Shown here: positions 1 through 64,000 of the stretch, one piece after another
Position numbering within the stretch: position 1 is the stretch's first letter
Layout of the letters: every line of letters starts with the position of its first letter
Source: Candidatus Bathyarchaeota archaeon
GTDB lineage: Archaea; Thermoproteota; Bathyarchaeia; Bathyarchaeales; Bathycorpusculaceae
Length of the DNA stretch: 64,000 nucleotides
Assembly: GCA_963832745.1 (NCBI GenBank)
Contig: CAWHVC010000001.1
Coordinates: 224,001 to 288,000, forward strand
Reading direction: 5' to 3'
Made by a program: the position numbers and the translations under genes
The notes under the pieces: generated by a model
Databases searched by the model: none
What the model was told of the DNA's origin: nothing
The model's input: only the letters and a program-made list of their open reading frames with translations

Positions 1-41
1 ACTCTTCTGTGTCGCAGTCTTCGTCGGGTTTGGTTTGTACT

Positions 42-1067
42 TTATGGCTTCAGCCTTTTGGATGTCAATGGTTTAGGCACCGCGGGGACAAGTGGGTACG
101 TTTGACTTGCAGGTTCTTGTTTGCCATCGCTATTTGCAACCTGATTGACTGTAACTGGTTCACTAAGGGGAATTAGTACAAAATGGAGATCAAAGAAATA
201 TTCTCGTAACGTTTTTTCAATTTCCAGCTTGAGAGCAGTTATCTCCTTTAGTGAAAGCTCTTCTCTCAAGTAAAGTTCAACTTCAATAATTCGGGTTTTA
301 CCGCTGAACCGTGTGTAGATGTTTCCAATGTTTTCATAGTTCTCATAATACTTGGATAGGGCAGTTATTATTTTTAGTTGGTCAGCTTCAGGCAATGAAT
401 AATCGATTAGGATTTTAAAGTTTCCAATAGTGAGTGATGCACCACAAAAAAGCATGTAGGCACCAAGGATCGTTGAAATGGCTGGGTCGAGTATAAGGGC
501 AATCTGTGACTGGCCCAAGCTTGCAAGGACAAAAGCTGTGCTAAGGCTTACCAATATGCTTACGTTGATGATGGCGGTTACTTTGAAGTTCACATAGTAC
601 GATTTAACCATCGGGGATTCGCTTATCTTGTTTAGTCGTCGGGATTTTTCGAAGAGATAGAGACTGCGCAATAGGTTGGGAATTAAAGGTATTTGAGCAA
701 TCCCAATAGCGATTTCGGGTGGAAAAATAAACCTTGTAAGTGAAGAATAAATGATGAAAAGCGCTACGGGTATAGCGAGTGCCCCGTAAACGATGGCGGA
801 GAAATTTTCCAGTTTACCGGTTCCATAAGAAAATTTGAAAGTGTTTGATTTGATTATGGTACGGATTGATTTATAGGCAAATAATTGAACAATGAGAGAT
901 AAGCCGTAGTCGAAGGTAACTGCGAGGATAGTCATGGAGTTTGATAGAAGCCCAATTGCTAAGTATAGAATCATAAGGGGAATCATTGAGTACAAGGTTT
1001 GATCAACGAGTTTTTTTAACTCGTGAAGTGACTCAGCATTCTTGACCTTTGACAGTTTACGATTCAC
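42..1067 (-). CDS. Cation diffusion facilitator (CDF) family transporter
   Basis: About 6 TM segments, FSYGxGKLE motif, LDP in the last TM, C-terminal ZT-dimer-like domain (TRFSGKTRIIEVEL); canonical metal-site residues partly divergent. Confidence 0.8.
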   Translation of the reverse strand: MNRKLSKVKNAESLHELKKLVDQTLYSMIPLMILYLAIGLLSNSMTILAVTFDYGLSLIVQLFAYKSIRTIIKSNTFKFSYGTGKLENFSAIVYGALAIPVALFIIYSSLTRFIFPPEIAIGIAQIPLIPNLLRSLYLFEKSRRLNKISESPMVKSYYVNFKVTAIINVSILVSLSTAFVLASLGQSQIALILDPAISTILGAYMLFCGASLTIGNFKILIDYSLPEADQLKIITALSKYYENYENIGNIYTRFSGKTRIIEVELYLREELSLKEITALKLEIEKTLREYFFDLHFVLIPLSEPVTVNQVANSDGKQEPASQTYPLVPAVPKPLTSKRLKP

Positions 1068-1243
1068 CTTGGCTCATTCAACTATGCCCTTCTAGCCCAA
1101 GCAAGCATTGGTTCTAAAATAGAAAATTAGTAAAAACGCTTGCGCTGATCCCATACTAATTTGAAATTCATGTAAAAGAGCTTGCGAATGTTTGAGAAGA
1201 CATGATAGCTGCAAATAAATAGATCAGCCGCTGTAGTGCATAT

Positions 1244-1792
1244 ATGGAATTCAAAGCAGGAAAAGCAACAATCGAACTAATCAAAGGCGACATAACCGAC
1301 GTGCAAGCAGACGCCATCGTAAACGCCGCCAACGAGACACTTCTCGGTGGAGGTGGAGTGGACGGAGCCATCCATAGCAAAGGTGGAACAAAAATTTTAG
1401 AAGAATGCAAAAAAATACGGGCAACAACTTGGCCTGATGGGTTACCAATAGGGTACGCTGTGATTACTTCGGGCGGCAGCTTGAAGGCTAAGCATGTGAT
1501 TCATACAGTTGGGCCAGTGTGGCGTGGAGGTTTGCAGGGAGAAGCTGATCTGTTGAAGCAAGCGTATAGGAATTCGCTTAAGCTTGCTGTTGCCAATGGT
1601 CTTAAAACGGTTGCTTTTCCATCAATTAGCACAGGCGCGTACGGTTATCCTGTGGATGAAGCTAGCCGTGTAGCAGTTAAAACAATCAAGAATTTCCTTG
1701 AAAAAGAGGACAAACTTGACAGAGTAGTCATGGTATTGTTTTCTAAGCAAGCGTATGATGTTTACTTGTTCGCCGCAAAACAGATTTTTTAA
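1244..1792 (+). CDS. Macro domain protein (O-acetyl-ADP-ribose deacetylase, YmdB-like)
   Basis: GDIT, AIVNAAN, GGGVDGAIH, VIHTVGP and FPSISTGAYGYP motifs. Confidence 0.95.
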   Translation: MEFKAGKATIELIKGDITDVQADAIVNAANETLLGGGGVDGAIHSKGGTKILEECKKIRATTWPDGLPIGYAVITSGGSLKAKHVIHTVGPVWRGGLQGEADLLKQAYRNSLKLAVANGLKTVAFPSISTGAYGYPVDEASRVAVKTIKNFLEKEDKLDRVVMVLFSKQAYDVYLFAAKQIF

Positions 1793-1938
1793 ACAAATTT
1801 TTAAGCAATCATCCATGTGATGTATTAAAAAGCAAGCATAAAAACGCTGTTTTAGGCTTATTTTAAAAAATTTTTGTTCAGGTATCGAAAATGTTTTAAA
1901 CGAAAACGTACGATAACCATCCATTAGAGGAATCATCA

Positions 1939-2103
1939 ATGGCAAAATGCCCAGTTTGCGGAAAAGAAGTCAAAAACGCTAAGAAAACCTGGAAGATGGC
2001 AGGAAAACCAGACAAAAAAGGAAAGCGCACCCAGCTAACCATCGGTCTGTATGAATGCTGCGATAAAACTTTCAGGGAAGTTTTAGACAAGAAAAAAATC
2101 TAA
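1939..2103 (+). CDS. Small basic Cren7-like chromatin protein with a putative Zn site (54 aa, not in ORF track)
   Basis: Hand translation MAKCPVCGKEVKNAKKTWKMAGKPDKKGKRTQLTIGLYECCDKTFREVLDKKKI; GAGG upstream, T-tracts downstream; KxW...IGL(F/Y)...KxFR pattern as in Cren7. Confidence 0.75.
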   Translation: MAKCPVCGKEVKNAKKTWKMAGKPDKKGKRTQLTIGLYECCDKTFREVLDKKKI

Positions 2104-2210
2104 AACATTCCTTTAACCCTTTTTTTCCTTTTTTAAAAAACAAATTCTTTTTGCAACCCTTTTCTTCTTTACTTTAACACTGATTTTTAATATACTAATT
2201 GCGCTAAAAT

Positions 2211-2294
2211 AGCCGATACTGACCTACCCCCTAAAGGTTTCTGCATACCATTTCTACTAGGATCCAAATAGATTGGTATCGAGGTAGACTCCCC
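2211..2294 (+). repeat. Dispersed intergenic repeat, copy A
   Basis: GACCTACCCCCTAAAGGTTTCTGCATAC...CTACTAGGATCCAAATAG; similar to copies at ~20.6, 26.8 and 34.2 kb. Confidence 0.8.
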
Positions 2295-2733
2295 TGAGCT
2301 ATTCGTTTGCTGGCGTCTTCCAATATTTATACCCAGCATTAAATAAAAGAAAAAAGGCAAAGGCAAAATTTAAAAACTGAATCTGAAAAACAAAACATAC
2401 CTGTCAGCTCATAGATTTCAACAAACTGCAGAGATTTTTTACCGTGTTAATAGTTTTTGAATGCTGTGACTGTGAAGTTTAGTGGTATTCTTACCTTCCC
2501 CACTGGCATGATTCCGATGATAGTTTTTTGATAGAATGCAAAGTTGAAATTCAGATGCAAAGAAGGGTATATAGTAGCTTTTTCCGTACCCCTAAACTGT
2601 GCCGGTAATATATTCTGCAGCCACATTTGCCCAAAGATGATTGTCAAGATAAACGATTGTCACATCATTAGAATTGTAATGAGGAGTAAACCCAATTTTT
2701 TGGGAGAACCCTTAATGAAATGATTATTTCGGC

Positions 2734-2994
2734 TTAAGGGGTTAAATGTGTTTTCGTCAAACTTTCTTGACTAAGTCTTTTTGCAACATCATGTTTAACA
2801 TGTTTGCGCCATAGCCAAACAGTAATGGAAACTACAGATGAACCCGCCATTAGCAGACAGAAGGGTATTGACCCGAAACCGAACAGGGCGGTGCCGCACA
2901 ACGCGGCTACAGCTATGTCATCAAGGGGGCTAATTATGATTATCGCAAGTATCGTAGCTAGTAATGTGCCATATTTTTTCTTGTTTTTAATCAA
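2734..2994 (-). CDS. Small membrane protein
   Basis: Hydrophobic segments around SPLDD, basic tail. Confidence 0.6.
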   Translation of the reverse strand: MIKNKKKYGTLLATILAIIIISPLDDIAVAALCGTALFGFGSIPFCLLMAGSSVVSITVWLWRKHVKHDVAKRLSQESLTKTHLTP

Positions 2995-3012
2995 CAGAAT
3001 CCCAGCAGTTCC

Positions 3013-3258
3013 TTACGTTTTTTGAAACCCTAACAAATGGATAAAGGATAGGCATCCTTTGCAGTAAAGCACCACTTCGTTAAGGTTATTGTCGGTCATT
3101 AGTGTCTCGTAAATTACATAATTGTCTTCGGAATGGTCGTCAGGTGATATCGTTAAGCCGCAGTTTGGGCAGAAAAAAGCGCCGTTGCCGTCAGTTTGGG
3201 ATATGTCAAGTTTGTATGCTTTGACTTGTTTAGTTTTTTGCTTCATCTTATCCCTCAA
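3013..3258 (-). CDS. Small Zn-ribbon protein
   Basis: CPNC...CKGC, ISPDD motif. Confidence 0.7.
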   Translation of the reverse strand: MRDKMKQKTKQVKAYKLDISQTDGNGAFFCPNCGLTISPDDHSEDNYVIYETLMTDNNLNEVVLYCKGCLSFIHLLGFQKT

Positions 3259-3376
3259 TTTAAAGAGAGGCGCTAAAAAAGTTATTAAATAATTTTCAGA
3301 ATATTACCCAAATTAACCCCAAAAAGAAATACAGCCAAAAAAGGTTCACAGGTAACAAGTTTGCTGATAAGAAAAG

Positions 3377-3865
3377 TCAGGCTACTTGCTTGATTGCCCC
3401 GGCTTTTTGCAACATAATCCGCATAGTTACGCCAGCTACAACAAAAAAGACACCTACAATGATTAGAGCAAGACCGACAATACTTGGTATGCTGGGATAT
3501 GTTAAGGAATATTCTATTGTTTGTCCGTTTGTTGAGCTTAAATTGTTTATGATGACTGCGTATGAGCCAAAGGTTTGGGCGTTAAAGGAGAATTCTACAT
3601 TACTGTAAACTGTTCCACCATTGTAAATGACTTCATTTTGTGGATTTTCTACGTAAACGTTAATGCCTTCGTTTCCGTTAAGAACTGTTACTGCACCTTG
3701 AACTTTATCGCCTGCGCTCAACTCAAGTGGAACGGATAATCCGTCAGAAATGGGCAAGGTTACAGTGTGAGTTTGAGTGGTTGAAACCGTGTATGCAGCA
3801 ATCCCTGAAACCAAAATAGCGAGTCCGATGATTGTCAAGATTAAGCCTAATGTTCTTTTTTGCAT
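3377..3865 (-). CDS. Membrane-anchored protein with emp24/GOLD-like beta domain
   Basis: N- and C-terminal TM; INVYVENP...FSFNA...GSY pattern. Confidence 0.65.
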   Translation of the reverse strand: MQKRTLGLILTIIGLAILVSGIAAYTVSTTQTHTVTLPISDGLSVPLELSAGDKVQGAVTVLNGNEGINVYVENPQNEVIYNGGTVYSNVEFSFNAQTFGSYAVIINNLSSTNGQTIEYSLTYPSIPSIVGLALIIVGVFFVVAGVTMRIMLQKAGAIKQVA

Positions 3866-3982
3866 GATTATCGCTTCGTTTTTGTTTATAAGAGCATTCT
3901 TTTAAGCATTTTGTTACATAAAGGCAACCTTAAATCGAAAACAAAGCTCTTAAAGAATAAACTGCTATCTATCTTGACTGCC

Positions 3983-4330
3983 ATGTCAACCTCAAGTTGC
4001 CCAAAATGCGGAAAACAAGTGCCTGTAGACGCCACATTTTGTCCTCACTGCGGCTTGTTTTTTGCTCAACTTCAACCATTAGCTCAACCCTCGATGGCTA
4101 GGCAGAGAGTTAATACGCATACTTATGGGTGGATAATTATGGCTTTCCTTGTGTCGTTCTTGTGGTTTAAAATAAATAATGTGCTCCTGTTTCCGCTTGG
4201 TTTTATAGGTGGCTTAATTATCATGGGTTTCTCAGGGCATATTGACAAACAAGTTGGTAAGCCTTCCATGGTTATCCTTGGAGTTGCTTTATCGTTTGTG
4301 GGTATGATTATAGGTGCAATCATAAGGTAA
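3983..4330 (+). CDS. Zinc-ribbon membrane protein
   Basis: CPKCG...FCPHCG followed by 3 TM; start taken at the ATG of MSTSS rather than 3860. Confidence 0.75.
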   Translation: MSTSSCPKCGKQVPVDATFCPHCGLFFAQLQPLAQPSMARQRVNTHTYGWIIMAFLVSFLWFKINNVLLFPLGFIGGLIIMGFSGHIDKQVGKPSMVILGVALSFVGMIIGAIIR

Positions 4331-4434
4331 ATTGGCCCAAAAAAGAGTTTTTCAATCAAGCAAGCACTTGAACGCATGCAAAACTATTTTAGTTGATAAC
4401 AGAAAATAGTTAAGAATTAAGGAGTAAGGAGAAA

Positions 4435-4914
4435 TTGCAACTAAATTTGAACGGTTTCCTAGATGGATTGTCTAAAGAAAAGTATCTTGTTTATTTTCTG
4501 TTAGCTTGGGCAGGAGTGCTTTTCTTTTGGGGAATATCTGGTGTGTACTTTAATGTAACGGACCTAAGAAACGCTTATGACGGGATTATGATCCTCACTG
4601 ATTTGCTTGAAATAGGTGCAGGCGCAGTGCTAGCTGTAATCGCCGCCAAACTGTTAATGCCCAGTTTTATGCCAACCATGAAAAGAGAACCATTAGTAAT
4701 CTATTTCCTACTGTTATGGGCTGGCTCATTCTTCTTTAATGGAATAGCCAACATTGCATGGTTTGCACAGTACGGTGTTGACATAGATATCCTGGGTGCT
4801 TTATGCGCATTAGCTGCGGGTGCAGTATTGGCGCTGTTTGCATGGAAACTGCTACAATCACCTTCAGACAATTTAGCAGAAAAACTACGGCAACCAATAA
4901 GCCCAACAGTCTAA
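4435..4914 (+). CDS. Membrane protein with internal two-fold repeat
   Basis: YFLLAWAGVLFFWGI / YFLLLWAGSFFFNGI and GAGAVLA / AAGAVLA repeats; GGAG upstream. Confidence 0.8.
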   Translation: MQLNLNGFLDGLSKEKYLVYFLLAWAGVLFFWGISGVYFNVTDLRNAYDGIMILTDLLEIGAGAVLAVIAAKLLMPSFMPTMKREPLVIYFLLLWAGSFFFNGIANIAWFAQYGVDIDILGALCALAAGAVLALFAWKLLQSPSDNLAEKLRQPISPTV

Positions 4915-4961
4915 ACTCTTCTTTTTCTTTTCATTTTTTTTATCTTAAAATTTTTCTGAAT

Positions 4962-5348
4962 TCAAGGGTTTTCTGACAAAGCCTCTAAAGTGTTCCATAA
5001 CCGTTTGATAGCCTTCATGCCTTCTTTACGTGGAATCCCACCGTAAGCACGTGTAGATTCACTGAATTCCGTTTCAGGTAAATACGCTCGAGCGTCAGGA
5101 TAAAAACTTGGAGGAATATATGTTACCCAACCTTCCGTTTTTGCCAAAACCCCCTCTTCGGTGGGTACAAGAGTTACTTCAAAAAATTTTGAAGCCGAAA
5201 GAATGCCTCTACCCCAGCGGCCATAAACATAGTCAGAGGTGTTTATCAGGATTTTAACTTTGTTTTCGTGGAACCATTTCAGCAATACAGATTTAGCCTG
5301 CCCCACCGTGATGCCTTTGACGAGAATGTCTTTTGTTGTTCGACTCAT
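4962..5348 (-). CDS. Hypothetical protein
   Basis: 128-aa ORF with normal composition. Confidence 0.65.
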   Translation of the reverse strand: MSRTTKDILVKGITVGQAKSVLLKWFHENKVKILINTSDYVYGRWGRGILSASKFFEVTLVPTEEGVLAKTEGWVTYIPPSFYPDARAYLPETEFSESTRAYGGIPRKEGMKAIKRLWNTLEALSENP

Positions 5349-5425
5349 AAAGGTAACCGCTCACGCGTTTCACTATTTAACCCAGATGATTAAAAGCTTC
5401 GTTGATGAACTTGTTAGCGGTTTTT

Positions 5426-5620
5426 CTATTCTTCTTTGGGTTTTTGTGCTTGTGGATAAGTTACGGGGTCATTCACTGATGAGTAAACGTTAAAGAAACT
5501 TCTTTTGCCACATGCTGGACATTGAATATATTTAAGTGGACCAAGATGCACAAACGAATCAAGCGGCATATACGTGTACTCAAAAACGGCGCCACACTTT
5601 TTACATTTGAGCCGAGCCAT
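5426..5620 (-). CDS. Small Zn-finger protein
   Basis: CKKCG...CPACG. Confidence 0.75.
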   Translation of the reverse strand: MARLKCKKCGAVFEYTYMPLDSFVHLGPLKYIQCPACGKRSFFNVYSSVNDPVTYPQAQKPKEE

Positions 5621-5760
5621 ACAATCAAAGTCCCATGCTTTTCATTTGAAGGTTCTCCGTAAAATTTTAACATTTTCCCAAATTCTCAAAATGGTTTGGC
5701 ACTGCTAAAAAATACGCGCTGTTTTAGATAAAAAAAATAAAAGAGGAGTGTTTTACGTGT

Positions 5761-8091
5761 TTAAGGTTTTTTTCTTAACAACAGTAATGTAGCTATAGCG
5801 ACTGCAATTATTACAGCGATGCCTGTACCAATTGTAATAACCGAATTGTCAATTTGCTGGTTTATTTGAGATGTTATTGGTGAGGGTGTTGTAGGTGCTT
5901 CTGTTATTCCAAGTGGAGCCGCGGCGACGGAACTGCCATATGATGCATCTCCAGCAAATGTAGCGTAAATTGTGTATTCTCCTGCAATCTCGGGTTGCCA
6001 CATCTTTTGATACATTCCGGTTAGTCCATCAGAAGTCACTGTGTCAATATGGATCGAGTTTCCGTTTGGATCGATAGCATCAAGCGATACTTGAACACCA
6101 GTTACGGTTGAGGGTATTGGTTTTTGCATGTGAAGGTATTCCATCCATGCACCCATACTTTCAGATGACACACATGGAGTGCCTGGCTGGGCTGGAGAAA
6201 GATCGGTTACTGAACCAGTAATCATTACGCTTTGCCCTAAGGTCGGTGCTGTCAGAGGCATAGAAACTGTGATAGCACTCTTGCCTTTGCCCATTGCATA
6301 CAATTGTAGGTCGTATTCGTCACAGTGCAGTAGGACGCCATCCGCGATAGTTTTAGGGTCACCGGTAGATGCTCCAGATAAGTCAGAGATATTCCATAAT
6401 TGCTGTCCAGTGTATGCGTCTATGCAGTAAAGTCTGTTTCCGATTGGAACTGGGTTGCTTGGACTGTGCTCGCCCGTGCTTTGATAGACTTTTCCGTCAG
6501 CGATGACTGCACCGCCCCACATAGCCCAACCTGGATATGGCGATTCATAGCCAGACGGGGGGGTCTTGTAAACCCATTCTCTTGCGCCTGTTTCACCGTT
6601 AAAGCAGTACAGACCGTCATAGCATGATGCATAGACATTTCCGTATGCGTAGCTCATTCCCGAGTATGACCAGAAGGTTCCCCATGGATAATCGGCTTCT
6701 GCTTCCCATAGTTTAGTGCCTGTAGCCATGTCATAGGCTCGAACTTTTGCGCCATCGCCGGAAGTGAATAGTTTTTCGTCGCCAGCGCATATTGCACCTG
6801 TTTCTCTTTCTTCAGCAGGCAAGGTTCTGTTCCAAAGTACTTGTCCGGTTTCTAAGTCAACACATCCTGACATGCTTGGGTTGTTGGCTATGGTGCCTCC
6901 GTAGCGTCCAGAGATGTATGATATTGCAAAGCCAGGGTCAGAAACATTGTATTTTATCAGTTGCTTGAAGCTTGTTGCTGTGGGCGCGAAACCGAAGACA
7001 GTATTAGAAGCTAAGGGGGCTTCAGTTGTGTTCCAACAGATTAAGCGACCGCCACTTCTGCTGTATACTAATGGGTTTTGAGTGGACCCGTCTAAAGTTC
7101 CGCTAAGTGTGCCGTTTAACCTGTAGACTTCTTGTCCCGTCCATGGATTGTATTTTATGTAGGATGAACCAATCGATACTAGGAACGGCTGGAATTCTAA
7201 GGGTGTTAACCGTTTTTGTTGGAATATAACGCCTGATATTGTAGACATCGACGGATTTACCCAAAGCTCTTCACCTGTTTTGACGTTTACGCAATGCGTC
7301 GCACCTGCTGCGTCTCTATAATAAGTGTACCCGTAAAAGATGATGTTTGTCCGCCCAATTACTGTTGTTGAACCACCACCGTAAGTTAATGATCCATAAT
7401 TTCCGCCGATGATGCCGCCGATTTCTACTTGTTTCTTCCATAGTATGTGAGGTGATTCTGGTCCTTGACTGTATGGGTTAAACCTTGAAGACCCTGCGTC
7501 ATAGCCTGCTTGTACCCAGTCGCCTGCTATTGCACCCCATTCCTTGTTTTCTTCGCGGATTGGACGTTCCCAATACTCTGTTGGTAACGCAACTGGTGCA
7601 ACGCCTGGCACTGGTTCTTCAGTGACGTTGAATGTTAGCACTGGACTTTGGCTTGCCTTGTAGTTTCCGCCTGCCCAATACGCTGATGGGCCTGTGTATG
7701 CGGTTAGATTCTGTGCTGGAAATACTTGTCCTGGAAACACCATTTGATATTTCCATGTGCCAACTTGGTCAGGTACGTATTCAAACCAGTTTGCTGCTGT
7801 TCCCCATGGTTCTGAGTCAATGTTTACTACATCTTGTGTTCCATCAGGTTTTGTGAAAGTTACAATGTAGTGAAAAACTGGTCCGCTTGGAATTGACGGC
7901 GTCATCCATAGGTTAACAAGTAATGTTTGGTCAACACCTATTGGGTCGGGATTGACACTAATGTAGGAAAGAGTTTGAATTTGTTCATCGCCTGAAACTG
8001 ATAGCGTAGATGTAGCCATTATAAGTGTGCTCATCATAAGTATGGCAAAAAGTATTGCTATCGAATTTTTCTTTAAACGTTTTATTTTCAT
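5761..8091 (-). CDS. Secreted, membrane-anchored PQQ-like beta-propeller protein
   Basis: Signal peptide, repeated xxTGxxLW (PQQ-type) blades, C-terminal TM plus RKK. Confidence 0.9.
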   Translation of the reverse strand: MKIKRLKKNSIAILFAILMMSTLIMATSTLSVSGDEQIQTLSYISVNPDPIGVDQTLLVNLWMTPSIPSGPVFHYIVTFTKPDGTQDVVNIDSEPWGTAANWFEYVPDQVGTWKYQMVFPGQVFPAQNLTAYTGPSAYWAGGNYKASQSPVLTFNVTEEPVPGVAPVALPTEYWERPIREENKEWGAIAGDWVQAGYDAGSSRFNPYSQGPESPHILWKKQVEIGGIIGGNYGSLTYGGGSTTVIGRTNIIFYGYTYYRDAAGATHCVNVKTGEELWVNPSMSTISGVIFQQKRLTPLEFQPFLVSIGSSYIKYNPWTGQEVYRLNGTLSGTLDGSTQNPLVYSRSGGRLICWNTTEAPLASNTVFGFAPTATSFKQLIKYNVSDPGFAISYISGRYGGTIANNPSMSGCVDLETGQVLWNRTLPAEERETGAICAGDEKLFTSGDGAKVRAYDMATGTKLWEAEADYPWGTFWSYSGMSYAYGNVYASCYDGLYCFNGETGAREWVYKTPPSGYESPYPGWAMWGGAVIADGKVYQSTGEHSPSNPVPIGNRLYCIDAYTGQQLWNISDLSGASTGDPKTIADGVLLHCDEYDLQLYAMGKGKSAITVSMPLTAPTLGQSVMITGSVTDLSPAQPGTPCVSSESMGAWMEYLHMQKPIPSTVTGVQVSLDAIDPNGNSIHIDTVTSDGLTGMYQKMWQPEIAGEYTIYATFAGDASYGSSVAAAPLGITEAPTTPSPITSQINQQIDNSVITIGTGIAVIIAVAIATLLLLRKKP

Positions 8092-8372
8092 ATTTTCCTC
8101 TCGTTAAATTTCAGATAAATTCAGCTCTCAACCGATTGGGTATTTATATTTTATTTAGTGGGTAAAAAAAAATTAAAAAAAATAACTAAACAAATGAATC
8201 AATGTTGTTTTTTTAGAGCCCAAACTTGAAACCCACTAAACAGAATCAGGCACTCACTCTTATGCCTGCACTAATCACCACTAAAGTGCGCTGAGTGACC
8301 TAAAATAAGATTTAACCGTCGAAGGGGTGATTACATGCTTAGTTAAAAAATAGTTAATGGTGGGGGACAGTT

Positions 8373-8394
8373 GGGGATGATGTCGCCGTCCCAG
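8373..8394 (+). repeat. attL direct repeat (truncated 5' half of the C/D sRNA)
   Basis: Identical to 13273-13294. Confidence 0.9.
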
Positions 8395-8442
8395 CCTTAG
8401 GGCAAAGTAAATTTTATCGATGTTATATGATGTTGTTGAGGT

Positions 8443-8790
8443 CTAGTTATAAGCTTTAGGGGGAATTCTTTCTTTTTCCAATTTGCCAACGAAATATTTC
8501 TCTAAATCATAAATAAACTCGTTAGCATAAGCCATCCAAACATGATGCACGCCTTGGTAAGCTCCGCAATTAGGACAAATATTTCCAAAGTTATGGTCTT
8601 CAAAGACAGTTTCAACGGGTGCAAGATTGCCTCTATATTCTGAATTGTAAACATCTTCAGTCATTGGATATGTTACTTGCATTTTTCCATTGCATTTATA
8701 GCAAGACCAAGGAAATCTATAAACTGAAATTTTCATATTAGTGAGCACCTTTGAAGTAATCTGTTGGTTATTCAATAAATGCTTAATCAT
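8443..8790 (-). CDS. Zn-binding hypothetical protein (element cargo)
   Basis: CYKC...NICPNCG. Confidence 0.7.
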   Translation of the reverse strand: MIKHLLNNQQITSKVLTNMKISVYRFPWSCYKCNGKMQVTYPMTEDVYNSEYRGNLAPVETVFEDHNFGNICPNCGAYQGVHHVWMAYANEFIYDLEKYFVGKLEKERIPPKAYN

Positions 8791-8899
8791 TAATTAGAGC
8801 TGATAATGGAGTACCCAGAAAATAAGCTTAGAATATTCAGTTGGCGGCAACCCTTGTGGTTGCTCGCTTCCAACAAATCCTTCTAAATACTAAGCGAAC

Positions 8900-9538
8900 C
8901 TATTTTCCGCCAACGTCTTCTCGAAAAGCATCCTCAAGAAATGAGTCAACCCTTTTTATGTTAGCAGTTATCTGACTTGTCTGTTCCTTAAAATCAGCAA
9001 ACAATTCAGGATATTTTTTAACGATTTCTATAAGTGTCTTTATCTGCTCCATGCTCGTTTCCTTTAGCAATAGGAAACCAAAAATGGCTGAAACATCAGT
9101 TTTATCAATTTTGCCTTTAGCAAGAATTGCCTGATAACCCATTTTAAACGGTTCATATCCAAGTATTGATGACATTTCAACAACACATTGAAGTTGCCTA
9201 TTTTCTGGATAGATTTCAAGTATTCTGTTTGAGAGGACTTTTTGATTGGCTTCTTCAGCAAGGGCAATATAAACTCCTGCGGTTGTCAGCCAAAAAAGTT
9301 GGTGGTCTCTGCCACGATATTCTTCTAATTTTATTTCGGTTATGATGCCTTTTTCTTGCATTGAATCGAAAGCGTTCCAAACTGACTTGTAATGTCCGTT
9401 AATAATTTTATTTAAGCTGTATTTTGACTTAGGAGGGTTTTCTGCTAAGCATAGGAGTATGCGTTTTTGTAACGGCGGAAGGAACTGGCTTTCGGTAATA
9501 GCTTTTGATATATGTTCTTCCCCTTGTGGTTGAGCCAT
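8900..9538 (-). CDS. Winged-helix DNA-binding protein, divergent from rep
   Basis: N-terminal MarR/PadR-like wHTH (SKYSLNK..HYKSVWNAFDSMQEKGII...FWLTTAG). Confidence 0.7.
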   Translation of the reverse strand: MAQPQGEEHISKAITESQFLPPLQKRILLCLAENPPKSKYSLNKIINGHYKSVWNAFDSMQEKGIITEIKLEEYRGRDHQLFWLTTAGVYIALAEEANQKVLSNRILEIYPENRQLQCVVEMSSILGYEPFKMGYQAILAKGKIDKTDVSAIFGFLLLKETSMEQIKTLIEIVKKYPELFADFKEQTSQITANIKRVDSFLEDAFREDVGGK

Positions 9539-9611
9539 AGTATGTACTCCGATTTTAACTATGTCATACGGTGCCTATATTAAATTTTGCCAATTTATGC
9601 CTCGATGAAAT

Positions 9612-10613
9612 ATGATTAACATTCAATCAACAGAAAAAAACGCAGTATCACTACATCGAGAAATCAAGAACGAGTTTTGGAGTTACGGCGATTATGTATT
9701 AGTGGGGCATGGAAAGCAAACAAACTCCGATTGTGGAAAATTCGATAAATTCATGGGGTGCCTAAATTATAAGGCACATAATCAAACACGTTTCTTCAAT
9801 GAAACCCTAGACAAAGACTCCGTTTTTGTTAAGCCAATTTATCATTCCTGCGACAAACCAACGTGTCCTGTGTGTTTTAAGTATGGATGGGCTGTAAGAG
9901 AAGCTTACCGAATGGAAGAACGTCTAAAAATAGCGTCTAACCGTTTTGGACTTCCAGTTGAGCACATTGTAGCAAGCATTAGAAGCGAAGATTATGGACT
10001 AAGCCTTGACGCATTACGGAAAAAAGCCATAAAACTAATGTCAAATCGCGGAATTATTGGCGGTTCTATAATTTTTCACGGTTTCCGATATGCCAACCGA
10101 AAAGAAGCAAGGATAAAAAGTGTTCCTTTTGGGTGGCGATGGAGTCCACATTTTCACGTTCTTGGCTTTGTTGGTGGGGAAGGTTATGGTAAATGCCGAA
10201 AATGTAAAGGCGGTGACTGTTATGCTTGCAAAGGCTTTGAAGGCGCAACAAGGCGCGAAAACAAAAAAGACGGCTGGCTCGTCAAAGTCCTAGACAAACG
10301 CAAAACTGTAGGCGGAACATGCTGGTATCAGCTAAATCATTGCTCGATTCAAAGAGGCTCAAAAAAATCTCATGCAACAACATGGTTTGGCGCTTGCTCA
10401 TATCGCAAACTCGAAATAATCAACGGTGAAAAAGGCGTTGGAATACAGCATAAATGCCCCATCTGTGACTCAGAATTAGTCCATATACGCTATTTAGGAC
10501 AAGAAAAGTTCTTGCTTACTCGGCGTGGCGAAATCCGATGTATGTTTGCTGAGGATGGAACACCTCTCTGGGAAATAGCGCATGAAGGTGAATGTCATGG
10601 AGGCTGTGGATAA
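9612..10613 (+). CDS. HUH-superfamily rolling-circle replication initiator (Rep)
   Basis: Motif 1-like EHIVAS, HUH motif SPHFHVLG, catalytic-Tyr motif YQLNH, N-terminal SCDKPTCPVC Zn site. Confidence 0.85.
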   Translation: MINIQSTEKNAVSLHREIKNEFWSYGDYVLVGHGKQTNSDCGKFDKFMGCLNYKAHNQTRFFNETLDKDSVFVKPIYHSCDKPTCPVCFKYGWAVREAYRMEERLKIASNRFGLPVEHIVASIRSEDYGLSLDALRKKAIKLMSNRGIIGGSIIFHGFRYANRKEARIKSVPFGWRWSPHFHVLGFVGGEGYGKCRKCKGGDCYACKGFEGATRRENKKDGWLVKVLDKRKTVGGTCWYQLNHCSIQRGSKKSHATTWFGACSYRKLEIINGEKGVGIQHKCPICDSELVHIRYLGQEKFLLTRRGEIRCMFAEDGTPLWEIAHEGECHGGCG

Positions 10614-10924
10614 TGATTCGCCAGCAAAGAAGACGTTTAGAGCGCCAATGGAGCAAGATAAAGGTGGGCGAAATATGTACAGACTTCATTGAAAAAAACA
10701 ACCTTTTCACACCTCCTCACATTCTTTCCTTCCAAGCGGTGAAATTATCTGAGTATTTAGTTGGCGTGTATAATGTTGGGCTCTTTAATTTCAAGAAAGA
10801 CAAAGGGCATGGAGAATTCTTCACGACCTGCATGTTTGTTGAAGGTTGCTTAAGAAATCTGCACTCTGAACGGTTGGGTTTCATTCAAGAGTTTGATTTG
10901 TGGGAGGTGGACGAAATCGATTGA
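10592..10924 (+). CDS. Hypothetical protein overlapping the rep 3' end
   Basis: Coupled to the rep stop (TAATG at 10611-10615 suggests a start at 10613). Confidence 0.55.
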   Translation: MSWRLWIMIRQQRRRLERQWSKIKVGEICTDFIEKNNLFTPPHILSFQAVKLSEYLVGVYNVGLFNFKKDKGHGEFFTTCMFVEGCLRNLHSERLGFIQEFDLWEVDEID

Positions 10925-10945
10925 TGCTTTGGCGCATCGTTTGGC

Positions 10946-11006
10946 TACTTGCGGAAAGTTCGGCAAGCGATAAGCGGAGCGCACCGCGCAAGCGGGCGCG
11001 AACTTT
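10946..11006. other. GC-rich nested hairpins, candidate replication origin (sso/dso)
   Basis: AAAGTTCG(10955)/CGAACTTT(10999) enclosing GCGC-A-CCGC-GCAA-GCGG-GCGC; GC island in AT-rich surroundings after the rep operon. Confidence 0.45.
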
Positions 11007-12328
11007 AGTAAAAAAATTGGTTATCTCTTAATCAATTGATTTAGTCAACTTCTTCTTTTCCATCTTTTTTGTGATATAATCAGTTATACCTTCAACTAAA
11101 TCATTAACAAATATTCTTTCATCATCTGAAACACTTGTTCCAAAATGCTCACCGAAGTTAGGATAGTATGTTATATGTTATTTTAAGAAGGTCAACTATA
11201 CTGATTAATTATCAGTTCTCATCAGTGCTATCATCAATGAGAAATTTGAATGTGTTTTTTCAACATCTATTGCTTTACTTTTAGTGGACCCAAGAAATTT
11301 CTATCTATGTTGTAGCCCTTTTTCTGAACTAAGCTTAATTGCAGAATTATTGTTAATGATTTTTGCGCTTAACCGTCAGTAATCAAACATAGATTTCATA
11401 AATGTCAGAGTCAATCCAGCAATCAATTCATTGCAGCAACTTAAACTTTGAAGACCATATCAGAAAGAATGCTTTAAATTATATTGCTCCACTTGCCTAA
11501 GGCAATTATTACTCACGCAAATTTTTTTTCGATTATTTCTTATCAATCTTGTTTCATATGGAAATGGCGATTTTTGGCCCAGTTTGTGTTAATTCCAAAT
11601 ATCCAAGTGAATTCCCATGCAATTCTATAAAATATTACCGTCAGTAATGACATGTAGGGTAAAATCAAGGTTGTACATTCAAAAAATAGCCTTTTCCATT
11701 ATAATTATTTGAAACGTGATCCAAGGTGCGAATGATGCCTCCAATTCAAAAAATTATTCACGGTTCATTTGCGACTTCAAGTTATCCTTCCCAATTAAAA
11801 GAGACTTGAAAGATAGACGAGTAATTTAGTAGCCAGGCGTAATCATGAGTAGGCGATATTTTTTTGCTATTTGGTCAAGTTTCGACAACAAGAACTTTTA
11901 AATTTAATCGTTAAAATAATAAATTTAAGCTAGGAGATCTGAACTTACCCGTAGGTTCTATTTCTTTAAGAGGGATAGGTTTGAATTGGTTGAAAAGCTA
12001 TCGGCATTACCTTTAGTCAATTAACGTTGATTCTATCAAATTTTTAATATATCTGTGGTATCAGAGAATATGACGGACATAGAGGCAGTGAAGACAGCTA
12101 AAGTGTAGTAGTGACTGAGGGTGAGAGACTGAGTGACTGACAGACAGAGGGTGACATGACATTATTAACGGGGATTTTGCGCATATATTACGTCATGGTT
12201 AGTAGAGAAAATCAAGAATTTGCGGGCTTTTTTAAAATACCATAACAGTAAAATTGATTTTGTTGATTGCTTCTTGAATTCGCCATCTAAAGCAGGATAT
12301 AGCATCACCAACGGGTATGGCATCTTGC

Positions 12329-13213
12329 TTAATTGCTTGTTGTACTTGTTTCGTCTGTTGTGCATTTTAGTGGTATCCACTGGATTTCTTGGTCTTCAGT
12401 AATGTATTTTTCAGTGCTTCTTGCGTCTTTGTGTCCAAGTATTTTTTTAACTTGCAAAAAGTTGTGTCCTGATAGTTTGTATTCTCTTGTGCCTTTTCGT
12501 CTGCGGAAATCATAGAGTTGCACTTGTTTTAGTTCGGGCATGTTGTATTTTTCTGCAAGGTTGTTTCTTGCATGTCTGTAACATGTGCTTAAGGTGTCTG
12601 AGGATGTTGGAAAAATTATGCTTTGAGCGTTTAGGTTTTCACGTTTGATATACCTTTTTAGCAGTTCTAAGGTGTCCTGCTTTAGTTTTCCTTCTCTTCC
12701 GATTGTATGTTTTGCGCCTGTAAGGTCAGTTCTTCCTGTTACTAAATCAATGTCTTGAACCTTTAGCCATGTTAATTCGATAGGGCGTTCCCCTAAATCT
12801 CGAGACATCTTTAATTTAAGGTTCAAAGGAAATTTAACGTGATTTATAATAAATTGCACTAATTCCTCTTTTGGTGCCCTACGCTTCTTATCTTGGCGCT
12901 GATAAAAGGGCTTATTCCATGATAACCCTAAAGATTGAATCGCTATATTATAGGATTCTATCAGGTTTTCCTTTCTGGCGTTAGATACATTCTTGTTTGC
13001 TATGTATAGTTTGACTTCTTGAGGGTTGCTTGTGTTGCAGTTTTTCTGTAAATGTTTAAGTTCCTTTACTACTCTTTTGATGGTTGTTGGTTCATAGGCT
13101 TCTTTTTTCATCCAAATAATAACGTTAGCTAAGTTAAGGTTTCCAATATCTTTAGGGTCTTGGGTTTCCTGTTGAAGTTGTTTTAAGAGCTCTTTTACGA
13201 GTTTAGGGTTCAT
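12329..13213 (-). CDS. Tyrosine recombinase / integrase
   Basis: GERPIEL (Arg I), K in GAKH, YDFRR (HxxR variant), LGHK and TEKY catalytic Tyr; C-terminal tail appears frameshifted. Confidence 0.92.
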   Translation of the reverse strand: MNPKLVKELLKQLQQETQDPKDIGNLNLANVIIWMKKEAYEPTTIKRVVKELKHLQKNCNTSNPQEVKLYIANKNVSNARKENLIESYNIAIQSLGLSWNKPFYQRQDKKRRAPKEELVQFIINHVKFPLNLKLKMSRDLGERPIELTWLKVQDIDLVTGRTDLTGAKHTIGREGKLKQDTLELLKRYIKRENLNAQSIIFPTSSDTLSTCYRHARNNLAEKYNMPELKQVQLYDFRRRKGTREYKLSGHNFLQVKKILGHKDARSTEKYITEDQEIQWIPLKCTTDETSTTSN

Positions 13214-13269
13214 TCATTTTCATCTTTCCTTTACCAAAACCCTAAGATACTGGGACGATGTTTCAATCG

Positions 13270-13337
13270 TTGGGGGATGATGTCGCCGTCCCAGTCGGAT
13301 TGCGAAAGATGACGAGCTTATGACGGACAGACCCCAA
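13270..13337 (+). ncRNA. Box C/D guide sRNA (overlaps attR)
   Basis: Terminal stem TTGGGG/CCCCAA; C ATGATGT 13277-83; 12-nt guide; D' CGGA 13296-99; TT-GCGA-AA loop; C' ATGACGA 13309-15; 12-nt guide; D CAGA 13328-31; box deviations are mutually compensatory. Confidence 0.85.
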
Positions 13338-13616
13338 GCGTCAACATCAAAATTTTTAAAATTTTAAAATAGTGTTCCTGCACCGAAAATGTAAGAAATC
13401 ACAATGGTTACGCAGAGGGAAATGCAGAGGAAAGGGCAGGCTTTTCTGGAAAAAAACGCTGTGTAATAAACCTCAAACTCACGTTTTAAATGGCGTAGGC
13501 ATATGTGGGCGAGCCTATATTCCATTAAAGCCTCCTCCTTCTCCTCAAGAAAAGTTGGGCTTTTAGAGTTTATAAAGGGTATTTCAAACGTGGAATACCC
13601 TAATGGAGAGAAGAGG

Positions 13617-14036
13617 TTAGCGTGACATGCAGTCAAGCATTAAGGTGCATGTGAAGCATTCTTCAGGAACAGGCGTGTCTTTTGGACGTTTTTTAAGGTA
13701 ACCAGCGTAATGAGCGCACACTGACGGAGCAACTGGAACCTTGCTGACCGATTCGGTTTTAAGCTCGGGCTGGGACTGAATTTCAGGTTCAAGTTTTGCC
13801 TCGATTGGCGCTGCTTCCTGATGAGGTTGAACGGTTTTTTCTTCTTTTTTAAGTTCAACTTTTGATAGGCATGCGGGGCATGCGTAGTATGCTTCGGCGA
13901 CGCCGGGGGAGTTGTTTACGGCGAATATGGGTTTGGTGAAGCGTTTGCCGCAGCGGATGCACATGTAGTTGACACTGGTTTGTTGAGTTTCTGTTGTGGT
14001 TGTTTCGAGTGTTAGTATGCTGCGGCTGTGTTCCAT
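13617..14036 (-). CDS. Double Zn-finger protein (paralog of 36939..37316)
   Basis: CxxC..YYACPxC and CxHxxGxL...PxECxxCxxxLDCM. Confidence 0.8.
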   Translation of the reverse strand: MEHSRSILTLETTTTETQQTSVNYMCIRCGKRFTKPIFAVNNSPGVAEAYYACPACLSKVELKKEEKTVQPHQEAAPIEAKLEPEIQSQPELKTESVSKVPVAPSVCAHYAGYLKKRPKDTPVPEECFTCTLMLDCMSR

Positions 14037-14201
14037 TGTTTTCCCTCTGTTAACGATTCCGCTTAAGTATTAATATTTAATAAACCTTGTTGCTTTTGTG
14101 TTCAACATTGAGACAGTTTTGTGTTGCTCTTTTTTGTGTTTGGAGGCTTTTTTGAGGTTTTTTGTTGTTTGGTGTTTTACAGTTTGAACCAACAAGTTTA
14201 A

Positions 14202-14233
14202 ATGAAATATTATTCATATGAATTATTATTCAT
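14202..14233 (+). promoter_or_regulatory. Probable ArsR/SmtB operator
   Basis: Tandem imperfect palindromes ATGAAATATTATTCAT-ATGAATTATTATTCAT between a TTTAAA box and the ArsR start. Confidence 0.7.
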
Positions 14234-14242
14234 CAATAAAGG

Positions 14243-14581
14243 ATGGCGACAAAAACGAAAAAAACCCTAACAGAAATCTGCCACCGCTTCTTCACAAACC
14301 TAGCAAACCCCACACGCCTCGCCGCCCTCGAACAACTCATGGAAAAACCCCAAACCGTAACCGAACTCGCACAAACCCTAGGACAAGAACAAAGCATGAT
14401 ATCCCACAACCTAAAACCCTTACTCCAATGCAACATCATCACCATTCAAAAACAAGGAAAAAAACACATCTACACAGCCAACAAAGAAACCCTAACACCC
14501 ATCTTTGAAGCCATCCAAAACCACGCCCAAAAATTCTGTCCAACCGGCGGAAACTGCCTAAAAGGAGACAAACAAAATTGA
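14243..14581 (+). CDS. ArsR/SmtB family metalloregulator
   Basis: LANPTRL...TVTELA...QSMISHNL HTH; C-terminal His/Cys (HAQKFCPTGGNC). Confidence 0.92.
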   Translation: MATKTKKTLTEICHRFFTNLANPTRLAALEQLMEKPQTVTELAQTLGQEQSMISHNLKPLLQCNIITIQKQGKKHIYTANKETLTPIFEAIQNHAQKFCPTGGNCLKGDKQN

Positions 14582-15240
14582 AAAGAAAAATTGTAAACAT
14601 AAACGAAAACCTCTGCAACGGATGCGGACAATGCATACCCAACTGCGTAGAGGGCGCACTCCAAATAGTGAATGGCAAGGCAAAAATCCTTAAAGAAACG
14701 TACTGCGATGGTCTTGGCGCATGCTTAGGTCATTGCCCACAAGGAGCAATCACAATAACAGAACGGGAAGCAGAAGAATTTAGTCAAGAAGAAGTGCATG
14801 AATACCAAAAAAGCAAACAAGCCGCCTTAACCTCACCTGCAAGCAATCCTGCCATTACAAACGCGACGCCAAAGAAGCCTCAGTGGCCAGTAAAAATCGA
14901 CCTTGTACCACCCAAAGCACCATTCTTCGAAAACGCTGACATCTTACTCGCCGCCGATTGCGCACCAGTAGCCCTTAAAAACTTCCATGAACTCACTGAG
15001 GGAAAACGGGTTATTATCGGGTGCCCAAAATTTAATGACGCCAAAGCCTACGCAGCTAAACTGACAGAAATCCTAAAACAAAATAACGTTGCCAGCGTCA
15101 CCGTGGTTCACATGGAAGTACCATGCTGCACTGGACTTAAATGGGCAGTAAACAAAGCCTTAGAAGGTTCAGGCAAAAAAGTGCTTACACACGAAGTTGA
15201 GGTTAAAGTTGGAGGTGAAACTGTTGAGCTCAAATGGTAA
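14578..15240 (+). CDS. 4Fe-4S dicluster ferredoxin-domain protein
   Basis: CNGCGQCIPNC, CDGLGACLGHCP, QWPV, AADC, GCPK and MEVPCC motifs. Confidence 0.92.
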   Translation: MKRKIVNINENLCNGCGQCIPNCVEGALQIVNGKAKILKETYCDGLGACLGHCPQGAITITEREAEEFSQEEVHEYQKSKQAALTSPASNPAITNATPKKPQWPVKIDLVPPKAPFFENADILLAADCAPVALKNFHELTEGKRVIIGCPKFNDAKAYAAKLTEILKQNNVASVTVVHMEVPCCTGLKWAVNKALEGSGKKVLTHEVEVKVGGETVELKW

Positions 15241-15475
15241 AATAGAAAAAAATCCAGAAACATGCCCTGGACTGCGCGATTTTCTGCAGCCAAAACCATC
15301 ATACACTAACTGTCACGTTTGCGGCGCAGAACTTGAAGTATGGAGTGATGAAGATAAAACAACTTGCCCATCATGCGGAGCTGAATGGAAACGCCCAGAC
15401 GCTAATGCTGCTTGCCTTTCATATTGCCAGTATGCTGACAAGTGCAGGGCAATCATAGCGGAAAGAAAAAAGTAA
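15224..15475 (+). CDS. Small Cys-rich Zn/Fe-binding protein
   Basis: CPG, CHVCG..E.WSDE...CPSCG, CxxxCxxxxxC; TTG start after GGAGGTGA. Confidence 0.8.
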   Translation: MSSNGKIEKNPETCPGLRDFLQPKPSYTNCHVCGAELEVWSDEDKTTCPSCGAEWKRPDANAACLSYCQYADKCRAIIAERKK

Positions 15476-15577
15476 ACTTTCCTCTCTGCTTTTTTGTTTG
15501 TTGCATTTTTTATGTACACATTTATTTGTTACACTTTTTGCATAATTTACTTTCAGAAAATATAAAATGGTGCCGAT

Positions 15578-18500
15578 TTGTTGAGTTCTTCTAGGGAAAT
15601 CCGAGTATTACATGTGGACGACGAGAAAGCATTCTTAGACCTTGCAAAAACCATCCTCTCCGACGAAGGCCCATTCAATATTGAAACAGCAACCTCGGTA
15701 GACACAGCCTTCACCAAGCTCCAAAACAACAACTTTGACATCATCATCTCTGATTATGACATGCCCCAAAAAAACGGGTTAGACTTTTTAAAACTACTAC
15801 GAGAAAAAGGCTACGCAACACCGTTTATCCTGTTCACCGGCAAAGGTCGAGAGGAAATTGTTGTTCAAGCCCTAAACATGGGTGTTGACCGCTACATAAG
15901 CAAACATGGTGAACCCAAAACCGTCTATACCGAACTATCTGTTTGCATCCGCCAGTTGCACGAAAAAATTATGGCTCAAAAACTGCTTTGGGAAAGCGAA
16001 GAACGCTTCAAACAAATGGTAACAAACAGTAAAGACCTGATAATGCTCACAGGAGCAAACGGCGTAATAATTTATTTGAGCCCTTCATGCAAGGACATTT
16101 TAGGTTACGAACCTATCGAATTAATCGGGAAAATCCCATGGATCACCCACCCTGACGATTTAGAGCGGGTTCAAAAGATATTCCAGTTAGCATTAACAAC
16201 CCAATTAAACGATTCAGCTGAATACCGCATAGTAACCAAACGTGGAGAAACCAAATGGGTCAACCATTCCTTCTCACAAATCATAGAAAATGGCAAGATA
16301 AAACAGATAGTCAGCACAGTAAAAGACATCACAGAAGCCAAAATTGCCCAAGCTAAGCTTATAGAAAGCGAGGAACGTTTCCGTTTAGTTGTTGAAAACT
16401 CACCGATTATGATGGCAAACCTAAACAGGAATTTGCAGTATACGTGGATTCATAACCCTTTGATAAACCCTTTATCTTCAGAGAATGTTTTGGGCAAGCA
16501 CTTCGGCGAAGCAGTAGATATGGATGATTGCGAGGAAATCCGGGAAGCCCTGCATGAATTAATAGTTACGGGGGGTTCAATAAGACGAGAAGCCACAATT
16601 CACATTAACAAGGAAACCTGTTTTCTTGAATGCTACTTTGAAGCTGCCAAGAACCAAAAAGGCGAAGTCACAGGAATACGGTACACGGCATATGATGTAA
16701 CACAAAGGAGACAAATGGCTGCTCAACTGAAATCTTTGGAGGAACGCTGGAATTTCGCTTTAGAAGGCGCTGGTCAGGGAGTTTGGGACTTTAATGTTCA
16801 AACAAACAGTGTGTTCTTATCTCGAAAATGGAAAAAAATCCTTGACTATGAAGAACATGAATTCACGAATGATTTTAAAGAATGGCAAAATCGGTTACAT
16901 CCCGAGGATAAAGAAAGCGCAATTGAAGATATAATGAATTATTGCGCTGGAAAAACGTCTTCGTACGTTAAAGAGTACCGTTTACTCGCAAAAGATGGCA
17001 CTTATAAATGGATTTTTTCTCAAGGGAACATAATGGCCCGAACCACTAACGGCAAGCCTTCCCGTGTGATTGGAACCATAATGGATATAACCAAACATAA
17101 ACAATCAGAAAACGCTATAAAAGAATCTGAAGCAAAATTTTCTGCCGCTTTCAACTCAAGCGGTGCAGCAATGACTATAACACGACTTGAAGATGGACTA
17201 ATTTTGGAAGTGAATGATTGCTTCCTCGAGACTTTTGGCTACACACGTGAAGAAGTTATAGGAAAAACTGCACAGATGCTTCATTTATATGCTGACATGA
17301 ATGAACGCCAAAAAATAGTTGAACTAACCTTAAAGAGCAATTCAGTAGTTAACCGTGAAGTTAAAGGATTAAAGAAAGATAAAACCGAAGTTACCGCGCT
17401 TTTCTCAACAAAAATGGTTTACCTTAAAGGTCAAAAGAACCTCGTAACAACGCTAATTGATATTTCAAGCCTTAAAAAAATCGAAAACTCTCTTTACCTC
17501 AGACAGAAAGAATTAGAAAACTTAATTGCAATGGCACCAGACTCAGTAACCGTTATTGATTTAGAAGGAAAAATAATTGAATGCAATGAACTTTCTTGTA
17601 AAACCTTCGGTTACACACGAGAGGAGATGATTGGGTCGTATGGAGCCAATTTCGTCGTAGAAAGAGATCGTAATACATTGGAAAATGAGATGAGAAACGC
17701 GGTTTGTGACAAGCAGGTGCATACAAGCATTTTTACAGGCAAATGCAGGAACGGTAACGAAATCGCCGTGGAAGGCTCAGTTAAAGCAACTTTTGATAAT
17801 AATGGAAGCCCTACAGGTTTTATCGCAATAATCAGAGACATTACTGAACGAAATCTTGCAGAACGGAAATTGCAAGAGAGCGAAGAAAGATACCGGTTTA
17901 TGGCTGAACATGCTCAGGACATTATCACAGTTACAGATGTAAGAGGGAATTTTCTTTTTGTTTCGCCATCAATTAAGCGCTTGGCAGGTTTTACACCTGA
18001 TGAGCTTAAAGGCAAAAAAGGTATGCTAACATGCATTCACGTTGATGATTTGCCTCTTCTCACTTCAAAAATCCAGGAAGCCATGACAAATAATGTTGCA
18101 CAAGTTGAGGTTCGATTCTTAACTAAATGCGGTAGCTTCATTTGGCTTGAGACGAACATAAGTACAGTCAAGGATACGGCTGGTGAAACCAGATTTATCA
18201 GCATAAGCCGAGACATGACTCAACGTAGAATTGACCGTGAAGAAAGAGACCAAGCCCTTGCCAAAGCAGAGTTGCTCCTTGAAAAGTTAAGTGTTGTAGG
18301 CGGGTTTGTCAGGCATGATGTGAGAAACAAGCTTGCAGCAATCACAAGCACGTTATATTTAAGCAAAAAATACGCCAACGATAATCAAAACATGCTAAAA
18401 CAGGTAGAGCAAATTGGATATGCTGCGGACAACATTGAACATATTCTGGAGTTTGCTCAAACTTACGAGGCAGTGGGAAGCAGAGGGTTATCATGGTGTG

Positions 18501-18919
18501 CAATCAATAGAGCAATTGAAGAAGCAAAAAATCTAAGCCCCGACTTAAACAACATACAGATAGAAACTGAAAATGTAAACTTTGAAGCCTTAGCTGACTC
18601 TGCCTTAACTGAAATATTCCATAATCTCATCGACAACTCCATCAAGTACGGTAAAAACTTGACCTTAATCCGAATTTTCAGTCAAAAAAATGATAAAGGC
18701 AATATAGACCTAATTTATGAAGACAATGGAGTCGGAATTGACCCCCAAATTAAGCCTCGCCTTTTTCAGAAAGGAGCGGGAAAAGGAACTGGTTTGGGCG
18801 TTTACTTGATTCAACAAATCTGCTACATTTATGGCTGGCGAGTTTTCGAAAATGGTGAACAAGGGAAAGGCGTACGTTTTATAATTGAAATTCCTCAAGA
18901 ACGAACACGCAAACTATAA
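15578..18919 (+). CDS. Hybrid sensor histidine kinase (REC - multiple PAS - HisKA/HATPase)
   Basis: LHVDD/SDYDMP receiver, about 6 PAS repeats, RHDVRN H-box, NLIDNS, EDNGVG, GTGLG. Confidence 0.95.
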   Translation: MLSSSREIRVLHVDDEKAFLDLAKTILSDEGPFNIETATSVDTAFTKLQNNNFDIIISDYDMPQKNGLDFLKLLREKGYATPFILFTGKGREEIVVQALNMGVDRYISKHGEPKTVYTELSVCIRQLHEKIMAQKLLWESEERFKQMVTNSKDLIMLTGANGVIIYLSPSCKDILGYEPIELIGKIPWITHPDDLERVQKIFQLALTTQLNDSAEYRIVTKRGETKWVNHSFSQIIENGKIKQIVSTVKDITEAKIAQAKLIESEERFRLVVENSPIMMANLNRNLQYTWIHNPLINPLSSENVLGKHFGEAVDMDDCEEIREALHELIVTGGSIRREATIHINKETCFLECYFEAAKNQKGEVTGIRYTAYDVTQRRQMAAQLKSLEERWNFALEGAGQGVWDFNVQTNSVFLSRKWKKILDYEEHEFTNDFKEWQNRLHPEDKESAIEDIMNYCAGKTSSYVKEYRLLAKDGTYKWIFSQGNIMARTTNGKPSRVIGTIMDITKHKQSENAIKESEAKFSAAFNSSGAAMTITRLEDGLILEVNDCFLETFGYTREEVIGKTAQMLHLYADMNERQKIVELTLKSNSVVNREVKGLKKDKTEVTALFSTKMVYLKGQKNLVTTLIDISSLKKIENSLYLRQKELENLIAMAPDSVTVIDLEGKIIECNELSCKTFGYTREEMIGSYGANFVVERDRNTLENEMRNAVCDKQVHTSIFTGKCRNGNEIAVEGSVKATFDNNGSPTGFIAIIRDITERNLAERKLQESEERYRFMAEHAQDIITVTDVRGNFLFVSPSIKRLAGFTPDELKGKKGMLTCIHVDDLPLLTSKIQEAMTNNVAQVEVRFLTKCGSFIWLETNISTVKDTAGETRFISISRDMTQRRIDREERDQALAKAELLLEKLSVVGGFVRHDVRNKLAAITSTLYLSKKYANDNQNMLKQVEQIGYAADNIEHILEFAQTYEAVGSRGLSWCAINRAIEEAKNLSPDLNNIQIETENVNFEALADSALTEIFHNLIDNSIKYGKNLTLIRIFSQKNDKGNIDLIYEDNGVGIDPQIKPRLFQKGAGKGTGLGVYLIQQICYIYGWRVFENGEQGKGVRFIIEIPQERTRKL

Positions 18920-18959
18920 CAAACTAAATTAAAAAAATAATACTGATGGATGTTTGGGC

Positions 18960-20420
18960 TTATTCCCCGTGGCCGCTCTTTGATTTTCCCATGACGAAAT
19001 GCAATATTTCGGGGAACCCAATCAGCAATAGCACAACGAGGGCTTCAGCCGTTTTTTCAACATAAAATAGGCCTGTTGCCAGCACTATTAGCGCCCAAAT
19101 TGGAAAATAGAGGAAGCAAAATCGGTCTTTAGAAATAACTTTCTGCCTGAAACCTACTACAAGAATAGCGAATGTTGCCAAGTAAATTCCAAATAGGCTT
19201 GCGGCTAAAGAGAATTCAATGCCAGCAGACTCCGTTAAATAGGAGATGCCGAGTAAAGAAAAGCCGATAACGGGCAAGAGCCACACGAGGAATTTTCCGC
19301 TGGCATAAACGCTGGTTTGTTTGCGTGGCGAAAAAATTACGGGCAGAGACTTTAGCATTCCGGCTTTTTCGACAATTGCCAGTTTGCCACTCATTACTGA
19401 AACGTACTCGTCAAGATGTTCCTGCAGGTAAGCTTGTGAATCTAAAAGACCTCGCAGGTACTGAACTGAAGCCCAAGGTCTAATATCCAAATGCCCAATG
19501 GAGACACTGGTCATTTCTTTACCCTCTTTAAAGACGTCATATTTCTTAAGCGTCTCTGTAGCGTCGATAATTTGTTTTATTTCAACTTCACGCGAAAGAG
19601 TTCTTGCAAAAGTAACAAGCAAAGAAACAGCCAACGGCGAGGTAAACCAAGAAAGCCGCTGGTCTAAACCTTCCCCGAAATACTTCAAAGTGTAACTTTC
19701 TTGGATAGTGGACCAAGTGCCTTGATTTTGGAATTCTTCATTTATTACTTTTAAGGCGTCTTTGAAGTCTTTGGGCGGCTCTCCTAACGACAGCAATACA
19801 CTGACGGCTTGGCAGGTGCTTGCAATGTTTGTTTCTTTAGCGTTTTGTGAGAAACCCCAAAGTCCATTTTTGTTTTGAACCGTTTTTAACCATGCAATAC
19901 CGCTTTGAATTGCCGCCTCAACCCGTTCTTCAGATGTTATTTCTTTAGCTTTTTTTAAAGCAAGCAAAGTTAGGCTGGTTGCAGAAACAAGGCTGTCTTC
20001 ATACTTCCAGATGCCCCAGCCATAATCGTCATTTTGATTCTCTAAAAGCCACTCTTTAGCTTTAGTTATGGCATCCAAGACTTCAGGGTCACTAGCGAAA
20101 GGAGCTAAAGCAACTATTGCTATAGCGGTTGTGTCAACAAAACTGTTGCCTTTATTAATTAAGGGCCAACCGTCACCATAGTCTCCACCAAGGTTTCGGT
20201 GTCTTAGAAGCCAATCTTTTGCTCTTTGAACACGATTATCCGAAGGCGCCAACAGTTTGTATTTTATTATTGTATAAAGAGTTTCAGCGGTTGTCCAAAC
20301 TCCACCCATGTCATGTATGTTTTCGGCTGGAAATCCGCCGTCGTCATTGTCGTCTGGATGGTTGATTTGCCAGTTTAAGACTTCTTCTTGTTTTCTTTTA
20401 ACCCAATCCAAGTAAACCAA
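18960..20420 (-). CDS. Prenyltransferase/squalene-cyclase-repeat (alpha/alpha barrel) protein with C-terminal TMs
   Basis: QW-like repeats WLLENQNDDYGWG, WLKTVQNKNGLWG; about 4 C-terminal TM. Confidence 0.8.
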   Translation of the reverse strand: MVYLDWVKRKQEEVLNWQINHPDDNDDGGFPAENIHDMGGVWTTAETLYTIIKYKLLAPSDNRVQRAKDWLLRHRNLGGDYGDGWPLINKGNSFVDTTAIAIVALAPFASDPEVLDAITKAKEWLLENQNDDYGWGIWKYEDSLVSATSLTLLALKKAKEITSEERVEAAIQSGIAWLKTVQNKNGLWGFSQNAKETNIASTCQAVSVLLSLGEPPKDFKDALKVINEEFQNQGTWSTIQESYTLKYFGEGLDQRLSWFTSPLAVSLLVTFARTLSREVEIKQIIDATETLKKYDVFKEGKEMTSVSIGHLDIRPWASVQYLRGLLDSQAYLQEHLDEYVSVMSGKLAIVEKAGMLKSLPVIFSPRKQTSVYASGKFLVWLLPVIGFSLLGISYLTESAGIEFSLAASLFGIYLATFAILVVGFRQKVISKDRFCFLYFPIWALIVLATGLFYVEKTAEALVVLLLIGFPEILHFVMGKSKSGHGE

Positions 20421-20596
20421 GCAGTATCACATGTGGAATCTGCAATCTTGCCGCTACAGATTAAGCAGTAAAAGCTACTGGCTGGATTATAAACATTAAT
20501 GATTTGCAATCCATGCGCTAAAAGCCAAAAGTAGCTGACAAATTTTTTCGGCGCTATTAATGGCAAAGCCCGTTGTTGTTGAAATCTTGGCTCTTT

Positions 20597-20664
20597 TACC
20601 AACCTATTTGGATCCTAATAGCATTTGTATGCTGAAACCTATAGAGGGTAGGTCCGTAATGACC
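20597..20664 (-). repeat. Dispersed intergenic repeat, copy B
   Basis: Reverse complement reads GACCTACCCTCTATAGGTTTCAGCATAC...CTATTAGGATCCAAATAGG. Confidence 0.8.
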
Positions 20665-20777
20665 CTTTTTCAAGCCAAATAAAACAACCTTAAAATGGGT
20701 ATTATTGCCGAGTGGGTTTAAAGAAAGTGTTATTAGTTTAATTGTTCACGTTTTTCCGTGTTTAGGATGGAATTGCG

Positions 20778-21440
20778 ATGCTAATTGCAGGCGTTGACGA
20801 GGCTGGACGAGGATGCATTATTGGTCCTTTAGTCGTTGCTGGTATCGCAGTTGAAAATGAACAATTACCCACTCTGATGGCGCTTGGCGTTAAAGACTCC
20901 AAACTTTTAACAGCAAAAAAACGTGAAACCCTATACGACGAAATCGTAAAGATTACTCAAACCTTCAAAATCGTCAAGTTGCCTCCGTTAGAAATCGACA
21001 AAGCAGTTGAATGCCAACGGCGCCTGCATAAACTCAACCGTCTGGAAGCCCAAACCATGGCGCAAGTCATCGAGGCCCTAAACCCGCATGAGGCTTATGT
21101 TGACGCGGCAGACATACTGGAAAAAAGGTTTGCAACCCACATAAGAGAATGCCTAACTGTTAAAACAAAAATAATTTCACGTCACAAAGCAGACGTAATC
21201 TTCCCGATTGTTTCAGCAGCATCAATTATAGCAAAAGTGGAACGTGATAGAGAGATCGAAACTTTACGGGGTGAATTTGGTGACTTCGGCAGCGGTTACA
21301 TGCATGACGAAAAAACCAAGATTTTCATTACCGAATGGATAAAAATCAATAAGGACTACCCATTGTGTGTCCGAAAATCGTGGAAGCCAGCCAAAAAAGC
21401 ATTAATTGACAGGGATAATCCCCAGCAGAAACTGTTTTAA
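20778..21440 (+). CDS. rnhB: Ribonuclease HII
   Basis: GVDEAGRG, VKDSK, VSAASIIAKV, DFGSGY. Confidence 0.97.
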   Translation: MLIAGVDEAGRGCIIGPLVVAGIAVENEQLPTLMALGVKDSKLLTAKKRETLYDEIVKITQTFKIVKLPPLEIDKAVECQRRLHKLNRLEAQTMAQVIEALNPHEAYVDAADILEKRFATHIRECLTVKTKIISRHKADVIFPIVSAASIIAKVERDREIETLRGEFGDFGSGYMHDEKTKIFITEWIKINKDYPLCVRKSWKPAKKALIDRDNPQQKLF

Positions 21441-21447
21441 CCCTTTT

Positions 21448-22455
21448 TTAGGCGCTGGCGATTAACTCTTCGGGTGACCGCAAAACACGCAGATCTTCCA
21501 CTGTGAAACAGGACAAGTCCAGTTTAGCGTTTTTCTTGTTTTCAGTTATCAACACAGGGTAAGCGTAGACTACTCGGCAAATGCTCAAAATTTCCTCAAC
21601 TCTACTGTTAAGGTCTGGTTCGTCTGATGAAGCCACGCCACCAATTATGAGGTAATTTTCGTTTGGCACACTCAAGATAAAATCAAAAGGTGCCTTATGG
21701 ATGGGTGATATGTCGCAAGCGCTGAATTTTCTGAAAACCTGCCGAAGCAAAAGTTTAGTCATCAAATCATGCTTGGATTTTGGCAGTAAGCATTGAGGTG
21801 GTCGCCGAGTTTTTGCCAAAATGTTAATTGGTTTAACAACGGGGACTCCTAAAGTTTCAGCGAGTTTGTAAGCTGAAGAAACGGATGCTTTTGCCATGCC
21901 TCGTTCATATCCATAAAGCGTTCTACGTGAAACCCCAACCATAGTTGCTAATTGACCAATTGATAACCCCAACTCTTTTCTTCGACGCTCAACCAATGCG
22001 CCATCAACCTGAACCGTGTATCCACCGGGGGTGGCATAAATCAGCGGATTTCCCGTTTGCATGGCGATGCCTTTTATTGTTTTTTCGTTTACCACGTGAA
22101 CGTTGTTTCTTTTGTAAACCGTGTCGTCTTCAAGTGGTTTTCCATGCGCTAATTGGCTAACAATTAACGCTGAGGCCGGTACTCTGCTGGCAATAACTTT
22201 TAGTTCCCGCAAATCGGTAGTTGAAAAAGCGCCAATTTCTGAAGCAACCTTGAGCAGAACAGTAATATCTCGTTTTTTTGCTGCAAAATCAAAACAGCTT
22301 ACTCTTGAACTGCATATCTGAGAAACTTCAAAACCTGACTCTTTTAACGCGGCGCCGAGATGAATCGCGTTTTCCATTTCCCAGTGGTTCATTGTACTGC
22401 TCACAAGCCAATACACTATATAGCTGAAAAATATAAACCATACTTGCCCAAACAA
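21448..22455 (-). CDS. Archaeal HTH transcriptional regulator (COG1395-like)
   Basis: SCFDFAAK, LEDDTVYKR, GGYTV, Cro-type HTH LGLSIGQLA..GVSRRTLYGYERG; true start probably near MENA. Confidence 0.88.
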   Translation of the reverse strand: MFGQVWFIFFSYIVYWLVSSTMNHWEMENAIHLGAALKESGFEVSQICSSRVSCFDFAAKKRDITVLLKVASEIGAFSTTDLRELKVIASRVPASALIVSQLAHGKPLEDDTVYKRNNVHVVNEKTIKGIAMQTGNPLIYATPGGYTVQVDGALVERRRKELGLSIGQLATMVGVSRRTLYGYERGMAKASVSSAYKLAETLGVPVVKPINILAKTRRPPQCLLPKSKHDLMTKLLLRQVFRKFSACDISPIHKAPFDFILSVPNENYLIIGGVASSDEPDLNSRVEEILSICRVVYAYPVLITENKKNAKLDLSCFTVEDLRVLRSPEELIASA

Positions 22456-22524
22456 CTGTTTAGTTAAAAAAAATAGTTTGTTTAATTCAAACTGTTGCCT
22501 ACTGTTTTGCCTAATTGCTGTTGT

Positions 22525-23448
22525 TTATTCTTTTGGGCATGCAACTGCTGTGTTTTTGTAAGTGAATTCTTTGCAGAAATCCCAAAAAACTACGCAGCCT
22601 TTTACAAGAGGCTTTTTGGGTTTTGCCATGTACAATTTGCGAGTGTTTTTTGCTTCAACAATTTTTACAGTTCTTACAAGACCAGCTGCTTGAGCTTTTG
22701 CTGCTGCAATAGATGAAATTATGCTTATTCCATGTGCTTCTGAAACAGCCGTTATTACTGATTCAGTGCTGCCTAACTCTAAAGCTACCTCAAGCTTAGA
22801 AACTGGAACATTGTTGACTTTAAGCAAGTTTTCAACTTCTTTTCTGGTACCAGAAGTTTCTTCACGACCAACAAATGGGTACTGTAAAATGTCATTTAGT
22901 TTAGCTATCTTACAATCAGCCAGTTTATGGTTGCAAGGAGTAATAAGAACCAACTGTTCCTCACCGACCTGCAGAAAATCAAATTTATCCTCAAACCCCA
23001 AAATCGTTCCCACAGCTGCAAAATCTGCCGCGCCAGCCTGTAAACTATTAAGGCTAGTTAGGCTGTCTTGAGCAGTTATTTTGAACTTCATTTTTGGGTG
23101 GAGCTTTTGAAATTCTGAAATCAAGCTTGGAATAATATGCTCTTCAGGAATTGTGCTTGCAACAATACGGATGACTCCTGAAAGGACCTCTTTGGTTGCA
23201 GAAATTTTTGCTTTGGCATCTTCAGCTTCTTGAAGTATGCGTTCGGCCGTAGCTTTTATGATGGCTCCTTCTTCAGTGACATCTACGCCTGCTATTGTGC
23301 GCTTAAAAAGTTCAGCTCCAAAATATTCTTCAAGTGCAGCAACTTGGTGACTTACGGTGCCTTGACTAGTTTTAAGTTCTTTTGCTGCCAACGAGAAACT
23401 GTGTGTCCTAGCGACTGTTAGGAATGTTGTTAAGTAGTCAAACCTCAT
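22525..23448 (-). CDS. LysR family regulator (CysL-like / selenium-metabolism-associated type)
   Basis: SFSLAA...SQGTVS..V..LE HTH; ASTIP, REETSGTR, ELGSTESV. Confidence 0.93.
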   Translation of the reverse strand: MRFDYLTTFLTVARTHSFSLAAKELKTSQGTVSHQVAALEEYFGAELFKRTIAGVDVTEEGAIIKATAERILQEAEDAKAKISATKEVLSGVIRIVASTIPEEHIIPSLISEFQKLHPKMKFKITAQDSLTSLNSLQAGAADFAAVGTILGFEDKFDFLQVGEEQLVLITPCNHKLADCKIAKLNDILQYPFVGREETSGTRKEVENLLKVNNVPVSKLEVALELGSTESVITAVSEAHGISIISSIAAAKAQAAGLVRTVKIVEAKNTRKLYMAKPKKPLVKGCVVFWDFCKEFTYKNTAVACPKE

Positions 23449-23621
23449 TTTTTGGCTCCTGTGTTGTGTTGAAAGGTTAATTGCTTGTTATATAATTGTA
23501 TAATACTGTGCTGTATTGTTATTTAAGCCCAACTTTATTGTTAAGCTTGAGTTTTAGAAAGGAAAATGTTAAATTAACAAATTTGATTTAGATTATTAAT
23601 TAAATTTCAGAGGCTCTAAAA

Positions 23622-23972
23622 ATGACAACATTCACTATAGTAATTTATGACGCCCCCATTGCAAAAGAACGCGCCCTATCCGCATTAAGATTCGCATGGA
23701 CAGCCGACCTTGAAGGTCACAAAGTAAGACTTTGGCTTTTCGAAAACGGCGTCTATCTGGCAAAGAAAAATCAGAAGCCAGCACAAGGCTTAACCAATTA
23801 TGGCCAAATGCTTGAAGACTTAGTTAAGGGCGGCGTCGAAGTGAAAGCCTGTGTCGTCTGTGCCGAAGCAAGAGGCATAGCTTCAACTGAACTTATTGAC
23901 GGCGTTAAGCTTGCAACAATTCATGAACTTGTAGAATGGACCGCTAATAGTGACAAAGTGATTACTTTCTAG
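23622..23972 (+). CDS. DsrE/TusD-like sulfur relay protein
   Basis: LFENGV, ACVVCAEARG, SDKVITF. Confidence 0.9.
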   Translation: MTTFTIVIYDAPIAKERALSALRFAWTADLEGHKVRLWLFENGVYLAKKNQKPAQGLTNYGQMLEDLVKGGVEVKACVVCAEARGIASTELIDGVKLATIHELVEWTANSDKVITF

Positions 23973-23982
23973 AGGAATTGCC

Positions 23983-24207
23983 TTGAGTATTGAAAAATTG
24001 GATGTTAAAGGCAAAATGTGCCCCATGCCGGTGGCTTTAACTAAACGAAAACTCGCAGAAATGCAGTCTGGGCAAACGCTTGAAGTTGTTGGTGAAGGGG
24101 AACTTGAATTCGACAATATTCAACGTTGGCTAAAAAACAACGGACAAGAAATTGTTGAAGCATCAAAGACTGGCAGCGAGTTTCGGATACTGGTTAAGAA
24201 GTCTTAA
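23983..24207 (+). CDS. tusA: TusA/SirA family sulfur carrier
   Basis: LDVKGKMCPMP motif. Confidence 0.9.
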   Translation: MSIEKLDVKGKMCPMPVALTKRKLAEMQSGQTLEVVGEGELEFDNIQRWLKNNGQEIVEASKTGSEFRILVKKS

Positions 24208-24353
24208 AACGGCAAAGATGAGTTCGGTTTCGGCAGTTGAGTGCCGTATTTTTATTCCATTTTTTCATCTATTTTTTTAATAGTGATTATTAAATATTTA
24301 AATAATGTCAGATTGATTATAGCCTTAACTAATTCTAAGAGAGTGGGGATATT

Positions 24354-25643
24354 ATGTCAGAAAAATACGGTGAAATGTACAAAACCCTTGACATGAACAT
24401 AGAAAAACACGACCAACTCCTAAACATATTAGGCCAATACTACACTGCAGTTTATTTAAACCAAAAAAACAGACCTAAAAAAATGGATTATTTTGATTTC
24501 GTAGTCTCAGAAGTTCATGGGCTGCGAATCAAAGAATTAAACGATCTGCGAGCTCAAGGCAAAAAAGTGGTTGGAGCATTCTGCGTTTACGCGCCAGAAG
24601 AAATCGCCTACGCAGCCGACGCAAGCATGGTTGGCCTCTGTGGAGGCGCAGACTTTTCGGTTCCAGACGCGGAAACGGTAATCCCCCGAAACCTGTGCCC
24701 ACTAATCAAATCTTTCTACGGTTTCAGGCTAAACGGAACCTGTCCATATTTCCAATCAAGCGACCTCGTAGTCGGCGAAACCACTTGCGATGGCAAAAAG
24801 AAAGTCTATGAACTCTTAAACGACCTTATCCCAACATACGTAATTGAAATTCCACATAAACCGGATACCCAACGTGGTAAAGAGTTTTGGCTAAAAGAGG
24901 TTGAAGATTTCAAAACAGAAATAGAAAAATTAACAGGCAACAAAATTACAGAAGAAAAACTAAAAGCGGCAATCGAACTTATCAACAATAAACGTAAAGC
25001 TTTGCAGCGCTTGAACAGTTTACGCCAAAAAAAGCCAGCTCCAATCAGTGGATTAGATGCGCTCTTGATTAGTCAAATTAGCTTTAACGATGATCCTGTT
25101 CGTTTCACTGCAAAAGTCAATGAATTATGTGATGAGCTTGAAGAACGTGTCCGTAACAGTGTCGGTGTGGAATCTCCAGATGCGCCTCGTTTGATGGTTT
25201 CTGGTTGTCCCATGGCTATTCCTAACTGGAAGCTTCATAGCATCATCCAAGATTTAGGTGCTTCAGTTGTTGTTGAGGAAAGCTGTGTTGGCACACGGTA
25301 CTTTACTGATTTGGTTGAACCGAAAAGCGACAAGATGGAAGACCTGCTTTGGGCTATCGTTGAGAAATATAGTAAAATTCCCTGCGCATGCTTTACACCA
25401 AATGACAAAAGAATCGAAAATGTCAAGCAACTTGCCAAGGACCATGGAGTTGACGGCGTAATCTATTATACACTGCAGAACTGTCATGACTACAACGTGG
25501 AAGCAGTTAAAGTTGAACGCGCCTTAAAAGCAACAGATTTGCCTATGCTGAAAATTGAAACCGATTACACAATGGGTGATTCTGAACAAATAAAAACACG
25601 CGTTGAAGCTTTCCTTGAAATAATTCAAGGCAAAAAACAATAA
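24354..25643 (+). CDS. Double-cubane cluster protein / 2-hydroxyacyl-CoA dehydratase subunit D family
   Basis: FCVYAPEE, GLCGG, NLCPLIKS, CPYF, GETTCDGKKK, EESCVG, CACF, NCH, IETDY, TRVEAF. Confidence 0.9.
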   Translation: MSEKYGEMYKTLDMNIEKHDQLLNILGQYYTAVYLNQKNRPKKMDYFDFVVSEVHGLRIKELNDLRAQGKKVVGAFCVYAPEEIAYAADASMVGLCGGADFSVPDAETVIPRNLCPLIKSFYGFRLNGTCPYFQSSDLVVGETTCDGKKKVYELLNDLIPTYVIEIPHKPDTQRGKEFWLKEVEDFKTEIEKLTGNKITEEKLKAAIELINNKRKALQRLNSLRQKKPAPISGLDALLISQISFNDDPVRFTAKVNELCDELEERVRNSVGVESPDAPRLMVSGCPMAIPNWKLHSIIQDLGASVVVEESCVGTRYFTDLVEPKSDKMEDLLWAIVEKYSKIPCACFTPNDKRIENVKQLAKDHGVDGVIYYTLQNCHDYNVEAVKVERALKATDLPMLKIETDYTMGDSEQIKTRVEAFLEIIQGKKQ

Positions 25644-25704
25644 ACCCTTTTTGGGTTTAAACTTTATACCAATTAAGAACCTTAACATTTTGGAGGAAAA
25701 AAGT

Positions 25705-26730
25705 TTGAGTTACAGGTTAACCAAAGTTGTACCCATTCATGGATGCAGTTGCAAGCTCCCCCAGTACCAGCTTGGCGGATTGCTGGAAAAGGCAGGCTTA
25801 TCCGGAGGATACGGCGAAGACGTTTTGGCAGGCGCATGGGAAAACAGCAGCGTAGTAAAAATCACCGATAAGCTCGCAGTTTTAAATACGCTTGATTTTT
25901 TCACGCCCATGGTTGATGAACCAGAAATTCAAGGTAGAATCGCTGGAAGCAACGTTACAAGCGACATTTACACTTTAGGCGTAACTAACATTGCAAGTTT
26001 ACTTACCATAATGGCTTATCCTGAAAACATGCCCGATGAATTGGCTGTTGGAATGCTCAAAGGTTTAGGAGATTTTTGTCGCGAAATGGATATTCCGCTT
26101 GTTGGTGGACATACTATACGCAACCCTTGGCCAATTATCGGCGGCGCGGCAACGGGTATTGGTGAAGTTGGTAAAATCGTTTATACTCGCGGAGCGCAAG
26201 TGGGTGACCGACTGTTTTTGACTAAACCTTTGGGAATTGCACCTGCAATGGCTGCTTACCGTCTACGCAAGGAGGAAGAGGGTAAAGAATTGCTTGTTGA
26301 CGTCCCAGCGGACCTTGTTGAGGAAGCCGTTAACAAGGCAATTGAGGGCATGATTACTTCTAACAAGCCTGTAGCAGAAGTAATGCAGAAAGTACCAGTC
26401 CATGCAGCCACCGATATCACCGGTTTTGGGCTAAAAGGACACTCAGCAAACATGGCAATGCTGGGAAAAGTCGACATAATAATCAACAACCTCTATGTAA
26501 TTCCTGGTACGCCTATGTTGTCAGAACTTTTCGGTTATCCTTTGTTAACTGGTGAAGCTAAAGAAACTGCAGGCGGCATTTTGATGGCAGTTGCGGATGA
26601 AGATGCCGATGCCTTGCAAAGCGAGCTTGAAGGGTGTAAAGTGCGGTTCTGTGAGGTCGGTTATGTGGCGGCTGGCGAAGGCGTTGTTCATATTCAGAAA
26701 GACGCGAGAGTAACTGAAGCTAAAGCTTAA
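25705..26730 (+). CDS. selD: Selenide, water dikinase (selenophosphate synthetase), Cys form
   Basis: GCSCK, DFFTP, SDIY, GGHT, LTKPLG, TDITGFGL.GH; TTG start after GGAGG. Confidence 0.93.
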   Translation: MSYRLTKVVPIHGCSCKLPQYQLGGLLEKAGLSGGYGEDVLAGAWENSSVVKITDKLAVLNTLDFFTPMVDEPEIQGRIAGSNVTSDIYTLGVTNIASLLTIMAYPENMPDELAVGMLKGLGDFCREMDIPLVGGHTIRNPWPIIGGAATGIGEVGKIVYTRGAQVGDRLFLTKPLGIAPAMAAYRLRKEEEGKELLVDVPADLVEEAVNKAIEGMITSNKPVAEVMQKVPVHAATDITGFGLKGHSANMAMLGKVDIIINNLYVIPGTPMLSELFGYPLLTGEAKETAGGILMAVADEDADALQSELEGCKVRFCEVGYVAAGEGVVHIQKDARVTEAKA

Positions 26731-26781
26731 CTGGAGCCTTTCAAACAACCTTTTTTTAACTTGCTAATTGGGTGAAAAAGC

Positions 26782-26836
26782 GCCATTAGGACCTACCCCT
26801 CTTAGGTTTCTGCATACAACCTCTAATAGGCTCCAA
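26782..26836 (+). repeat. Dispersed intergenic repeat, copy C
   Basis: GACCTACCCCTCTTAGGTTTCTGCATAC...CTAATAGGCTCCAA. Confidence 0.75.
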
Positions 26837-26970
26837 TTTTGCGGCTATTTGTGATTTTGTTTTTCTATCGGTGGAGATTTTTGCGCTTGTATCATTTGGT
26901 ACTAAATTGTACAATATTGCATCAGATTTGTCGCAATCTATAAACACTAGTTTTTTCTTTAAACTTATTT

Positions 26971-27213
26971 GCAGGCTTGGGAGCAAGCTTTAGATGCAAT
27001 GCAGTGAGGCACAGAAGCGTGCTGATTAAAATCAGCGAAAAATCAGTGCGCGATTGAGACTTTGCCTCTTTGGGCTGAAATCGTTGCAGAATGTTGAATG
27101 CATCTAAGCCGTGAAGCGACAGATAAAGAAACGGCGATTAGAAGTCTGTTGCGTCGTCGAAGACACTGTTTAGGTGAGCCGTCTATCAACAATAAGGCTC
27201 AGACTAAGCCTGC
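26971..27213 (+). ncRNA. Candidate large structured non-coding RNA of unknown class
   Basis: Closing stem GCAGGCTTGG/CTAAGCCTGC plus at least 6 nested helices with G-U pairs on the + strand only; TATAAA at 26939-44; no ORF. Confidence 0.65.
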
Positions 27214-27501
27214 TCACAATTAGGAAGTGGATCAAAGAATTCAACCAAAAAGAGGTTTGAAGATTTTTGATATTCCACTTTTTTCTAATTTTATCAAAAT
27301 TTTGGAAATCGCAAGTTTTTTTAATCCACTTAGCCCTAACTTTTACTTAGGCCTTAAAAGAAATGAAAATTCCAAGTTCATATCTTTCCTTTGTTTTTCT
27401 TTGTTGGTATTAGCATTCTTTTTTGTTTTGCCTGTTCACGCATCTGTTTCTTGGAGAGTCATAATCGCTACTGTAATATCATTAGCTTTAGTTTGGAGAC
27501 A

Positions 27502-28056
27502 CTATCGCCCATTAACGAAACCAAAAAGTGATAACTCATCAGCAGTTATGCCTGCACGTTGAAGTTTAACAAGACAAGCTTGATACTGCTCTTCAGTAAA
27601 TTTTGTTGCCTTTATGGGTTGATTTGTGAAGTGGCTTGTTTCTTTGGCTGCTCTGCCTCTTCTTAGGGCGATGCGTTGCTTTTTGAACCTGTCCAATGCT
27701 TTGCAGTCTTCAGACAGCATCCCAAACGGGGTGTTAGGGAACTGCCTGCAGCCGCTAGGCCTAATCTCATAAATTGAGCATACATTACCTACTTGAAAAG
27801 GACACTTGTTATGCGTAACATGCCAATCGTATTCGTCTTCGCCAGCTTCAAAAATTTTGCCTAATTCTTCCTTAAGTGCCTCAAATTTTGCGTAAGCTTC
27901 AGGATTTTCTTTGGGGTTGCCATGAATTTCTCCTGCGTTAAGGAAATCGTCAAGGGTGCAACAGACGCCACATTTGTCACAGAGGAATGGCAAATTGATG
28001 GACCAGTCGCCGTCTTTGTTTTTAAATTCCAAGTGAATGTAGCATGTTTCAACCAT
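27502..28056 (-). CDS. YkgJ family cysteine cluster protein
   Basis: CDKCGVCC, CPF, CSIYEIRPSGCRQFP. Confidence 0.9.
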   Translation of the reverse strand: MVETCYIHLEFKNKDGDWSINLPFLCDKCGVCCTLDDFLNAGEIHGNPKENPEAYAKFEALKEELGKIFEAGEDEYDWHVTHNKCPFQVGNVCSIYEIRPSGCRQFPNTPFGMLSEDCKALDRFKKQRIALRRGRAAKETSHFTNQPIKATKFTEEQYQACLVKLQRAGITADELSLFGFVNGR

Positions 28057-28141
28057 TTTCTGTCAAGATGGGTATTGTCATGTTTGTTGTCTTTAAGTTT
28101 TCGCTTAAAAAATAAAAGCTTCCCCGCTTTTAACTTGGAGT

Positions 28142-28675
28142 ATGTCACGGTATGTTGCTTTTTTGAGAGGAATCAACGTCGGCGGACGCAGTGTAGGCAA
28201 ACAGACGCTTAAGGACGCCTTTGAAGAGTTAGGTTTTGGCGAGGTTTCCACGTTTAAGCAAAGCGGCAACGTAATCTTTCAAGCCCCCGAAACAGACATC
28301 CAAGCGCTGACAGGCAAAATTGAAGAAGAGCTACACGCCAAATTGGGTTACGCTGTAACCGTTTTTGTCCGCACAATGGAGCAACTAAAAAGTATTATCA
28401 ACCTTGACGCCTTCACGAATCAGCCAACAGAGGGCACAAGCTTTCTTGTAACCTTACTTCCAAAAACCCAAAATGAATTGCCCTTCCAGTTGCCAGTCAC
28501 AATTCCAAAATCTGCAGCCCAAATAATCGCGGCATTAGGCAGTGAAGTTTTCAGTGTAACTCATGGCGGCGGAGAGGGCGCTTTACCTAACCCATTTATT
28601 GAATCCACACTTAAAGTCAAAGCAACCAGCCGCAATCTGAACGTGATTCGTGACATTGTTGAAAAGTACGGTTAA
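28142..28675 (+). CDS. DUF1697 family protein
   Basis: YVAFLRGINVGG, QSGNV, TSRN. Confidence 0.92.
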   Translation: MSRYVAFLRGINVGGRSVGKQTLKDAFEELGFGEVSTFKQSGNVIFQAPETDIQALTGKIEEELHAKLGYAVTVFVRTMEQLKSIINLDAFTNQPTEGTSFLVTLLPKTQNELPFQLPVTIPKSAAQIIAALGSEVFSVTHGGGEGALPNPFIESTLKVKATSRNLNVIRDIVEKYG

Positions 28676-28756
28676 TTCTTGATTTCTTCTGATTGGTTAT
28701 TTTTATTAGATTGTTTTTCTTTCTAGATATTTAGCGAATTTTTAAGAGGTGTTTTT

Positions 28757-28924
28757 TTGGCAAGTAAAAAAGGCGATAAATTTGAGTGTGACGAATGTGG
28801 GTTAGTTGTTTTGGTTGAAGACCCTTGCGGTTGCGAACCTTGTGAAATAGTTTGCTGCGGCGAACCAATGAAGCCTATTTCAGAGGAAAAGCAAAGTCAA
28901 AACAAGCAGAAAACCAGCAAGTAA
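28757..28924 (+). CDS. Desulforedoxin-like Cys-rich small protein (55 aa, not in ORF track)
   Basis: MASKKGDKFECDECGLVVLVEDPCGCEPCEIVCCGEPMK...; TTG start after GAGGTG. Confidence 0.8.
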   Translation: MASKKGDKFECDECGLVVLVEDPCGCEPCEIVCCGEPMKPISEEKQSQNKQKTSK

Positions 28925-29014
28925 CCTAAAAACATTATTCACCCTTTTTTTGTTAGACCCCTTTTTTGTTTTATTTTACGAATCATAAAAACAAGTGCTT
29001 AAACTAAAAGCAGT

Positions 29015-29323
29015 TTAACGCTTATTACCCGACGACTCGGCAGTTTGCTCTTTGCCTTTTAAGCCTTCAACCACACTCTTAATTGACTTCCGCTCTGATT
29101 GCCTTTCATAATCAGGTCGCTTAACCTTAGGCGAAACAGATTCATTACTCAAAACATCAGGCGGTACCAAACGGCGCTCACCCGCATTAATTGAAACACG
29201 TTCACCATCAACATAATCAACAAAATCTTCAAGCGCCTCAACAAGCCAGTAACCTTCACTTTCAGTAATAACCTTAACCTTACTAGCGCCTTTGTAAAAA
29301 AAGATTTTACCACTCAAAAACAA
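29015..29323 (-). CDS. Hypothetical protein
   Basis: 102-aa ORF with a beta-rich N-terminal half. Confidence 0.6.
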   Translation of the reverse strand: MFLSGKIFFYKGASKVKVITESEGYWLVEALEDFVDYVDGERVSINAGERRLVPPDVLSNESVSPKVKRPDYERQSERKSIKSVVEGLKGKEQTAESSGNKR

Positions 29324-29485
29324 TCACAACCCCTTCATTATTATTTGGAAGGAAGAAAAATATAAACCTCATTTTATTAAACAAATGCTAAAACAGTTGC
29401 AACTAGCTCAAGCGGTAACAAGATTTATACACATACTTGTTTTAATCTGTTGACCAGAACGCATAGTTCGATTAGGTAATACGTA

Positions 29486-30970
29486 ATGCCTGCAAAGTTA
29501 GACCTTAATCATCTTTACGAAAGGTGCATGTCTGGAAACTCCAAGGATATGATTACTGCTCGAACAGTGTACAATTACTGCATCTCGCCTTTCATGGTGT
29601 ATTGTGATAAGTTCGGTCCAGAAGAAAAGAAAGACCCGCTTGATGAGTATGATAAACTATTATTTGAGCAAGGAAGAACTCATGAAAATGAAATAATTGC
29701 AGTTACCTACCCCGGATTGAAAAAAGTTCAATACGACAGTTTAGACGAAGGGTTCAAGCTTTTACTTTTTGAAATGCACAAAGGCGCATCTGTAATATGT
29801 GGCTTACCCGCATTTTATAAGCCCCAAGGAATTAGTGGCATCTTTGACATTTTAGAAAAAAGACTTGGCCAAAAATCCATATTCGGCAACTTCTTTTACG
29901 TTATAAAAGAAATTAAGTTGTCTCGAAACATACAAGGTCACCATGTATTTCAGGCGGCCTTTTACAATTATCTGCTTGGAAAAATTCAAGGATACACACC
30001 TGAAACGTTTTACCTAATAAATCGAGATAACAAAGAAATAGAACACACGTATCAAGAAACCGAGTTAATCAAAAAAATAAGCGACATCAAAGAAATATTA
30101 AAAGGCAAAAAAGTCAAACCGACCTACGGCGCTTGTTGTTGGCCTTGGGAAACCTACAACAACGAAGAGGCAATAAAAAGCAGGGACATATCGCTCGTAA
30201 GTGGAGTAGGTCCATCTTTCAAACAGAAGTTCATAGAAAATAACTTTTTAACTGTTGAAGACCTTGCCAAAGCATCATTGGCCGATTTAACTTCAATTAA
30301 AGGTATAGCAGATAAAACAGCCCGCAAGTTTCTAAATAATGCAAAAGCCCTTGCAGGAGGAAAGCATGCTTGTCTTGGGGCTTGTGTTTTTCCCAACAAG
30401 AATATCGAAATTTTCTTAGATTTGGAAGGCACGGGGGAGCAAATTCAGGAAGAAGAGTTAGTCGCAATTGATTACTTGATTGGCATAATAGTCAGGTCAA
30501 AAGAAAAAACAGAATACATTCCATTTGTGGCACATAGCCTAAAAGATGAAAAAACGATGTTTCAGAGATTTTTGAAATGGGTTCTTTCTCAAAATGACTA
30601 TGTTATTTATCATTGGCATAACTATGAAAAAACGCATATTCAACGATTAATTGACCGATATAATTTCGCAAAAGAAGCAGAACCAATACTTGCAAACATG
30701 CGCGACCTCTATAAAGACGCTACCGCAAACTTTGCGTTCCCCACTTATGGAAATGGGCTTAAACAAATTGCAGCTTACATTGGTTACAAATGGAAACATG
30801 CCGACGTAAACGCCATGGAATCAATCGCATTATACTTCCAATACATTCAAGACCAAACAAAAAACAAGGAAAAATTAGCGAAAGTTATTGATTACAACCA
30901 AGACGATTGCACCGCAACAATGCTGATAAAAGACTGGTTGGAGCAGGAATCAAAAAACATTAAAGAATAA
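29486..30970 (+). CDS. TM0106-family RecB-like nuclease with HhH and RNase H-like domains
   Basis: G.FDILEK..EIK, QAAFY, GVGP/GIADK HhH, FLDLE, YHW..YE, LKQIA, YNQDD. Confidence 0.88.
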   Translation: MPAKLDLNHLYERCMSGNSKDMITARTVYNYCISPFMVYCDKFGPEEKKDPLDEYDKLLFEQGRTHENEIIAVTYPGLKKVQYDSLDEGFKLLLFEMHKGASVICGLPAFYKPQGISGIFDILEKRLGQKSIFGNFFYVIKEIKLSRNIQGHHVFQAAFYNYLLGKIQGYTPETFYLINRDNKEIEHTYQETELIKKISDIKEILKGKKVKPTYGACCWPWETYNNEEAIKSRDISLVSGVGPSFKQKFIENNFLTVEDLAKASLADLTSIKGIADKTARKFLNNAKALAGGKHACLGACVFPNKNIEIFLDLEGTGEQIQEEELVAIDYLIGIIVRSKEKTEYIPFVAHSLKDEKTMFQRFLKWVLSQNDYVIYHWHNYEKTHIQRLIDRYNFAKEAEPILANMRDLYKDATANFAFPTYGNGLKQIAAYIGYKWKHADVNAMESIALYFQYIQDQTKNKEKLAKVIDYNQDDCTATMLIKDWLEQESKNIKE

Positions 30971-30974
30971 TCTG

Positions 30975-32684
30975 TCAAACGTTTTCTTCAGTTTTTCTAA
31001 TAGTGTTTGCTATCGCCAAAATGATTGAAGGCATAGTAAAAACGCTGAAAACACGCGTATACTTGGCGGATTCTGCTTTTTTGACGTTTTTAAGTTCGCC
31101 GCCGCCTTTAAGGTAGCCTTTGATGAAGGCTTCCGTGATAGCTTCTGCAGCTACGGTTTCACTGCTTTGAAGAGGCTGCAGATAATGCCCCGAGTAGTAT
31201 AGAAACTCAGCGATATCCCACGCTTTATCGCCGTCCTGTGTTGCTTGCTCAAAATCAAGCAGATAAACTGTGCCATCCTTCCCAACCATAACGTTTTCAG
31301 GTTTTGTATCGCCAAGAGTCATGCCGTGAGAGTGTACTTTAGCAAATAATTCGCCTGCAACCTCAATGTTAACAAGTTCCACGCTGTTTTTTGCGTTTTC
31401 AGGGTCCAAACCCAACCGTTTTATTGAATGGCTCAAATCTTCGCCTTCAATAAAATCCATAAAGACCAAACGTTCTGGATTGCTTACATATAAAATTTTA
31501 GGCACATTAAAGCCTCGTAGACGCAGAAACTCGCTGGTTGCGCATTCTTTGGCTAAGCGGGCTTTTCCTGAAACCGCAAAAGCTCTGGCGCCAAAAGACC
31601 ATAAAGTCAACGGGAACCATTTAAAGCCTGACCATTCTTTGAACCGTTTAACCAGCACTTTGCGTTCTACACCGTTTACTTGGGCTTTTATGAGGTAAAT
31701 GTCGTTTAGTACTCCACCGATTGCTTCAAAAGTTACGCTTTCAGGTTTTTCAAACATTTTTTGGGCAAACCCAGAAATATTTACTTTGTCTGAAAGTGAA
31801 ATTAGCCGGTCGGATGTGGGTACGAACACATATTTTTGTGGGTCAATTGTGTAACAGTTTGGGTTGATGTCTGTTTGCAGAAGGTGTAAATCGATTTTTT
31901 GGGTTTTAATGAACGCTTGAGTGTTTTGTGCAACAATATTTAGTAATTGTGGAAAAACGCCAAAGAAAGATGAGAATAAAGTACGGGGCGCATTTTTTGA
32001 AAGGTTTGTAAGCCAAACGCGTGGATTGCGGCTTTGCAAAGCGAATTCTTTAGAAGCAGTAACATAATCGTCTACGCGGCTTATTAGACCGTCAGTTTCC
32101 AGTTGCGTCAAAGCGTCATTGTAGCTTTTGAGGGCTTCTTGTTCATCTCTTAGGGTGCTGCCTTCGAGCATGTGCGACATTTCATAGGCAAGCAAAGGAA
32201 AAACGCGTATACGTTTAAGCAGTACATCGTAAAGGAAAAACTGCGGTTTGATATTCATGTGATAAATAAGTTCAGGGTAACTAATGGAGAGGTTTTCTAA
32301 GGATTCAAGGATCAACCGTTTTTTTAGAATCAATTCTTGAGCATACAGGTAACTTTGTCCCTGCAGGGTTGAATAGGGAAAAATTAGTTTACTTGCGATT
32401 GCTTCACCTAAAAAGCCTCGGTCGATATCTCTTTCAAAAACCCATTGATCTACGGCAAAAAGGATTACGTTACGTCCATTGAGAATTTTGAAATAGCTTA
32501 ATAGTCGAGGCTGAAAGTTTTTGATGATAACAACTACTTCAAGAATTGATTTGCCGTTTTCTGTTCTGGTTGGGTAAGTATCGATTAAACCTACCGCGGT
32601 GACATGTGCAGAACCAGCTGTATGGCATGCTAAATCGATGATTTGCTGTTTTAGCTCGTTTAATTCGGACGTGCCGATGGTCAC
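30975..32684 (-). CDS. Atypical (Bud32/RIO/Kdo-like) kinase with an N-terminal nucleotidyltransferase-like region
   Basis: VLVKRF, VPKIL, MDFIEG, LGDTKPEN, LLDFEQA, AWDIAEF. Confidence 0.8.
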   Translation of the reverse strand: MTIGTSELNELKQQIIDLACHTAGSAHVTAVGLIDTYPTRTENGKSILEVVVIIKNFQPRLLSYFKILNGRNVILFAVDQWVFERDIDRGFLGEAIASKLIFPYSTLQGQSYLYAQELILKKRLILESLENLSISYPELIYHMNIKPQFFLYDVLLKRIRVFPLLAYEMSHMLEGSTLRDEQEALKSYNDALTQLETDGLISRVDDYVTASKEFALQSRNPRVWLTNLSKNAPRTLFSSFFGVFPQLLNIVAQNTQAFIKTQKIDLHLLQTDINPNCYTIDPQKYVFVPTSDRLISLSDKVNISGFAQKMFEKPESVTFEAIGGVLNDIYLIKAQVNGVERKVLVKRFKEWSGFKWFPLTLWSFGARAFAVSGKARLAKECATSEFLRLRGFNVPKILYVSNPERLVFMDFIEGEDLSHSIKRLGLDPENAKNSVELVNIEVAGELFAKVHSHGMTLGDTKPENVMVGKDGTVYLLDFEQATQDGDKAWDIAEFLYYSGHYLQPLQSSETVAAEAITEAFIKGYLKGGGELKNVKKAESAKYTRVFSVFTMPSIILAIANTIRKTEENV

Positions 32685-33077
32685 GTGGTCACCTGATGGT
32701 GGTTAGAAAGATTTCTGTGTTTTAATTAAACGGTGTATTTAACTAATTAATCTGTCTAAGTTGAAGTGAGAAAAAGCCTTAATTTATGGCTTTTTTTGGT
32801 TTTTATGTAGTCGTTGAACAGTTTTTTTTTGTTTAATTGATGTGGGATAAGTTTTTTATCAGACCCCGTGTATTGTTTCTTTAGACACAATAAAGCTTCA
32901 AATAAAAGTTCACACTTAAACAAGCTACCCAAACACAACAAAGCACAACCAACAAGAATGCTTGAATGAACAAAAAACCATTAACCACACTAGGGAGAGA
33001 AAAAAACGTCAGAAAAATACAAAAAACAAGTCCAGCAACGCATAATCAGAAACCTACTAGACATCCAACTCTTACGA

Positions 33078-33329
33078 ATGGTAAAAGCCGAATCACTATG
33101 GGGCTACAAAATAAAAAAACAAGTAGAAGCCAACTTTGACGTCAAACTACGACACGGCGCGTTATACCCTGCCCTAAACTCTTTGGAACGCAAAGGATTT
33201 CTTGAAAGCTATAAACAGCAAAAAAATGGTAGAGCACGCAAAATTTACAGCATAACTGAACACGGCAAAGAATACCTGCACGCTTATGACCTTGTTATTA
33301 AGGAACAACTTGAAGCCACAGCAACCTAG
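33078..33329 (+). CDS. PadR family transcriptional regulator
   Basis: WGYKI, GALYPALNSLE..G, RKIYSITEHG; reading frame extends upstream to an ACG at 33006. Confidence 0.88.
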   Translation: MVKAESLWGYKIKKQVEANFDVKLRHGALYPALNSLERKGFLESYKQQKNGRARKIYSITEHGKEYLHAYDLVIKEQLEATAT

Positions 33330-33459
33330 ATAGCGGTTGTTGAGCCAGGTTTTTTGGTTTTTGAGCAACCTTTTTAGTGCAAGCTTTATAAGCTTTCCGC
33401 GTCTCGATAAAAAAGCTTTTATTCTTAATTATGTGACAGAAAAATAGAGGAAAAAGCAA

Positions 33460-34113
33460 ATGACTTTGGAAACAAGCAAAATTTTAGGCGGCATCGGCGC
33501 GTTACTGATGTTTCTTGGGATACTGCCATACATTGGCTACTTCGGTATAGTGGAAATCATCGGCGTCATCCTTGTTCTTGTCAGCCTTAACGGTTTGGCT
33601 AACTTTTACAAGGACAGAGGCATCTTTAGCAATGCAATCTTCGGTGTTTTATCGGCAATTGTTGGCGCCATCATTTCGGGAGTAGTCGTGGCTGTAACTG
33701 TTTTAACTTCATTAACGGATTTCCTGTACCAGGTTTATCCGGATTGGAACGGCGACTGGACAACCCTGCAGGGGTTAACACCAAATACTGCTAACATTGA
33801 TCCGTCGGCTATAATTCCATTTATTACTGGACTGCTGCTGGTTTTCGTTGTAGTTTGGGTGTTTGCAATAATCACAGCGTTCTTCGTAAGACGTTCATTA
33901 AAAGAGCTCGCCGTCCGTTCAGGCACAGGCTTATTCTCAACCGCAGGTTTGCTGCTGCTTATCGGTGCAGTACTTATTATAATCTTCGGCTTAGGCATAC
34001 TACTGGTCTGGATAGCTATACTAATACTTGCAATCGCGTTCTTCACAATGAAAGCACCTGAACCTGTCCCGCCCCCACAAGCAAATGTGACTCCACCGCC
34101 AACATCAGTCTAA
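33460..34113 (+). CDS. DUF996 family membrane protein
   Basis: KILGGIGAL, IFSNA, LFSTAG..LLIGA, AIAFF. Confidence 0.88.
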   Translation: MTLETSKILGGIGALLMFLGILPYIGYFGIVEIIGVILVLVSLNGLANFYKDRGIFSNAIFGVLSAIVGAIISGVVVAVTVLTSLTDFLYQVYPDWNGDWTTLQGLTPNTANIDPSAIIPFITGLLLVFVVVWVFAIITAFFVRRSLKELAVRSGTGLFSTAGLLLLIGAVLIIIFGLGILLVWIAILILAIAFFTMKAPEPVPPPQANVTPPPTSV

Positions 34114-34188
34114 AAATTCTAAAAACAACCCCTTTTTATTTTTTTAAACAATCCATTAAAGTCTTCAACATTTTAACGTCGTATTTCA

Positions 34189-34316
34189 GCCATTACTGAC
34201 CTAGCCCCTTAGGTTTCTGCACACTATTTCTATTAGGATCCAAATAGGCTGGTGTTAAGGTACCCCCCTTCTACCTTTTCTACAATGATTGGATAGTAGG
34301 CTCCAAATAGACTGGC
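34189..34316 (+). repeat. Dispersed intergenic repeat, copy D plus a degenerate tandem unit
   Basis: GACCTAGCCCCTTAGGTTTCTGCACAC...CTATTAGGATCCAAATAGG followed by a second ...TAGTAGGCTCCAAATAG. Confidence 0.8.
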
Positions 34317-34338
34317 TTTCTAGTTTTATGTTTCCTTT

Positions 34339-34632
34339 TTAGTCTTTCTGGTTTTCTTTGAGTTTTCGGTACTCTTGTTCAGTCATTCTATCAACGACGC
34401 CGGTCCGTGCAAAAACTGTTAAGCCATGCGCTACAAGCCCGATTCCCCAAAAAGCCAGCGGAAAAAGAAACCAAGGAAAACCGTTAACGGGCAGTGTAAT
34501 GAAGTACCAAATGAAAAACAGTACAAGGTTAACTGCACAGTAAACGGTAAAATGTACATAGAAACCTAGTTTTGCTTCAACCCTTTCTCTTGCTTTACGC
34601 CTTAACTCATCATCAGAACTCAAAGCCAACAC
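34339..34632 (-). CDS. 2TM domain protein
   Basis: A.ERV...GFYVH..VY..VN, WFLFPL.FWGIGL..H. Confidence 0.9.
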   Translation of the reverse strand: MLALSSDDELRRKARERVEAKLGFYVHFTVYCAVNLVLFFIWYFITLPVNGFPWFLFPLAFWGIGLVAHGLTVFARTGVVDRMTEQEYRKLKENQKD

Positions 34633-34719
34633 GCCTAAAACCTATTATACACTATGCGCTTAAGAATTTTACATCGAGTTTATACGATGCATTTATTGCC
34701 TGCCTTTACGGAATACGTT

Positions 34720-35038
34720 TGGGCTGGCGAGTTGGTGTGTGGCTTTCGGATCCAGTTTACTGGGTCTGAGGAAACTCCGCCCACACGTAGAATTGCAGCA
34801 CCTCTCGGGTGCAAGGTGAGAACCTTGGCAACGGAGCAGAAACGACACGTCCAACCAGAGCTTAACGGATGAGGCACCATAAAATGCCGACCATGCTGGT
34901 TTGGAAGCGGTGAAACGGCCGTCCTGCAAGTGGAAAGGGCAAACAGTCGCTGATGACCCTCTACAGGAGGCGCGGGTAGCCCGATTAGCCGAATGCCACT
35001 TAAACAAAAGGCGGGTTACATCCAACACACCACGCCCA
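34720..35038 (+). ncRNA. rnpB: Archaeal RNase P RNA
   Basis: CR-I GAGGAAACTCCGCCC, CR-II GCAGAAAC, CR-III GGTGAAACGGC, CR-V AACAAAAGGCGGGTTA; complementary ends; TATA-like box about 25 nt upstream. Confidence 0.95.
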
Positions 35039-35187
35039 CTCTTTTACGCCTTATACCCTCTAAATCCCCGTTTCCCTATCTTAGGGAACAAAAGGGGACT
35101 TACTTGATTCTAGAAAAAGTTTGACTAATCAAGTCAAGAATGTTTTACTGCAACCTTTTTATCGATAGAAAAAATTGAAATAGTGTT

Positions 35188-36690
35188 ATGAAGCAACTGT
35201 TAACAGGAACTGCAATAGCCCTTTTAGCAATCATGTTATTTGCGCTAATGCCTTTTTCTAACGCTTCCTCAGATGAGATACAGGTGCAGTGGGAAAAAGA
35301 GTACAATGCTGGTTATATGAAGGGGTATATTGGGGAAAACGTTATTCAAACTTTTGATGGCGGATTTGCGATTGCTGGGAGAGAAACAGAGTATCAAGTT
35401 GCATCAAGAGGACCAGGAAGCTGGGTTAGCAAAAACGGAATAGTACTAAAATGCGATTCAGCAGGAAATCTTGAATGGAAAAGAAATTATACCGAATCTC
35501 GAATGCTTAATTCGATAATACAAACATCAGACGGCGGATATGCCTTATCAGGCACCACTGAATCATGGGCTGAATCTTGGTTTGCCAAAACGGACTCAAA
35601 CGGAAATGTTCAATGGAGCAAAACTTTTTTGAGTCAACCAGGATACCAATTTGAAACAGTTCAAGCTGAGCATGAAGGTTTTCTAATTGGGGGATACTTG
35701 CGTTTAACAGATGACCAATACACTGCTGTTCTCTTAAAAATTGATGCAAACGGCAATCTGCTATGGAATAAAACATACACAAAATATGATTGTTTTAGGT
35801 CCATAAAATCGGTTGACAATGGATATGTTATGTTGGGAATAACAAATTTAGGATCATGGCCAGGTGAAGCTTCGAAGGCTATCAAGATTAGTTTCGAAGG
35901 GGCAATTATGTGGGAGAAAAATTACGATGTTAACAGCAGAGAATTATTTTATGTGGTCAGCAACTGCAGCGATAGGGGATATATACTGAGCGGTAGAATA
36001 TCAGCAGCTAATAACAATCAACAAGATATCGCTTTGCTAGTTAAAACGGATGCTAATGGGAATTTAGAGTGGCGACAAACTTATGAGATTTACCCCAATA
36101 GCGTTTATAGGGAAGATTTTGGTCTCGACGAAACGTATAGTCAAGGGTTTGTTAATGTGTTACAGACAGTGGATGGAGGATATGTTGCAGCTGGTTACTT
36201 GTTTGAGGGACGTAAGTATACTGGTAGTTGGTTATTATTCGTCAAAACTGATGAACAGGGGAACTTGTTAGGGCATTTAAGATATAACTCTACTGATAGC
36301 ACCCCAAGCAACTATTACCAATTTGGGGATAATAAGTTCGATTCATTAGTTGCCCAAAACGAAAACCAATTTGCTGTACTATTTACCTATGAGGACAATA
36401 CTGCAAAAATGGTTTCTTTTACCGTAGAGTTAGGCGCCCAAAGGTTGTCTTCTCCTATGCCTACCGAGAAGCCTGCAAACGGATTGCCCGATTATGTACT
36501 AATCATTATACCTGCTGTTATATTACCAACCATTTTAGGATTTGTCATTTTATACTTTAAGAAACATAAGCAGGGATTGACTACAAATAATTACCAAACC
36601 AAGATAGCCTCAAAAATGGATGGAAAAAAGTGTACTTTTACCAAAATTTTCTTTTTCCTAGATTGTGCTCTTTTTATTGGTTATTTTTAG
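35188..36690 (+). CDS. Secreted beta-propeller repeat protein with C-terminal anchor
   Basis: Repeats QT.DGGY / K.D.NGN..W.KTY; signal peptide and TM. Confidence 0.88.
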   Translation: MKQLLTGTAIALLAIMLFALMPFSNASSDEIQVQWEKEYNAGYMKGYIGENVIQTFDGGFAIAGRETEYQVASRGPGSWVSKNGIVLKCDSAGNLEWKRNYTESRMLNSIIQTSDGGYALSGTTESWAESWFAKTDSNGNVQWSKTFLSQPGYQFETVQAEHEGFLIGGYLRLTDDQYTAVLLKIDANGNLLWNKTYTKYDCFRSIKSVDNGYVMLGITNLGSWPGEASKAIKISFEGAIMWEKNYDVNSRELFYVVSNCSDRGYILSGRISAANNNQQDIALLVKTDANGNLEWRQTYEIYPNSVYREDFGLDETYSQGFVNVLQTVDGGYVAAGYLFEGRKYTGSWLLFVKTDEQGNLLGHLRYNSTDSTPSNYYQFGDNKFDSLVAQNENQFAVLFTYEDNTAKMVSFTVELGAQRLSSPMPTEKPANGLPDYVLIIIPAVILPTILGFVILYFKKHKQGLTTNNYQTKIASKMDGKKCTFTKIFFFLDCALFIGYF

Positions 36691-36938
36691 AAGGCATCGA
36701 AAAACCGCTAAAACTCAGGTTAATGGGGTAGCATAGACCGTCTAAAAGCTTATAACTAGACTAACCGTATAGGGAGTTAGGGATTTTATATGAGGGAAGA
36801 AGGTAAAAAAGTACTAAACCCAAAGGTGGGTTATGTCCAACACGTCAAGCACACTTTTCCCTTCAGCAACTTAACGACATCTTCTCGCTCAATAGTACTT
36901 ATTTGAAATCTGTAAAACAGAAATAGCAAAACTAACAA

Positions 36939-37316
36939 GTGATAAATGAAACTTCAATGAAAGATAAGGCTGAGCATATTTCTACTTGGGTATTGGAGCT
37001 GATTCGTGAGGAAGACCGTGCTAAAGTTCGAAAAGAAAAAGCTCGTCAACCGCAGGAAGATAAGCATCATTGTTCTAAATGTAAAAAGGGTTTTTCAGAA
37101 CCAAAACTGATTCAATATTACGCGTGTCCACATTGTGAAAGTAAATACGAGCAAGAACAAAAGAAAACTTGTCAACACTGGTTTGGTTTTCTTACTCAAA
37201 AAGACTCGAATCAACCGTTACCTCCTGAATGTGTTGAATGTGACAAAGTACTGGATTGCATGTTAGGTAATCAAACTACAGCAAATGCGGTCTCACAAAT
37301 TAAAAAATGGTACTAA
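36939..37316 (+). CDS. Double Zn-finger protein (paralog of 13617..14036)
   Basis: CSKC, YYACPHC, CQHWFGFL..PPECVECDKVLDCM. Confidence 0.8.
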   Translation: MINETSMKDKAEHISTWVLELIREEDRAKVRKEKARQPQEDKHHCSKCKKGFSEPKLIQYYACPHCESKYEQEQKKTCQHWFGFLTQKDSNQPLPPECVECDKVLDCMLGNQTTANAVSQIKKWY

Positions 37317-37423
37317 TTTTGTCTCTAAAAATAACTTTTCATAATTTTTGACCATTTACGGCTAACACATCCTATTTTGTACATTTTGAAAAAAACCACA
37401 TTTCCAAAGAATTAAAACATTTT

Positions 37424-37663
37424 TCAACTGAGCACTATGCCTTTTGGTTCTTCAGACACTTTTAAGCCGTGTTTTTGCGCTATGGCTGTAACTAACTGTT
37501 TTCTAGTGGTTGACAAAAAAGACTTTATGCAGATCGAATAGTCGTTAAGTTTGAGTGTTTGTATTTCAATTAACGTTTCTTCAGGACTGTTCTCTTTTAA
37601 GGCTTTAGTTATTTCGTTTAAAACCGTGTTAGCCTCGGCCCAATCCATTATAATCAACTTCAA
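37424..37663 (-). CDS. Hypothetical protein
   Basis: Short ORF ending IAQKHGLKVSEE. Confidence 0.6.
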   Translation of the reverse strand: MKLIIMDWAEANTVLNEITKALKENSPEETLIEIQTLKLNDYSICIKSFLSTTRKQLVTAIAQKHGLKVSEEPKGIVLS

Positions 37664-37785
37664 GTTAGGTAATTAAGAACGGTCAAGTTTATTTTGATAT
37701 TGTGGTTGATTCTTAACGCCTACAAAGCGAAATATAACCGATTTAATCTCTTTTTGGTGATGTCTTCGCTTGTAACAATGAGGTA

Positions 37786-38010
37786 TTGTTAATGACTAAG
37801 TTACCCGATTCAGTACCTTACAACATTAAGGTGTCCTTTTTTGAGTATCAACGCAAGGAATGGGAAAAAGTCCTTGAATCGTCAAAGAATAGCTCAATTG
37901 GAGAAGAACAATCAGATAGTGCACAGCATTGGGTAAGTGTAAATAGGTACGCTTTAGAAAAAATAGAAGAAATTGATAAGAAAATAGAAGAACTGAAAAC
38001 TAGCCGTTAA
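37786..38010 (+). CDS. Hypothetical helical protein
   Basis: Short ORF with GAGGT upstream and coiled-coil-like end. Confidence 0.55.
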   Translation: MLMTKLPDSVPYNIKVSFFEYQRKEWEKVLESSKNSSIGEEQSDSAQHWVSVNRYALEKIEEIDKKIEELKTSR

Positions 38011-38537
38011 ATCCTTAGACAGAGCAACTCTGCTCAAGCAAAGGTTCAATCAATTTGAACACTGTATTTCTATTGCCCTTCTGGAAGCCACCAGCCGTTT
38101 CCAGGTTCAAATTACAAAAAATTAGCATGATTAAATTTTGCCCTAAAGAAAAACAATAAAAAAAATGAATAATTTAAATTGTACTATGAACTTACCCATA
38201 CCTTCATCAATTAAATTGATTCAAGTAAATAGGACCTGTTAGAATGGCTTATCATCCGCTCAGCGACTTAACCGGTAACCCATTAGTTGGAGTAGTAATA
38301 GTCATAATAATTATAGTAGTAACATTTGGCATACGTTATTATCGAAACCGCGCAGGTTCCAAACCCAACAATACGCTTAAAAAATAACCTTTGCACATTT
38401 TAGGCAACAAAAAATTTACAAAGAAAAAATCACGGTTCCCTAAAATTTTTCTCCTCACAAGCAAGGGCTGTGTTCAATCGGCACCGTGGGCATTAAACTT
38501 AAATCCGCTCCCTCACCTACTATGTATGGGGTAAAAA

Positions 38538-38684
38538 ATGCCAACAGAATGTAAAAACTGTAAAAAAATAGTTGAACCCATATTCAAAATGGATGAAGGC
38601 ATTAACCGCCATGTTTGCCCTGAATGCGGTTGCGTAATAGACGCATGCACGGATAACATACAAGTTATAGGACGAGACATGTAG
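38538..38684 (+). CDS. Zn-ribbon microprotein (48 aa, not in ORF track)
   Basis: MPTECKNCKK...HVCPECGCVIDAC; GGGGT upstream. Confidence 0.65.
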   Translation: MPTECKNCKKIVEPIFKMDEGINRHVCPECGCVIDACTDNIQVIGRDM

Positions 38685-38830
38685 CAGTTTTACGGCTGCT
38701 TAAACCAAAGAACAACAAGGAACTCTGCAAAGGTAAACAGACACTATAAAGAATTAGTCATAACCCTATGTCAGATGAAATATTTTGCTCTTAAATGAGG
38801 GTTTTTAAAATTAATGAACTATTAAAATGG

Positions 38831-39193
38831 TTATGCTTTGCTTTTCAGCCAGTCCATTGCTTCTAAACGTGAGCTAAAACCTGTGAAAGGCATCGACGCA
38901 TTTGTTGTTACATTGGACACTATTATACTTAGAAGTTTACAGGCGCCTACTATTGCCATCGCTTTAACGTAAGGTTCAACCTTTGGGGCTATTTGCATCC
39001 AAGAATCTACGCTTTGCTTATCAAATTGGCAATCTGTCAAATCAATCAGTAGTAACGAATTTTTTGGAGGACACTTAGACAAGCCTTTCAAAAGCTCCAT
39101 TGCAGTCTCCATTGCTTGTTTAGGCGTTGTATTTGACATGTCCGATAACATTATAGCAGTTCCTTTATGGTCTACCATTGTTAATGAAGTCAT
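38831..39193 (-). CDS. STAS/SEC14 (SpoIIAA-like) protein
   Basis: LLIDLT, AMAIVG, FSSRLEAMDWL. Confidence 0.8.
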   Translation of the reverse strand: MTSLTMVDHKGTAIMLSDMSNTTPKQAMETAMELLKGLSKCPPKNSLLLIDLTDCQFDKQSVDSWMQIAPKVEPYVKAMAIVGACKLLSIIVSNVTTNASMPFTGFSSRLEAMDWLKSKA

Positions 39194-39457
39194 ACGATAA
39201 CCTTGACGAAAGAATTTAGGTAAAAGTGCTATTTAGTAATTATGGATTCTAAATTAGTGACAAAAGAACACCCAAGACCGTGAAACTAAGGGACACCGCC
39301 GCCAGTTACTTAATCAATTAATCACCAAAATCGTGTGGCAAGCTTTTATGAAAACATAAAATGAATCAAAAATTCATAACGATTTTATAACAATTTTGTA
39401 TAATTTAACATTTGAATTGTACAATTAGATCTTCCTAAGTCATTAAGAGAGATAATC

Positions 39458-40534
39458 TTGGAACCAAAATCACCAATAGAAAAAAATTTCCACGCTAACT
39501 TACTTGACCACATTGGACAAGCAGTCATGATGGTAAATATAAACAGGAAAGTTTCTTTTTGGAATACAGCTTCCGAAAAACTCTTCGGTTGGACAAAAAC
39601 ACAAGCATTAAATCAGGATGTAGTCGAAGTTTTAGCAGGCGCAGAGGCAGAAAATGAAGTTGAGTCCATAACAAAATGGTTAACTTCTAAAGAAGCAATC
39701 ACAACTGAATATTTGGCTCAACGAAAAGACGGGTCATTGGTTCCAATTCTTGTTAACTGCTCACCAGTTTATGATGAGACAAGCGTTTACAGTGGTTCCG
39801 TAGTTAGTGCCATAGATATTACTGAACAGAAAACGATTGAGAAAGAAATGACGGTGGCACTAGAGTATTTGTCAGTTAACATTGATAAGGTTGAAGAGTT
39901 AAATGAAAAGTTACGAGTCGTCGGCAGTTTAACCAGGCATGACGTACGTAACAAGCTTAGCTCCGTAACAGGTTACTCCTATATTCTCAAAAAGAGACAT
40001 TATGATTTGGCTGACGTTGTCGAAGGACTTGACAAAATGTCTCAAGCAGTTCAGGATTCCATGAAAATTTTTGAAATCGCCAACACGTATGAACAGGTGG
40101 GTGTTGAAGAATTGGTTGACATGGATGTCGGGAAAGTTGTTGACGAAGCCGTTGCAATGTTCCCTGATTTATCCTTCACAATAGTAAATGATTGTCAGGG
40201 CTTATTTGTTCGGGCTGATTCTTTGTTAAGACAACTTGTCTTCAATTTTATTGATAACACAAGGAAATACGGCAAAATAACAAAAACTGTTAGGGTTCAC
40301 TTTAAGAAGACTGTTTCTGGCGATTTGCAACTGATTTATGAAGATGACGGCTTAGGCATACCTAAAGAGAACAAAGAGCAACTCTTTAAAAAAGGCTTCA
40401 GCACTGGAGGCAGCACTGGCTTTGGATTATTTTTATCAAAGAAAATAATACAAGTTTATGGCTGGAGTATAAGAGAAGAAGGAGAAGCCGGTAAAGGCAC
40501 AAAACTGGTAATGACGATCCCCACCACTAACTAA
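39458..40534 (+). CDS. PAS sensor histidine kinase
   Basis: PAS, RHDVRN H-box, YEDDGLG, STGFGL. Confidence 0.93.
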   Translation: MEPKSPIEKNFHANLLDHIGQAVMMVNINRKVSFWNTASEKLFGWTKTQALNQDVVEVLAGAEAENEVESITKWLTSKEAITTEYLAQRKDGSLVPILVNCSPVYDETSVYSGSVVSAIDITEQKTIEKEMTVALEYLSVNIDKVEELNEKLRVVGSLTRHDVRNKLSSVTGYSYILKKRHYDLADVVEGLDKMSQAVQDSMKIFEIANTYEQVGVEELVDMDVGKVVDEAVAMFPDLSFTIVNDCQGLFVRADSLLRQLVFNFIDNTRKYGKITKTVRVHFKKTVSGDLQLIYEDDGLGIPKENKEQLFKKGFSTGGSTGFGLFLSKKIIQVYGWSIREEGEAGKGTKLVMTIPTTN

Positions 40535-40552
40535 AAACATGCCTTTTCTTAT

Positions 40553-41104
40553 TTAAACTGGAATTGGCACAGTTCTTGATGTTTCACCATTTAGCTTCTT
40601 CAGCAAGTCAATTGTTGCTGCACAAAAATCAGGTAAATCCGCAGGCCAACGCGACGTAACTATGTTTCCGTCAGTTACAGCGGATTTATCAACAACCACG
40701 TTTGCGCCAGCATTTTTTAAGTCAGTGCGGACGGACGGCCAACTAGTCATCGTTTTCCCACATACTATCTCTGCTGAAATCAAAACTTGAGGGCCATGAC
40801 AAACTGCTGCTATCGCTATGTTTTTCTTGTTTACCTCTTTAACAATGCTAACTAAACCTTCGTTTACCCGCATCTTATCAGGAGCCCTTCCTCCTGGTAT
40901 TATGACAGCGTCGTATTCGTTAATGTTGATTTGTTCTGGAGAAAATTCGGACATGAAGGATACGCCGTGCTCGCCGGTGTAGACGTGATTAGTTTTTGGG
41001 GCAACGATATCCATTTTGTAGCCTTCCTCTTGGAAGCGGTAGTATGGGTAGATGAACTCTGAATCTTCAAAGCCATTTTCTAAAAATATGAGTATTTTCT
41101 TCAT
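40553..41104 (-). CDS. pfpI: PfpI/DJ-1 family protein
   Basis: FEDSE, IPGGRAP, AVCHGP, TSRWPADL. Confidence 0.92.
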   Translation of the reverse strand: MKKILIFLENGFEDSEFIYPYYRFQEEGYKMDIVAPKTNHVYTGEHGVSFMSEFSPEQININEYDAVIIPGGRAPDKMRVNEGLVSIVKEVNKKNIAIAAVCHGPQVLISAEIVCGKTMTSWPSVRTDLKNAGANVVVDKSAVTDGNIVTSRWPADLPDFCAATIDLLKKLNGETSRTVPIPV

Positions 41105-41311
41105 AAAATTCGCTGTTGAATGATTTGCAGTACTCTAAAAAAAGGCTGGTTGGTTCATCCTGTTTTAACAAAAAGCTTGAATTTGTACTATTAGCTATAA
41201 ATGAAGATAACGCAAAAACGTTAAGCCCTAAAGCCTGATTATAGCTAGCACTTGTAGCAGAACCTTCTGGGTTTGTGCAAGCATTATTTTTTTTTAAGCC
41301 TTCAAACTGGC

Positions 41312-41437
41312 TTAATTTGTTGGGCAATTTTTTGTTGGATTGTACCATTGCCTGATTGCTTTTGCTGCAGTTTCTGAATAACCTTGTTCAGGGAGTTTGT
41401 TAAGTGCTTCTTTAGATTTTGACTTTTCATTAACCAT
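41312..41437 (-). CDS. Microprotein with GYS-x6-I-x2-WYxP motif (41 aa, not in ORF track)
   Basis: MVNEKSKSKEALNKLPEQGYSETAAKAIRQWYNPTKNCPTN; GAGGT upstream; resembles 44102..44251. Confidence 0.6.
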   Translation of the reverse strand: MVNEKSKSKEALNKLPEQGYSETAAKAIRQWYNPTKNCPTN

Positions 41438-41938
41438 TTCAAAAACCTCAAATCACATGCAATAACACTTTTTAATCCTTGTATGATATAACACAATCAG
41501 CAATAATATGTCTTCATTATGATAAACAGCCTAACTGTTTTACAGATAAGGTAAGTAATTTGCTTAAAAAACGCAAATAATGCCTAAGCAAACGTTATTT
41601 TAAGCAACTTTAAATCAAAACCAACTGGTGGTTTGTAGAACATTGATTATTTGTCCTCACCAAACGGTAAAAAATTAGACGCTGCACGCTCTGCAAACGA
41701 ATAACGGTGAGCAAACGCTGTCATTTTTTGTTGCCAAAGACATATTCGCCCCTAGCACACCAAATTGTTTAAGCTATAACCGCTTTAAACCGCACAATTT
41801 CTACATCATCATGTTGGGTATTTCTTGAATAATTCAAAACACTGTAGATAATGGCTGTATCGATTGATGTTAAAGATTATTAAGCACAAAATATACCTTG
41901 AAAATTATGGCTGAGGTTACAAATAATGCGAACGAGGT

Positions 41939-43357
41939 TTGAAAGGGGTGAAAATAAAAAACCAGTTGATTATAACCAGCACTGCCTTCATTGTGATATT
42001 AAGTATAATCATGGTTTCAATTTTTTATTCAGACCAGCAGGCAACAATTCTTGTCAATGACCGCGCGGTTGCCAGCGACATTGAAAACGGAATCAGCAAT
42101 CTAAACCATATTTCCGACAGCTATTTTCTTTATGAGGAAAATTCACAATTATCCGATTGGCAGTCAAATATTACAGCTCTTTACAGTTACGTTTTACAAC
42201 TAAATTCAACCGACAGCAATCAAAATCAAATTTTCAGCACATTATCGTCAGACATCCAAAAAGTGGATAGCGCATTTAATAATAGTGCAGCTTACCTTGA
42301 AAAAACCCCCCGAAATGAGACAATAAGAAGCGATCCTCAATTTCAAGATATTTGGAGCAAACTCTCTGACGCTCTGCAATCTTTCTCAAACGATACAACA
42401 CAACTATCCCAAACTCTACATTACCAAAGCAACACAATCAACATGTCAAACATTTACTTAATCATCTCTTTGTTAATTGCGTTCGCTGTTTACTTGATAG
42501 TAAGCAATTTTATAATTTTCATACGCACACTGCGGACAGTTTCAGAAATAGATGAAGGCATTAAAATTATTGGCACAGGAAACTTTGATTATCCAGTGAA
42601 AACTAAAAAGAGTGATGAATTAGGCGAACTCTCAAATTCTGTAAATCTAATGAGGATACAACTGAAAAGAATAACAACACAACTTAAAGAGCAAGAGCGA
42701 TTAGCCGGTATTGGACAGACAGCTGGAATGGTAGGACACGATTTACGTAACCCTTTACAATCAATCGTTGGTGAAGTCTACTTGATCCAGCAAGAAATAG
42801 AATCTTTTCCAGAGAGCCAAAATAAGGAAAAAGTTAAAGAAAGCATCCAATTAGTTTCAGAACAAATTGCTTACATGGAAAAAATAGTTTCAGATTTGCA
42901 AACATTCGTAAAACCCATTGAACCCCAAAAAGAGTTGACAAACGCAAAAAAATTGGTGGCGAGCGTTTTATCACTAATAAAAATTCCATTAAACATAACA
43001 CTAACTTTAACAGTGGATGATAAATTAACGGTGAATGCCGACCCTCAACTGCTAAAAAGGGTTCTGGTAAACTTGATAAACAATGCAATTCAAGCTATGC
43101 CAAACGGCGGCAGTCTTGGTATAATGGGAAAGACAACATTCGACGGAAAAGTTCAGTTATTAGTCGAAGACACCGGCATGGGTATACCTGACAATATCAA
43201 ATCCAAAGTTTTTACGCCATTATTTACTACTAAATCGAAAGGCCAAGGTTTTGGTTTGGCTGTATGTAAAAGAGTAGTTGAGGCTCAGGGTGGCACAATA
43301 ACATTCGAGAGTCAACAAGGAAAAGGGACAAGATTCATTATCGAATTACCGGCCTAA
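41939..43357 (+). CDS. Membrane sensor histidine kinase with HAMP domain
   Basis: 2 TM, DELGEL HAMP, GHDLRNPL, NAIQAM, DTGMG, FTTK..GQGFGL. Confidence 0.95.
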   Translation: MKGVKIKNQLIITSTAFIVILSIIMVSIFYSDQQATILVNDRAVASDIENGISNLNHISDSYFLYEENSQLSDWQSNITALYSYVLQLNSTDSNQNQIFSTLSSDIQKVDSAFNNSAAYLEKTPRNETIRSDPQFQDIWSKLSDALQSFSNDTTQLSQTLHYQSNTINMSNIYLIISLLIAFAVYLIVSNFIIFIRTLRTVSEIDEGIKIIGTGNFDYPVKTKKSDELGELSNSVNLMRIQLKRITTQLKEQERLAGIGQTAGMVGHDLRNPLQSIVGEVYLIQQEIESFPESQNKEKVKESIQLVSEQIAYMEKIVSDLQTFVKPIEPQKELTNAKKLVASVLSLIKIPLNITLTLTVDDKLTVNADPQLLKRVLVNLINNAIQAMPNGGSLGIMGKTTFDGKVQLLVEDTGMGIPDNIKSKVFTPLFTTKSKGQGFGLAVCKRVVEAQGGTITFESQQGKGTRFIIELPA

Positions 43358-43426
43358 AGAACCGATTCAAAAACTATAATCTTGACTAAAATTACTCTGC
43401 AGTATCACCATGGAGAGAGAAGAATT

Positions 43427-43949
43427 TTATCGGCGTCTTTTGATTGCCGCCAATATCCCAACCCAAACAGTCAAGACAACTAAATAGAAAACAAGCCCCA
43501 AAGATGCAGCAACTGCAGCGTTAAAAAGCAATGCTGTAACTTCAAGATCTAAAAGGGCACCCACCGAGAGAAATACAACTTCAAAGTTCCTTAACCCTCG
43601 ATATTCCGCATAAGCAAATATCACAAGTAACGCGGTCCACGTTATGAATATACCGTGAGCGCCACCTACGAAAATGGGGTGAGAAATAACTCGGTTAATT
43701 ATTGAAATTGTTATCAGGAGTAGTGGGACAGTTTTGTTTCTACGAAAAATCTATGAATGCGATAAGGTTTAGCACAATGAAAACTGCGACGTTTGCAACT
43801 GCAATAGGCCAATCGACTGCCAAAACGAAGCGGGAGCTTGGTTCACTCGCAACAGCACGATTTGTAGTCCAGAAAAATATTGAAACAAATTCGCCAACAA
43901 TTGTTAATGCAGTAAGAAGTAGCAAAATCTTGTGCTTGATATCTCGCAT
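43427..43949 (-). pseudogene. Frameshifted membrane protein gene
   Basis: 43740..43949 continues after a frameshift near 43750 (IFRRNKTVPLLLITISIINR...) into 43427..43624. Confidence 0.7.
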
Positions 43950-44101
43950 GGCGAAGTACTGGGTTGCTTTAATAAACGCCTTAAGGTGAATACTTATTTC
44001 TAAATCTGCGAAGGATAAGGTGTATTTTTGTTGTACATAGATACCGAAAGTAGTCTTGATTCAGAATGTTTATATCGGAAATCAATTTTTTTGATAAAAA
44101 C

Positions 44102-44251
44102 ATGATACGCGGAACTAAGCACTCAAACGAAAAAGTATTCGGCAAACTAGCTACTGATTTAGGATATTCTGATAAAGTTCAACATTTAATTTGGCTTTGG
44201 TACCACCCAACAGAAAAATGTTCAACCGACATTTTAGACCAAAAAGTTTGA
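44102..44251 (+). CDS. Microprotein with GYS-x6-I-x2-WYxP motif
   Basis: LGYSDKVQHLIWLWYHPT; in-frame ATG at 44102 within the track ORF 44066..44251. Confidence 0.6.
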   Translation: MIRGTKHSNEKVFGKLATDLGYSDKVQHLIWLWYHPTEKCSTDILDQKV

Positions 44252-44438
44252 CCGATATCTCGTTTTGCGTTTAACATTTATTCTTTGCATTCAAGAAGAC
44301 CATTAAGTCACGCTTTTTAAGCCAAGCATAGTGAGAAAACGTAATTTCCGTGCTGGTCTAAGAACGCTATAGCCTGTTTTGGGTCAACTTGTAAAAAAGT
44401 TATATATTGTGAGGCAGTAGAGAGCACGGGTGTTATAG

Positions 44439-45191
44439 ATGAAAGTAGGACTTTTTGGATTTGGCAGGGCAGGCAAAGCCGTTGCAACAGTACTGCTGCA
44501 AAGTGAAGAAGTAGACCTTTGTTGGGTTATCAGAAAATCAACAAATCTTCAACATCGTTCAGTTCCAGAATTTCTTGGTATTCAACATGATAATCAAGGA
44601 TTAATTTTTACTAAAGACGAGTGGAAACTCGATGACCTTTTCGATAAACACCCTGTCGATGTTATAATTGATTTTTCTTCCGCAGATGCAGTATTATCTT
44701 ACGGTGAAGAAGCGGCTAAACGAGACATCGCAATTGTAACCGCAATATCAAACTACCCCGACCAAACATTAGCTTTTCTGAAACAGTTATCTGAAAATAC
44801 CAAGGTCCTCTGGTCACCTAACATCACTGTAGGCATTAACTTCTTGATGTTAGCAGCTAAAATCCTCAAAACAATCGCGCCTTATACAGATATTGAATTG
44901 ATTGAAGAACATTTCAAAAACAAAAAAGAAGTCTCTGGTACGGCAATAAAAATTTCGCAAACTTTATGCTTACCGCATACGGACATTAAATCTGTAAGGG
45001 CAGGCGGTATTGTCGGTCGTCATGAGATTATTTTTGGTTTCCCTTATCAAACAGTAAGGTTAATTCATGAATCCATAACAAGAGAAGCATTTGGAAACGG
45101 CGCAATGTTTGCTGCTAAGTGCCTTGCTGATAAGAAAAATGGTTTCTACACTATGGAAGACCTGTTGCTACCTTACTTTAATTTATCATAG
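44439..45191 (+). CDS. dapB: 4-hydroxy-tetrahydrodipicolinate reductase-like protein
   Basis: GFGRAG, IIDFS, SPN, E.HF..K..VSGTA, RAGGIVGRH, H....R..FG.GA. Confidence 0.85.
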   Translation: MKVGLFGFGRAGKAVATVLLQSEEVDLCWVIRKSTNLQHRSVPEFLGIQHDNQGLIFTKDEWKLDDLFDKHPVDVIIDFSSADAVLSYGEEAAKRDIAIVTAISNYPDQTLAFLKQLSENTKVLWSPNITVGINFLMLAAKILKTIAPYTDIELIEEHFKNKKEVSGTAIKISQTLCLPHTDIKSVRAGGIVGRHEIIFGFPYQTVRLIHESITREAFGNGAMFAAKCLADKKNGFYTMEDLLLPYFNLS

Positions 45192-45235
45192 CCAAAGCTA
45201 GTCCTTTCTTATTTTTTGAAAAAATAAAACTATTT

Positions 45236-45643
45236 TTAAGTTGATTTCCCATTAAAGCAGAAGTGTTCTACCGGCTTACCCGAAGACAAGTTGTATTCTT
45301 TGTAAACTTGACATGTGTTGCATATGCATGCTTTACTTGCATCAAGGTCGTTACATGCTGCTTTGCCAATTGAACAATACGGTCCAGGTAACTGGTCAGG
45401 ACTTGGCATTTTCATTTCACCCATCGGGGTCGGCATTGCACTCATTGCACCCGCAGGCATTTCTGAACCTTGCATACCCATTTTAGCCCGCATATCCATC
45501 ATCAGTTTAAGTTTCGGTTTACTGCAGGCACTCTGCGATTGAACTGGACACATTCCACACATACACTTCATTACAACATCATTATTTAGGGGAACCTTCT
45601 GCTCGTCTTTATGTTTGAATAAAGGCACAACATTCACCTCCAA
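45236..45643 (-). CDS. DUF2769-like Cys-rich protein with Met-rich insert
   Basis: CMCGMCP, YCSIGKA.C, CICNTC.VY, HFC..G. Confidence 0.8.
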   Translation of the reverse strand: MEVNVVPLFKHKDEQKVPLNNDVVMKCMCGMCPVQSQSACSKPKLKLMMDMRAKMGMQGSEMPAGAMSAMPTPMGEMKMPSPDQLPGPYCSIGKAACNDLDASKACICNTCQVYKEYNLSSGKPVEHFCFNGKST

Positions 45644-45719
45644 AAAAGAAAATATTCAATTAAACAATTTTTCTTGAAGGAATAAAAATGGTTGTTACTG
45701 GCAATTTGCACTCACAAAT

Positions 45720-46180
45720 TTGAGAGTTAGATTAACTGCGTATGAGGATAACGGCCAAATAATCAACTTGTACTTAAACATCCGCACAAAAGGTGCCTAC
45801 ACTAAAGACTGGATAGACATTTACAGTTCCGGCAGAGGCTTCTTAACTCAATCAAATCCGAAGACACAAAGACAGCTTACTTATTTGATGATAATGTTTC
45901 CGTTTTGGAATAACATCCCGCAAGGCGGCACTGTCGATTTTCAAGTTGAAGCTTTAATTGGGTCTGTCCACCGAATAGTTAACGGTCAGAGGCTCCATGG
46001 ATTTTTGAAGACCACGAAAGCGCCTGGAGTAACACACAAACCGTAACAGTGCCGGAACCAACCGCGAATCCTTCAACCATCTGTTCCAGAAATTACCGTT
46101 ATCGCAGTTTTGCCTTTGCTTGCAGCGGCGTCTTTAGCGATATTTCTTCTCAGAAAGAAGCTGCCAAGTTTCAGGCAGGC
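45720..46180 (+). pseudogene. Remnant of a secreted/anchored protein gene
   Basis: GGTVDFQVEALIG fragment followed by a frameshifted Pro/Thr linker and TM-like segment; no intact 5' end. Confidence 0.5.
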
Positions 46181-46912
46181 TTACCTCTGCAGCAGGTTAA
46201 CTTGACGAATTACTTCTTCCGCTTCAGCAATTCGGCCTTCTGGCACTGGCACACGTACAGTATAAGTTTGTGGACCTGTTCTGCCGGAGAAAACGGTGAA
46301 TCTAAATGTTACCAAGTCAACTCCCCGTTTGTTTTCTAACGTTGCCTTATCAAAATGGGTTAATGGTGCACGCCAACAGTACAATCGATGGTTCATGTAA
46401 ACGGCGTCTTTGGAAATATAAGCTTCCACTGCACTGCTGGAAATGTTTTGCCTATAATTTTGCCATGTTGTAAAACGCCAAGTAAACGCAATTAACCCGA
46501 TTAACCCCAGCATAGTAGCGAACACGTAGATTCCTGCTTCAGAATCAAAAACCCAAAATAAAATCCCGAAAAACAGGGCAAACGCTGTGACCACAAGGAA
46601 AAGCCCCATTTTTTGCTGCATTTCAATGCCGCACTCTTTTTTGCTATAGCTGCTCCATTGGGTCGGCGTGTAGGTCCAGTGTGCCAGCAGGTTTTTGCCG
46701 CTTAAAATGTCATTCAGTTTAATTGCTTGGTTATAGACAAAGCCTGTTGCCACTCCAAAAGTGATGGCTAAAAAGAAGCTGATAAAAGACACTGCGAAAC
46801 CGCCGTCAAATCCATCCAAACCTATGATAGATGGGACAAAAATCATGACTACCCAAAAAACGGCGGTACACAGCAGAATTTGAGCGTTTCTTTTTTGCGG
46901 GTTATTTTGCAT
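46181..46912 (-). CDS. Membrane protein
   Basis: 4 TM, LAHWTY and VRVPVP.G motifs. Confidence 0.8.
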   Translation of the reverse strand: MQNNPQKRNAQILLCTAVFWVVMIFVPSIIGLDGFDGGFAVSFISFFLAITFGVATGFVYNQAIKLNDILSGKNLLAHWTYTPTQWSSYSKKECGIEMQQKMGLFLVVTAFALFFGILFWVFDSEAGIYVFATMLGLIGLIAFTWRFTTWQNYRQNISSSAVEAYISKDAVYMNHRLYCWRAPLTHFDKATLENKRGVDLVTFRFTVFSGRTGPQTYTVRVPVPEGRIAEAEEVIRQVNLLQR

Positions 46913-47024
46913 GATTGTTTCAAGGCTTGTTTGTTTACATGACTAATAAGCGTTAAACAACATTTTGGCAACATTAAGTTTTTAAGAATGATCAAACCCC
47001 TGAAAATAGTTAAAGGGTTTCTTT

Positions 47025-47483
47025 ATGAAAAGCTTGCTTATTTGTTTCTCGTATCATCATAATAACACTCAAAAAGTTGCACAGACATTCGCAGAGGTTC
47101 TTCCTGCAGAAATTAAATCACCCCTAAACGTTGACCCAACAAGCCTTTTAGGGTACGACTTAATCGGGCTTGGTTCCGGCATCTACTTTGGGAAACACCA
47201 CAAAACACTGCTTGAATTTGCCGATAAACTACCAAGCAGCGAGAACCAGCAAGTGTTCATTTTTTCCACCAGTGGTCAACCAAACAACGTCGAGAAACTG
47301 CACAAGAAGCTGCGACAGAAACTTCAAGATAAAGGCTACAGCGTAATAGGCGAATTCAACTGTCCTGGTTACGATACTTACATGCTAATGAGGTTGGTTG
47401 GTGGCATCCAGAAAGGTCACCCAGACAAAACAGACATTAAAGCAGCTAAAGAGTTCGCAGAAAGCTTAGTCAAGAAAGTTTGA
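47025..47483 (+). CDS. Flavodoxin family protein
   Basis: SYHHNNTQKVA, GLGSGIY, FSTSG, GHPD. Confidence 0.92.
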   Translation: MKSLLICFSYHHNNTQKVAQTFAEVLPAEIKSPLNVDPTSLLGYDLIGLGSGIYFGKHHKTLLEFADKLPSSENQQVFIFSTSGQPNNVEKLHKKLRQKLQDKGYSVIGEFNCPGYDTYMLMRLVGGIQKGHPDKTDIKAAKEFAESLVKKV

Positions 47484-47575
47484 CTAACACGTTGGCATCT
47501 TAAAACATTTTTTAGTCAAGTTTTCTTGACGAATAACGCTTTAAGACCGTAGCGACGAGCCTTTTTTGATGAAAA

Positions 47576-48763
47576 ATGAAGCCCTGCACTGCTCTATCAT
47601 TGATTTTAGTATTACTTACTGTTTTAGCATTTATTCTGCCTGTTACAGCTGTTGAATCGCCGATAGTAGGCGTCAAAAAAGGCGACTGGATAGAATATCA
47701 TGTTGAAAAGACCGGGCAAACCTCTGCCCCTGCAAAGAACATGACTTGGTTCCGCATGGACATTTTGGATGTTGAAGGCTCAGCTTTTGACGTGAACGTT
47801 ACCGTACTTTATGTCAACGGGAGCATATACAGTAGCATTTGGAAGTATAACTTTACGGAAGGCAACTTTGGCGGCTGGATAATCATTCCAGCAAACCTCA
47901 ACCCTGGAAACACCTTCTATGATTCGTGGAGTCCAGCTAACATCACCATTGAGGGACAAGAGCAGAAAATGGTGGCGGGTGCTAACCGAACTATAACGCA
48001 CGCTTGTGATTCAAAGCGAATTATCAAAGAATGGGACAAAGCCACAGGCGTTTACACGTTTGCGGTAGAACGATCTAAAAACATTACGATAATAACGCAG
48101 GCAGTTGCAACTAACATGTGGGCACCTCAAAATCAGGAAACCAAAGAAGTTTTCAACACGTTACTTGCCGTCCTTGTGGCCTTGGTGACTGCAGTGCTGC
48201 TTTTGCTCTTGGTTGTTGTCCGTAAACCCTGCTTTAACCGGCAGCCTTTAAGCGCTGGTGCACAAAAAAAGATTGCCGTCTTAACAATTCTTGGTGTGGT
48301 CCTGTTTGAAGTGGGAACAATCTTCTTTTTCCCTTTTTACGATGTATGCTTAAGTTTTGCAGAAATTAATTTGATAATGCAAACCGCTTGGACAGGCATG
48401 GTTTTTCTCAGTTTATGGTTTAGAAGTAAGGGCAATTATTTTGTTCATGAACTTTTAATGCTAATCGTTATCTCTGCATGGGCGGTTGGTTTAACAGCTG
48501 TGCTTTTCATGGATCCATTTAGTACATCAACAGACGTGTTTTCTAACACTTTTCTGCGTTTAGTAATGAATGTTTTGCATGGCGTTTTTTCTGTTCCTGC
48601 CCTAATTCTTGGGGTTTGGCTTGTAGCGCTTTGGCATCCTAACTCAACAACGTTTCCAGCCAAAAGCCGAAGAATTTCACAGCTAATTCCATTCTTTTGG
48701 ATAGCCTCATATTTTGTGGGCGTTTTGGATTTTCTGTTGCTTCACACACCCATTTTTGGCTAA
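47576..48763 (+). CDS. Secreted domain fused to a multi-TM domain (DUF420-like His pattern)
   Basis: Signal peptide, GVKKGDWIEY, WDKATGV, about 6 TM with two His. Confidence 0.75.
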   Translation: MKPCTALSLILVLLTVLAFILPVTAVESPIVGVKKGDWIEYHVEKTGQTSAPAKNMTWFRMDILDVEGSAFDVNVTVLYVNGSIYSSIWKYNFTEGNFGGWIIIPANLNPGNTFYDSWSPANITIEGQEQKMVAGANRTITHACDSKRIIKEWDKATGVYTFAVERSKNITIITQAVATNMWAPQNQETKEVFNTLLAVLVALVTAVLLLLLVVVRKPCFNRQPLSAGAQKKIAVLTILGVVLFEVGTIFFFPFYDVCLSFAEINLIMQTAWTGMVFLSLWFRSKGNYFVHELLMLIVISAWAVGLTAVLFMDPFSTSTDVFSNTFLRLVMNVLHGVFSVPALILGVWLVALWHPNSTTFPAKSRRISQLIPFFWIASYFVGVLDFLLLHTPIFG

Positions 48764-48901
48764 ATCACTTCAAAATAAGCTCCAAAATTTTATTTTGTTT
48801 ATTAAGGCTGATGCCATAAGATAATAGTGAAAGTTTATTTTGTCTTGGATTAGGTGTCAAGGTAAAGTTACTATTCGATTAACATACAAGAAGTAAAAAA
48901 C

Positions 48902-49108
48902 ATGGTAAAAATAGGGGATTGTGTAAAGTGCCCAGAATGCGCTCATATGGGTCACATTGTTTGGGTTTCCAAAAATGGGCAAGTAGTCGGAATACAATGT
49001 TCTGAAACTCACAATGTAGAAGGCCATACCGACTCGTATGGATTCAAACGTTCATCTTCGAAGGCAAACAAAAACAGTGTTTTCCTTGTTAAAACTGCAA
49101 CGTTATAA
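48902..49108 (+). CDS. Small Zn-binding protein
   Basis: CPEC...C...H. Confidence 0.7.
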   Translation: MVKIGDCVKCPECAHMGHIVWVSKNGQVVGIQCSETHNVEGHTDSYGFKRSSSKANKNSVFLVKTATL

Positions 49109-49116
49109 TCCTGAAA

Positions 49117-49659
49117 ATGCTAAATCAAAACTCCTTGCTCTACAGCAAAATAAAGATAGGTAACGAATCTGAGAAAACAGTCTTGCCTGAAGTTCAGTCG
49201 GGTTTCTACTCAAATTATTCCCGCTTTGTCTTGAAAGCGTTAAGAAAATCTTCATTTCAAACATTTCTTTATTGGATGCTTTTATCGGAAAATATAGAAG
49301 AAAAAACGATAAACACCGTTTGTATTAAAATTTTTCCAGCTCCAGGAAAGAACGGTTTCAACATTGCAGGAAAATGTAACACTTTCAAAGGAAAGATAAG
49401 GATTTACCCTAAAACCAACAACTTCTGTGACGCTTTCAGCAAAAAATTTGGAAAAACAATCCTGATTTCTTACGTGGGAAACAGGGCTAGAGCATCATTG
49501 ATTCATGAATTATTGCATTTAAAATATACTAGTGATGAGCAGAAGGTGAGGGAGTTAACGGAGGCTTATTTTTCGGTTTACCTGAAAAGGCAATTAACTA
49601 AAAATTCTTTGGTTATAAAGGCCTTAATATTTAATTCACAAAAGGCGTCGTTTTACTAA
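49117..49659 (+). CDS. Hypothetical protein with HExxH motif
   Basis: LIHELLHLKY..DE. Confidence 0.7.
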   Translation: MLNQNSLLYSKIKIGNESEKTVLPEVQSGFYSNYSRFVLKALRKSSFQTFLYWMLLSENIEEKTINTVCIKIFPAPGKNGFNIAGKCNTFKGKIRIYPKTNNFCDAFSKKFGKTILISYVGNRARASLIHELLHLKYTSDEQKVRELTEAYFSVYLKRQLTKNSLVIKALIFNSQKASFY

Positions 49660-49741
49660 TTCAAAACGAAATGGTACACACGATTTAAAGCCGCTACCAC
49701 AGGGTATGGAAGATTAATTAAAGATTTCAACCATACTTAAT

Positions 49742-50593
49742 ATGAGGAATTTTGTTTTGGCAATACCTCAAGGAATAAAAATTGAGTTGCCAACAGTTGT
49801 TGACATCGCTTACGAACAGTACAAACTGGATTTGCCAAATCATAAAACAACACGAGATATAATGACATCAAATGTTATCACTATCGCGCCGGATGTTTCT
49901 CTTGATAACGCTGCTCAACTTATGGGTGAAAAACACATTGGCAGCCTAATCGTAACAAATTACGAAACGCCCGTTGGCATAGTTACAGAGAGGGATTTGT
50001 TAAGCAAAGTTTTAGCTTTTGGGCTGTTTCTTACCGACGAAAAAGTCAACGGCATCATGTCATACCCCTTAGCAGGCATTTCTGTAAACGCCACAATAAA
50101 AGAGGCAGCTCAAGAAATGGTTCACAGTAAAGGTAGACTAGCAGTTTTTGACGCTGGAACACTTGTAGGCATAATAACCGCTTCAGACCTCATCAAAAGT
50201 TTACCTGATGTTGAGGAAACTGAAGTTAAAATTGATGATTTCATGACAAAAGACGTAATCACAACTGATGAGAACACGTCCGTTATCAACGCCTCAAAAA
50301 TAATGGGGCAACATCGCATAGGCAGCGTCATAGTTACCCATAACGGTGAACCGTTTGGAATTTTTACTGAACGCGACCTGCTTACAAACTTTCTGGCAAA
50401 AAGCAGAGCTCTTTTTTCAGAAGTAGGATTGGATTGTTCAAAACCGCTTGTTGCTATTCCAGCAGGAACAAGTGTTCACCGTGCCGCTGCGGCAATGGCG
50501 TTAAAACACATAAGACGTTTACCTGTATTGAAAGATGAAAAAATTGTGGGAATAATTACTGCGCGTGACCTTGTTGAAGCTTATGCAAGATGA
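49742..50593 (+). CDS. Four-CBS-domain protein
   Basis: Repeated GIVTERD/GIITASD/GIFTERD/GIITARD. Confidence 0.93.
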   Translation: MRNFVLAIPQGIKIELPTVVDIAYEQYKLDLPNHKTTRDIMTSNVITIAPDVSLDNAAQLMGEKHIGSLIVTNYETPVGIVTERDLLSKVLAFGLFLTDEKVNGIMSYPLAGISVNATIKEAAQEMVHSKGRLAVFDAGTLVGIITASDLIKSLPDVEETEVKIDDFMTKDVITTDENTSVINASKIMGQHRIGSVIVTHNGEPFGIFTERDLLTNFLAKSRALFSEVGLDCSKPLVAIPAGTSVHRAAAAMALKHIRRLPVLKDEKIVGIITARDLVEAYAR

Positions 50594-50613
50594 GTTGTGC
50601 CTGTTTTGGAGGT

Positions 50614-50922
50614 TTAGAGAAGTTTTAAGGCTTCAGTGCGGGGGATAGCAGTCAAGACTTCGACGTCGCCGACATCTACGAATGGTATAAGCAGTTTCAT
50701 GGCTTCCTTTTCAGATGGGGCATCCATTATGGTTACAAAATTATAATGACCAAGAGTCCAATATAGTTGCAGCTTTACGCCTTTATTTTCTAATTCTTGA
50801 TACATTTTAGAGAAATTATCTAAAACATCTTTTTTCATGGAAAACTTCCATTTCAACAGAAAAATGAAAATCAAACAATATTCACCACCTTTTATTGAAA
50901 CAAACAAAAAATACCTAGTCAA
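50614..50922 (-). CDS. GYD domain protein
   Basis: YWTLGHYNFV..DAPS. Confidence 0.8.
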   Translation of the reverse strand: MTRYFLFVSIKGGEYCLIFIFLLKWKFSMKKDVLDNFSKMYQELENKGVKLQLYWTLGHYNFVTIMDAPSEKEAMKLLIPFVDVGDVEVLTAIPRTEALKLL

Positions 50923-50991
50923 ATTATGTAGTTAAAAGTTGTGGAGGTAGCCAACTACCGTTAAAAAAAAGAAACTGCCATTGCGGCAGGG

Positions 50992-52383
50992 CTATTTACG
51001 TTTTTTGAAGACAACACACACAACAGTTACTACAACAATCAAAGCGATAACTCCAATGATTATTGTTTGTAGTTGTGTGAAATCTTGCATCAGTTCGGTT
51101 GTTGGTGTTGGAGTTTCTGTTGGTGTAACTGTTACTGTTGGGGCAACAGTTGATGGGGTTGGTGTTGATTCTGGCGACTCAAACGCGTTGGATATGACAA
51201 GCCAACCGTCTGTTCCTCCTGCACCGTAAGATGCAGTGACTCCGGCAACAGCGTAAACGCCATCTTGAGTCACAGACAGCCATTGGCCTTGGTCAAAATC
51301 GACACCACCGCAGGTTTGGTTCCACTGAATTACACCGTTTGAGTCAGTTTTGACCAGCCAAAAATCTGAAGATCCAGCCGTTCCAAATGAAATGGTTGAA
51401 CCAACTATGGCGTAACCCCCATCAGGTGTAGCAGTTAAAACGTAAGCGATGTCATCTTCAGGTCCACCATATGTCTGGTTCCACAACATATTGCCGCTTG
51501 AATCAATTTTGATTAGCCAGAAATCATTGTGTCCTGCTCCAAAAGACGCTGTGCAACCTGACAGGGTGTAGCTCTCATCTGAGTTTTTGATTATCCACCA
51601 GCCGATATCACTTTCTGAACCGCCAAAGGTTTTACTCCATTGCTCCGTACCGTTAGCGTCCAGTTTGATGACCCACGCGTCAACACTGTCTTCAATGATT
51701 GTTTGACCAGTTAAAGTGTAACCTCCATCTGAAGTCTGAGTGATGCCCCAGAAAATGTCTTCGTTAGCGCCACCGTATGTTTGATTCCATTGCTCAGCGC
51801 CGTTAGCGTCAACCTTGATGAGTAACGCGTCACCAGGAGAAGTTACGTTTTGATAAATGGCGCCAGCCAACGCATAACCCCCGTCAGATGTTGCAACTAT
51901 CACCATTGCATAGTCAGCGTCTGCTAATTTTCCGTATGTTTGATTCCATAAGGCGTTGCCGTTTGCGTCAACTTTAATAAGCCAGACATCAGGGCACTCT
52001 TCCCCGCCTGTACTGTTGTCATAGCAGGTATAGCCGACCAACGCGTAGTTACCGTCTGAAGTTGCAATTATGTTGCAGCCATAATCGGTGTATGGGCCAC
52101 CAAAGGTTTTGTTCCACAGCATAGTTCCGTGGGCATCAACTTTTACCAGCCAGATGTCACTGCTGCCTGCACCATAAGAGCATGTGGATCCAACCATTAA
52201 GTATCCGCCGTCGGTTGCGGCTACAAAGCCGTATGTGTAGTCGTTGGCGGGACCGCCGTAAGTCCAAGAATCCATGCTTGCAGCGTTAACACTGGAAACA
52301 AATGATGGTCCTGTTAGGGTAAAGCAAATTAAAACACAAATTATTAAGGTAATCTTTGAGGTTTTTTGCATGTTATTTCCCAT
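50992..52383 (-). CDS. Secreted beta-propeller repeat protein with C-terminal anchor
   Basis: About 7 repeats T.DGGY..G...D.WL.K.D..G...WNQTYGG; Pro/Thr linker, TM, KKRK. Confidence 0.92.
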   Translation of the reverse strand: MGNNMQKTSKITLIICVLICFTLTGPSFVSSVNAASMDSWTYGGPANDYTYGFVAATDGGYLMVGSTCSYGAGSSDIWLVKVDAHGTMLWNKTFGGPYTDYGCNIIATSDGNYALVGYTCYDNSTGGEECPDVWLIKVDANGNALWNQTYGKLADADYAMVIVATSDGGYALAGAIYQNVTSPGDALLIKVDANGAEQWNQTYGGANEDIFWGITQTSDGGYTLTGQTIIEDSVDAWVIKLDANGTEQWSKTFGGSESDIGWWIIKNSDESYTLSGCTASFGAGHNDFWLIKIDSSGNMLWNQTYGGPEDDIAYVLTATPDGGYAIVGSTISFGTAGSSDFWLVKTDSNGVIQWNQTCGGVDFDQGQWLSVTQDGVYAVAGVTASYGAGGTDGWLVISNAFESPESTPTPSTVAPTVTVTPTETPTPTTELMQDFTQLQTIIIGVIALIVVVTVVCVVFKKRK

Positions 52384-52991
52384 TTTTTAACTCTATACTG
52401 GAAATAACACGGGCTATCACGGATATTTATCGGCTGTTAACCAGCAGTACAGATTGCCAACCAAAATCAAAAAACAAAATACAATCTTTGTTTGTAGAAT
52501 TTAAAATGAAAATGTTTAATCAAAATTTTTTCCAACTAAATGCATAGTTAGCAGCAAAATCCCAACAGCTCCAATAATGAAAACCACTCCAAGGACATTT
52601 TGAAAATTACTAAACCACGCAACCACATCAAACATTAACTATTAACCAATAAAAAAACCAAAATGAACAGTATAAGAAATTGTTATAGCATCAAAGCAGT
52701 CACAAATAAGCTTAAACAAACCGACAAAATAATGACTTAGTAGATTGGTGATGAGCAAAAAAACTGATAAAAAATGCGTCGACTGCTCAACGTCTCAGCA
52801 AATAAAATGTTTTGGCATAGAAGAAGTTGGTCATGGAATAAGCAAAAATAGAAAATGCACCAAGCACCGTTAAGTCACTAGTAGTTGTCATTTTTTATGC
52901 CTTAACGCATGGATTTTTTCTGTAAGTGCTTGAAAAAAAGTTATAAGTTCTTATATCCTTTGACAGAGCTTGGCTCACTTGAGGGGACGTT

Positions 52992-54041
52992 ATGACAGAT
53001 TTACTTAGCTTTGAATTCATCGTTAACATAGTAATCATTGCTGTTGCACTAATTTTCTTGAACCTTTCAAGCGACACTGTTATCAAATACGCCACTAAAG
53101 TGGCAGCCATAAGCAAACTAGGCAAGACCTCTATAGGCTTCACTTTAATTTCTCTGTCAACGACACTGCCCGAATTAACTGTCGCGTTAAGTGCCGCATT
53201 TTCTGGAGGTGCCCCCTTATCAATCGGGAACGCTTTAGGTTCAAACATTTTCAACATTTCAGCCATTCTTGGCATAGGCGCGGTTCTGTTAGCATTAAAC
53301 ATCGGTTACGGAAAGAGAAGAAGAAAGAATTTAGCGGTAACAGACGGAAACATTATCCCCGTTTTCGTAAAATCTGAATTAAGTAACATTGAATTTGGCT
53401 TGTTTATTGCGTCAGTCGTTCCATTGGCGCTTATTTACGTTACGCAAGCAACGTGGCTGGTTGGATTGCTTTTGCTTTTCATTTTCGGCTGGTACATGTA
53501 TCGACTGTCAAAAGTTAGGATAACAACTGAAGAGGCGGAAGTAGAAGTTACCAAAGAAGAAAAAGGCAAACTCAAAAGATTCGTGTTATTCACAATTATC
53601 GGAGCATTAGGCGTAGTAATCAGCGCAAACTTTATGGTTCAATCAGCAATCACCATAGCAACTTCAGCTGGTGTCCCCCAACAAGTTATCGGCGCCACAA
53701 TAGTAGCAATAGGAACAAGTCTGCCTGAATTAACAATAGGCATAAAATCCATCCTGCGTGGTCACTCCAACTTGGCACTTGGCAACATTATCGGCTCAGC
53801 CTTCTTTAACACCACTTTAATCCTTGGTGTAAGCTTGTTTGTGCCAGCCCTGTTGGGTTCACCTTTAGTGTTAAACATGAATGTGTACTTGAACCTGATT
53901 ATCTTCTCGATAGTCATTAACACGTTCTTCTGGTACTTCCTATCAAGAAGAGTAATAGCCCTAAAAGAAGGCCTCGTACTCATAGGAATCTACATCCTGT
54001 TCTTAATCGCCACTTTAGGCGCAGGCGCCCTACCCATTTAG
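52992..54041 (+). CDS. Na+/Ca2+ (CaCA, YrbG-like) antiporter
   Basis: Two alpha repeats TTLPEL/GTSLPEL and GNALGSN/GNIIGS. Confidence 0.92.
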   Translation: MTDLLSFEFIVNIVIIAVALIFLNLSSDTVIKYATKVAAISKLGKTSIGFTLISLSTTLPELTVALSAAFSGGAPLSIGNALGSNIFNISAILGIGAVLLALNIGYGKRRRKNLAVTDGNIIPVFVKSELSNIEFGLFIASVVPLALIYVTQATWLVGLLLLFIFGWYMYRLSKVRITTEEAEVEVTKEEKGKLKRFVLFTIIGALGVVISANFMVQSAITIATSAGVPQQVIGATIVAIGTSLPELTIGIKSILRGHSNLALGNIIGSAFFNTTLILGVSLFVPALLGSPLVLNMNVYLNLIIFSIVINTFFWYFLSRRVIALKEGLVLIGIYILFLIATLGAGALPI

Positions 54042-54166
54042 AAAACTAAACTGGCAAAAAACCAGCACCCATTTAATTTTTTTCCAAACAAAGGTTTTTA
54101 GCCCTAAAGCAAAGCGGTAAGCGTTTATACCATACTGTTGTCAATGTTCTGTAGCATATTTTAGAA

Positions 54167-54487
54167 ATGTTTGGAGGTGGACACGCTAAAATGCTAACAT
54201 ACATAATTTTAATGAAAGGCACTCAAAAAGGAATGGCTAACCCAAAAACTTTAGCAACAGACATTCAAGCAGCTGCTGAAACTCTCAAGAGGTTTGGAGG
54301 AAAACAATTAGACTGGAACCTGACAATGGGGCCATATGACGCCGTCGCAAAAGTGGAATTCTCAGATGAACAATCCGCTGCTGCTTTTCTTTTAGCTGTT
54401 GCCGCAACAGGAAACCAAGAAACCATAACAATGAGAGCATTTGGTCTTGCCGAAGTAAAACAGATAACTGAAAAAATTTTTCCATAA
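54167..54487 (+). CDS. GYD domain protein
   Basis: TMGPYDAV, T.TMRAF. Confidence 0.88.
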   Translation: MFGGGHAKMLTYIILMKGTQKGMANPKTLATDIQAAAETLKRFGGKQLDWNLTMGPYDAVAKVEFSDEQSAAAFLLAVAATGNQETITMRAFGLAEVKQITEKIFP

Positions 54488-54541
54488 TTTTTTTATTAAA
54501 TCAAAATTAAAAAAGAAATATCCCTTAAAAAAGGGTCGGTT

Positions 54542-55204
54542 TTATGCTTCTAGGCTTTCTCGCTTATTCACGCCATAACCCGAATTGATTTCAGGTAAGC
54601 GGTCTTTCAGTTTGCTTTCCGCGGCAATTTCAGCTTCTTCAAGAATTTTAAGTGCTTCTTCGTTTGCTGCTTGAGCACCTACGTTGGAGACGTCTGTGTA
54701 CTCGTTACTTGTTGTAGAGCATATTTCTGTTAGCAGGTTGCCGATGTTGCCTAGTTCTTGGCTTGCTTCAGGCATGATACCGCACATTTCTGAACGGACA
54801 CCATTTAGCATGGTTTTTGCTGGGCTCAAAATGGACACTAAATCGCCCATTTCTGAAACAGTGTTCAAACGCATGGAGACGCTTTGCAGTGCCAACGAGG
54901 CGTGTGAAAGCATTTTCTCGACTTTACGGATTTCGCCTAGTTCAGTAGCCAAAATGTTTGCTCGTGCCTGATCCCGTACTTCCATTGCACGCACGACGCG
55001 TTGGAAAACTTCAGCGTCACGCATTTCAAAACGTTTAACTGCTGCATCAAGCGTGCGGGTTTGTGCATCGAGCCGTTGGGTAACCAGACTAATCTGTTCT
55101 TTTACGTTTTCTTGCGGTTTTGTCGCGTTTTTAATTTTTGATACAACCGATTCTTTTTCTTCTTGCTTCCACTTAAAACGATTACCCAAACTTGCATTCT
55201 CCAT
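54542..55204 (-). CDS. Snf7/ESCRT-III (CdvB-like) protein
   Basis: Coiled-coil; RANILATELGEIRK, RLNTVSEMGD, EEALKILEEA. Confidence 0.88.
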   Translation of the reverse strand: MENASLGNRFKWKQEEKESVVSKIKNATKPQENVKEQISLVTQRLDAQTRTLDAAVKRFEMRDAEVFQRVVRAMEVRDQARANILATELGEIRKVEKMLSHASLALQSVSMRLNTVSEMGDLVSILSPAKTMLNGVRSEMCGIMPEASQELGNIGNLLTEICSTTSNEYTDVSNVGAQAANEEALKILEEAEIAAESKLKDRLPEINSGYGVNKRESLEA

Positions 55205-55517
55205 CTGTGCTTTAGTTCATGTGAGACAAGTTAACATAAAAGAGTGTTCGCCATGTTAGGCTAAAAGTTGTCGTCTGCTTGCTTGCTTTTTTTAATTTAA
55301 TGTATAAATTTTTATGTTGATAATGCCTTTGAGGACAAGGTCCGGTTGGGAAATGCAGGGAGAATTTAACAGGTTTAATCGTTTGTAGCTTATATAGTGC
55401 CGCGGAATCTTTGCGAAAAAACATGGTAAAACATAATTTACATGTTCGGTAATAAGTTATTTTTTGATTTTGAAGGGTTATATAATGTTAAAAAAGTGGT
55501 TAAGAGTTATTTTACTC

Positions 55518-56870
55518 CTAACTCTTTGATTGTACTTTGGGGTTTCTCTTTTTAAAAAGTACTGTAACGGCTGCGACTAAAGCGATGATTACTGCTACAA
55601 GTGCACCAATTATTAGCGTTGTATCAATCGGCAAGCCAGTTGATTGCGTTGGAGTCTCGTTTAAGCCTATGACCAGGTTATGTGAACTTTGATGGTAAGT
55701 AAAAGAAAGTGACCATGAATCTGACTGTGATGCTGAATTATAGTTTACCTCGTTTCCATCAAGGAAAACACCTATTGTTGAAATGTCAGCGACTAAAGAT
55801 TTCGGAATTATTACGTTAACATAGCCTGTCGAGCCTGAGGGTCCATCTGTGCTAAAGCTTAAACTTTTAGCTTCTGAATCAAACGACAAGCCAGAGAGTG
55901 TCGAATTTGAAGTTACTGAGAAAACGCTTTGGTCTTCAAAGGGTGTTATGGCAAAATTGACTGTTTCTGATGTACTGCTGTATTCAGAGTTGCCAGTCCA
56001 AACTGCTTTCAGTACATAGTTACCAGTGACAGAGGGTTTCCATGAAACAGAAAATGTGCCACTTGAGTCTGTGTTTACAAATGACAGTACATCCCAAGAA
56101 TCACCGCCTGTTACGCTAAGATAAAGCAGTATGCCCGCGTTTGGAATACTTGTACCTCCTGCGGTTAAGAGACCATTGATTTTCACATTAAAGCCATCGT
56201 ATGTTGAGGAACTTTGGCAGGAAACTGTTAAGTCACCTTGAGGCAACGGGGCTGGTGTCGAAGTTGGGGTTGGGGTTTGTGTTGGGTTCTCAGTAGGTGC
56301 TGCTGTGGCGTTTGGCGTTTCGCCTCCAGAGTAAGCGCTTAGTTTCCTGTTGCCACTCATTTGCACGCTAAGTGTGGTACTTGATCCCGCATATACTCCG
56401 TCTAGGTACCACCCGTTGAAAGTGTAGCCAGAATTTGGCTGAATTGTAACTTGAACATTATTTCCAAATGGATAATATAATGTTCCAGGAGGCGGATTTG
56501 TTATTCCAGCGTCTGACGGGTTAACTGTTACTTCTAATGATACTGCTTGTTGGCTGAATGTTGCGGTTAGTGTATTGTCATGAAGCATGGTTACTGTTAT
56601 TGTTGTTAGTTTGTTTTGGTAGACGCCGTTTAGGTACCAACCGCTAAACACATAACCCGAATTTGGTGTTGCCGTCACTTGATATGACAGGCCATAGTCA
56701 ATTTGTATAACGCCAGACCCAGGGTTAGTGTAGCCGCCCATTTGATTGTTGTTAGTAATTGTTAAACGGTACAAGTAAGGATATTGAGCATTAACTGTAG
56801 CGGCTTGCAAAATAACGCCGCATAATAATATTAAAGTTAATAATGTAATTGAAACAACTTTGTTTTTCAT
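55518..56870 (-). CDS. Cell-surface protein with InlB-B/Listeria-Bacteroides-like repeats
   Basis: Two PNSGY.F.GWYL.G repeats, Ig-like domain, C-terminal TM. Confidence 0.85.
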   Translation of the reverse strand: MKNKVVSITLLTLILLCGVILQAATVNAQYPYLYRLTITNNNQMGGYTNPGSGVIQIDYGLSYQVTATPNSGYVFSGWYLNGVYQNKLTTITVTMLHDNTLTATFSQQAVSLEVTVNPSDAGITNPPPGTLYYPFGNNVQVTIQPNSGYTFNGWYLDGVYAGSSTTLSVQMSGNRKLSAYSGGETPNATAAPTENPTQTPTPTSTPAPLPQGDLTVSCQSSSTYDGFNVKINGLLTAGGTSIPNAGILLYLSVTGGDSWDVLSFVNTDSSGTFSVSWKPSVTGNYVLKAVWTGNSEYSSTSETVNFAITPFEDQSVFSVTSNSTLSGLSFDSEAKSLSFSTDGPSGSTGYVNVIIPKSLVADISTIGVFLDGNEVNYNSASQSDSWSLSFTYHQSSHNLVIGLNETPTQSTGLPIDTTLIIGALVAVIIALVAAVTVLFKKRNPKVQSKS

Positions 56871-57051
56871 TTTTTCTTCCCCTTAATATTATTTCGAGGG
56901 CATGAACATATAAGCTTATCCAGCAAACATCCAACCGCTAAAAAATAGCAGCGCGGTCAAACGAGGCTAAAGTTAATGATGTTTAACTACAACTTGTATG
57001 CAAGTATAGCACACGACACACCGCAATAATATGTAGCATGGAGAAAATCGA

Positions 57052-59244
57052 GTGGTTGAAAAACAACTAAAAAAAGCATTGTTGACAACTGCATTCACGA
57101 TAGCCTTTGCTTACCGGTTTATACTACTAACTTGGCAAACATTTCCGCCTGGTTCCGATATTGGGTTACATGAAAGTGTCATTAAAACAATCACTTCAAC
57201 AAAAACAGATTTCTTCGCAAACTATTATCACATGGGTGGTGGAACCTCAGCAACTAACCCTGGGTATCATATTTTTGTTGCCACTCTTATTGCAGTAACT
57301 GGACTGCCGGATTATACTGCCCAAGCCATAATTGCAGCCATGTTCTCCTCAATCACAATAGTGTGCATTTTTCTAATTGTTAAAATCGCTTGGAACCAAA
57401 ACGCGGCGTACATTGCCGCTTTCTTAGCTATCTTTTCCGCTGGGGATATAGCTATGCTAAGCTGGGGCGGCTACCCAAACATTATGGCGCTTATGCTCAT
57501 ACCACTGGTTTTCTTTTTGTTTCTTCAAAAAGACAGGTTTTCCCATTCAACTTTTTTTGGAGCCACTTCTTTGTTGATTGGGAGCCTGTTTCTAACCCAC
57601 TTTTTCAGTAGTCTAATTTTTGTTGCGATTACTGTTCTTTTCATAATTTTTTGTTTGCTTTTTTTCAAAAAAACTGGATTTACAAGAAAAGCTGCTCTTT
57701 CATGGGTATCTTCAATAATCATAGGTGCCTTGCTGGTTTCGCCTTACTTGTACAATATTGTTCCAACTTATTTTGGAGCAGGAGGCACAATCATGGGAGC
57801 AAGCTTAGAAACAAATCAAGCGTTACTTGAAACAAGAGCAGTTTCAACAAGCATTTTAGTTATAAGTGTCATATGCGGCTTAACCTTTTTTGCGCTTTCA
57901 AAATTCTACAAAAACAAAACCCTCACTGTTCCAGCGTTTCTCTTTGCAACATGGCTCATAGCCCCCGCAATCATGACTCAAACCTACCTTGTTGGTTTGT
58001 TCGTTGATTACGAACGGTTTCTGTATTTTCTTTACTTACCCCTAATTGTATGTGCAGCTTTACTTGCAATGTTGCTTTTCGCGAAATTGCCAAAATTCAC
58101 CAACCACCTTCAATTCACTATAGAAAGAGTAGGCTTAATCAAACAGTCTAAAGGGCTTCAGAAAACCTTTTTGGTGTTATTTTGCGTGTTGCTGACTTTT
58201 GCGCTTTTCGCCACTCCACTGTTGTCTTCTCCCTTGGAAGGCTTTGACGAAGCAAAGTATTATCAGGTTATGACGCCACTCAAGTACGATGCGATACAAT
58301 GGATAAAAAACAACACGTCAGCGAACGAGATTTTTGTTGCCGATTCAGATTTTGGATGGTGGGTTTCAGGTTTTGCACAAAGACCCACCTTAAGTGCTGT
58401 TGACCCGCAATTTTTGATTCTTGCTCACGAGATTGAACCTGCAAAAGCGGCAAAAAATCTCTTATCAACGGATTATTTGATTGACAATGGAATCATCCAA
58501 ATTAACTATGTTGATAATAGCACAAATAGCATTGTTCTTTGCGCAAGAATTGGTAACTCCTATGTTCTGCATCCATTCTTTTTTGTTAAGGAAGAAAACA
58601 TCAGCTTGCTTTACAGAATAAATAATCAACCCTGCTACGTGAGCCTAAATGATTTGCCAACAAGCAACATCGAAGTTAACAACGGGTCAAACTGGGCCTC
58701 TTTTGCAGTCACAAAAGAGAACGAGCAGGTTTCTGTTTCAGAGGTTATTTTTGTCCAAGAAGCCTCGAACATCGCCAAAATCACTTTTGTTATTCAAGGT
58801 AAAAGTGAAGCTTTATACTTTGATTGGTTAACTATTCCATTCATCTCTAACGGAGCGCCAACAAACTATCAGGGCATCATAAACTTTGTAGACCAAAGCA
58901 CACAAGCCAACATTTCTATTGTCTTTTCACAAAACCCTCCTTCCAACACTGTAAGCTTTACGGAAAACTCTGATTTTTATGAGTTGATAATAAACAATAA
59001 GGGCTCTTCGTCGTTGCAGTTAGAGTTTTCTGTAGGTTTACAACAAGATAGCCCTGTAAGTATGCAAAACATGGCAAAACAAGGTATTATGAGTTTTGAT
59101 TATAGAAAAGTTATCTGTGCTTGGAACGTTTCTTATGTTATTGTTACAGACAAATTGATGTTTAACAGATTTGCTGATCATCAACTTTTCCATTTAGAGT
59201 ACCAAAATCCTGAAGTGCAAATATACAAGATAGAGTTAGGTTAA
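57052..59244 (+). CDS. GT-C-type glycosyltransferase-like membrane protein
   Basis: PPGSD...H first loop, many TM, WGGYPN, WIKNNT....F...D..GWW (STT3/PMT-like). Confidence 0.75.
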   Translation: MVEKQLKKALLTTAFTIAFAYRFILLTWQTFPPGSDIGLHESVIKTITSTKTDFFANYYHMGGGTSATNPGYHIFVATLIAVTGLPDYTAQAIIAAMFSSITIVCIFLIVKIAWNQNAAYIAAFLAIFSAGDIAMLSWGGYPNIMALMLIPLVFFLFLQKDRFSHSTFFGATSLLIGSLFLTHFFSSLIFVAITVLFIIFCLLFFKKTGFTRKAALSWVSSIIIGALLVSPYLYNIVPTYFGAGGTIMGASLETNQALLETRAVSTSILVISVICGLTFFALSKFYKNKTLTVPAFLFATWLIAPAIMTQTYLVGLFVDYERFLYFLYLPLIVCAALLAMLLFAKLPKFTNHLQFTIERVGLIKQSKGLQKTFLVLFCVLLTFALFATPLLSSPLEGFDEAKYYQVMTPLKYDAIQWIKNNTSANEIFVADSDFGWWVSGFAQRPTLSAVDPQFLILAHEIEPAKAAKNLLSTDYLIDNGIIQINYVDNSTNSIVLCARIGNSYVLHPFFFVKEENISLLYRINNQPCYVSLNDLPTSNIEVNNGSNWASFAVTKENEQVSVSEVIFVQEASNIAKITFVIQGKSEALYFDWLTIPFISNGAPTNYQGIINFVDQSTQANISIVFSQNPPSNTVSFTENSDFYELIINNKGSSSLQLEFSVGLQQDSPVSMQNMAKQGIMSFDYRKVICAWNVSYVIVTDKLMFNRFADHQLFHLEYQNPEVQIYKIELG

Positions 59245-59541
59245 TGTTGTGGTTAGAATTAGGGTAATGTTCCAGATTGTTGGCGAGAAACTAAAGATTA
59301 TGACGCCTGCTTCGCATATTTGTCGAGTCTTTTTTGGGAAGATTGTGACTTTGCGGATAGCAAAAACGTACAGTATCAAGATTAGTTCAGTTAGGAATGG
59401 CGTGAAGTTTGGGTTTCCTTCTACTAAACCAAACAGTCTAATACCCAAAAGTGATGTGGCTAAATCGGTTATTCCAGCCAAGGACAACATCAGGTATGGG
59501 CTTAAACTTTTCAGTAATGAAATTTGCAGTAAAGTTTTCAC
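59236..59541 (-). CDS. Small membrane protein (DUF5658-like)
   Basis: D..TS..G......EGNP, terminal WN. Confidence 0.65.
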   Translation of the reverse strand: MKTLLQISLLKSLSPYLMLSLAGITDLATSLLGIRLFGLVEGNPNFTPFLTELILILYVFAIRKVTIFPKKTRQICEAGVIIFSFSPTIWNITLILTTTLT

Positions 59542-59752
59542 TGCTTGCCTTCTCCTTCTTCTCGAACATTCTTCTGGTTAATGAGACTATTAGATGTTTA
59601 TAGAAGCCACCTATAGAAAACAATTATAGAACATTTTGCAAAAGATGAGTTTATCATTGGAATACGGTGTTTGTCATAAATGCTACACCTGACGACTAAA
59701 AACCGTCATACGCCATGTTTGTGATGGAAACAATTTATCAAGATGAGAATCT

Positions 59753-59953
59753 ATGGCAGGCAGAATCAAACAGACCTTAGACAAGCTAATACAGACAAGA
59801 AGCAAAGGAAACCCAACACTTGTTAACACAACTATCACCAAACTAATGCTAAAAGGCATAGACTACAGCAAATACACAGCAACCAGCGAAGATGACCCTG
59901 TAATGCTTGAAAAAATTGCGGCAGCCGCTAAAGAAATGGGAATACAAATTTAA
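59753..59953 (+). CDS. Small protein upstream of the FIST gene
   Basis: TKLMLKGID..KY...S.DDP; 13 bp before the FIST start. Confidence 0.75.
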   Translation: MAGRIKQTLDKLIQTRSKGNPTLVNTTITKLMLKGIDYSKYTATSEDDPVMLEKIAAAAKEMGIQI

Positions 59954-59966
59954 AAAGTGACCCTTT

Positions 59967-61070
59967 ATGGTAGCACAAACAGCATACTCAACAAAAGAAA
60001 ACCTTAAAGAAACCCTTGAAGAAATTCAAAAAAAATTCACCAAAATCACACCCAACACAATCCTGTTTTTCGCATCCTCAAAATATGACATTGACCAACT
60101 AGGGAAAGCATTGCAAAAAGTCTATGAAGACGCAAAAGTCTTCGGATGCTCAACTGCAGGCGAAATCGTCACAGGCAAAATGCTCAAAAACTCCGTTGTA
60201 GCCATGGCTTTTGACAAAAACTCTATTGCTGACATCGACATAGCTGTCGTTGAACACGTGAAAAAAGAAAACAACGTCAAAGTAGCGCTGGCACAGTTTG
60301 AAAACCATTATAAGCAAAAACTCGGTGCTTTAAGCATTGACGAATATGTCGGCATCATCCTTATTGATGGCCTAAGCGGTGCAGAAGAAAAAATCATGGA
60401 CACCATCGGCAACTTGACCGACATAATCTTCATCGGCGGTTCAGCAGGAGACGACCTAAAGTTCAAAGCAACACACGTTTTTGCTAACGGAAAAGCCTAC
60501 AGCGACGCGGCAGTATTTGCACTGTTAAAACCTACAAAAGGCTATGAAATCCTGAAAACTCAAAGCTTCAAAGTCCTAGATACCAAACTCGTCGCAGACA
60601 AAGTAAACGAAGCCAACCGTGAAGTCCTATGTTTCAACAACATGCCCGCAGTTGAAGCATACGCAAAAGCAGCCAAAACAACCCCGCAAGCAGCGCAAGA
60701 CAGCTTCATGAAGCATCCAGTAGGCCTCGTAATCAACAAAGAACCTTATGTCCGCAGTCCACAACAAGTTAAAGACAACAGCATGATTTTCTACTGTAAC
60801 ATCAAAGAAGGCGCAGAACTAGCATTGCTCGAATCAACAGACATTGTCAAAGACACTGAAAAAGCCTTAAACGAAATCATAACCGAATGCGGTGGCGCTG
60901 CAGTAATCAACTTTAACTGCATCTTGCGAACACTCGAGTTGGAGCAGAAGAAGCAGACAGAAGCGTACGGCAAAATCTTTACCAAAGCCCCAACCGTTGG
61001 GTTTAGCACTTACGGCGAAGAATACCTTGGGCACATAAACCAAACCGCAACAATGCTCATCATCAAATGA
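59967..61070 (+). CDS. FIST signal transduction protein
   Basis: GCSTAGEI, GGSAGD, NCILR, GFSTYGE, NQT. Confidence 0.93.
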   Translation: MVAQTAYSTKENLKETLEEIQKKFTKITPNTILFFASSKYDIDQLGKALQKVYEDAKVFGCSTAGEIVTGKMLKNSVVAMAFDKNSIADIDIAVVEHVKKENNVKVALAQFENHYKQKLGALSIDEYVGIILIDGLSGAEEKIMDTIGNLTDIIFIGGSAGDDLKFKATHVFANGKAYSDAAVFALLKPTKGYEILKTQSFKVLDTKLVADKVNEANREVLCFNNMPAVEAYAKAAKTTPQAAQDSFMKHPVGLVINKEPYVRSPQQVKDNSMIFYCNIKEGAELALLESTDIVKDTEKALNEIITECGGAAVINFNCILRTLELEQKKQTEAYGKIFTKAPTVGFSTYGEEYLGHINQTATMLIIK

Positions 61071-61078
61071 GCAAAATT

Positions 61079-61405
61079 CTATTTTTCTTTAAGTTTTGTT
61101 TGGTACCTTGGAAGTTTTGACTCTTTAATCCAGAATTCTGGGTCGTCAGCATCAATTATTTGAATTTGAACCACGTTTGCAGGGTTGGTTATGGCTTCAC
61201 GGAATTTTGTTGGGGTAGCGGGATTGTTAAGGAAGGCCATGCGTGATGCTTCAAGGAGGTCTGCGATACGTTCGGCTTTTTTGTTGGCGTATGTGCGGTA
61301 TTTGACGCTTTTGCCTTCCCGTATGGCTTGATCAAATTCTTGTTTGCTGCACTGGATTAGTTTTTCTCCTTCTCGGATAAACCAGTACGGCAAGTTTTTG
61401 GACAT
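61079..61405 (-). CDS. Hypothetical protein
   Basis: 108-aa ORF. Confidence 0.65.
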   Translation of the reverse strand: MSKNLPYWFIREGEKLIQCSKQEFDQAIREGKSVKYRTYANKKAERIADLLEASRMAFLNNPATPTKFREAITNPANVVQIQIIDADDPEFWIKESKLPRYQTKLKEK

Positions 61406-61496
61406 TACTTTTCACTTGGGCAATTATGTTTTATCATTTGTTAATTAACATTTTCGTTCCAAACCATCCTACACCATTAAAGCAGTTAAACCCAAA

Positions 61497-62606
61497 TTAG
61501 GGTTGCAGGTTGCTTGCCCCTGAAGGAATAGCGGGCTCATCAACACAGGCCTTTGTAAGGGCATGTTTTGTTTCTGTCCATTGGTAGGCTGCAAAACCGA
61601 TAATGAATCGCAGCCATAGGGTTATGAGTCTACTTAGAATGGTGGATGTTGCAGCTATTCCTGCTGGTACTCCTAAGGATACGTAAAGGGTGGTCATGGT
61701 TATTTCTGGCAATCCTACCTCGAAGGGTATTCCGACTGGTATAGATTTGATGGCTGTCACAAGAGACGTCGTGATAAGCACAACACCCCACGAAACATCA
61801 AAACCCAGCGAGATAAAAACCAAATAGCAAACCGCCATGCTGGCAGCCCAATTAAGCGCAAGATAAAACGTCGGTGCCGCCAACGAGCCCGGCTTATGAA
61901 GCAATTCCTTCATTGAATCGTGAAAGCTTTTTGTGGCGCTTAAGGCGTCTTTGCGATACTTTTCCAGATGCAATCTGCCTAAGCTTACGCGGTCACCTGT
62001 ACACACTACAAAGTTGATGATTTTCAAAGTCCAGTTTTCCTTCCAACAGATTCCTAAAAACAACGCCATTAATCCGACAGTGACACCTGTGAAAAGCTGA
62101 ATAACACTGGAAACCATTGGGTTAATTTCTATCACGCCAATAAGCAGCACCCCGCCTAGAACCAGAAAGGCTGCATTCATTACCATGCTTAGCAGGCGGT
62201 AAGTCATCAAGCTTGCAACTACTTTGCCGCTAACGCCTTTCTGTTCCCTATTTACCATGTACACTCGGCAGATTTCTCCGCTTACAGATTCCGCGGGAAT
62301 TAGAATATCCATGAATAATCCGGCGCAAACGTAAATGTATGATTTGATTTTTGAAAGGTTAACGTTTAAACTTGAAAGTATTGAACGCCATGAAAGTGAA
62401 TAGAACAGAATTTCAAGAAAGCTTACTGCAACAGCCGCAAGGTATGGTAAAGGTTGAGCCTGCTTTACCGTATCAATTATGCTTACAAGGTCCACGTTGA
62501 AAAGCCAGATGTAAAGAAAAAACGCCAGCAAACCAATTAATGGCAGAACAACGGTTTTCACCGTAAATGTTGGTTTTGGTTTAGCTTGCTGCATCAAGGC
62601 TGACAT
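61497..62606 (-). CDS. Lysylphosphatidylglycerol synthase TM / flippase-like (UPF0104) protein
   Basis: SW, P....SGE..R, P.G.P.EVG..E, R..T.W. Confidence 0.88.
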   Translation of the reverse strand: MSALMQQAKPKPTFTVKTVVLPLIGLLAFFLYIWLFNVDLVSIIDTVKQAQPLPYLAAVAVSFLEILFYSLSWRSILSSLNVNLSKIKSYIYVCAGLFMDILIPAESVSGEICRVYMVNREQKGVSGKVVASLMTYRLLSMVMNAAFLVLGGVLLIGVIEINPMVSSVIQLFTGVTVGLMALFLGICWKENWTLKIINFVVCTGDRVSLGRLHLEKYRKDALSATKSFHDSMKELLHKPGSLAAPTFYLALNWAASMAVCYLVFISLGFDVSWGVVLITTSLVTAIKSIPVGIPFEVGLPEITMTTLYVSLGVPAGIAATSTILSRLITLWLRFIIGFAAYQWTETKHALTKACVDEPAIPSGASNLQP

Positions 62607-62860
62607 CCATGAGGGCTTAACGGTTAGATGACTGCTTAGCCATTAAAGTTTTTGCAAAAAACTATCCTAAACCAAAGAAAAAAATGCCCAACATCCAACG
62701 GTTGGTTAAAAGATGCGCCTCAGAACCGTAAATTAAACGTAAGCCATCATTCAACTCAGAAGCTTCTGAATTGCTTGTCCAAACGTGCAATTGTCATCAT
62801 CGGCACCGCTCTAAACATTAGCAGAAATAAATGATACTCTGATATTTCAAGAATTAGCCC

Positions 62861-63388
62861 TTAAAACATCAAGTCAGCAGATTCAACACGTTGACGCAGA
62901 ATTCGTGCTCTTGCTTCAGCAGAAACCCGCTTATTTGATTCAGGCAACTCTAAATCCCTAGCGGTTAAAGCTAAAATTTTCTTCATCATAGCCTGAGCCG
63001 CCTTGGCTACTTCCTCAAAGTCTACTTTTCCATTTTCAGAAATTCCTTCACACGAGCAGGAAAATGGGAAGTTTAAGTCAATTTCAATTCTTTTTTGAGG
63101 ATAATTGTAGTCTGTAATAGTGAATGGTTCAAGTTTGCAGATTACTGGTCGTACTTCGTAAATTTTGCATTTATTATTTTCTAGAAAGAGGCAGCGGCCG
63201 TCTTTTTTGCGCTTAATCCAGCGCAGTCCCGTCTCGTCAGGTTCGCTGAGAAAATTTTTGTACCCTTTGGCTTCAATTTCTTTTTGCTCGTTTAAATCTA
63301 CTTCTGGCGGTTGGATGTGACAGCAGGAACCGCAGTTTGTACATTTAAACCCTACAGAATCGGGAAAGAAAACGTTTTCGAAGTTCAA
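62861..63388 (-). CDS. YkgJ family cysteine cluster protein
   Basis: CTNCGSCC, CLFL, CKIYEVRPVICKLEPF. Confidence 0.9.
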   Translation of the reverse strand: MNFENVFFPDSVGFKCTNCGSCCHIQPPEVDLNEQKEIEAKGYKNFLSEPDETGLRWIKRKKDGRCLFLENNKCKIYEVRPVICKLEPFTITDYNYPQKRIEIDLNFPFSCSCEGISENGKVDFEEVAKAAQAMMKKILALTARDLELPESNKRVSAEARARILRQRVESADLMF

Positions 63389-63437
63389 GGTAAAAGGAAA
63401 TGCTGGTTCTTAGCTTATTTAAGTTATGGCAAAAATT

Positions 63438-63767
63438 TCATCTTTCATTGCTGAAGCATTTTTTCAAGAAATCTTCAAGTTTCGTTATGAAACCTGCAAG
63501 CGAAATAAGTCTTTTTCTTCCATTATCTGAAAGTGAATAGCTGGCTTTTTGAGTTTTACCTATTTCTGTTACAAGCCCAGTTTTCTGCATACTCAATAAT
63601 GTAGCAAGTAACATACCCCAACTTATGTCTGAACCTTATTTTGTGTTGATTGCCAACAGCAAATCCTTTGTTGTTTGTGGAGTGTTGTTTAATTCTTGTA
63701 GTATAAGCAGGTCTAAGTATGCTAGTATGGTGCGTTGGTACAATTCATCAAATACTTCACTAACCAT
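63438..63767 (-). pseudogene. PadR-like regulator with an in-frame TAA
   Basis: YLDLLILQEL...INTK*GSDISWGMLLATL..MQKTGLV...YSLSDNG continues in frame past the TAA at 63636-63638 to the TGA at 63438. Confidence 0.7.
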
Positions 63768-64000
63768 CGTTAAGCCTTCCCACTTTTTAGCATTCATTTT
63801 GCCGTTCTTAAGCGCCAAATTTTTGTGCAGTTTTGCAGATATTTTTCTTTTTGTAATTATTAATTAATATAAAAAGATGTCTTTAAAATTCTGTTTTCAA
63901 AACTAAAAATCATGTTGACTAAAGAATCAAGGTATACTTGCCTGTGTAATCAATCTCTATCGTGGCGTTTCGAATCACACAATCGAGCAGGTGCCCACCA

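Follow-up and report, generated by a model that had tools for sequence, protein, structure and literature searches.

Positions 8395-13272 of the window (the whole 64,000-nt stretch of DNA analyzed here) are probably occupied by a cryptic, integrated plasmid-like element that sits in a gene for a box C/D sRNA with a guide to the 23S P-loop, and that carries a candidate Rep protein for rolling-circle replication. The evidence comes from a perfect direct repeat, the anatomy of the segment between its copies, conservation of the sRNA among relatives of the host, an empty site in a congener, linkage of integrase genes to the sRNA, and homology of the Rep protein. An earlier note on this DNA had proposed a cryptic element targeting an sRNA gene, and that interpretation holds up overall, except as regards the mobility of the copy studied.

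Boundaries of the element

A 22-bp sequence, GGGGATGATGTCGCCGTCCCAG, is present as a perfect direct repeat at positions 8373-8394 and 13273-13294, a spacing of 4900. These are the two forward copies in the 3.02-Mb genome, which has no reverse copy and none with the control pattern; with up to three mismatches allowed, the window still gives two matches, and two or more were found in 0 of 100 shuffles. We give practically no weight to the idea that the repeat arose by chance or through misassembly: metagenome contigs often break at the 22-bp core, but, apart from the result of the shuffles, insertions at the same sRNA gene, orthologous or related, occur in independent assemblies, including one complete genome.

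As the earlier note had described, the repeat consists of GGGG from the terminal stem of the sRNA, the C box AUGAUGU, and 11 nt of the 12-nt first guide. Its left copy (attL core, 8373-8394, forward strand) lies on the side of the host promoter and holds the sRNA stem, the C box, and 11 nt of the D' guide, after which element DNA begins (CCTTAGGGCAAAGT). This copy had been said to break off before the D' box, and the sequence found there instead is CCTTAGGGC, which is element DNA. The right copy (attR core, 13273-13294, forward strand) is the 5' part of an intact sRNA gene. Because TTGGGG stands directly 5' of the left copy, joining of the two flanks would yield TTGGGG...CCCCAA, the same sRNA that the note had rebuilt by excision in silico.

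Like an integrated element, the segment has a direct repeat of its target and a terminal integrase gene, and relatives show the empty site. The junction of core and CCTTAGGG seen at attL recurs in seven of eight partial copies in congeners and in 71 metagenome contigs. Among 13 distinct attL/attR pairs, mismatches fall solely at core positions 1, 2, 4, 6, and 12, with none at positions 13-22, and in every pair identity stops after position 22. Since the attL copies stop exactly there, the element carries no more of the sRNA than its 5' 22 bp. An attP-like order (int, core, CCTTAGGG) is present in contigs L053 and L080 and partly in L048 and L091, an arrangement to which a tandem insertion would look identical. 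The data gave no direct indication of excision, of a free circular form, or of an unoccupied site within the source population, and this counts against the reading as an integrated element.

The sRNA and its predicted target

The gene at the right junction (13270-13337, forward strand) specifies a predicted 68-nt box C/D sRNA that contains the right repeat copy as its 5' part. It is made up of a stem, UUGGGG(G), at 13270-13276; the C box AUGAUGU at 13277-13283; the D' guide at 13284-13295; the D' box CGGA at 13296-13299; the C' box AUGACGA at 13309-13315; a 12-nt D guide at 13316-13327; the D box CAGA at 13328-13331; and the closing stem, CCCCAA, at 13332-13337. The two internal boxes, D' and C', are present, and the guides are ~12 nt long. 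On folding (z = -2.36) the terminal stem is formed, and the genome has a fibrillarin gene (317 bits). The C box matches RUGAUGA at six of seven positions (elsewhere in the order, other families have AUGAUGA), and the D box matches CUGA at three of four; the GA dinucleotides for sheared pairs are retained. Both CAGA as D box and CGGA as D' box depart from the consensus.

We collected 46 distinct full sRNA sequences of 61-65 nt. The C' box is RTGANGA in 46/46, and the D box with its stem (CAGA+CCCC) is likewise found in 46/46; CAGACCCC was also the filter by which the sequences were collected. The D' box is CTGA in 39, CCGA in five, and CGGA in two (CGGA being the form in the genome studied); the D' guide is 12 nt long, and the D guide measures 12 nt in 24 sequences and 10-14 nt in 43. 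The boxes and the near-invariant D' guide are conserved, whereas the spacer and the D guide vary. With the 23S rRNA of the same genome, at GCUGGGGCGGC, the D' guide forms 11 contiguous bp (nine Watson-Crick and two G-U), and the nucleotide at N+5 is the second G of the P-loop GGGG. Such pairing by itself is not rare: an equally good one somewhere in the rRNAs was obtained for 129 of 2000 shuffled guides, and 368 of 2000 shuffles did as well as the D guide.

Archaeal C/D families in Rfam are lineage-specific. No Rfam family was reached at its gathering score, with snR67 (19.2 against a threshold of 55) and SNORD43 (17.5 against 45) scoring best and sR22, sR60, and sR30 giving sub-threshold matches of 11-13 bits; given that lineage specificity, the missing match bears on those families and not on the C/D class. 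The five best matches on the strand are all C/D families, and snR67 aligns to the sRNA in the same register as the pairing of D' guide and P-loop. In yeast, snR67 guides modification of G2619, which corresponds to E. coli Gm2251, according to the relevant part of PMC11121408, and a passage of PMC4644070 gives predicted archaeal guides to the G2251-equivalent position for three organisms. The sRNA resembles these guides, as far as those passages describe them, in its P-loop pairing register and in the box that follows the guide, and differs from the snR67 Rfam family, of which it is not a member by score, in its D box CAGA. As judged from complementarity, the D' guide would direct 2'-O-methylation of the 23S P-loop G equivalent to E. 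coli G2251. The earlier note had argued that the guide is constrained by complementarity to rRNA, and its near-invariance in the 46 sequences, the 11-bp pairing, and the snR67 register agree with this.

It is improbable that the target is instead conserved as a DNA site, for example a regulatory region or a promoter, and merely resembles a C/D sRNA. The absence of an Rfam match at threshold, a non-canonical D box in all copies, and the weak pairing statistic would suit such a site, but it would leave aside C, D', C', and D boxes that follow in order, guides spaced at 12 nt, a terminal stem, conservation of boxes and D' guide alongside a variable spacer and D guide, a pairing register shared with snR67, whose target nucleotide is universally modified, and best Rfam matches confined to C/D families. 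Further, a TATA-like element stands at a fixed place ~27 nt upstream: in 49 distinct upstream regions, consisting of host or element DNA, positions -30 to -26 relative to the sRNA are A/T in 84-100%.

A gene of the host chromosome

Conservation of the sRNA extends through the family and the order of the host. It is present, at ~65 nt, in 28 of 40 relatives. At the level of the class, 164 of 401 genomes contain a 19-mer from it; for the family the count is 90 of 103, mostly with a single copy per genome, and for the genus 38 of 40. In the congener G006 (locus L009) the sRNA is intact between homologues of window positions 1379-2126 and 14578-14805, and there is no integrase; this is the empty site that the earlier note had proposed to look for in related genomes. 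G017 likewise has the sRNA beside homologues of the window's flanking genes and without int. By this comparison the target is a chromosomal host gene and not one borne by the element, because G006 carries it intact between the same flanking-gene homologues without an integrase. An sRNA that derives from the elements and spreads with them, so that the "host gene" would not be the host's, is a very unlikely alternative. The upstream DNA of many sRNA copies, promoter included, does resemble the int-proximal end of the elements, and some genomes, for example G003, have two sRNA loci; against this stand the two genomes without int, the predominantly single-copy occurrence in 90 of 103 family genomes, and the attL copies that end exactly at position 22.

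The integrase and its landing site

The element's integrase gene (12329-13213, reverse strand) encodes 294 aa and exceeds the Pfam cut-off for PF00589 (35 against 27.1 bits), with a match to PHROG 216 "integrase" at 2.9e-12. In alignment A2 of the family, R143, K168, H214/R216, H261, and Y270 are invariant. An SSV-type (suicidal) integrase was considered and ruled out, since int is a single ORF that stays intact across the junction, 60 bp from a core that lies outside it; by its sequence and position, the protein is classed as a classical, non-suicidal tyrosine integrase.

Homologues of the integrase adjoin the sRNA in seven congeners. The comparison covered 27 relatives from species genomes, 44-90% identical. 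In 25 of them a full sRNA stands in divergent orientation 23-85 bp from the mapped int start (in three of the 25, the tblastn match starts 52 nt beyond the sRNA), and the remaining two are cut by contig ends. The earlier note had suggested asking whether the att sites of integrase homologues are also C/D sRNAs, and this is the case at 25 of the 27 loci. At 13 of the 25 loci a second, truncated sRNA copy lies 3.3-7.5 kb away on the int side, and in L135, L136, and L144 the repeat variants follow the local sRNA variant.

A candidate rolling-circle initiator

The 333-aa Rep candidate (Rep333; 9612-10613, forward strand) has three Cys clusters, an HUH motif (H180-F-H182), and a candidate catalytic tyrosine, Y239; H180, H182, and Y239 are invariant across 42 sequences of its family. 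No match was found in Pfam, PHROG, NCBIfam, PDB sequences, or plasmid and phage collections. In profile-profile comparison with hhalign, Rep333 aligned to the SNJ1 RepA family at 98.35% (E=1e-14, 198 columns), with the Zn finger, HUH, and Tyr motifs in register (RPHFHxIG and YxLSH in the RepA family), and to a single RepA sequence at 83.9%. For pGT5 Rep75 the figure was 1.5%. From this remote homology, Rep333 is a candidate HUH-type rolling-circle initiator distantly related to SNJ1 RepA, and the earlier description of a rolling-circle element rests on the same alignment, in which HUH and Tyr are kept.

Wang et al. 2018b are said to have reported that the SNJ1 RepA family is homologous to IS91-family transposases, and through that kinship Rep333 might itself move the element, as a rolling-circle transposase of the IS91-like kind, and leave the integrase a secondary role. 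We regard this as highly improbable: a direct repeat of the target with an integrase beside it marks site-specific recombination, the same junctions occur at the 18 Int loci (of 27) that lack a Rep of the Rep333 family (nine have one), and no member among the 42 matches the Pfam Y2_Tnp or IS91 Zn-finger families. In the AY048850 annotation, SNJ1 RepA is the rolling-circle initiator of a haloarchaeal sphaerolipovirus, and a passage of PMC6563490 describes a gene homologous to it in the thaumarchaeal cryptic element NitAQ6f-E2. Rep333 and RepA share an N-terminal CxxC Zn finger, HUH, and Tyr in the same order and belong to small archaeal replicons, some of them integrated; they differ in length (333 and 481 aa) and are 22% identical over aligned columns, and Rep333 falls in its own family, with 858 representatives at E<=1e-3, all unnamed.

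Proposed mechanism and known systems

We propose that attP comprises 22 bp from the sRNA 5' end (stem, C box, 11 guide nt) and, just upstream and next to the divergent int, the element's TATA-like promoter. This would be the octamer CTAAGATA at 13242-13249, which is borne by the element and lies ~26 nt upstream of the sRNA 5' end and ~32 nt upstream of the int start codon, a candidate promoter shared by both genes. The integrase, by its presumed recombination chemistry, would have inserted the element into the 5' part of the chromosomal sRNA gene, with a crossover probably within core positions 13-22 (GCCGTCCCAG). Recombination would rebuild a complete sRNA at attR, then fed by element DNA, and leave the host promoter with a truncated 5' sRNA fragment at attL; an excised circle may replicate by the rolling-circle mode through the HUH/Tyr Rep related to SNJ1 RepA.

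A close parallel is the pTN3 type of Thermococcales, which integrates into the 5' half of tRNA genes, as summarized in a section of PMC8371274. As far as that section goes, the two systems are alike in that a tyrosine integrase uses the 5' part of a gene for a small stable RNA as att, integration leaves that gene whole again, and the restored gene is expressed from element DNA next to the integrase promoter, which for the present element is a proposal; they are unlike in that the target here is a C/D methylation guide and not a tRNA, and the host belongs to Bathyarchaeia. As in pNOB8-type, classical archaeal integrases, attP lies outside int, which is whole after integration (sections of PMC8371274 and PMC7253208). 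The targets that the review's relevant section gives for archaeal integrases are tRNA genes, intergenic regions, and protein genes, and the term "sRNA" has no occurrence in the review text (PMC8371274). In the literature searched, no description was found of C/D sRNA genes as att sites, including for archaeal integrases, in line with the earlier note, which knew of no such integrase family.

Bacterial phages and islands integrate into non-tRNA small RNA genes such as tmRNA. For instance, phiEf11 integrates into the 4.5S RNA gene ffs, according to PMC12540744, and ncRNAs account for 13.5% of RNA targets in the figures excerpted from PMC13626063. In these cases, as those excerpts present them, a conserved small RNA gene likewise serves as attB and a short block of identity regenerates it; they concern another domain of life and another class of RNA, and no C/D-type guide is reported in the excerpts.

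Age and state of the insertion

An orthologous copy occupies the same locus in G041, of the same genus, lacking attL, the two left ORFs, and about two-thirds of Rep. Because it is orthologous, the insertion is older than the split of the two species and the copy studied here may be a fossil; this copy is probably old and weakly mobile or immobile. A stronger version holds that it is a dead, vertically inherited remnant of one ancient integration, in which only the sRNA, and perhaps an element-derived promoter, functions today, and we rate this at slightly less than an even chance. DNA alignment with L124, L119, and L120 reveals a 1-nt frameshift near codon 285 of the integrase (~12350-12365), which replaces the conserved C-terminal ~25 residues and leaves a protein of 294 aa against 314-315 aa in most of the 120 family members listed. 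The element DNA shared with the partly deleted G041 copy is 86-88% identical, a divergence similar to that of the flanks (81-83%). Between the 110-aa ORF and the integrase there is 1.2 kb with no ORF of at least 50 aa, including an A+T-rich stretch (11003-12164, 30-35% GC) that has no similarity to other elements and is possibly decayed cargo. Further, short remnants, with 0.5-1.9 kb between both copies, exist in G007, G019, G002, and six of 71 metagenome loci. On the other side, the Rep ORF, the perfect 22-bp repeats, and the integrase catalytic residues, Tyr270 included, are intact, and the Int family as a whole looks active, with varied cargo around a common int-attP module in elements of 3.3-7.5 kb. 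The remnant reading bears solely on the present state of one copy, not on the identity of the element.

A more speculative extension of the integrated-element reading, which we hold to be rather doubtful, is that the Int family has specialized on one gene, the guide for the universally conserved P-loop methylation (Gm2251 equivalent), and that at each integration a promoter supplied by the element and shared with int takes the place of the guide's own and makes guide expression dependent on the element, which would thereby work like an addiction. If so, decay of elements would fix element-derived promoters, and sometimes int remnants, before the host gene, as in G041; after repeated rounds, most "host" sRNA promoters in the family would be fossil attP arms; and the fragment left at attL, which has promoter, C box, and guide but lacks a D' box, might act as a half-guide competing for RNP proteins or the rRNA target.

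Other genes and segments

The earlier note had described a 4.9-kb module of Rep, wHTH, and tyrosine integrase, of which Rep and integrase stand and the wHTH assignment is weak. The 212-aa ORF in question (8900-9538, reverse strand) is a possible winged-helix DNA-binding protein, with weak wHTH-type matches (PadR, E=0.08; ArnR, E=0.044); nothing below E=0.89 was found among PDB sequences, and homologues are present in two other elements, L130 (49% identity) and L095 (40%). A 115-aa ORF (8443-8790, reverse strand) has CxxC pairs and is Zn-ribbon-like, with all family matches sub-threshold. A search against PHROGs named no capsid or conjugation proteins in the element, in keeping with the note, to which none were visible. 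The 110-aa ORF (10592-10924, forward strand) accompanies Rep in related elements, and its tblastn matches adjoin Rep or Int in L126, L129, L124, L120, L130, and L023/L125. Just beyond it, a G+C-rich conserved segment of ~75 nt with a hairpin (10929-11002), conceivably a replication origin or a regulatory RNA, is embedded in A+T-rich DNA and is 76-88% identical in L124, L129, L119/L024, L125/L023, and L126, between flanks that are unalignable.

An element bounded by a 22-bp core

The element is bracketed by a direct repeat with the core sequence GGGGATGATGTCGCCGTCCCAG, which occurs at 8373-8394 (attL) and at 13273-13294 (attR) with a spacing of 4900 bp. These are the only two matches in the window at ≤3 mismatches (two matches were obtained in 0/100 shuffles) and the only two copies in the 3.02-Mb, 5-contig genome, in which a control pattern occurs 0 times, confirming the repeat reported in the earlier note from the sequence alone. 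There are no further degenerate att copies upstream at ≤6 mismatches, and no CRISPR-spacer-like or second copies of the element elsewhere in the genome.

Between the two cores (8395-13272) lie, on the minus strand, a Cys-rich ORF of 115 aa (8443-8790) and an ORF of 212 aa (8900-9538); next come a 333-aa ORF (9612-10613), referred to here as Rep or Rep333; a 110-aa ORF (10592-10924); 1.2 kb of A+T-rich DNA lacking any ORF of ≥50 aa; and a tyrosine integrase of 294 aa (12329-13213, minus strand; PF00589, 35 bits versus a cut-off of 27.1), the sole protein of the element recognized with PHROGs. The winged-helix gene that had been placed between the repeats would be the 212-aa ORF, whose winged-helix-type matches are weak. 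The integrase gene (int) is uninterrupted, with the core 60 bp beyond it. In the SSV type, int is split on integration; an integrase of this type is ruled out by the unsplit gene and its classical arrangement. The sequence CCTTAGGGC was also considered as a repeated arm site and rejected, with 9 window matches versus 7.7 expected. Directly past the 110-aa ORF is a G+C-rich segment of ~75 nt with a hairpin (10929-11002) that is 76%-88% identical across six related elements, in which the DNA on either side does not align. One of the six is the element of G010, a congener, which has no Rep of the Rep333 family. Candidate roles for the segment are replication origin, terminator, and small RNA.

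The target gene encodes a predicted box C/D sRNA

We conclude that 13270-13337, at the right junction, is a predicted box C/D sRNA gene with off-consensus D boxes. It can be read as a 5' stem, UUGGGG(G) (13270-13276); a C box, AUGAUGU (13277-13283); a 12-nt D' guide, CGCCGUCCCAGU (13284-13295); a D' box, CGGA (13296-13299); a 9-nt spacer, UUGCGAAAG (13300-13308); a C' box, AUGACGA (13309-13315); a 12-nt D guide, GCUUAUGACGGA (13316-13327); a D box, CAGA (13328-13331); and a 3' stem, CCCCAA (13332-13337). Among 46 distinct full sequences collected from the loci of relatives, positions 1-23 are near-invariant, the C' box is RTGANGA in 46/46, the D' box is CTGA in 39, CCGA in five and CGGA in two, and the spacer and D guide are variable. 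The D box and stem read CAGACCCC in all 46, the same string being the filter that defined a full copy. Within this set, the CGGA form of the D' box is limited to the genome studied here (G000) and its sister G041; the Rfam consensus of yeast snR67 likewise has CGGA at this position. The genome has a fibrillarin gene (317 bits). A tRNA fragment as the target was rejected, given that ARAGORN finds 0 tRNAs in the window. An RNase P RNA at 34727-35030 marks the window as archaeal.

The sRNA is widespread: the ~65-nt stretch was found in 28 of the 40 relatives searched (21/24 in the genus), including other families of the order. A core 19-mer, allowing ≤2 mismatches, occurs in 164/401 genomes of the class, 90/103 of the family and 38/40 of the genus, mostly as a single copy per genome.

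The earlier note had treated the sRNA as a gene of the host, and the alternative that it is derived from the element is contradicted by the relative G006 (locus L009), in which an intact sRNA lies between a homologue of 1379-2126 and a homologue of 14578-14805. In G017, the sRNA is ~600 bp from the homologue of 1379-2126, and in G024 it immediately precedes homologues of 13624-14698. A tblastn search with the window's integrase yields no integrase match at any of these three sRNA loci. Thus, the sRNA gene belongs to the host and can be free of an element. In the window, ~6.2 kb (2140-8372) lies between attL and the gene found ~0.6-0.75 kb upstream of the sRNA in G006 and G017; this interval encodes, on the minus strand, a 776-aa protein with PQQ/beta-propeller repeats (5761-8091). 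This stretch is common to G000 and G041, unlike the spacing in G006 and G017, and the sRNA neighborhood is therefore variable within the genus.

Related integrases occupy the same site

With the window's integrase as the tblastn query, homologues were found directly upstream of the sRNA in seven congeners: G008 (90% identity), G010 (71%), G004 (63%), G023 (frameshifted), and, as fragments, G019, G022, and G015. Species-representative genomes, scanned with an alignment of integrases, yielded 27 relatives at 44%-90% identity, 26 of them labeled as a Bathyarchaeia, Bathyarchaeota, or Crenarchaeota archaeon and one as a "Methanocella" MAG contig. At 25 of these 27 loci, a full sRNA lies 23-85 bp from the mapped int start in divergent orientation (in three of the 25, the tblastn alignment starts 52 nt beyond the sRNA); at the other two, the core is at the very end of the contig or int is at a contig edge with an attL-type copy only. 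The check suggested in the earlier note, whether the att sites of integrase homologues are also C/D sRNAs, thus has a positive outcome.

A second, truncated sRNA copy is located 3.3-7.5 kb away on the int side at 13/25 loci. Nine of the truncated copies are followed by CCTTAGGG-like DNA and four (loci L122, L135, L136, and L138) by other sequence, and therefore the family appears to include sub-types of the attP right arm. At L138, identity extends through TCTGAT past the truncated copy. At L135, L136, and L144, the local sRNA is off-consensus and both copies show the local variant. In the class scan, core pairs ≤13 kb apart on the same contig occur in at least 19 genomes among the matches listed (66 matches are unlisted), and the exact junction of GATGATGTCGCCGTCCCAG with CCTTAGGG was found in 71 metagenome contigs; IMG/VR contained no match to the junction, no integrase relative, and no match to the Rep pattern. 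Across 13 distinct attL/attR pairs, differences are limited to core positions 1, 2, 4, 6, and 12, with none at 13-22, and identity stops after position 22 in 13/13, a pattern that places strand exchange most likely within GCCGTCCCAG. The int-attP module is the constant part of these elements: G000 and G008 share 88.6% identity over ~950 bp, and the rest does not align. The integrase profile had no match to PDB sequences at 0.01.

Several individual loci deserve mention. L130, on the "Methanocella sp." MAG contig, carries a 5.8-kb element (integrase 61%, Rep 86%, 212-aa ORF 49%) with the same sRNA and attL at its ends, and represents either mis-binning or transfer outside Bathyarchaeia. L026 (G003:C1:1097000-1110500) has a tandem pair of elements at one sRNA, where the second junction shares 31 bp with the sRNA, reaching through the D' box, instead of 22, and the second element encodes an HTH_17 protein and an integrase C-terminal fragment of only 103 aa; G003 has another, unoccupied sRNA locus (L027). 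G000 itself encodes three distant tyrosine recombinases with 26%-34% identity to that of the element (G000:C1:142898-143744, C2:87877-88593, and C5:11485-12210), two within ~200 bp of tRNA-Leu(tag) and tRNA-His and the third 2.7 kb from tRNA-Val.

A target class apparently new to archaeal integrases

Site-specific integrases favor small RNA genes that evolve slowly. The mechanism here is conventional in that it combines a tyrosine integrase with a conserved small RNA gene; novelty lies in the class of target and in the Rep family, and the finding is real and wider than the earlier note could see. The accessible text of a 2021 review of archaeal tyrosine recombinases places archaeal targets in tRNA genes, protein genes, and intergenic regions, without using the term "sRNA" (PMC8371274), and the portion of a thaumarchaeal survey available to us counts 39 tRNA, 15 intergenic, and 14 protein-gene att sites (PMC6563490), among which some of the 15 "intergenic" sites could be unannotated sRNA genes. 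A Pyrobaculum C/D sRNA study makes no mention of integration ("integrat" is absent), the accessible portions of PMC10848311 and PMC11697101 contain nothing on integration at C/D sRNA genes, and no description of a C/D sRNA gene as an integrase att site was found in the literature searched. In bacteria, small RNA genes other than those for tRNA are known to serve as integration sites, according to the available parts of PMC12540744 and PMC13626063.

A predicted methylation-guide RNA gene is a repeated integration target across a family of uncultured archaea abundant in sediment and soil, and this class of target is missed by pipelines that seek tRNA-flanked islands. The core followed by CCTTAGGG provides a simple marker for small integrated elements in Bathyarchaeia. 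Further, the compact int-attP module, together with a 22-bp landing site that most genomes of the family possess, could possibly serve as an integrative vector for organisms without genetic tools.

Predicted rRNA target of the guide

The D' guide pairs with GCUGGGGCGGC in the organism's own 23S rRNA through 11 contiguous bp (nine Watson-Crick and two G-U), with the second G of a 23S GGGG opposite guide position 5 from the D' box. A pairing this good is matched somewhere in the rRNAs by 129/2000 shuffled guides; it is not rare alone, and its weight comes from where in 23S it lands. The top Rfam match of the sRNA is yeast snR67, below threshold at 19.2 bits versus 55, and the snR67 guide and D' guide align in the same register, before the CGGA box. 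The remaining sub-threshold Rfam matches on the same strand (SNORD43, sR22, sR60, and sR30) are all C/D families. As described in the accessible part of PMC11121408, snR67 guides methylation at yeast G2619, which corresponds to E. coli Gm2251; this modification is among the few in rRNA that are conserved universally. Three archaea have predicted guides for the equivalent of G2251 (PMC4644070, available portion). The E. coli numbering used here derives from the snR67 register and the same part of PMC11121408, direct alignment having matched only two partial 23S records. We therefore regard the sRNA as a probable guide, in Bathyarchaeia, for this universally conserved modification. The D guide pairs with ACCGUCGUGAGA in 23S over 10 bp, which was equaled by 368/2000 shuffles, so no target is claimed. 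The 16S (G000:C5:524515-526004) and 23S (C5:643790-646560) genes are unlinked, ~118 kb apart, and the 23S gene runs to the contig end, with the first ~245 model positions missing.

Proposed consequences of integration for the sRNA promoter

Since what the two copies share is the 5' portion of the gene, attR fuses element DNA to the sRNA body. For a transcript starting at the sRNA stem, an archaeal TATA box is expected at -30 to -26, and these positions before the core are 84%-100% A/T in 49 distinct upstream regions. A TATA-like octamer (13242-13249) carried by the element has the usual spacing to the sRNA start; the int start codon, on the opposite strand, is ~32 nt away from it, and we infer that the sRNA at attR uses the element's putative promoter. 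The closest described parallel is the pTN3 type, which, in the accessible text of PMC8371274, integrates in the 5' half of tRNA genes, with the integrase promoter driving the rebuilt tRNA gene. Some 16-23 nt before the sRNA, CTGGGACG (13250-13257) is the reverse complement of the end of the D' guide (CGTCCCAG). TGGGAC (≤1 mismatch) occurs at -30 to -8 in 33/49 distinct upstream regions, in both host and element DNA; CTGGGACG may serve as a recombinase site, as part of the promoter, or as a leader masking the guide.

A candidate rolling-circle initiator

Rep333 has no match in Pfam, PHROGs, NCBIfam, or PADLOC, its profile has none among PDB sequences (best E=0.71), and tblastn found none in plasmid and phage collections at E≤1. 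Its relatives comprise 858 representatives at E≤1e-3, all unnamed and many on 1-8-kb contigs. In a 42-member alignment, H180 and H182 (HFH), Y239, and three Cys clusters are invariant, and Pfam at E≤0.01 gives nothing for these members but four scattered single matches. Profile comparison with the SNJ1 RepA family (29 sequences), whose SNJ1 RepA record is annotated as a rolling-circle replication initiation protein, gives a probability of 98.35% (E=1e-14, 198 columns), and the alignment covers the CxxC finger, the EHI..S.P strand, the HUH motif, and the Tyr motif; the values for the lone RepA sequence and for pGT5 Rep75 are 83.9% and 1.5%. Given the RepA profile match and the HUH and Tyr motifs, rolling-circle replication initiator is a reasonable provisional assignment for Rep333, and it links a large protein family without a name to such initiators. 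A Rep333-family gene is present at 9/27 integrase loci, and the others have different cargo. For instance, the G008 element encodes a 303-aa protein with an N-terminal HEPN domain (L024 5791-6702; 28.7 bits), a possible toxin or defense cargo that has no match in PADLOC.

State of this copy and remnants of others

Compared with its homologues, the window's int has a one-base frameshift near codon 285 (about 12270-12365), and the conserved tail QQAIK.D...VG...F.KP can be recovered in a different frame, where it overlaps a 71-aa ORF (12165-12380). The family length is 314-315 aa in most of the 120 listed members of 386 clusters (E≤1e-10). The complete genome G041, of the same genus, has a single core copy (its locus and that of G390 in the class scan have identical coordinates). 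Its left flank reaches the equivalent of 8215 and then joins equivalents of 10400-10922, 10929-11002, and 12377-16005, with attL, both left ORFs, and about two thirds of Rep lost. The G041 copy is an ortholog of the window's element, and the insertion is therefore older than the split of the two species. Identity between G000 and G041 is 86%-88% in the element and 81%-83% in the flanks, that is, divergence is about equal. Whether the window's copy can still move is doubtful; the element family as a whole looks active, because cargo and sizes vary. Only 0.5-1.9 kb separates the attL-type copy from the full sRNA at L025, L035, and L037, and the same very short interval is seen at the metagenome loci L063, L071, L081, L088, L103, and L111, all of which look like deletion remnants of elements.

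Follow-up and report, generated by a model that had tools for sequence, protein, structure and literature searches.

A candidate double-guide box C/D sRNA of Bathyarchaeia, predicted to target G2251 in the 23S P-loop, whose 5' half appears to serve as an attachment site for integrated elements

What does the short plus-strand segment at positions 13270–13337 of the window encode, which nucleotides might its product modify, and why does its first half occur a second time in the same DNA? The window is the whole 64,000-nt stretch of bathyarchaeal DNA that was analysed, and it comes from a genome of 3.02 Mb with a GC content of 41–42%. The segment sits in a 150-nt gap with minus-strand open reading frames on both sides, and its sequence can be read out as a double-guide box C/D sRNA, UUGGGG-G-AUGAUGU-CGCCGUCCCAGU-CGGA-UUGCGAAAG-AUGACGA-GCUUAUGACGGA-CAGA-CCCCAA (Table 1). 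A preliminary description had taken it for a box C/D sRNA with two guides of exactly 12 nt; the boxes, guides, stem and conservation bear out the former point, and the guide lengths agree with the latter. Three of the four boxes differ from the consensus. Box C matches RUGAUGA at six of seven positions with the GA of the sheared pairs intact, box D (CAGA) keeps the C and GA of CUGA with A in place of U, and D' (CGGA) and C' (AUGACGA) are variants in which both GA dinucleotides are intact. The GGGG/CCCC core of the terminal stem is retained in all parsed homologues.

Table 1. Features of the sRNA locus and of the putative integrated element (window coordinates)
Feature	Position	Strand	Basis or remarks
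Candidate attL core	8373..8394	+	Shortened repeat of the sRNA 5' half; the element's conserved left end (CCUUAGGGCAAAG...) comes next
Putative integrated element, ~4.9 kb	8395..13268	.	Lies between the repeats
Conserved ORF pair of the element, 333 aa and 110 aa	9612..10924	+	No family assigned
Tyrosine integrase, 294 aa	12329..13213	-	PF00589, 1.5e-8, residues 129–274; phrog_216, 2.9e-12
TATA-like A/T-rich element	13233..13241	+	Information-content peak TTTAT at -34 to -30 over 92 aligned upstream regions
'Anti-guide', ACUGGGACG	13243..13251	+	Exact inverted repeat of guide bases 13287–13295
Terminal stem, 5' strand, UUGGGG	13270..13275	+	Pairs with 13332–13337; 6 bp
Candidate attR core	13273..13294	+	22 nt identical to 8373–8394; stem, box C and most of the D' guide
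Box C, AUGAUGU	13277..13283	+	Sequence; final U against A in the consensus
D' guide, CGCCGUCCCAGU	13284..13295	+	12 nt; antisense to the 23S P-loop; N+5 = E. coli G2251
Box D', CGGA	13296..13299	+	Non-canonical; CUGA in most relatives
D'-C' spacer, UUGCGAAAG	13300..13308	+	Sequence; 9 nt
Box C', AUGACGA	13309..13315	+	Sequence
D guide, GCUUAUGACGGA	13316..13327	+	12 nt; antisense to 23S helix 93; N+5 = E. coli U2593
Box D, CAGA	13328..13331	+	Non-canonical; fixed in the lineage
Terminal stem, 3' strand, CCCCAA	13332..13337	+	Sequence
T-runs TTTTT and TTTT	13353..13365	+	Candidate archaeal terminator, from sequence

The whole genome was scanned for this architecture. A strict dual-box pattern with a stem of at least 4 bp found the sRNA locus as its sole match and nothing in a shuffled genome; the strict scans together gave one real match against none shuffled and four against one. 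A loose pattern of C and D boxes closed by a stem of at least 5 bp showed no enrichment across the genome (7 real matches, 13 shuffled). The proteins of a box C/D RNP are encoded in the same genome, with adjacent genes for fibrillarin (PF01269, 5.8e-95) and Nop5 (PF01798, 1.6e-71) on contig C5 and a gene for L7Ae (PF01248, 3.5e-28) on contig C3. We regard 13270–13337(+), from its anatomy and its conservation, as a genuine sRNA gene.

The D' guide pairs with the P-loop of the genome's own 23S rRNA (GGCUGGGGCGGCA) at 11 of its 12 positions, nine of them Watson-Crick and two G-U, and its unique best site in the rRNAs is GCUGGGGCGGCA, within the P-loop. When this 23S sequence, which lies on C5, truncated at the contig end and unlinked to the 16S, is aligned to rrlH, the N+5 nucleotide corresponds to E. 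coli G2251 and faces the guide in a C-G Watson-Crick pair. The earlier proposal of a pairing over about 11 nt with G-U wobble, placing N+5 at G2251, is thereby upheld in the organism's own rRNA. As a guide match we counted at least 9 bp of pairing to a tRNA or rRNA in which N+5 is Watson-Crick, and both guides of the sRNA have one. An equal match somewhere in the genome's own rRNAs was also reached by 1097 of 5000 shuffled D' guides (22%) and by 581 of 5000 shuffled D guides. Complementarity alone is thus not significant, and it is conservation that carries the argument.

With 111 nt as the query, BLAST detected homologues in 36 of 41 relatives. A box-and-stem pattern that left both guides free matched 112 of 401 genomes of the class (84/103 in family f1, 16/18 in f7 and 5/11 in f6), all in the taxonomic order to which the window belongs, and the reversed-pattern control matched none. 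Although neither guide was specified, nearly all of these matches retain GCCGUCCCAG as the core of the D' guide, and among the matches listed the D' guide reads NGCCGUCCCAGN in every genome bar three (G117, G220 and G256). Two of the exceptions, G117 and G220, carry GCCGCUCCAG, in which the wobble is shifted from G2253 to G2252 and every pair is kept; the P-loop of G117 itself is unchanged. The D' guide of G256 is unrelated to NGCCGUCCCAGN. We took all box and guide counts over 95 distinct homologue rows. The D' guide is 12 nt long in 95/95 of them, and its only freely varying positions are 1 and 12, at the ends, which pair poorly with the target. The core is also found in C/D frames on contigs of Jordarchaeia, Baldrarchaeum, Njordarchaeota, Iainarchaeum, Micrarchaeota and Acidilobaceae. 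We consider the P-loop a very likely target of the D' guide.

Gm2251 is one of the few ribose methylations common to all three domains of life, and it is made by a protein enzyme in bacteria and guided by RNA in eukaryotes. An Rfam scan of the window returned no family at its gathering score for the sRNA, and gave weak C/D matches only. The best of these is yeast snR67 (RF01177; 19.2 bits, E = 0.087), with a similarity that runs through the guide region and the CGGA just after it; the score lies far below the gathering score of 55, so the sRNA is no member of RF01177. Pyrococcus/Thermococcus-type sR22 and sR60 in Rfam have the same box order and size as the sRNA and score 12.6–13 bits, against gathering scores of 40–50. 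We take yeast snR67 to guide 25S Gm2619, the equivalent of G2251. Gm2619 is tabled as that equivalent in the available part of a review (PMC11542601). The second guide of snR67 differs from that of the window sRNA, and the resemblance between the two RNAs is best explained by their shared target.

G2251-directed sRNAs have already been predicted in other archaea, and the window sRNA is not the first of its kind. For three of seven archaea, the accessible sections of Dennis et al. 2015 (PMC4644070) predict a guide directed at the G2251 equivalent, and the sRNAs concerned (e.g. Methanopyrus kandleri sR13/sR45; pan-archaeal G2520) are of the same class and use the same machinery as the window sRNA, with the same P-loop nucleotide, double-guide layout and 12-nt guides. 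As far as those sections describe them, the window sRNA is set apart by traits of its own: its occurrence in Bathyarchaeia (apparently mesophilic), its fixed CAGA box D, and a partner guide for U2593 in helix 93. The modification itself is reported for one archaeon, Thermococcus kodakarensis, whose ribosomes carry Gm at the G2251 equivalent, Gm2353, according to the available portion of PMC12124282. Haloarcula marismortui Gm1950 was set aside as support for G2251 because the published numbering conflicts: the review PMC11542601 equates it with E. coli G2251, whereas PMC2584109, the source for that review, lists H. marismortui 1950 as E. coli 1909.

Two of the unusual boxes are the rule in the lineage. 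Box D is CAGA in 92/95 homologues and box C is AUGAUGU in 79/95, while D' is CUGA in 74, CCGA in 14, CGGA in 5 and CAGA in 2, and C' is AUGAAGA in 55, AUGAGGA in 24 and AUGACGA in 16. In standard k-turn geometry, position 3b.3n of the window sRNA is U-A in the C/D motif and C-G in the C'/D' motif. The preliminary description had called these boxes compensated and covarying. The U-A and C-G pairs are indeed present in the window, and U-A is found at the C/D 3b.3n in 88/95 rows; the departure from consensus at this position lies in the D box alone, which makes it one fixed change, from U.U to U-A, and no compensated pair. The C'/D' motif shows no covariation across the relatives. Its 3b.3n combinations are A-U in 39 rows, G-U in 20, C.U in 15, A.C in 10, G-C in 4, A.G in 4, A.A in 2 and C-G in 1, and they are pairable in 64/95 rows, against a permutation mean of 65.9. 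The window's row is alone among the 95 in having C-G, which was seen once more, in the close relative G389, in the guide-free search. It arises from a private U-to-G change in D': where relatives share this C', their D' is still CUGA, and where other genomes have CGGA, their C' is AUGAAGA, which gives A.G. Judged on these alignments, the claim of compensated boxes is overstated.

Such boxes need not be harmful. As CAGA is fixed in 92/95 homologues, the D-box variant seems to be tolerated. In each of the 80 rows whose box C ends in U, that U lies opposite an A or G directly preceding box D, which lengthens the non-canonical stem. Metal ions by themselves do not fold k-turns with a Watson-Crick 3b.3n pair (PMC4382518, in the part available), and box C/D k-turns, typically U:U at 3b.3n, are unfolded in ions and fold with L7Ae (PMC5689011, likewise in part). 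We infer that box C/D k-turns with Watson-Crick 3b.3n pairs also fold with L7Ae, and the rules given in the accessible parts of the two papers suggest that the box variants of the window are compatible with function. On this footing the Watson-Crick pairs (U-A through CAGA; C-G through UGAC/CGGA) would make folding dependent on protein and would not abolish it. The D' box CGGA, present in 5/95 homologues, might make for a weaker C'/D' k-turn, the one by which fibrillarin is placed at G2251.

The D guide has its best rRNA site at ACCGUCGUGAGA, in helix 93, with 10 contiguous pairs of which eight are Watson-Crick and two G-U. Its N+5 nucleotide, again from the genome's own 23S aligned to rrlH, corresponds to E. 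coli U2593 and forms an A-U Watson-Crick pair, and guide position 1 is mismatched. Two options had been put forward at the outset for this guide, helix 93 near U2593 and 16S helix 34. We rejected the latter, because the best 16S matches carry two to three mismatches, and retained the former, whose core also recurs: CUCAUGACGG, CUUAUGACGG or CUCACGACGG is found across several families and other archaeal phyla, including contigs of Jordarchaeia, Baldrarchaeum and Acidilobaceae, and all of these variants are Watson-Crick or wobble-compatible with the target CCGUCGUGAG. Helix 93 is thus a likely target of the D guide, as judged by pairing and recurrence. The complementary guide is kept in 37/95 distinct homologues; the remaining 58/95 have a varied, A-rich sequence in its place, although the helix 93 target can be intact in such genomes, as in G008. 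Methylation of U2593 would hence be dispensable, and may not occur in the window's organism either. Set beside the constant P-loop guide, this decay suggests that the P-loop guide is the constrained function of the sRNA and the helix 93 guide a dispensable one.

The second occurrence of the first half of the gene offers a further property of the locus. The 22-nt core has two matches in the window, at 8373 and 13273, where none is expected by chance, and they bracket about 4.9 kb that include a tyrosine integrase gene. The start of this gene is separated from the sRNA by 56 nt on the upstream side; the gene is read from the opposite strand, divergent from the sRNA, and lies between the repeats by the intact copy. 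Except for the integrase, the open reading frames of the putative element match no Pfam or PHROG family. Its base composition is patchy (GC 0.32–0.37 in intervals centred at about 11200–13400, 0.35–0.375 at 8000–9800 and 0.40–0.45 at 9600–11000; 0.38–0.49 in the adjacent flanks) and so is not diagnostic. The attachment site in the 5' half of the sRNA had been overlooked by the preliminary description.

The same arrangement is found elsewhere. At locus L126 a 23-nt repeat has copies 4951 nt apart, and positions 8373–8422 of the window are 98% identical to this locus over 50 nt; the 333-aa and 110-aa reading frames and the integrase co-occur at L126, L128, L098 and L115. Integrase homologues lie beside the sRNA in the same divergent orientation at 26 of 150 loci, and over the distinct sRNA rows an integrase is adjacent in 24/92 and absent from 68/92. 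The gene downstream of the sRNA is syntenic at 24 loci, both with and without the integrase, and in G164 and G369 the sRNA is directly followed by a ferredoxin gene, without the element. Among close relatives we found no clean empty site; the copy in G389 is decayed and lacks attL. The 26-nt left junction is present in 83 metagenome contigs. In 19 of these a second core follows 0.5–9.2 kb downstream, with a full sRNA in the examples inspected. An integrase gene follows the junction in ten of the 83, and in the contigs inspected it comes immediately ahead of the full sRNA. In nine, an integrase precedes the junction by less than 400 nt, as in an attP-like form or in tandem arrays.

The viral contigs yielded no excised, circular form of the element, and none of the 83 metagenome contigs has a terminal overlap. 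The exact junction has no match in the viral contigs. A looser core has 78 matches there, of which three passed a minimal context filter, and these are GC-rich and without box architecture; no integrase gene was found in the 78 contigs, and a protein scan of the viral contigs for the integrase also gave none.

The 5' half of the sRNA gene thus appears to be the att core of a family of elements with a tyrosine integrase, which would presumably recognise this sequence. The likeness to elements that integrate into tRNA genes by tyrosine integrases (PMC8371274) is close: in both cases the integrase adjoins the att site, the element is flanked by a direct repeat of part of a small, stable RNA gene, this gene is whole at one junction and truncated at the other, and tandem and decayed copies occur. 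Unlike those elements, the one in the window has a box C/D sRNA gene as its target, in the 5' half. This att-site role of an sRNA gene is a new point. The review of archaeal integrases (PMC8371274) places attB in tRNA genes, in protein genes and between genes and never mentions sRNA, snoRNA or non-coding RNA, and a literature search on D box sRNA together with integrase or attB had nothing relevant among its top 10 results.

The upstream side of the gene carries further signals. From the spacing of the TATA-like element, transcription would start at the first G of the stem. Between this element and the stem, some 25 nt ahead of box C, lies the anti-guide, a conserved inverted repeat (CUGGGACG); given this position it is probably untranscribed. 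A run of at least seven contiguous pairs to the row's own D' guide, at a fixed offset, is present in 36/92 upstream regions, against 5/92 with a shuffled guide and 2/92 with a reversed guide, and it is commoner beside integrases (15/24) than elsewhere (21/68). We do not favour an action of this leader at the RNA level, as the motif lies upstream of the likely start site and the minimum-energy structure of 13240–13337 is without leader-guide pairing. Such pairing appears only when a shortened segment, 13240–13300, is folded (z = -1.06). We lean towards a role in the DNA, as a recombination site or in the promoter.

Drawing these lines together, we think it very probable that the locus encodes a double-guide sRNA directing methylation at G2251 and U2593, and that its gene has been taken over as an integration target. 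The RNA, if expressed as the upstream signals suggest, would be bound by L7Ae, Nop5 and fibrillarin; its D' guide on the 23S P-loop would direct 2'-O-methylation of the G equivalent to G2251, and its D guide, on the 5' strand of helix 93, would direct methylation of the U equivalent to U2593. Both target sites help to line the P-site in the peptidyl-transferase centre, so pairing of the two guides at once may also help that region to fold. The first 22–25 nt, which comprise the stem, box C and the P-loop guide, would be the att core for small tyrosine-integrase elements, and the ~4.9-kb element upstream would supply the sequence before the intact sRNA, probably including its promoter, with the truncated 5' half at its far end.

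Several other readings of the locus share parts of this evidence. The one we take most seriously, while thinking it rather unlikely, is that the RNP forms but only the D' guide works, so that the D guide is an orphan or is degenerating and U2593 is unmethylated. The A-rich guides facing an intact helix 93 in the majority of homologues speak for it, as do the two G-U pairs and the mismatched first position of the window's own D guide, which shuffled guides equalled in the number given above. Against it, the helix 93 core is found again in other families and phyla, where all of its variants are wobble-compatible, and in the window the guide keeps its 10 contiguous pairs and the A-U pair at N+5. 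A different emphasis is possible on the same two pairings, namely that the sRNA is mainly a folding chaperone joining the P-loop and helix 93, with methylation secondary or absent and the non-canonical boxes weakening catalysis. The targets are 342 nt apart and both belong to the P-site, and such a chaperone role for double guides is proposed, in the sections of that study available (PMC4644070); three of the four boxes being non-canonical would fit as well. We find this improbable, because many relatives have lost the second guide and kept the first, which favours a role of the P-loop guide alone, and because Gm at the G2251 equivalent is reported for another archaeon, T. kodakarensis, in the part of PMC12124282 to hand.

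The two remaining alternatives would deny the sRNA its rRNA target or its function, and both seem to us highly unlikely. In the first, the D' guide would act on an RNA other than the P-loop, such as the acceptor strand at the 5' end of tRNA-Cys; a scan of 40 tRNAs gave tRNA-Cys as the only near match, with 11 of 12 positions paired at tRNA positions 1–12. That pairing has three G-U pairs against two for 23S and was judged the weaker; moreover, the constancy of the guide throughout an order and its reappearance in other phyla fit a universal rRNA target better than a single tRNA, and the variant in G117 keeps its pairing to the P-loop. That the locus is DNA only, an att site or a relic of a mobile element without a functional sRNA, would agree with a 5' half that doubles as att core and has a truncated duplicate. 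But the boxes, the 12-nt spacing, C', D and the stem are conserved well past the 22-nt core, these features are kept also in the 68/92 rows without a nearby integrase, and the genes for the RNP are present. A double-guide sRNA with an exploited gene remains the reading that we prefer.

Why elements would choose such a gene can be answered only tentatively, and we give the following account slightly less than even credence. The sRNA gene would be a safe-harbour att site comparable to a tRNA gene: the P-loop guide, constrained by rRNA, is invariant and so offers a durable recognition sequence, and integration in the 5' half has the element replace the native promoter. The host's sole guide for P-loop methylation would then be transcribed from sequence of the element, and the anti-guide would belong to the recombination site or to this imported control region and would not be an element of the RNA.

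For Bathyarchaeia, a large uncultivated group, the locus provides a concrete and testable candidate guide for Gm2251. Its C/D motif is a natural, lineage-wide k-turn with a Watson-Crick 3b.3n pair that would be useful for probing folding rules, and the repeated decay of the helix 93 guide beside an intact P-loop guide amounts to a natural experiment on dispensable rRNA methylations. Use of the 5' half of an sRNA gene as an att site would widen the range of RNA genes exploited by archaeal mobile elements, and the 22-nt core can serve as a sequence tag for finding such elements in metagenomes. Elsewhere in the window, RNase P at 34727–35030 was the only Rfam family to reach its gathering score.

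The box C/D sRNA lies at the edge of an integrase-bearing element, which is bounded on its other side by a partial duplicate of the sRNA, cut down to the 5′ half. Relatives carry members of this element family too, as do 83 metagenome contigs; the members range in size from about 0.5 to 9.2 kb, and many of these copies are decayed. In the relative G003, an array (C1:1100228-1107489; loci L034, L035 and L025) comprises three sRNA copies, two of them truncated and the third complete but for an A-rich sequence as its D guide. A separate full copy at a second locus (C1:601612; L009) has the helix 93 guide intact. Together, the array and the separate copy look like the products of serial integrations and a paralogue.

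Upstream of the sRNA, nine bases repeat part of the P-loop guide exactly in inverted orientation (the anti-guide). Of 92 homologues, 36 have such a repeat at a constant distance, and some copies of it complement all 12 guide bases. In the naked-RNA fold of window 13270-13337 (minimum free energy −24.5 kcal/mol, z = −2.36), CCGUC of one guide is paired with GACGG of the other; this pairing is probably irrelevant inside the RNP.

Published assignments of a possible equivalent of the predicted P-loop target conflict: in Table 1 of a review (PMC11542601), Gm1950 of H. marismortui is matched to E. coli Gm2251, whereas the source it cites (PMC2584109) equates position 1950 with E. coli 1909. In the source genome (G000), the 16S and 23S rRNA genes are unlinked, separated by about 118 kb. 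The 23S gene runs past the contig end and is therefore short of about 245 nt at the 5′ end, with a gap in the model match from positions 460 to 556.

Coordinates of the features in the window and elsewhere in the source genome (G000)
Feature	Location	Strand	Remarks
Truncated copy of sRNA 5′ half	window 8370-8394		bounds the element
Integrase-bearing element	window 8395-13268		roughly 4.9 kb
Anti-guide	window 13243-13251		nine bases; between TATA-like element and sRNA start
Archaeal RNase P RNA (RF00373)	window 34727-35030	+	185 bits, full length
Candidate C/D sRNA	C3:385692-385744	-	canonical CUGA boxes
Candidate C/D sRNA	C3:572584-572632	+	canonical CUGA boxes
16S rRNA gene	C5:524515-526004		
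23S rRNA gene	C5:643790-646589		

A strict dual-box scan of the whole source genome returned only four candidates, against one in shuffled sequence. One of the two further candidate C/D sRNAs on contig C3 has an 8-bp terminal stem.

Follow-up and report, generated by a model that had tools for sequence, protein, structure and literature searches.

A conserved RNA gene of Bathyarchaeia whose mature product is a 216-nt circle built of tandem structured modules

Archaeal tRNA introns, pre-rRNAs and the permuted SRP RNA of Thermoproteus are circularised by the splicing endonuclease together with RtcB, as three reports set out (PMC7714728, PMC12918454, PMC4731332), one of which places circularised rRNA in Bathyarchaeia themselves (PMC12918454). 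The closest described system is that of Thermoproteus, where the SRP RNA gene is TATA-driven and a motif formed by leader and trailer circularises the RNA (PMC4731332). The locus reported here is similar in being a stand-alone TATA-box gene whose leader and trailer form a bulge-helix-bulge and whose product is a stable circle. Yet the Thermoproteus RNA is a rearranged universal RNA of known function, whereas the payload here has no known family and comes in one to three repeats, in a genome that also has an ordinary SRP RNA. With archaeal circular pre-16S and pre-23S rRNAs and tRNA introns (PMC7714728, PMC12918454), our RNA shares a 4-bp helix with two 3-nt bulges and, we infer, the same enzymes; those circles are intermediates or by-products, while here the circle itself is the conserved and abundant product. 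It also resembles the circular C/D-box sRNAs and ncRNAs of Sulfolobus and Pyrococcus (PMC3326292) in being a small archaeal non-coding circle with probable tandem G-A K-turn chemistry. Unlike the C/D-box sRNAs of that account, however, it has neither C box (RUGAUGA) and D box termini nor guide regions and is much longer (106-289 nt), and its bulge-helix-bulge-made circle appears dominant, whereas most of the circular C/D RNAs reported there had few permuted reads.

The window is a 64,000-nt stretch of a Candidatus Bathyarchaeota genome (contig CAWHVC010000001.1, positions 224,001 to 288,000). Its positions 26930-27284 on the + strand hold an independent RNA gene with its own promoter, encoding a stand-alone structured ncRNA. 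The original prediction had proposed a structured RNA of possibly undescribed class at this site; it is a real, conserved archaeal RNA gene of a kind without a described family, and our literature searches returned no description of this RNA. Two features flank the transcribed structure:

26930 to 26944, + strand: archaeal promoter, a BRE-like GTCGCAA (26930-26936) followed by TATAAA (26939-26944), about 27-32 nt 5' of the processing stem.
27225 to 27284, + strand: trailer hairpin AAGUGGA...UCCACUU ending in six T (27279-27284), conserved in the genus only.

The TATA box had been predicted about 30 nt upstream; from it to the start of the closing helix is 27 nt. Homologous upstream regions carry the same GTC(G/A)CAAAA-TTTATA block, and a TATA-like hexamer occurs at -42 to -19 in 50 of 80 loci (mode -29), compared with nine of 80 in a control window at -70 to -47. 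At the other end, GTGGAA...TCCACTTTT is present in the downstream flanks of most genus loci, and 48 of 80 loci have four or more consecutive T in the 50 nt that follow; the trailer hairpin with its T run (27225-27284) is a probable transcription terminator. The + strand folds at -83.2 kcal/mol (z -2.72; 1 of 200 shuffles equally good), and the - strand folds less well (z -1.73; 8 of 200). No ORF had been noted in the region; those that overlap it are all short (40-66 aa).

The gene is present once in the 3.02-Mb genome, and its outer inverted repeat covaries as an RNA helix, G-U pairs included; a MITE or other dispersed repeat, which the original prediction had raised as an alternative, was accordingly rejected. 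Relatives give one to five matches per genome, which may be copies or separate modules. By BLASTN the RNA was detected in 23 of 36 genus genomes. The suggested covariance-model search of archaeal genomes, once run, returned covarying homologs across Bathyarchaeia: model R1 found the RNA in 96 of 120 genus, 75 of 151 order and 26 of 151 class genomes (the class being Bathyarchaeia), and model R2 in 28 of 151 class genomes and in eight of 151 phylum genomes, all eight within Bathyarchaeia. In about 131 genomes of other classes it was not found. A genome-wide pattern scan proved too loose, with only two of its 80 listed loci being real by model R1.

Known RNAs do not account for the locus. Rfam gave no match at gathering score, the best at E<=10 reaching 21.8 bits against a threshold of 50, and for eight one-module relatives no relevant match at gathering or permissive thresholds; its riboswitch and ribozyme models matched neither the locus nor these relatives, and ARAGORN detected no tRNA or tmRNA at the locus. 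The earlier view that this is not an SRP, RNase P or tRNA gene thus agrees with the Rfam and ARAGORN searches, and normal SRP, RNase P and 5S RNAs are encoded elsewhere in the same genome. Because these canonical genes exist, we rejected a permuted version of a known RNA, of which a local cmscan also gave no partial matches.

Nor do the neighbours point to a function in cis. Upstream lies a genuine SelD gene (NF010705, 315.6 bits; cut-off 291), but the neighbours vary from one relative to the next, SelD is not a recurrent one, and where another family has an AIRS-domain protein as neighbour it is the unrelated HypE; any link to selenium is positional, as had been suspected. A hint of cobalamin metabolism (CbiM and CobD near some copies) was likewise discarded, being neither recurrent nor consistent in gene orientation. 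The locus does not have the layout of a cis-regulatory leader: in the window the next gene downstream runs in the other direction, as it does in about half of 26 loci of the genus, and outside the genus a convergent DNA ligase gene lies downstream in 14 of 40 loci. We infer that the RNA does not act as a cis-regulator.

Metatranscriptome coverage, which the original prediction had named as a check, was taken from assembled contigs of four runs in four studies (X3, X4, X5 and X8), not from raw reads. In all four, depth exceeded zero only at 26987-27202: it ran from hundreds to thousands inside and was 0 at 26800-26967 and 27220-27400, an internal contrast within which precursor or trailer may still occur. 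Contigs of X3, X4 and X5 carried a joint from 27202 back to 26987, at depths of 289.7 in X4 and 139.8 in X5 (240-335 for perfectly matching internal contigs in X4), and in X4, X5 and X8 the loose ends of contigs read into the opposite end of the circle. Since the contigs cover only 26987-27202 and join its two ends, the mature RNA is therefore a circle:

26987 to 27202, + strand: mature RNA, a 216-nt covalently closed circle, from contig cover and the joint 27202 to 26987.

The circle is the stable, abundant product of the gene, abundance being read from contig depth; contigs give neither strand, exact 5' and 3' ends nor true abundance, and summed depths include the RNAs of relatives. In X8, one relative's contig retains leader and stem at a depth of 14.4 versus 154.4 (about one-tenth), as expected of a precursor. 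The zero depth of the flanks argues against carry-over of DNA and, together with the single genomic copy of the gene, forms our argument that the joined form is absent from the DNA.

The ends of the circle fall within a conserved stem, composed as follows:

26971 to 26980, + strand: 5' arm of the processing stem's outer helix, pairing with 27204-27213 and removed from the mature RNA.
26981 to 26987, + strand: 5' strand of the bulge-helix-bulge, GAGC (26981-26984) and the 3-nt bulge AAG (26985-26987), cut between 26986 and 26987.
27197 to 27203, + strand: 3' strand of the bulge-helix-bulge, GCUC (27197-27200) and the 3-nt bulge AGA (27201-27203), cut between 27202 and 27203.
27204 to 27213, + strand: 3' arm of the outer helix, partner of 26971-26980, also removed.

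Pairing was counted helix by helix on an alignment of 25 genus-level homologs (A1) and on 26 one-module homologs aligned with MAFFT, blind to structure (A4). The outer helix, which is the closing helix of the original prediction, pairs in 95.6% of cells of A1, with eight of its ten pairs changed on both sides. The 4-bp central helix GAGC/GCUC is paired in 100% of cells of A1 and in 104/104 cells of A4, alternating among G:C, G:U and A:U and between C:G and U:G, and nearly all of 81 homologs have the 5' bulge A-N-G and the 3' strand GCUYAGA. Both cuts come after the second bulge nucleotide, and the ends that they create were those found joined in X3, X4 and X5. As the cuts lie symmetrically in a bulge-helix-bulge of the predicted closing helix, that helix is therefore a discarded processing stem. 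In the register of a canonical hBHBh' site the inner helix has only 3 bp (C-G, U-A, U-A); the register that covaries lies one base away and is that of the hairpin formed on ligation. The (alpha-beta)2 endonucleases of TACK archaea, whose specificity is broader, also take relaxed motifs, according to the report that defines the motif (PMC7714728). Our genome encodes two tRNA_int_endo genes (PF01974; 190 and 192 aa, 102.8 and 72.7 bits), and because there are two subunit genes the endonuclease is presumably heterotetrameric. It also has one gene for RtcB (PF01139, 582.6 bits), and the 20-bp stem that encloses its 16S rRNA contains a similar motif (GAGU/ACUC, bulges GGA and AGG).

Transcription from the BRE/TATA promoter gives a precursor whose leader of about 19 nt pairs with the trailer into the 10-bp stem topped by the bulge-helix-bulge, and this precursor is cut between 26986 and 26987 and between 27202 and 27203, the excised piece being joined end to end into the 216-nt circle. 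By analogy with the established pathway, the tRNA-splicing endonuclease would make the cuts and RtcB would ligate; the role of leader and trailer appears limited to forming the stem. A ribozyme had also been considered in the original prediction, but nothing points to a self-cleaving RNA, the ends being those expected of a protein splicing endonuclease. Among discarded candidates, a K-turn reading of the upper end of that closing helix (GGAGC/GCUCAGAC) gave way to the bulge-helix-bulge once the RNA ends were seen, the first genome-wide motif scans were mostly noise, and a "16S-sized" candidate at C5:327743-329240 is not rRNA.

Covariation shows the predicted fold of the circle to be a rod, in which the junction hairpin leads into two homologous modules in tandem:

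26987 to 26992, + strand: 5' arm of the junction hairpin, GCUUUA, pairing in the circle with UAAGGC (27193-27198), with the ligation junction in the UCAG loop (27199-27202).
26996 to 27087, + strand: module 1, with outer helix 26996-27001/27082-27087, stem A 27006-27011/27063-27068, stem B 27017-27027/27041-27051, a GA-rich K-turn-like internal loop (27012-27016/27052-27062), a 13-nt A-rich loop (27028-27040) and a pseudoknot of CAGC (27033-27036) with GCUG (27074-27077).
27092 to 27191, + strand: module 2, homologous to module 1, with outer helix 27092-27097/27186-27191, stem A 27101-27109/27168-27176, stem B 27116-27124/27144-27152, a K-turn-like loop (27110-27115/27153-27167), loop 27125-27143 and a pseudoknot of ACGGC (27131-27135) with GCCGU (27178-27182).

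By the same covariation, each module is a bent hairpin. Stem A stacks on the outer helix and is set apart from stem B by an asymmetric, GA-rich internal loop, and the apical loop, which is rich in A (AAAC-R-GC...), finds its pairing partner in a GGGCYG bulge at the base of stem A. On A4, 89.9% of cells pair, compared with 75.4% in shuffles (none of 500 reaching that figure), and in 36 of 48 pairs both partners have changed, slid controls giving at most 45%. The junction hairpin helix is 86.3% paired on A4, with eight of 11 pairs changed on both sides, and other families (A2) exchange U:A for C:G at two of its positions and A:U for G:C at one. In module 1 (A1) the outer helix pairs in 98.4% of cells, stem A in 94.6%, stem B in 93.8% and the pseudoknot in 99%; at class level a pseudoknot of this type turns from G:C to A:U in five of 26 sequences. 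The corresponding values for module 2 are 92% for stem A (seven of nine pairs changed on both sides), 88.4% for stem B, 87.6% for the pseudoknot (four of five pairs changed on both sides) and about 82% for the outer helix, with compensatory changes.

These counts also decide among the pairings first proposed, whose sequence strings all occur where they had been placed. Besides the closing helix, stem A of module 1 (GAGGCA/TGCCTC) and both stems B (GCGTGCTGATT/AATCAGTGCGC, nine of 11 pairs changed on both sides, and GCGACAGAT/GTCTGTTGC) had been identified correctly, and TGTTGA/TCAACA does pair, but as the nested outer helix of module 2 and not as a pseudoknot. The other four are not the conserved pairings. 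GCTTTAGATGCA/TGCATCTAAGC is paired in 77.5% of cells, with 9-19 unpaired sequences at five positions, and its 3' arm TGCATCTAAGC instead pairs downstream with GTTTAGGTG in stem A of module 2; TGCAGT/GTTGCA (78.7%) is displaced by the register GCAATG/CGTTGC of the module 1 outer helix; and ACGGC with the GCCGT at 27108 (65.5%) by the same ACGGC with the GCCGT at 27178. TGAGCC/GGCTCA, though 91.9% paired, has no double changes and competes with the central helix of the bulge-helix-bulge and with the module 2 pseudoknot. Overall, five of the nine proposed pairings were confirmed, and the object as a whole is far beyond chance. Its description as a stand-alone multi-domain ncRNA is right about the gene, but the RNA consists of two tandem homologous modules and not of one nested multi-helix domain.

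A single-module model (R2) matches the tandem modules of relatives separately, and relatives have one, two or three modules, with predicted circles of 106-115, 181-216 and 289 nt, multiple modules being joined via outer helices and not via bulge-helix-bulge sequences. Unpaired but invariant in each module are GA...AAAGAC, GGGC and the A-rich loop. Directly 5' of stem B, the one-module alignment has an invariant G44 and G46 and an A45 with at least 90% conservation, and across from them A87 never varies and G86 occurs in 23 of 26 sequences; this pattern is compatible with G-A/A-G pairs, although sequence alone cannot show non-canonical pairs. We call the loop only K-turn-like because 6 nt (G-A-Y-A-A-A) separate stem B from the GA dinucleotide, where a K-turn has a 3-nt bulge. 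Such a kink would fold stem B back so that the pseudoknot between loop and bulge can form, and in an archaeon the loop is probably also a predicted L7Ae site.

Taken together, an RNA gene whose product is made circular by endonuclease and RtcB, folds into modules and has a probable scaffold role is the explanation that we consider likely. Our guess at function is that the circle is most likely an exonuclease-resistant scaffold or decoy that would bind one protein (or ligand) per module, and gene order suggests a candidate partner, a Bathyarchaeia-specific protein of about 215 aa with a PD-(D/E)xK fold. Its gene lies divergently upstream of the RNA gene in 20 of 40 loci outside the genus, in several orders. 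The protein is encoded in 24 of 26 class genomes with the RNA (the other two being 85% and 68% complete) and also in 50 class genomes in which the RNA was not detected. It had no match in Pfam, NCBIfam, PADLOC or a PDB sequence search; its AlphaFold model (pLDDT 92.2) gave weak Foldseek matches (best E 2e-3), mostly to PD-(D/E)xK-type nucleases (XisH, Cas4 SSO0001, SfsA, Bax1, HindIII, NucS), and its Atlas neighbours are Bathyarchaeota hypothetical proteins. A ~60-nt element common to the window and the protein locus is a dispersed repeat and not a link.

The strongest competitor, in our view nonetheless unlikely, takes the RNA to be the specific partner of this protein, either as a type III antitoxin-like inhibitor or as a guide or activator of a nuclease. 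The head-to-head genes and their co-occurrence speak for it, and so does the finding that lineages lacking this RNA have other stem-flanked, rod-like RNAs in its place next to the protein gene (L245, L239, L248 and L251, by model R2; L247, by motif scan; and L228). ToxI antitoxin RNAs of type III systems are tandem pseudoknotted repeats beside a nuclease-like protein gene, which our RNA recalls. The genes here, however, are divergent and not co-transcribed, and in the genus of the window they are unlinked, the protein gene of this genome being on contig C4 (C4:66580-67200). The protein has a different fold and matches no defence family; unlike typical toxin-antitoxin pairs, it is strongly conserved across orders (55% mean column identity), single-copy and apparently vertically inherited, and the RNA would be processed by the splicing endonuclease and not by its partner. 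Furthermore, in 14 of 40 loci the protein gene stays next to a DNA ligase gene, and conservation of core synteny may therefore be all that the gene order reflects.

We think it rather less probable still that the circle is a mere processing intermediate and that the working RNA is re-opened and linear. Archaeal pre-rRNAs do pass through circular intermediates by the same pathway, as two reports relate (PMC7714728, PMC12918454), and contigs cannot exclude a linear population. Yet the junction contigs of X4 and X5 reach about the depth of those internal contigs that match perfectly, and a search of the contigs of all four runs for a second pair of ends revealed none. Moreover, the ligated junction sits in a conserved 4-nt loop that caps a covarying helix, which suggests selection on the closed form.

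The many invariant unpaired nucleotides of each module might instead be those of an aptamer or ribozyme, making the circle a trans-acting sensor of small molecules or a catalyst. In SAM-I-type riboswitch aptamers a GA-rich kink lets the apical loop pair with a lower single-stranded segment, a bend and loop-back pairing similar to those predicted here, and one to three modules recall tandem aptamers. Our RNA has no sequence or model similarity to SAM-I, however, and differs in being circular and repeated, with a kink bulge of 6 nt. With its own promoter and terminator, neighbours that are convergent or variable, no cis-regulated gene, no match to riboswitch or ribozyme models and ends explained by protein enzymes, we give this idea little credence.

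A linear RNA of about 243 nt with its ends held by the 10-bp closing helix, as originally predicted, is very improbable: although the helix is real and covaries, and a relative's precursor retains leader and stem at low depth in X8, contigs of the window's strain leave 26971-26986 and 27203-27213 uncovered in four runs with interiors hundreds to thousands deep, and the two interior ends were found joined, so that the helix is removed and the stable product in the RNA contigs is the circle. Least credible of all is an artefactual junction (assembly error, tandem DNA duplication, MITE or viroid-like replicon), for despite contig-level evidence, inverted-repeat ends and up to five matches per genome in relatives, the same junction recurs in three to four independent studies exactly symmetrically in a conserved motif, the flanks are at zero depth in the RNA runs, multi-module relatives join modules through outer helices, and the gene is DNA-encoded, single-copy and equipped with a conserved promoter, its motif pattern being matched by no viral contig.

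Beyond the preferred reading of a circular scaffold, it is possible, if somewhat doubtful, that Bathyarchaeia have dedicated circular-RNA genes, each with a strong promoter, a conserved bulge-helix-bulge stem and an exchangeable payload. The present family would then be the most widespread payload, the RNA subunit or regulator of a ribonucleoprotein with the PD-(D/E)xK-fold protein, and this genome would have another at C3:80404-80551, with more of them next to the protein gene in other families. If so, such genes would be a general natural counterpart of the engineered systems that use tRNA introns to express circular RNA.

In sediments and soils Bathyarchaeia rank with the most abundant of the uncultured archaea and, to the best of our knowledge, almost nothing is known of their RNA biology. 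The RNA described here occurs in most genomes of several of their lineages and is deep enough to assemble in four unrelated metatranscriptome studies. Its gene seems to exist only to make a circle, for which the only precedent we found is the rearranged SRP RNA of Thermoproteus, and it exemplifies a naturally occurring, genetically encoded cassette for circular RNA expression. DNA-encoded archaeal circles of this kind may resemble viroid-like replicons in metatranscriptome surveys, which is a warning for such work. The uncharacterised nuclease-fold protein provides a concrete candidate for an RNA-protein pairing. With a payload whose fold had not been described before and which comes in one to three repeats, the family adds a class of large structured ncRNA to a domain in which few are known.

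Assembled RNA contigs show that the mature RNA encoded downstream of selD is a 216-nt circle. Among the listed sequencing runs holding part of the stretch, 14 of 20 were recorded as RNA, and contigs assembled from four RNA runs, each belonging to a different study (X3, X4, X5 and X8; riverine, soil, a coded organism and sediment), were compared with window positions 26800-27400. Cover starts at 26987 and ends at 27202, and depth was zero at 26800-26967 and 27220-27400 in all four runs, which argues against DNA carry-over. Interior depth was 5 in X3, about 1300-5700 in X4, 520-2500 in X5 and 154-386 in X8, these being contig values that do not give strand, exact counts or transcription start. 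Contigs of X3, X4 and X5 lead from 27202 straight back to 26987 without shared or inserted letters; loose ends before 26987 read ...CAATAAGGCTCAG (X4, X5 and X8), and one loose X4 end after 27202 reads GCTTTAGATGCA. Junction contigs had depths of 289.7 (X4) and 139.8 (X5), against 240-335 and 112-237 for perfectly matching internal contigs, while in X8 one relative's contig spanning leader, stem and RNA stood at 14.4 versus 154.4 for the circle, as a minor precursor would give. The original prediction, which had proposed examining metatranscriptome coverage and ends, described a linear RNA closed by a 10-bp helix; contigs confined to the circle, with both its ends joined, replace that description.

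The closing helix, 26971-80/27204-13, continues inward as a pairing of GAGC (26981-84) with GCUC (27197-200), and this extension is a bulge-helix-bulge motif, described in PMC7714728 and PMC4731332 as a four-base-pair helix between two three-nucleotide bulges. The flanking and processing features of the gene are:

26930-26936 and 26939-26944, + strand: promoter block, GTCGCAA and TATAAA, matching the block conserved in homologs
26985-26987, + strand: unpaired bulge AAG of the 5' strand
27201-27203, + strand: unpaired bulge AGA of the 3' strand
27225-27284, + strand: trailer hairpin ending in a T-run, common to genus members

The observed RNA ends are placed symmetrically, each following the second base of its bulge. 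Pairing in the 4-bp helix is complete (104/104 cells of 26 one-module homologs and 100% in 25 genus homologs), alternating only among G:C, G:U and A:U or between C:G and U:G, and the pattern RRGY-ANG ... GCUY-AGA is kept by nearly every one of 81 non-redundant homologs. The inner helix, read in the motif register, has three pairs only; the covarying register, GCUUUA/UAAGGC, is the one formed after ligation, which places the junction in a UYAG loop. Genes for RtcB and for two splicing-endonuclease subunits (190 and 192 aa) are present in the genome, and heteromeric splicing endonucleases of TACK archaea are described as tolerating relaxed motifs (PMC7714728). Since protein enzymes account for the ends, a self-cleaving ribozyme, an option originally raised, is unnecessary. 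The sole 16S rRNA gene (G000:C5:524515-526004, in the window's genome) is flanked by a perfect 20-bp processing stem, its arms about 124 nt ahead of the gene and 55 nt beyond it. The stem carries a similar motif (GAGU/ACUC, bulges GGA and AGG), from which a circular pre-16S intermediate is predicted for this organism; rRNA circularisation is reported for Bathyarchaeia in PMC12918454.

The sequence description first given for the locus matches the window, and the absence of a known RNA family was borne out. At gathering score, the sole Rfam match in the 64 kb was an archaeal RNase P RNA (RF00373, 185.1 bits, 34727-35030), and the window is of archaeal origin; a permissive scan of 26750-27400 gave five matches, all far under threshold (E 2.6-9.8), and ARAGORN found no match at the locus. 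The + strand folds at -83.2 kcal/mol (z -2.72; 1/200 shuffles as good) and the - strand at -68.0 kcal/mol (z -1.73; 8/200). The RNA is present once in the 3.02-Mb genome (5 contigs, 99% complete), which also carries a normal SRP RNA on a different contig (155.9 bits) and two 5S rRNA genes. With these normal SRP, RNase P and 5S genes elsewhere, and a single copy of the element, it is neither one of those RNAs nor a dispersed repeat, and the MITE reading initially considered falls away.

The RNA is built of two homologous halves. A module comprises an outer helix of 6 bp, stem A, a GA-rich asymmetric internal loop (5' strand NNGA; 3' strand G-A-Y-A-A-A-G-A-C-N-N), stem B of 9-11 bp and an A-rich 13- to 19-nt loop, of which four or five bases (C-R-G-C) form a pseudoknot with a GGGCYG segment 3' of stem A. 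When 26 one-module homologs drawn from several orders were aligned with MAFFT, blind to structure, 89.9% of cells were paired versus 75.4% in shuffles (0/500 reaching that value), with slid controls at 28-45%; 36/48 pairs had changed on both sides, the covariation that the original prediction had proposed to seek. The pseudoknot was 90% paired there, with G:C replaced by A:U in five sequences. In the genus alignment the module-2 pseudoknot was 87.6% paired, with 4/5 pairs changed on both sides, and that of module 1 was 99% paired and nearly invariant; within one RNA it "covaries" between modules (CAGC/GCUG in module 1, CGGC/GCCG in module 2). Tested on the genus alignment, four of the nine pairings first proposed were not the conserved ones and the rest held. 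The GA-rich loop has kink-turn strand topology, with G-A directly before stem B and G-A on the opposite strand, both (nearly) invariant; because its bulge has 6 nt, we call it only K-turn-like. A predicted bend here would bring the apical loop within reach of the bulge.

One module is present in 15 of the 81 non-redundant homologs, two in 64 and three in 2, with predicted circles of 106-115, 181-216 and 289 nt. The three-module genes (320 nt; L023:1290-1609, the same locus as L211:1501-1820, and L169:6874-7193) come from one genus member and one public Bathyarchaeia record, and the one-module covariance model matches each of their modules separately. The form found in other orders is the one-module form, which is probably ancestral.

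Beyond the window's genome, BLASTN detected the RNA in 23/36 genomes of the genus, against 0/24 from other families of the order. A covariance model of 25 genus sequences (the genus model) matched 96/120 genus genomes (64/73 of those at least 90% complete), 75/151 in the order (33/34, 19/35, 15/35, 4/4, 2/25 and 1/3 by family, with no match in six small families) and 26/151 in the class. The one-module model matched 28/151 class genomes and 8/151 of a phylum-wide sample, every one within the class, with no match among its ~131 genomes of other classes. Genomes had 1-5 model matches (copies or separate modules), both public records with a match confirmed by the genus model are Candidatus Bathyarchaeia, and viral contigs scanned with the RNA's specific motif pattern gave none.

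Upstream, GTC(G/A)CAAAA followed by TTTATA-like letters is kept in nearly all homologs; a TATA-like hexamer lies at -42 to -19 in 50/80 loci versus 9/80 in a control window (mode -29). Other lineages have a T-run a few bases past the stem. Neighbouring genes vary among genus members; in the window the RNA gene is flanked by a co-oriented SelD gene and by a CxxCxxCC-domain gene that converges on it. The RNA gene is an independent transcription unit and no leader, an anatomy that excludes a cis-regulatory role. Also in the window are a 2-hydroxyglutaryl-CoA dehydratase D-component gene immediately 5' of selD (24354-25643) and, further downstream (29486-30970), a 494-aa protein with RNase_H_2, helix-hairpin-helix and weak Cas4-like matches. 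A ~55-70-nt intergenic GCCATTAGGACCTACCCCTCTTAGGTTTCTGCATACAACCTCTAATAGGCTCC-like repeat (26781-26838), probably a MITE- or REP-like element, recurs on both strands of the genome in at least 40 copies that are 75-93% identical; one copy closely precedes the promoter region of the RNA gene, and a second adjoins the gene for a ~215-aa protein.

That protein's gene is divergent from the RNA gene, some 55-520 nt upstream of it on the opposite strand, in 20/40 loci representing other genera, families and orders, and an ATP-dependent DNA ligase gene converges on the RNA gene's 3' end in 14/40 loci outside the genus. The protein occurs in 74/151 class genomes, including 24 of the 26 with the RNA (completeness of the remaining two genomes: 85% and 68%). 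The protein and RNA genes are not linked in the window's genus:

C4:66580-67200 (L236:1462-2133), - strand: ~215-aa protein gene of the window's genome, with no such RNA beside it

Although the gene order is suggestive of a functional pairing, a conserved core gene order would account for the adjacency equally well. Searches of Pfam, NCBIfam and PADLOC assigned the protein to no family, and none of the PDB sequences proved related; its Atlas neighbours are Bathyarchaeota hypothetical proteins, and the family appears specific to Bathyarchaeia. The family is strongly conserved, with a mean column identity of 55% and 59 columns invariant among orthologs; invariant residues include KINHS, SCD, E-x-E-T, PP-H, SKI-RYS, CD-YY and NA-H. 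The AlphaFold model is confident (pLDDT 92.2), and its weak matches (best E 2e-3) are mostly PD-(D/E)xK-type nucleases.

In lineages with no detected copy of the RNA, other rod-like RNAs with the same kind of stem and motif adjoin this protein gene; among 16 loci, the one-module model found four at E<=0.001 and one more at E 0.97, a motif scan one more, and L228 adds another. The same conserved stem and motif (GRRGYANGC ... RGGCUUAGAC) encloses at least three further types of payload, 125-170 nt long, most of them (L229 left out) head to head with the protein gene in Bathyarchaeia families in which no copy of the studied RNA was detected:

L245:1210-1365
L239:1253-1409
L246:1268-1424
L248:1055-1211
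L251:2355-2500
L247:2328-2493
L228:1501-1667
L229:1501-1666

A second gene of this design in the window's genome (G000:C3:80404-80551; L234:1005-1152) has a TATA-like box, a 10/10-bp outer stem, the motif GAAC/GUUU with bulges ACG and AGA, and a rod-like 121-nt payload unrelated to the studied RNA and without an Rfam match. A relative carries two genes with a similar payload back to back (L230:1354-1502 and 1503-1647, - strand), beside which L230:1753-1875 (+) gives a sub-threshold tmRNA match (25.2 bits; gathering score 47). Since tmRNA is not known from archaea, the match probably reflects a tRNA-like fold or is spurious.

The evidence shows a dedicated gene whose product is an abundant, conserved and highly structured circle. 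Repeated independent modules on an exonuclease-proof backbone would be expected of a scaffold or decoy with one partner per module, a candidate role to which we give, overall, a little under an even chance; that the neighbouring nuclease-fold protein is the partner is, as one part of it, doubtful. We regard it as improbable that the circle is a mere processing intermediate, and a ligand-sensing or catalytic RNA as slightly less probable again.

The biogenesis route is already known in kind: in Thermoproteus, a TATA-driven gene with a 23-nt leader gives a functional circular SRP RNA by the same route (PMC4731332), which makes it a direct precedent for circularising the RNA of a stand-alone gene by way of a leader/trailer motif. 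Literature on structured or circular RNA in Bathyarchaeia, archaeal bulge-helix-bulge circles, CMfinder surveys and viroid-like RNAs yielded no paper on this RNA, though supplements might contain unlabelled instances. What is new is the payload, a circle presumably made by the splicing endonuclease, outside any Rfam family and with a new modular fold.
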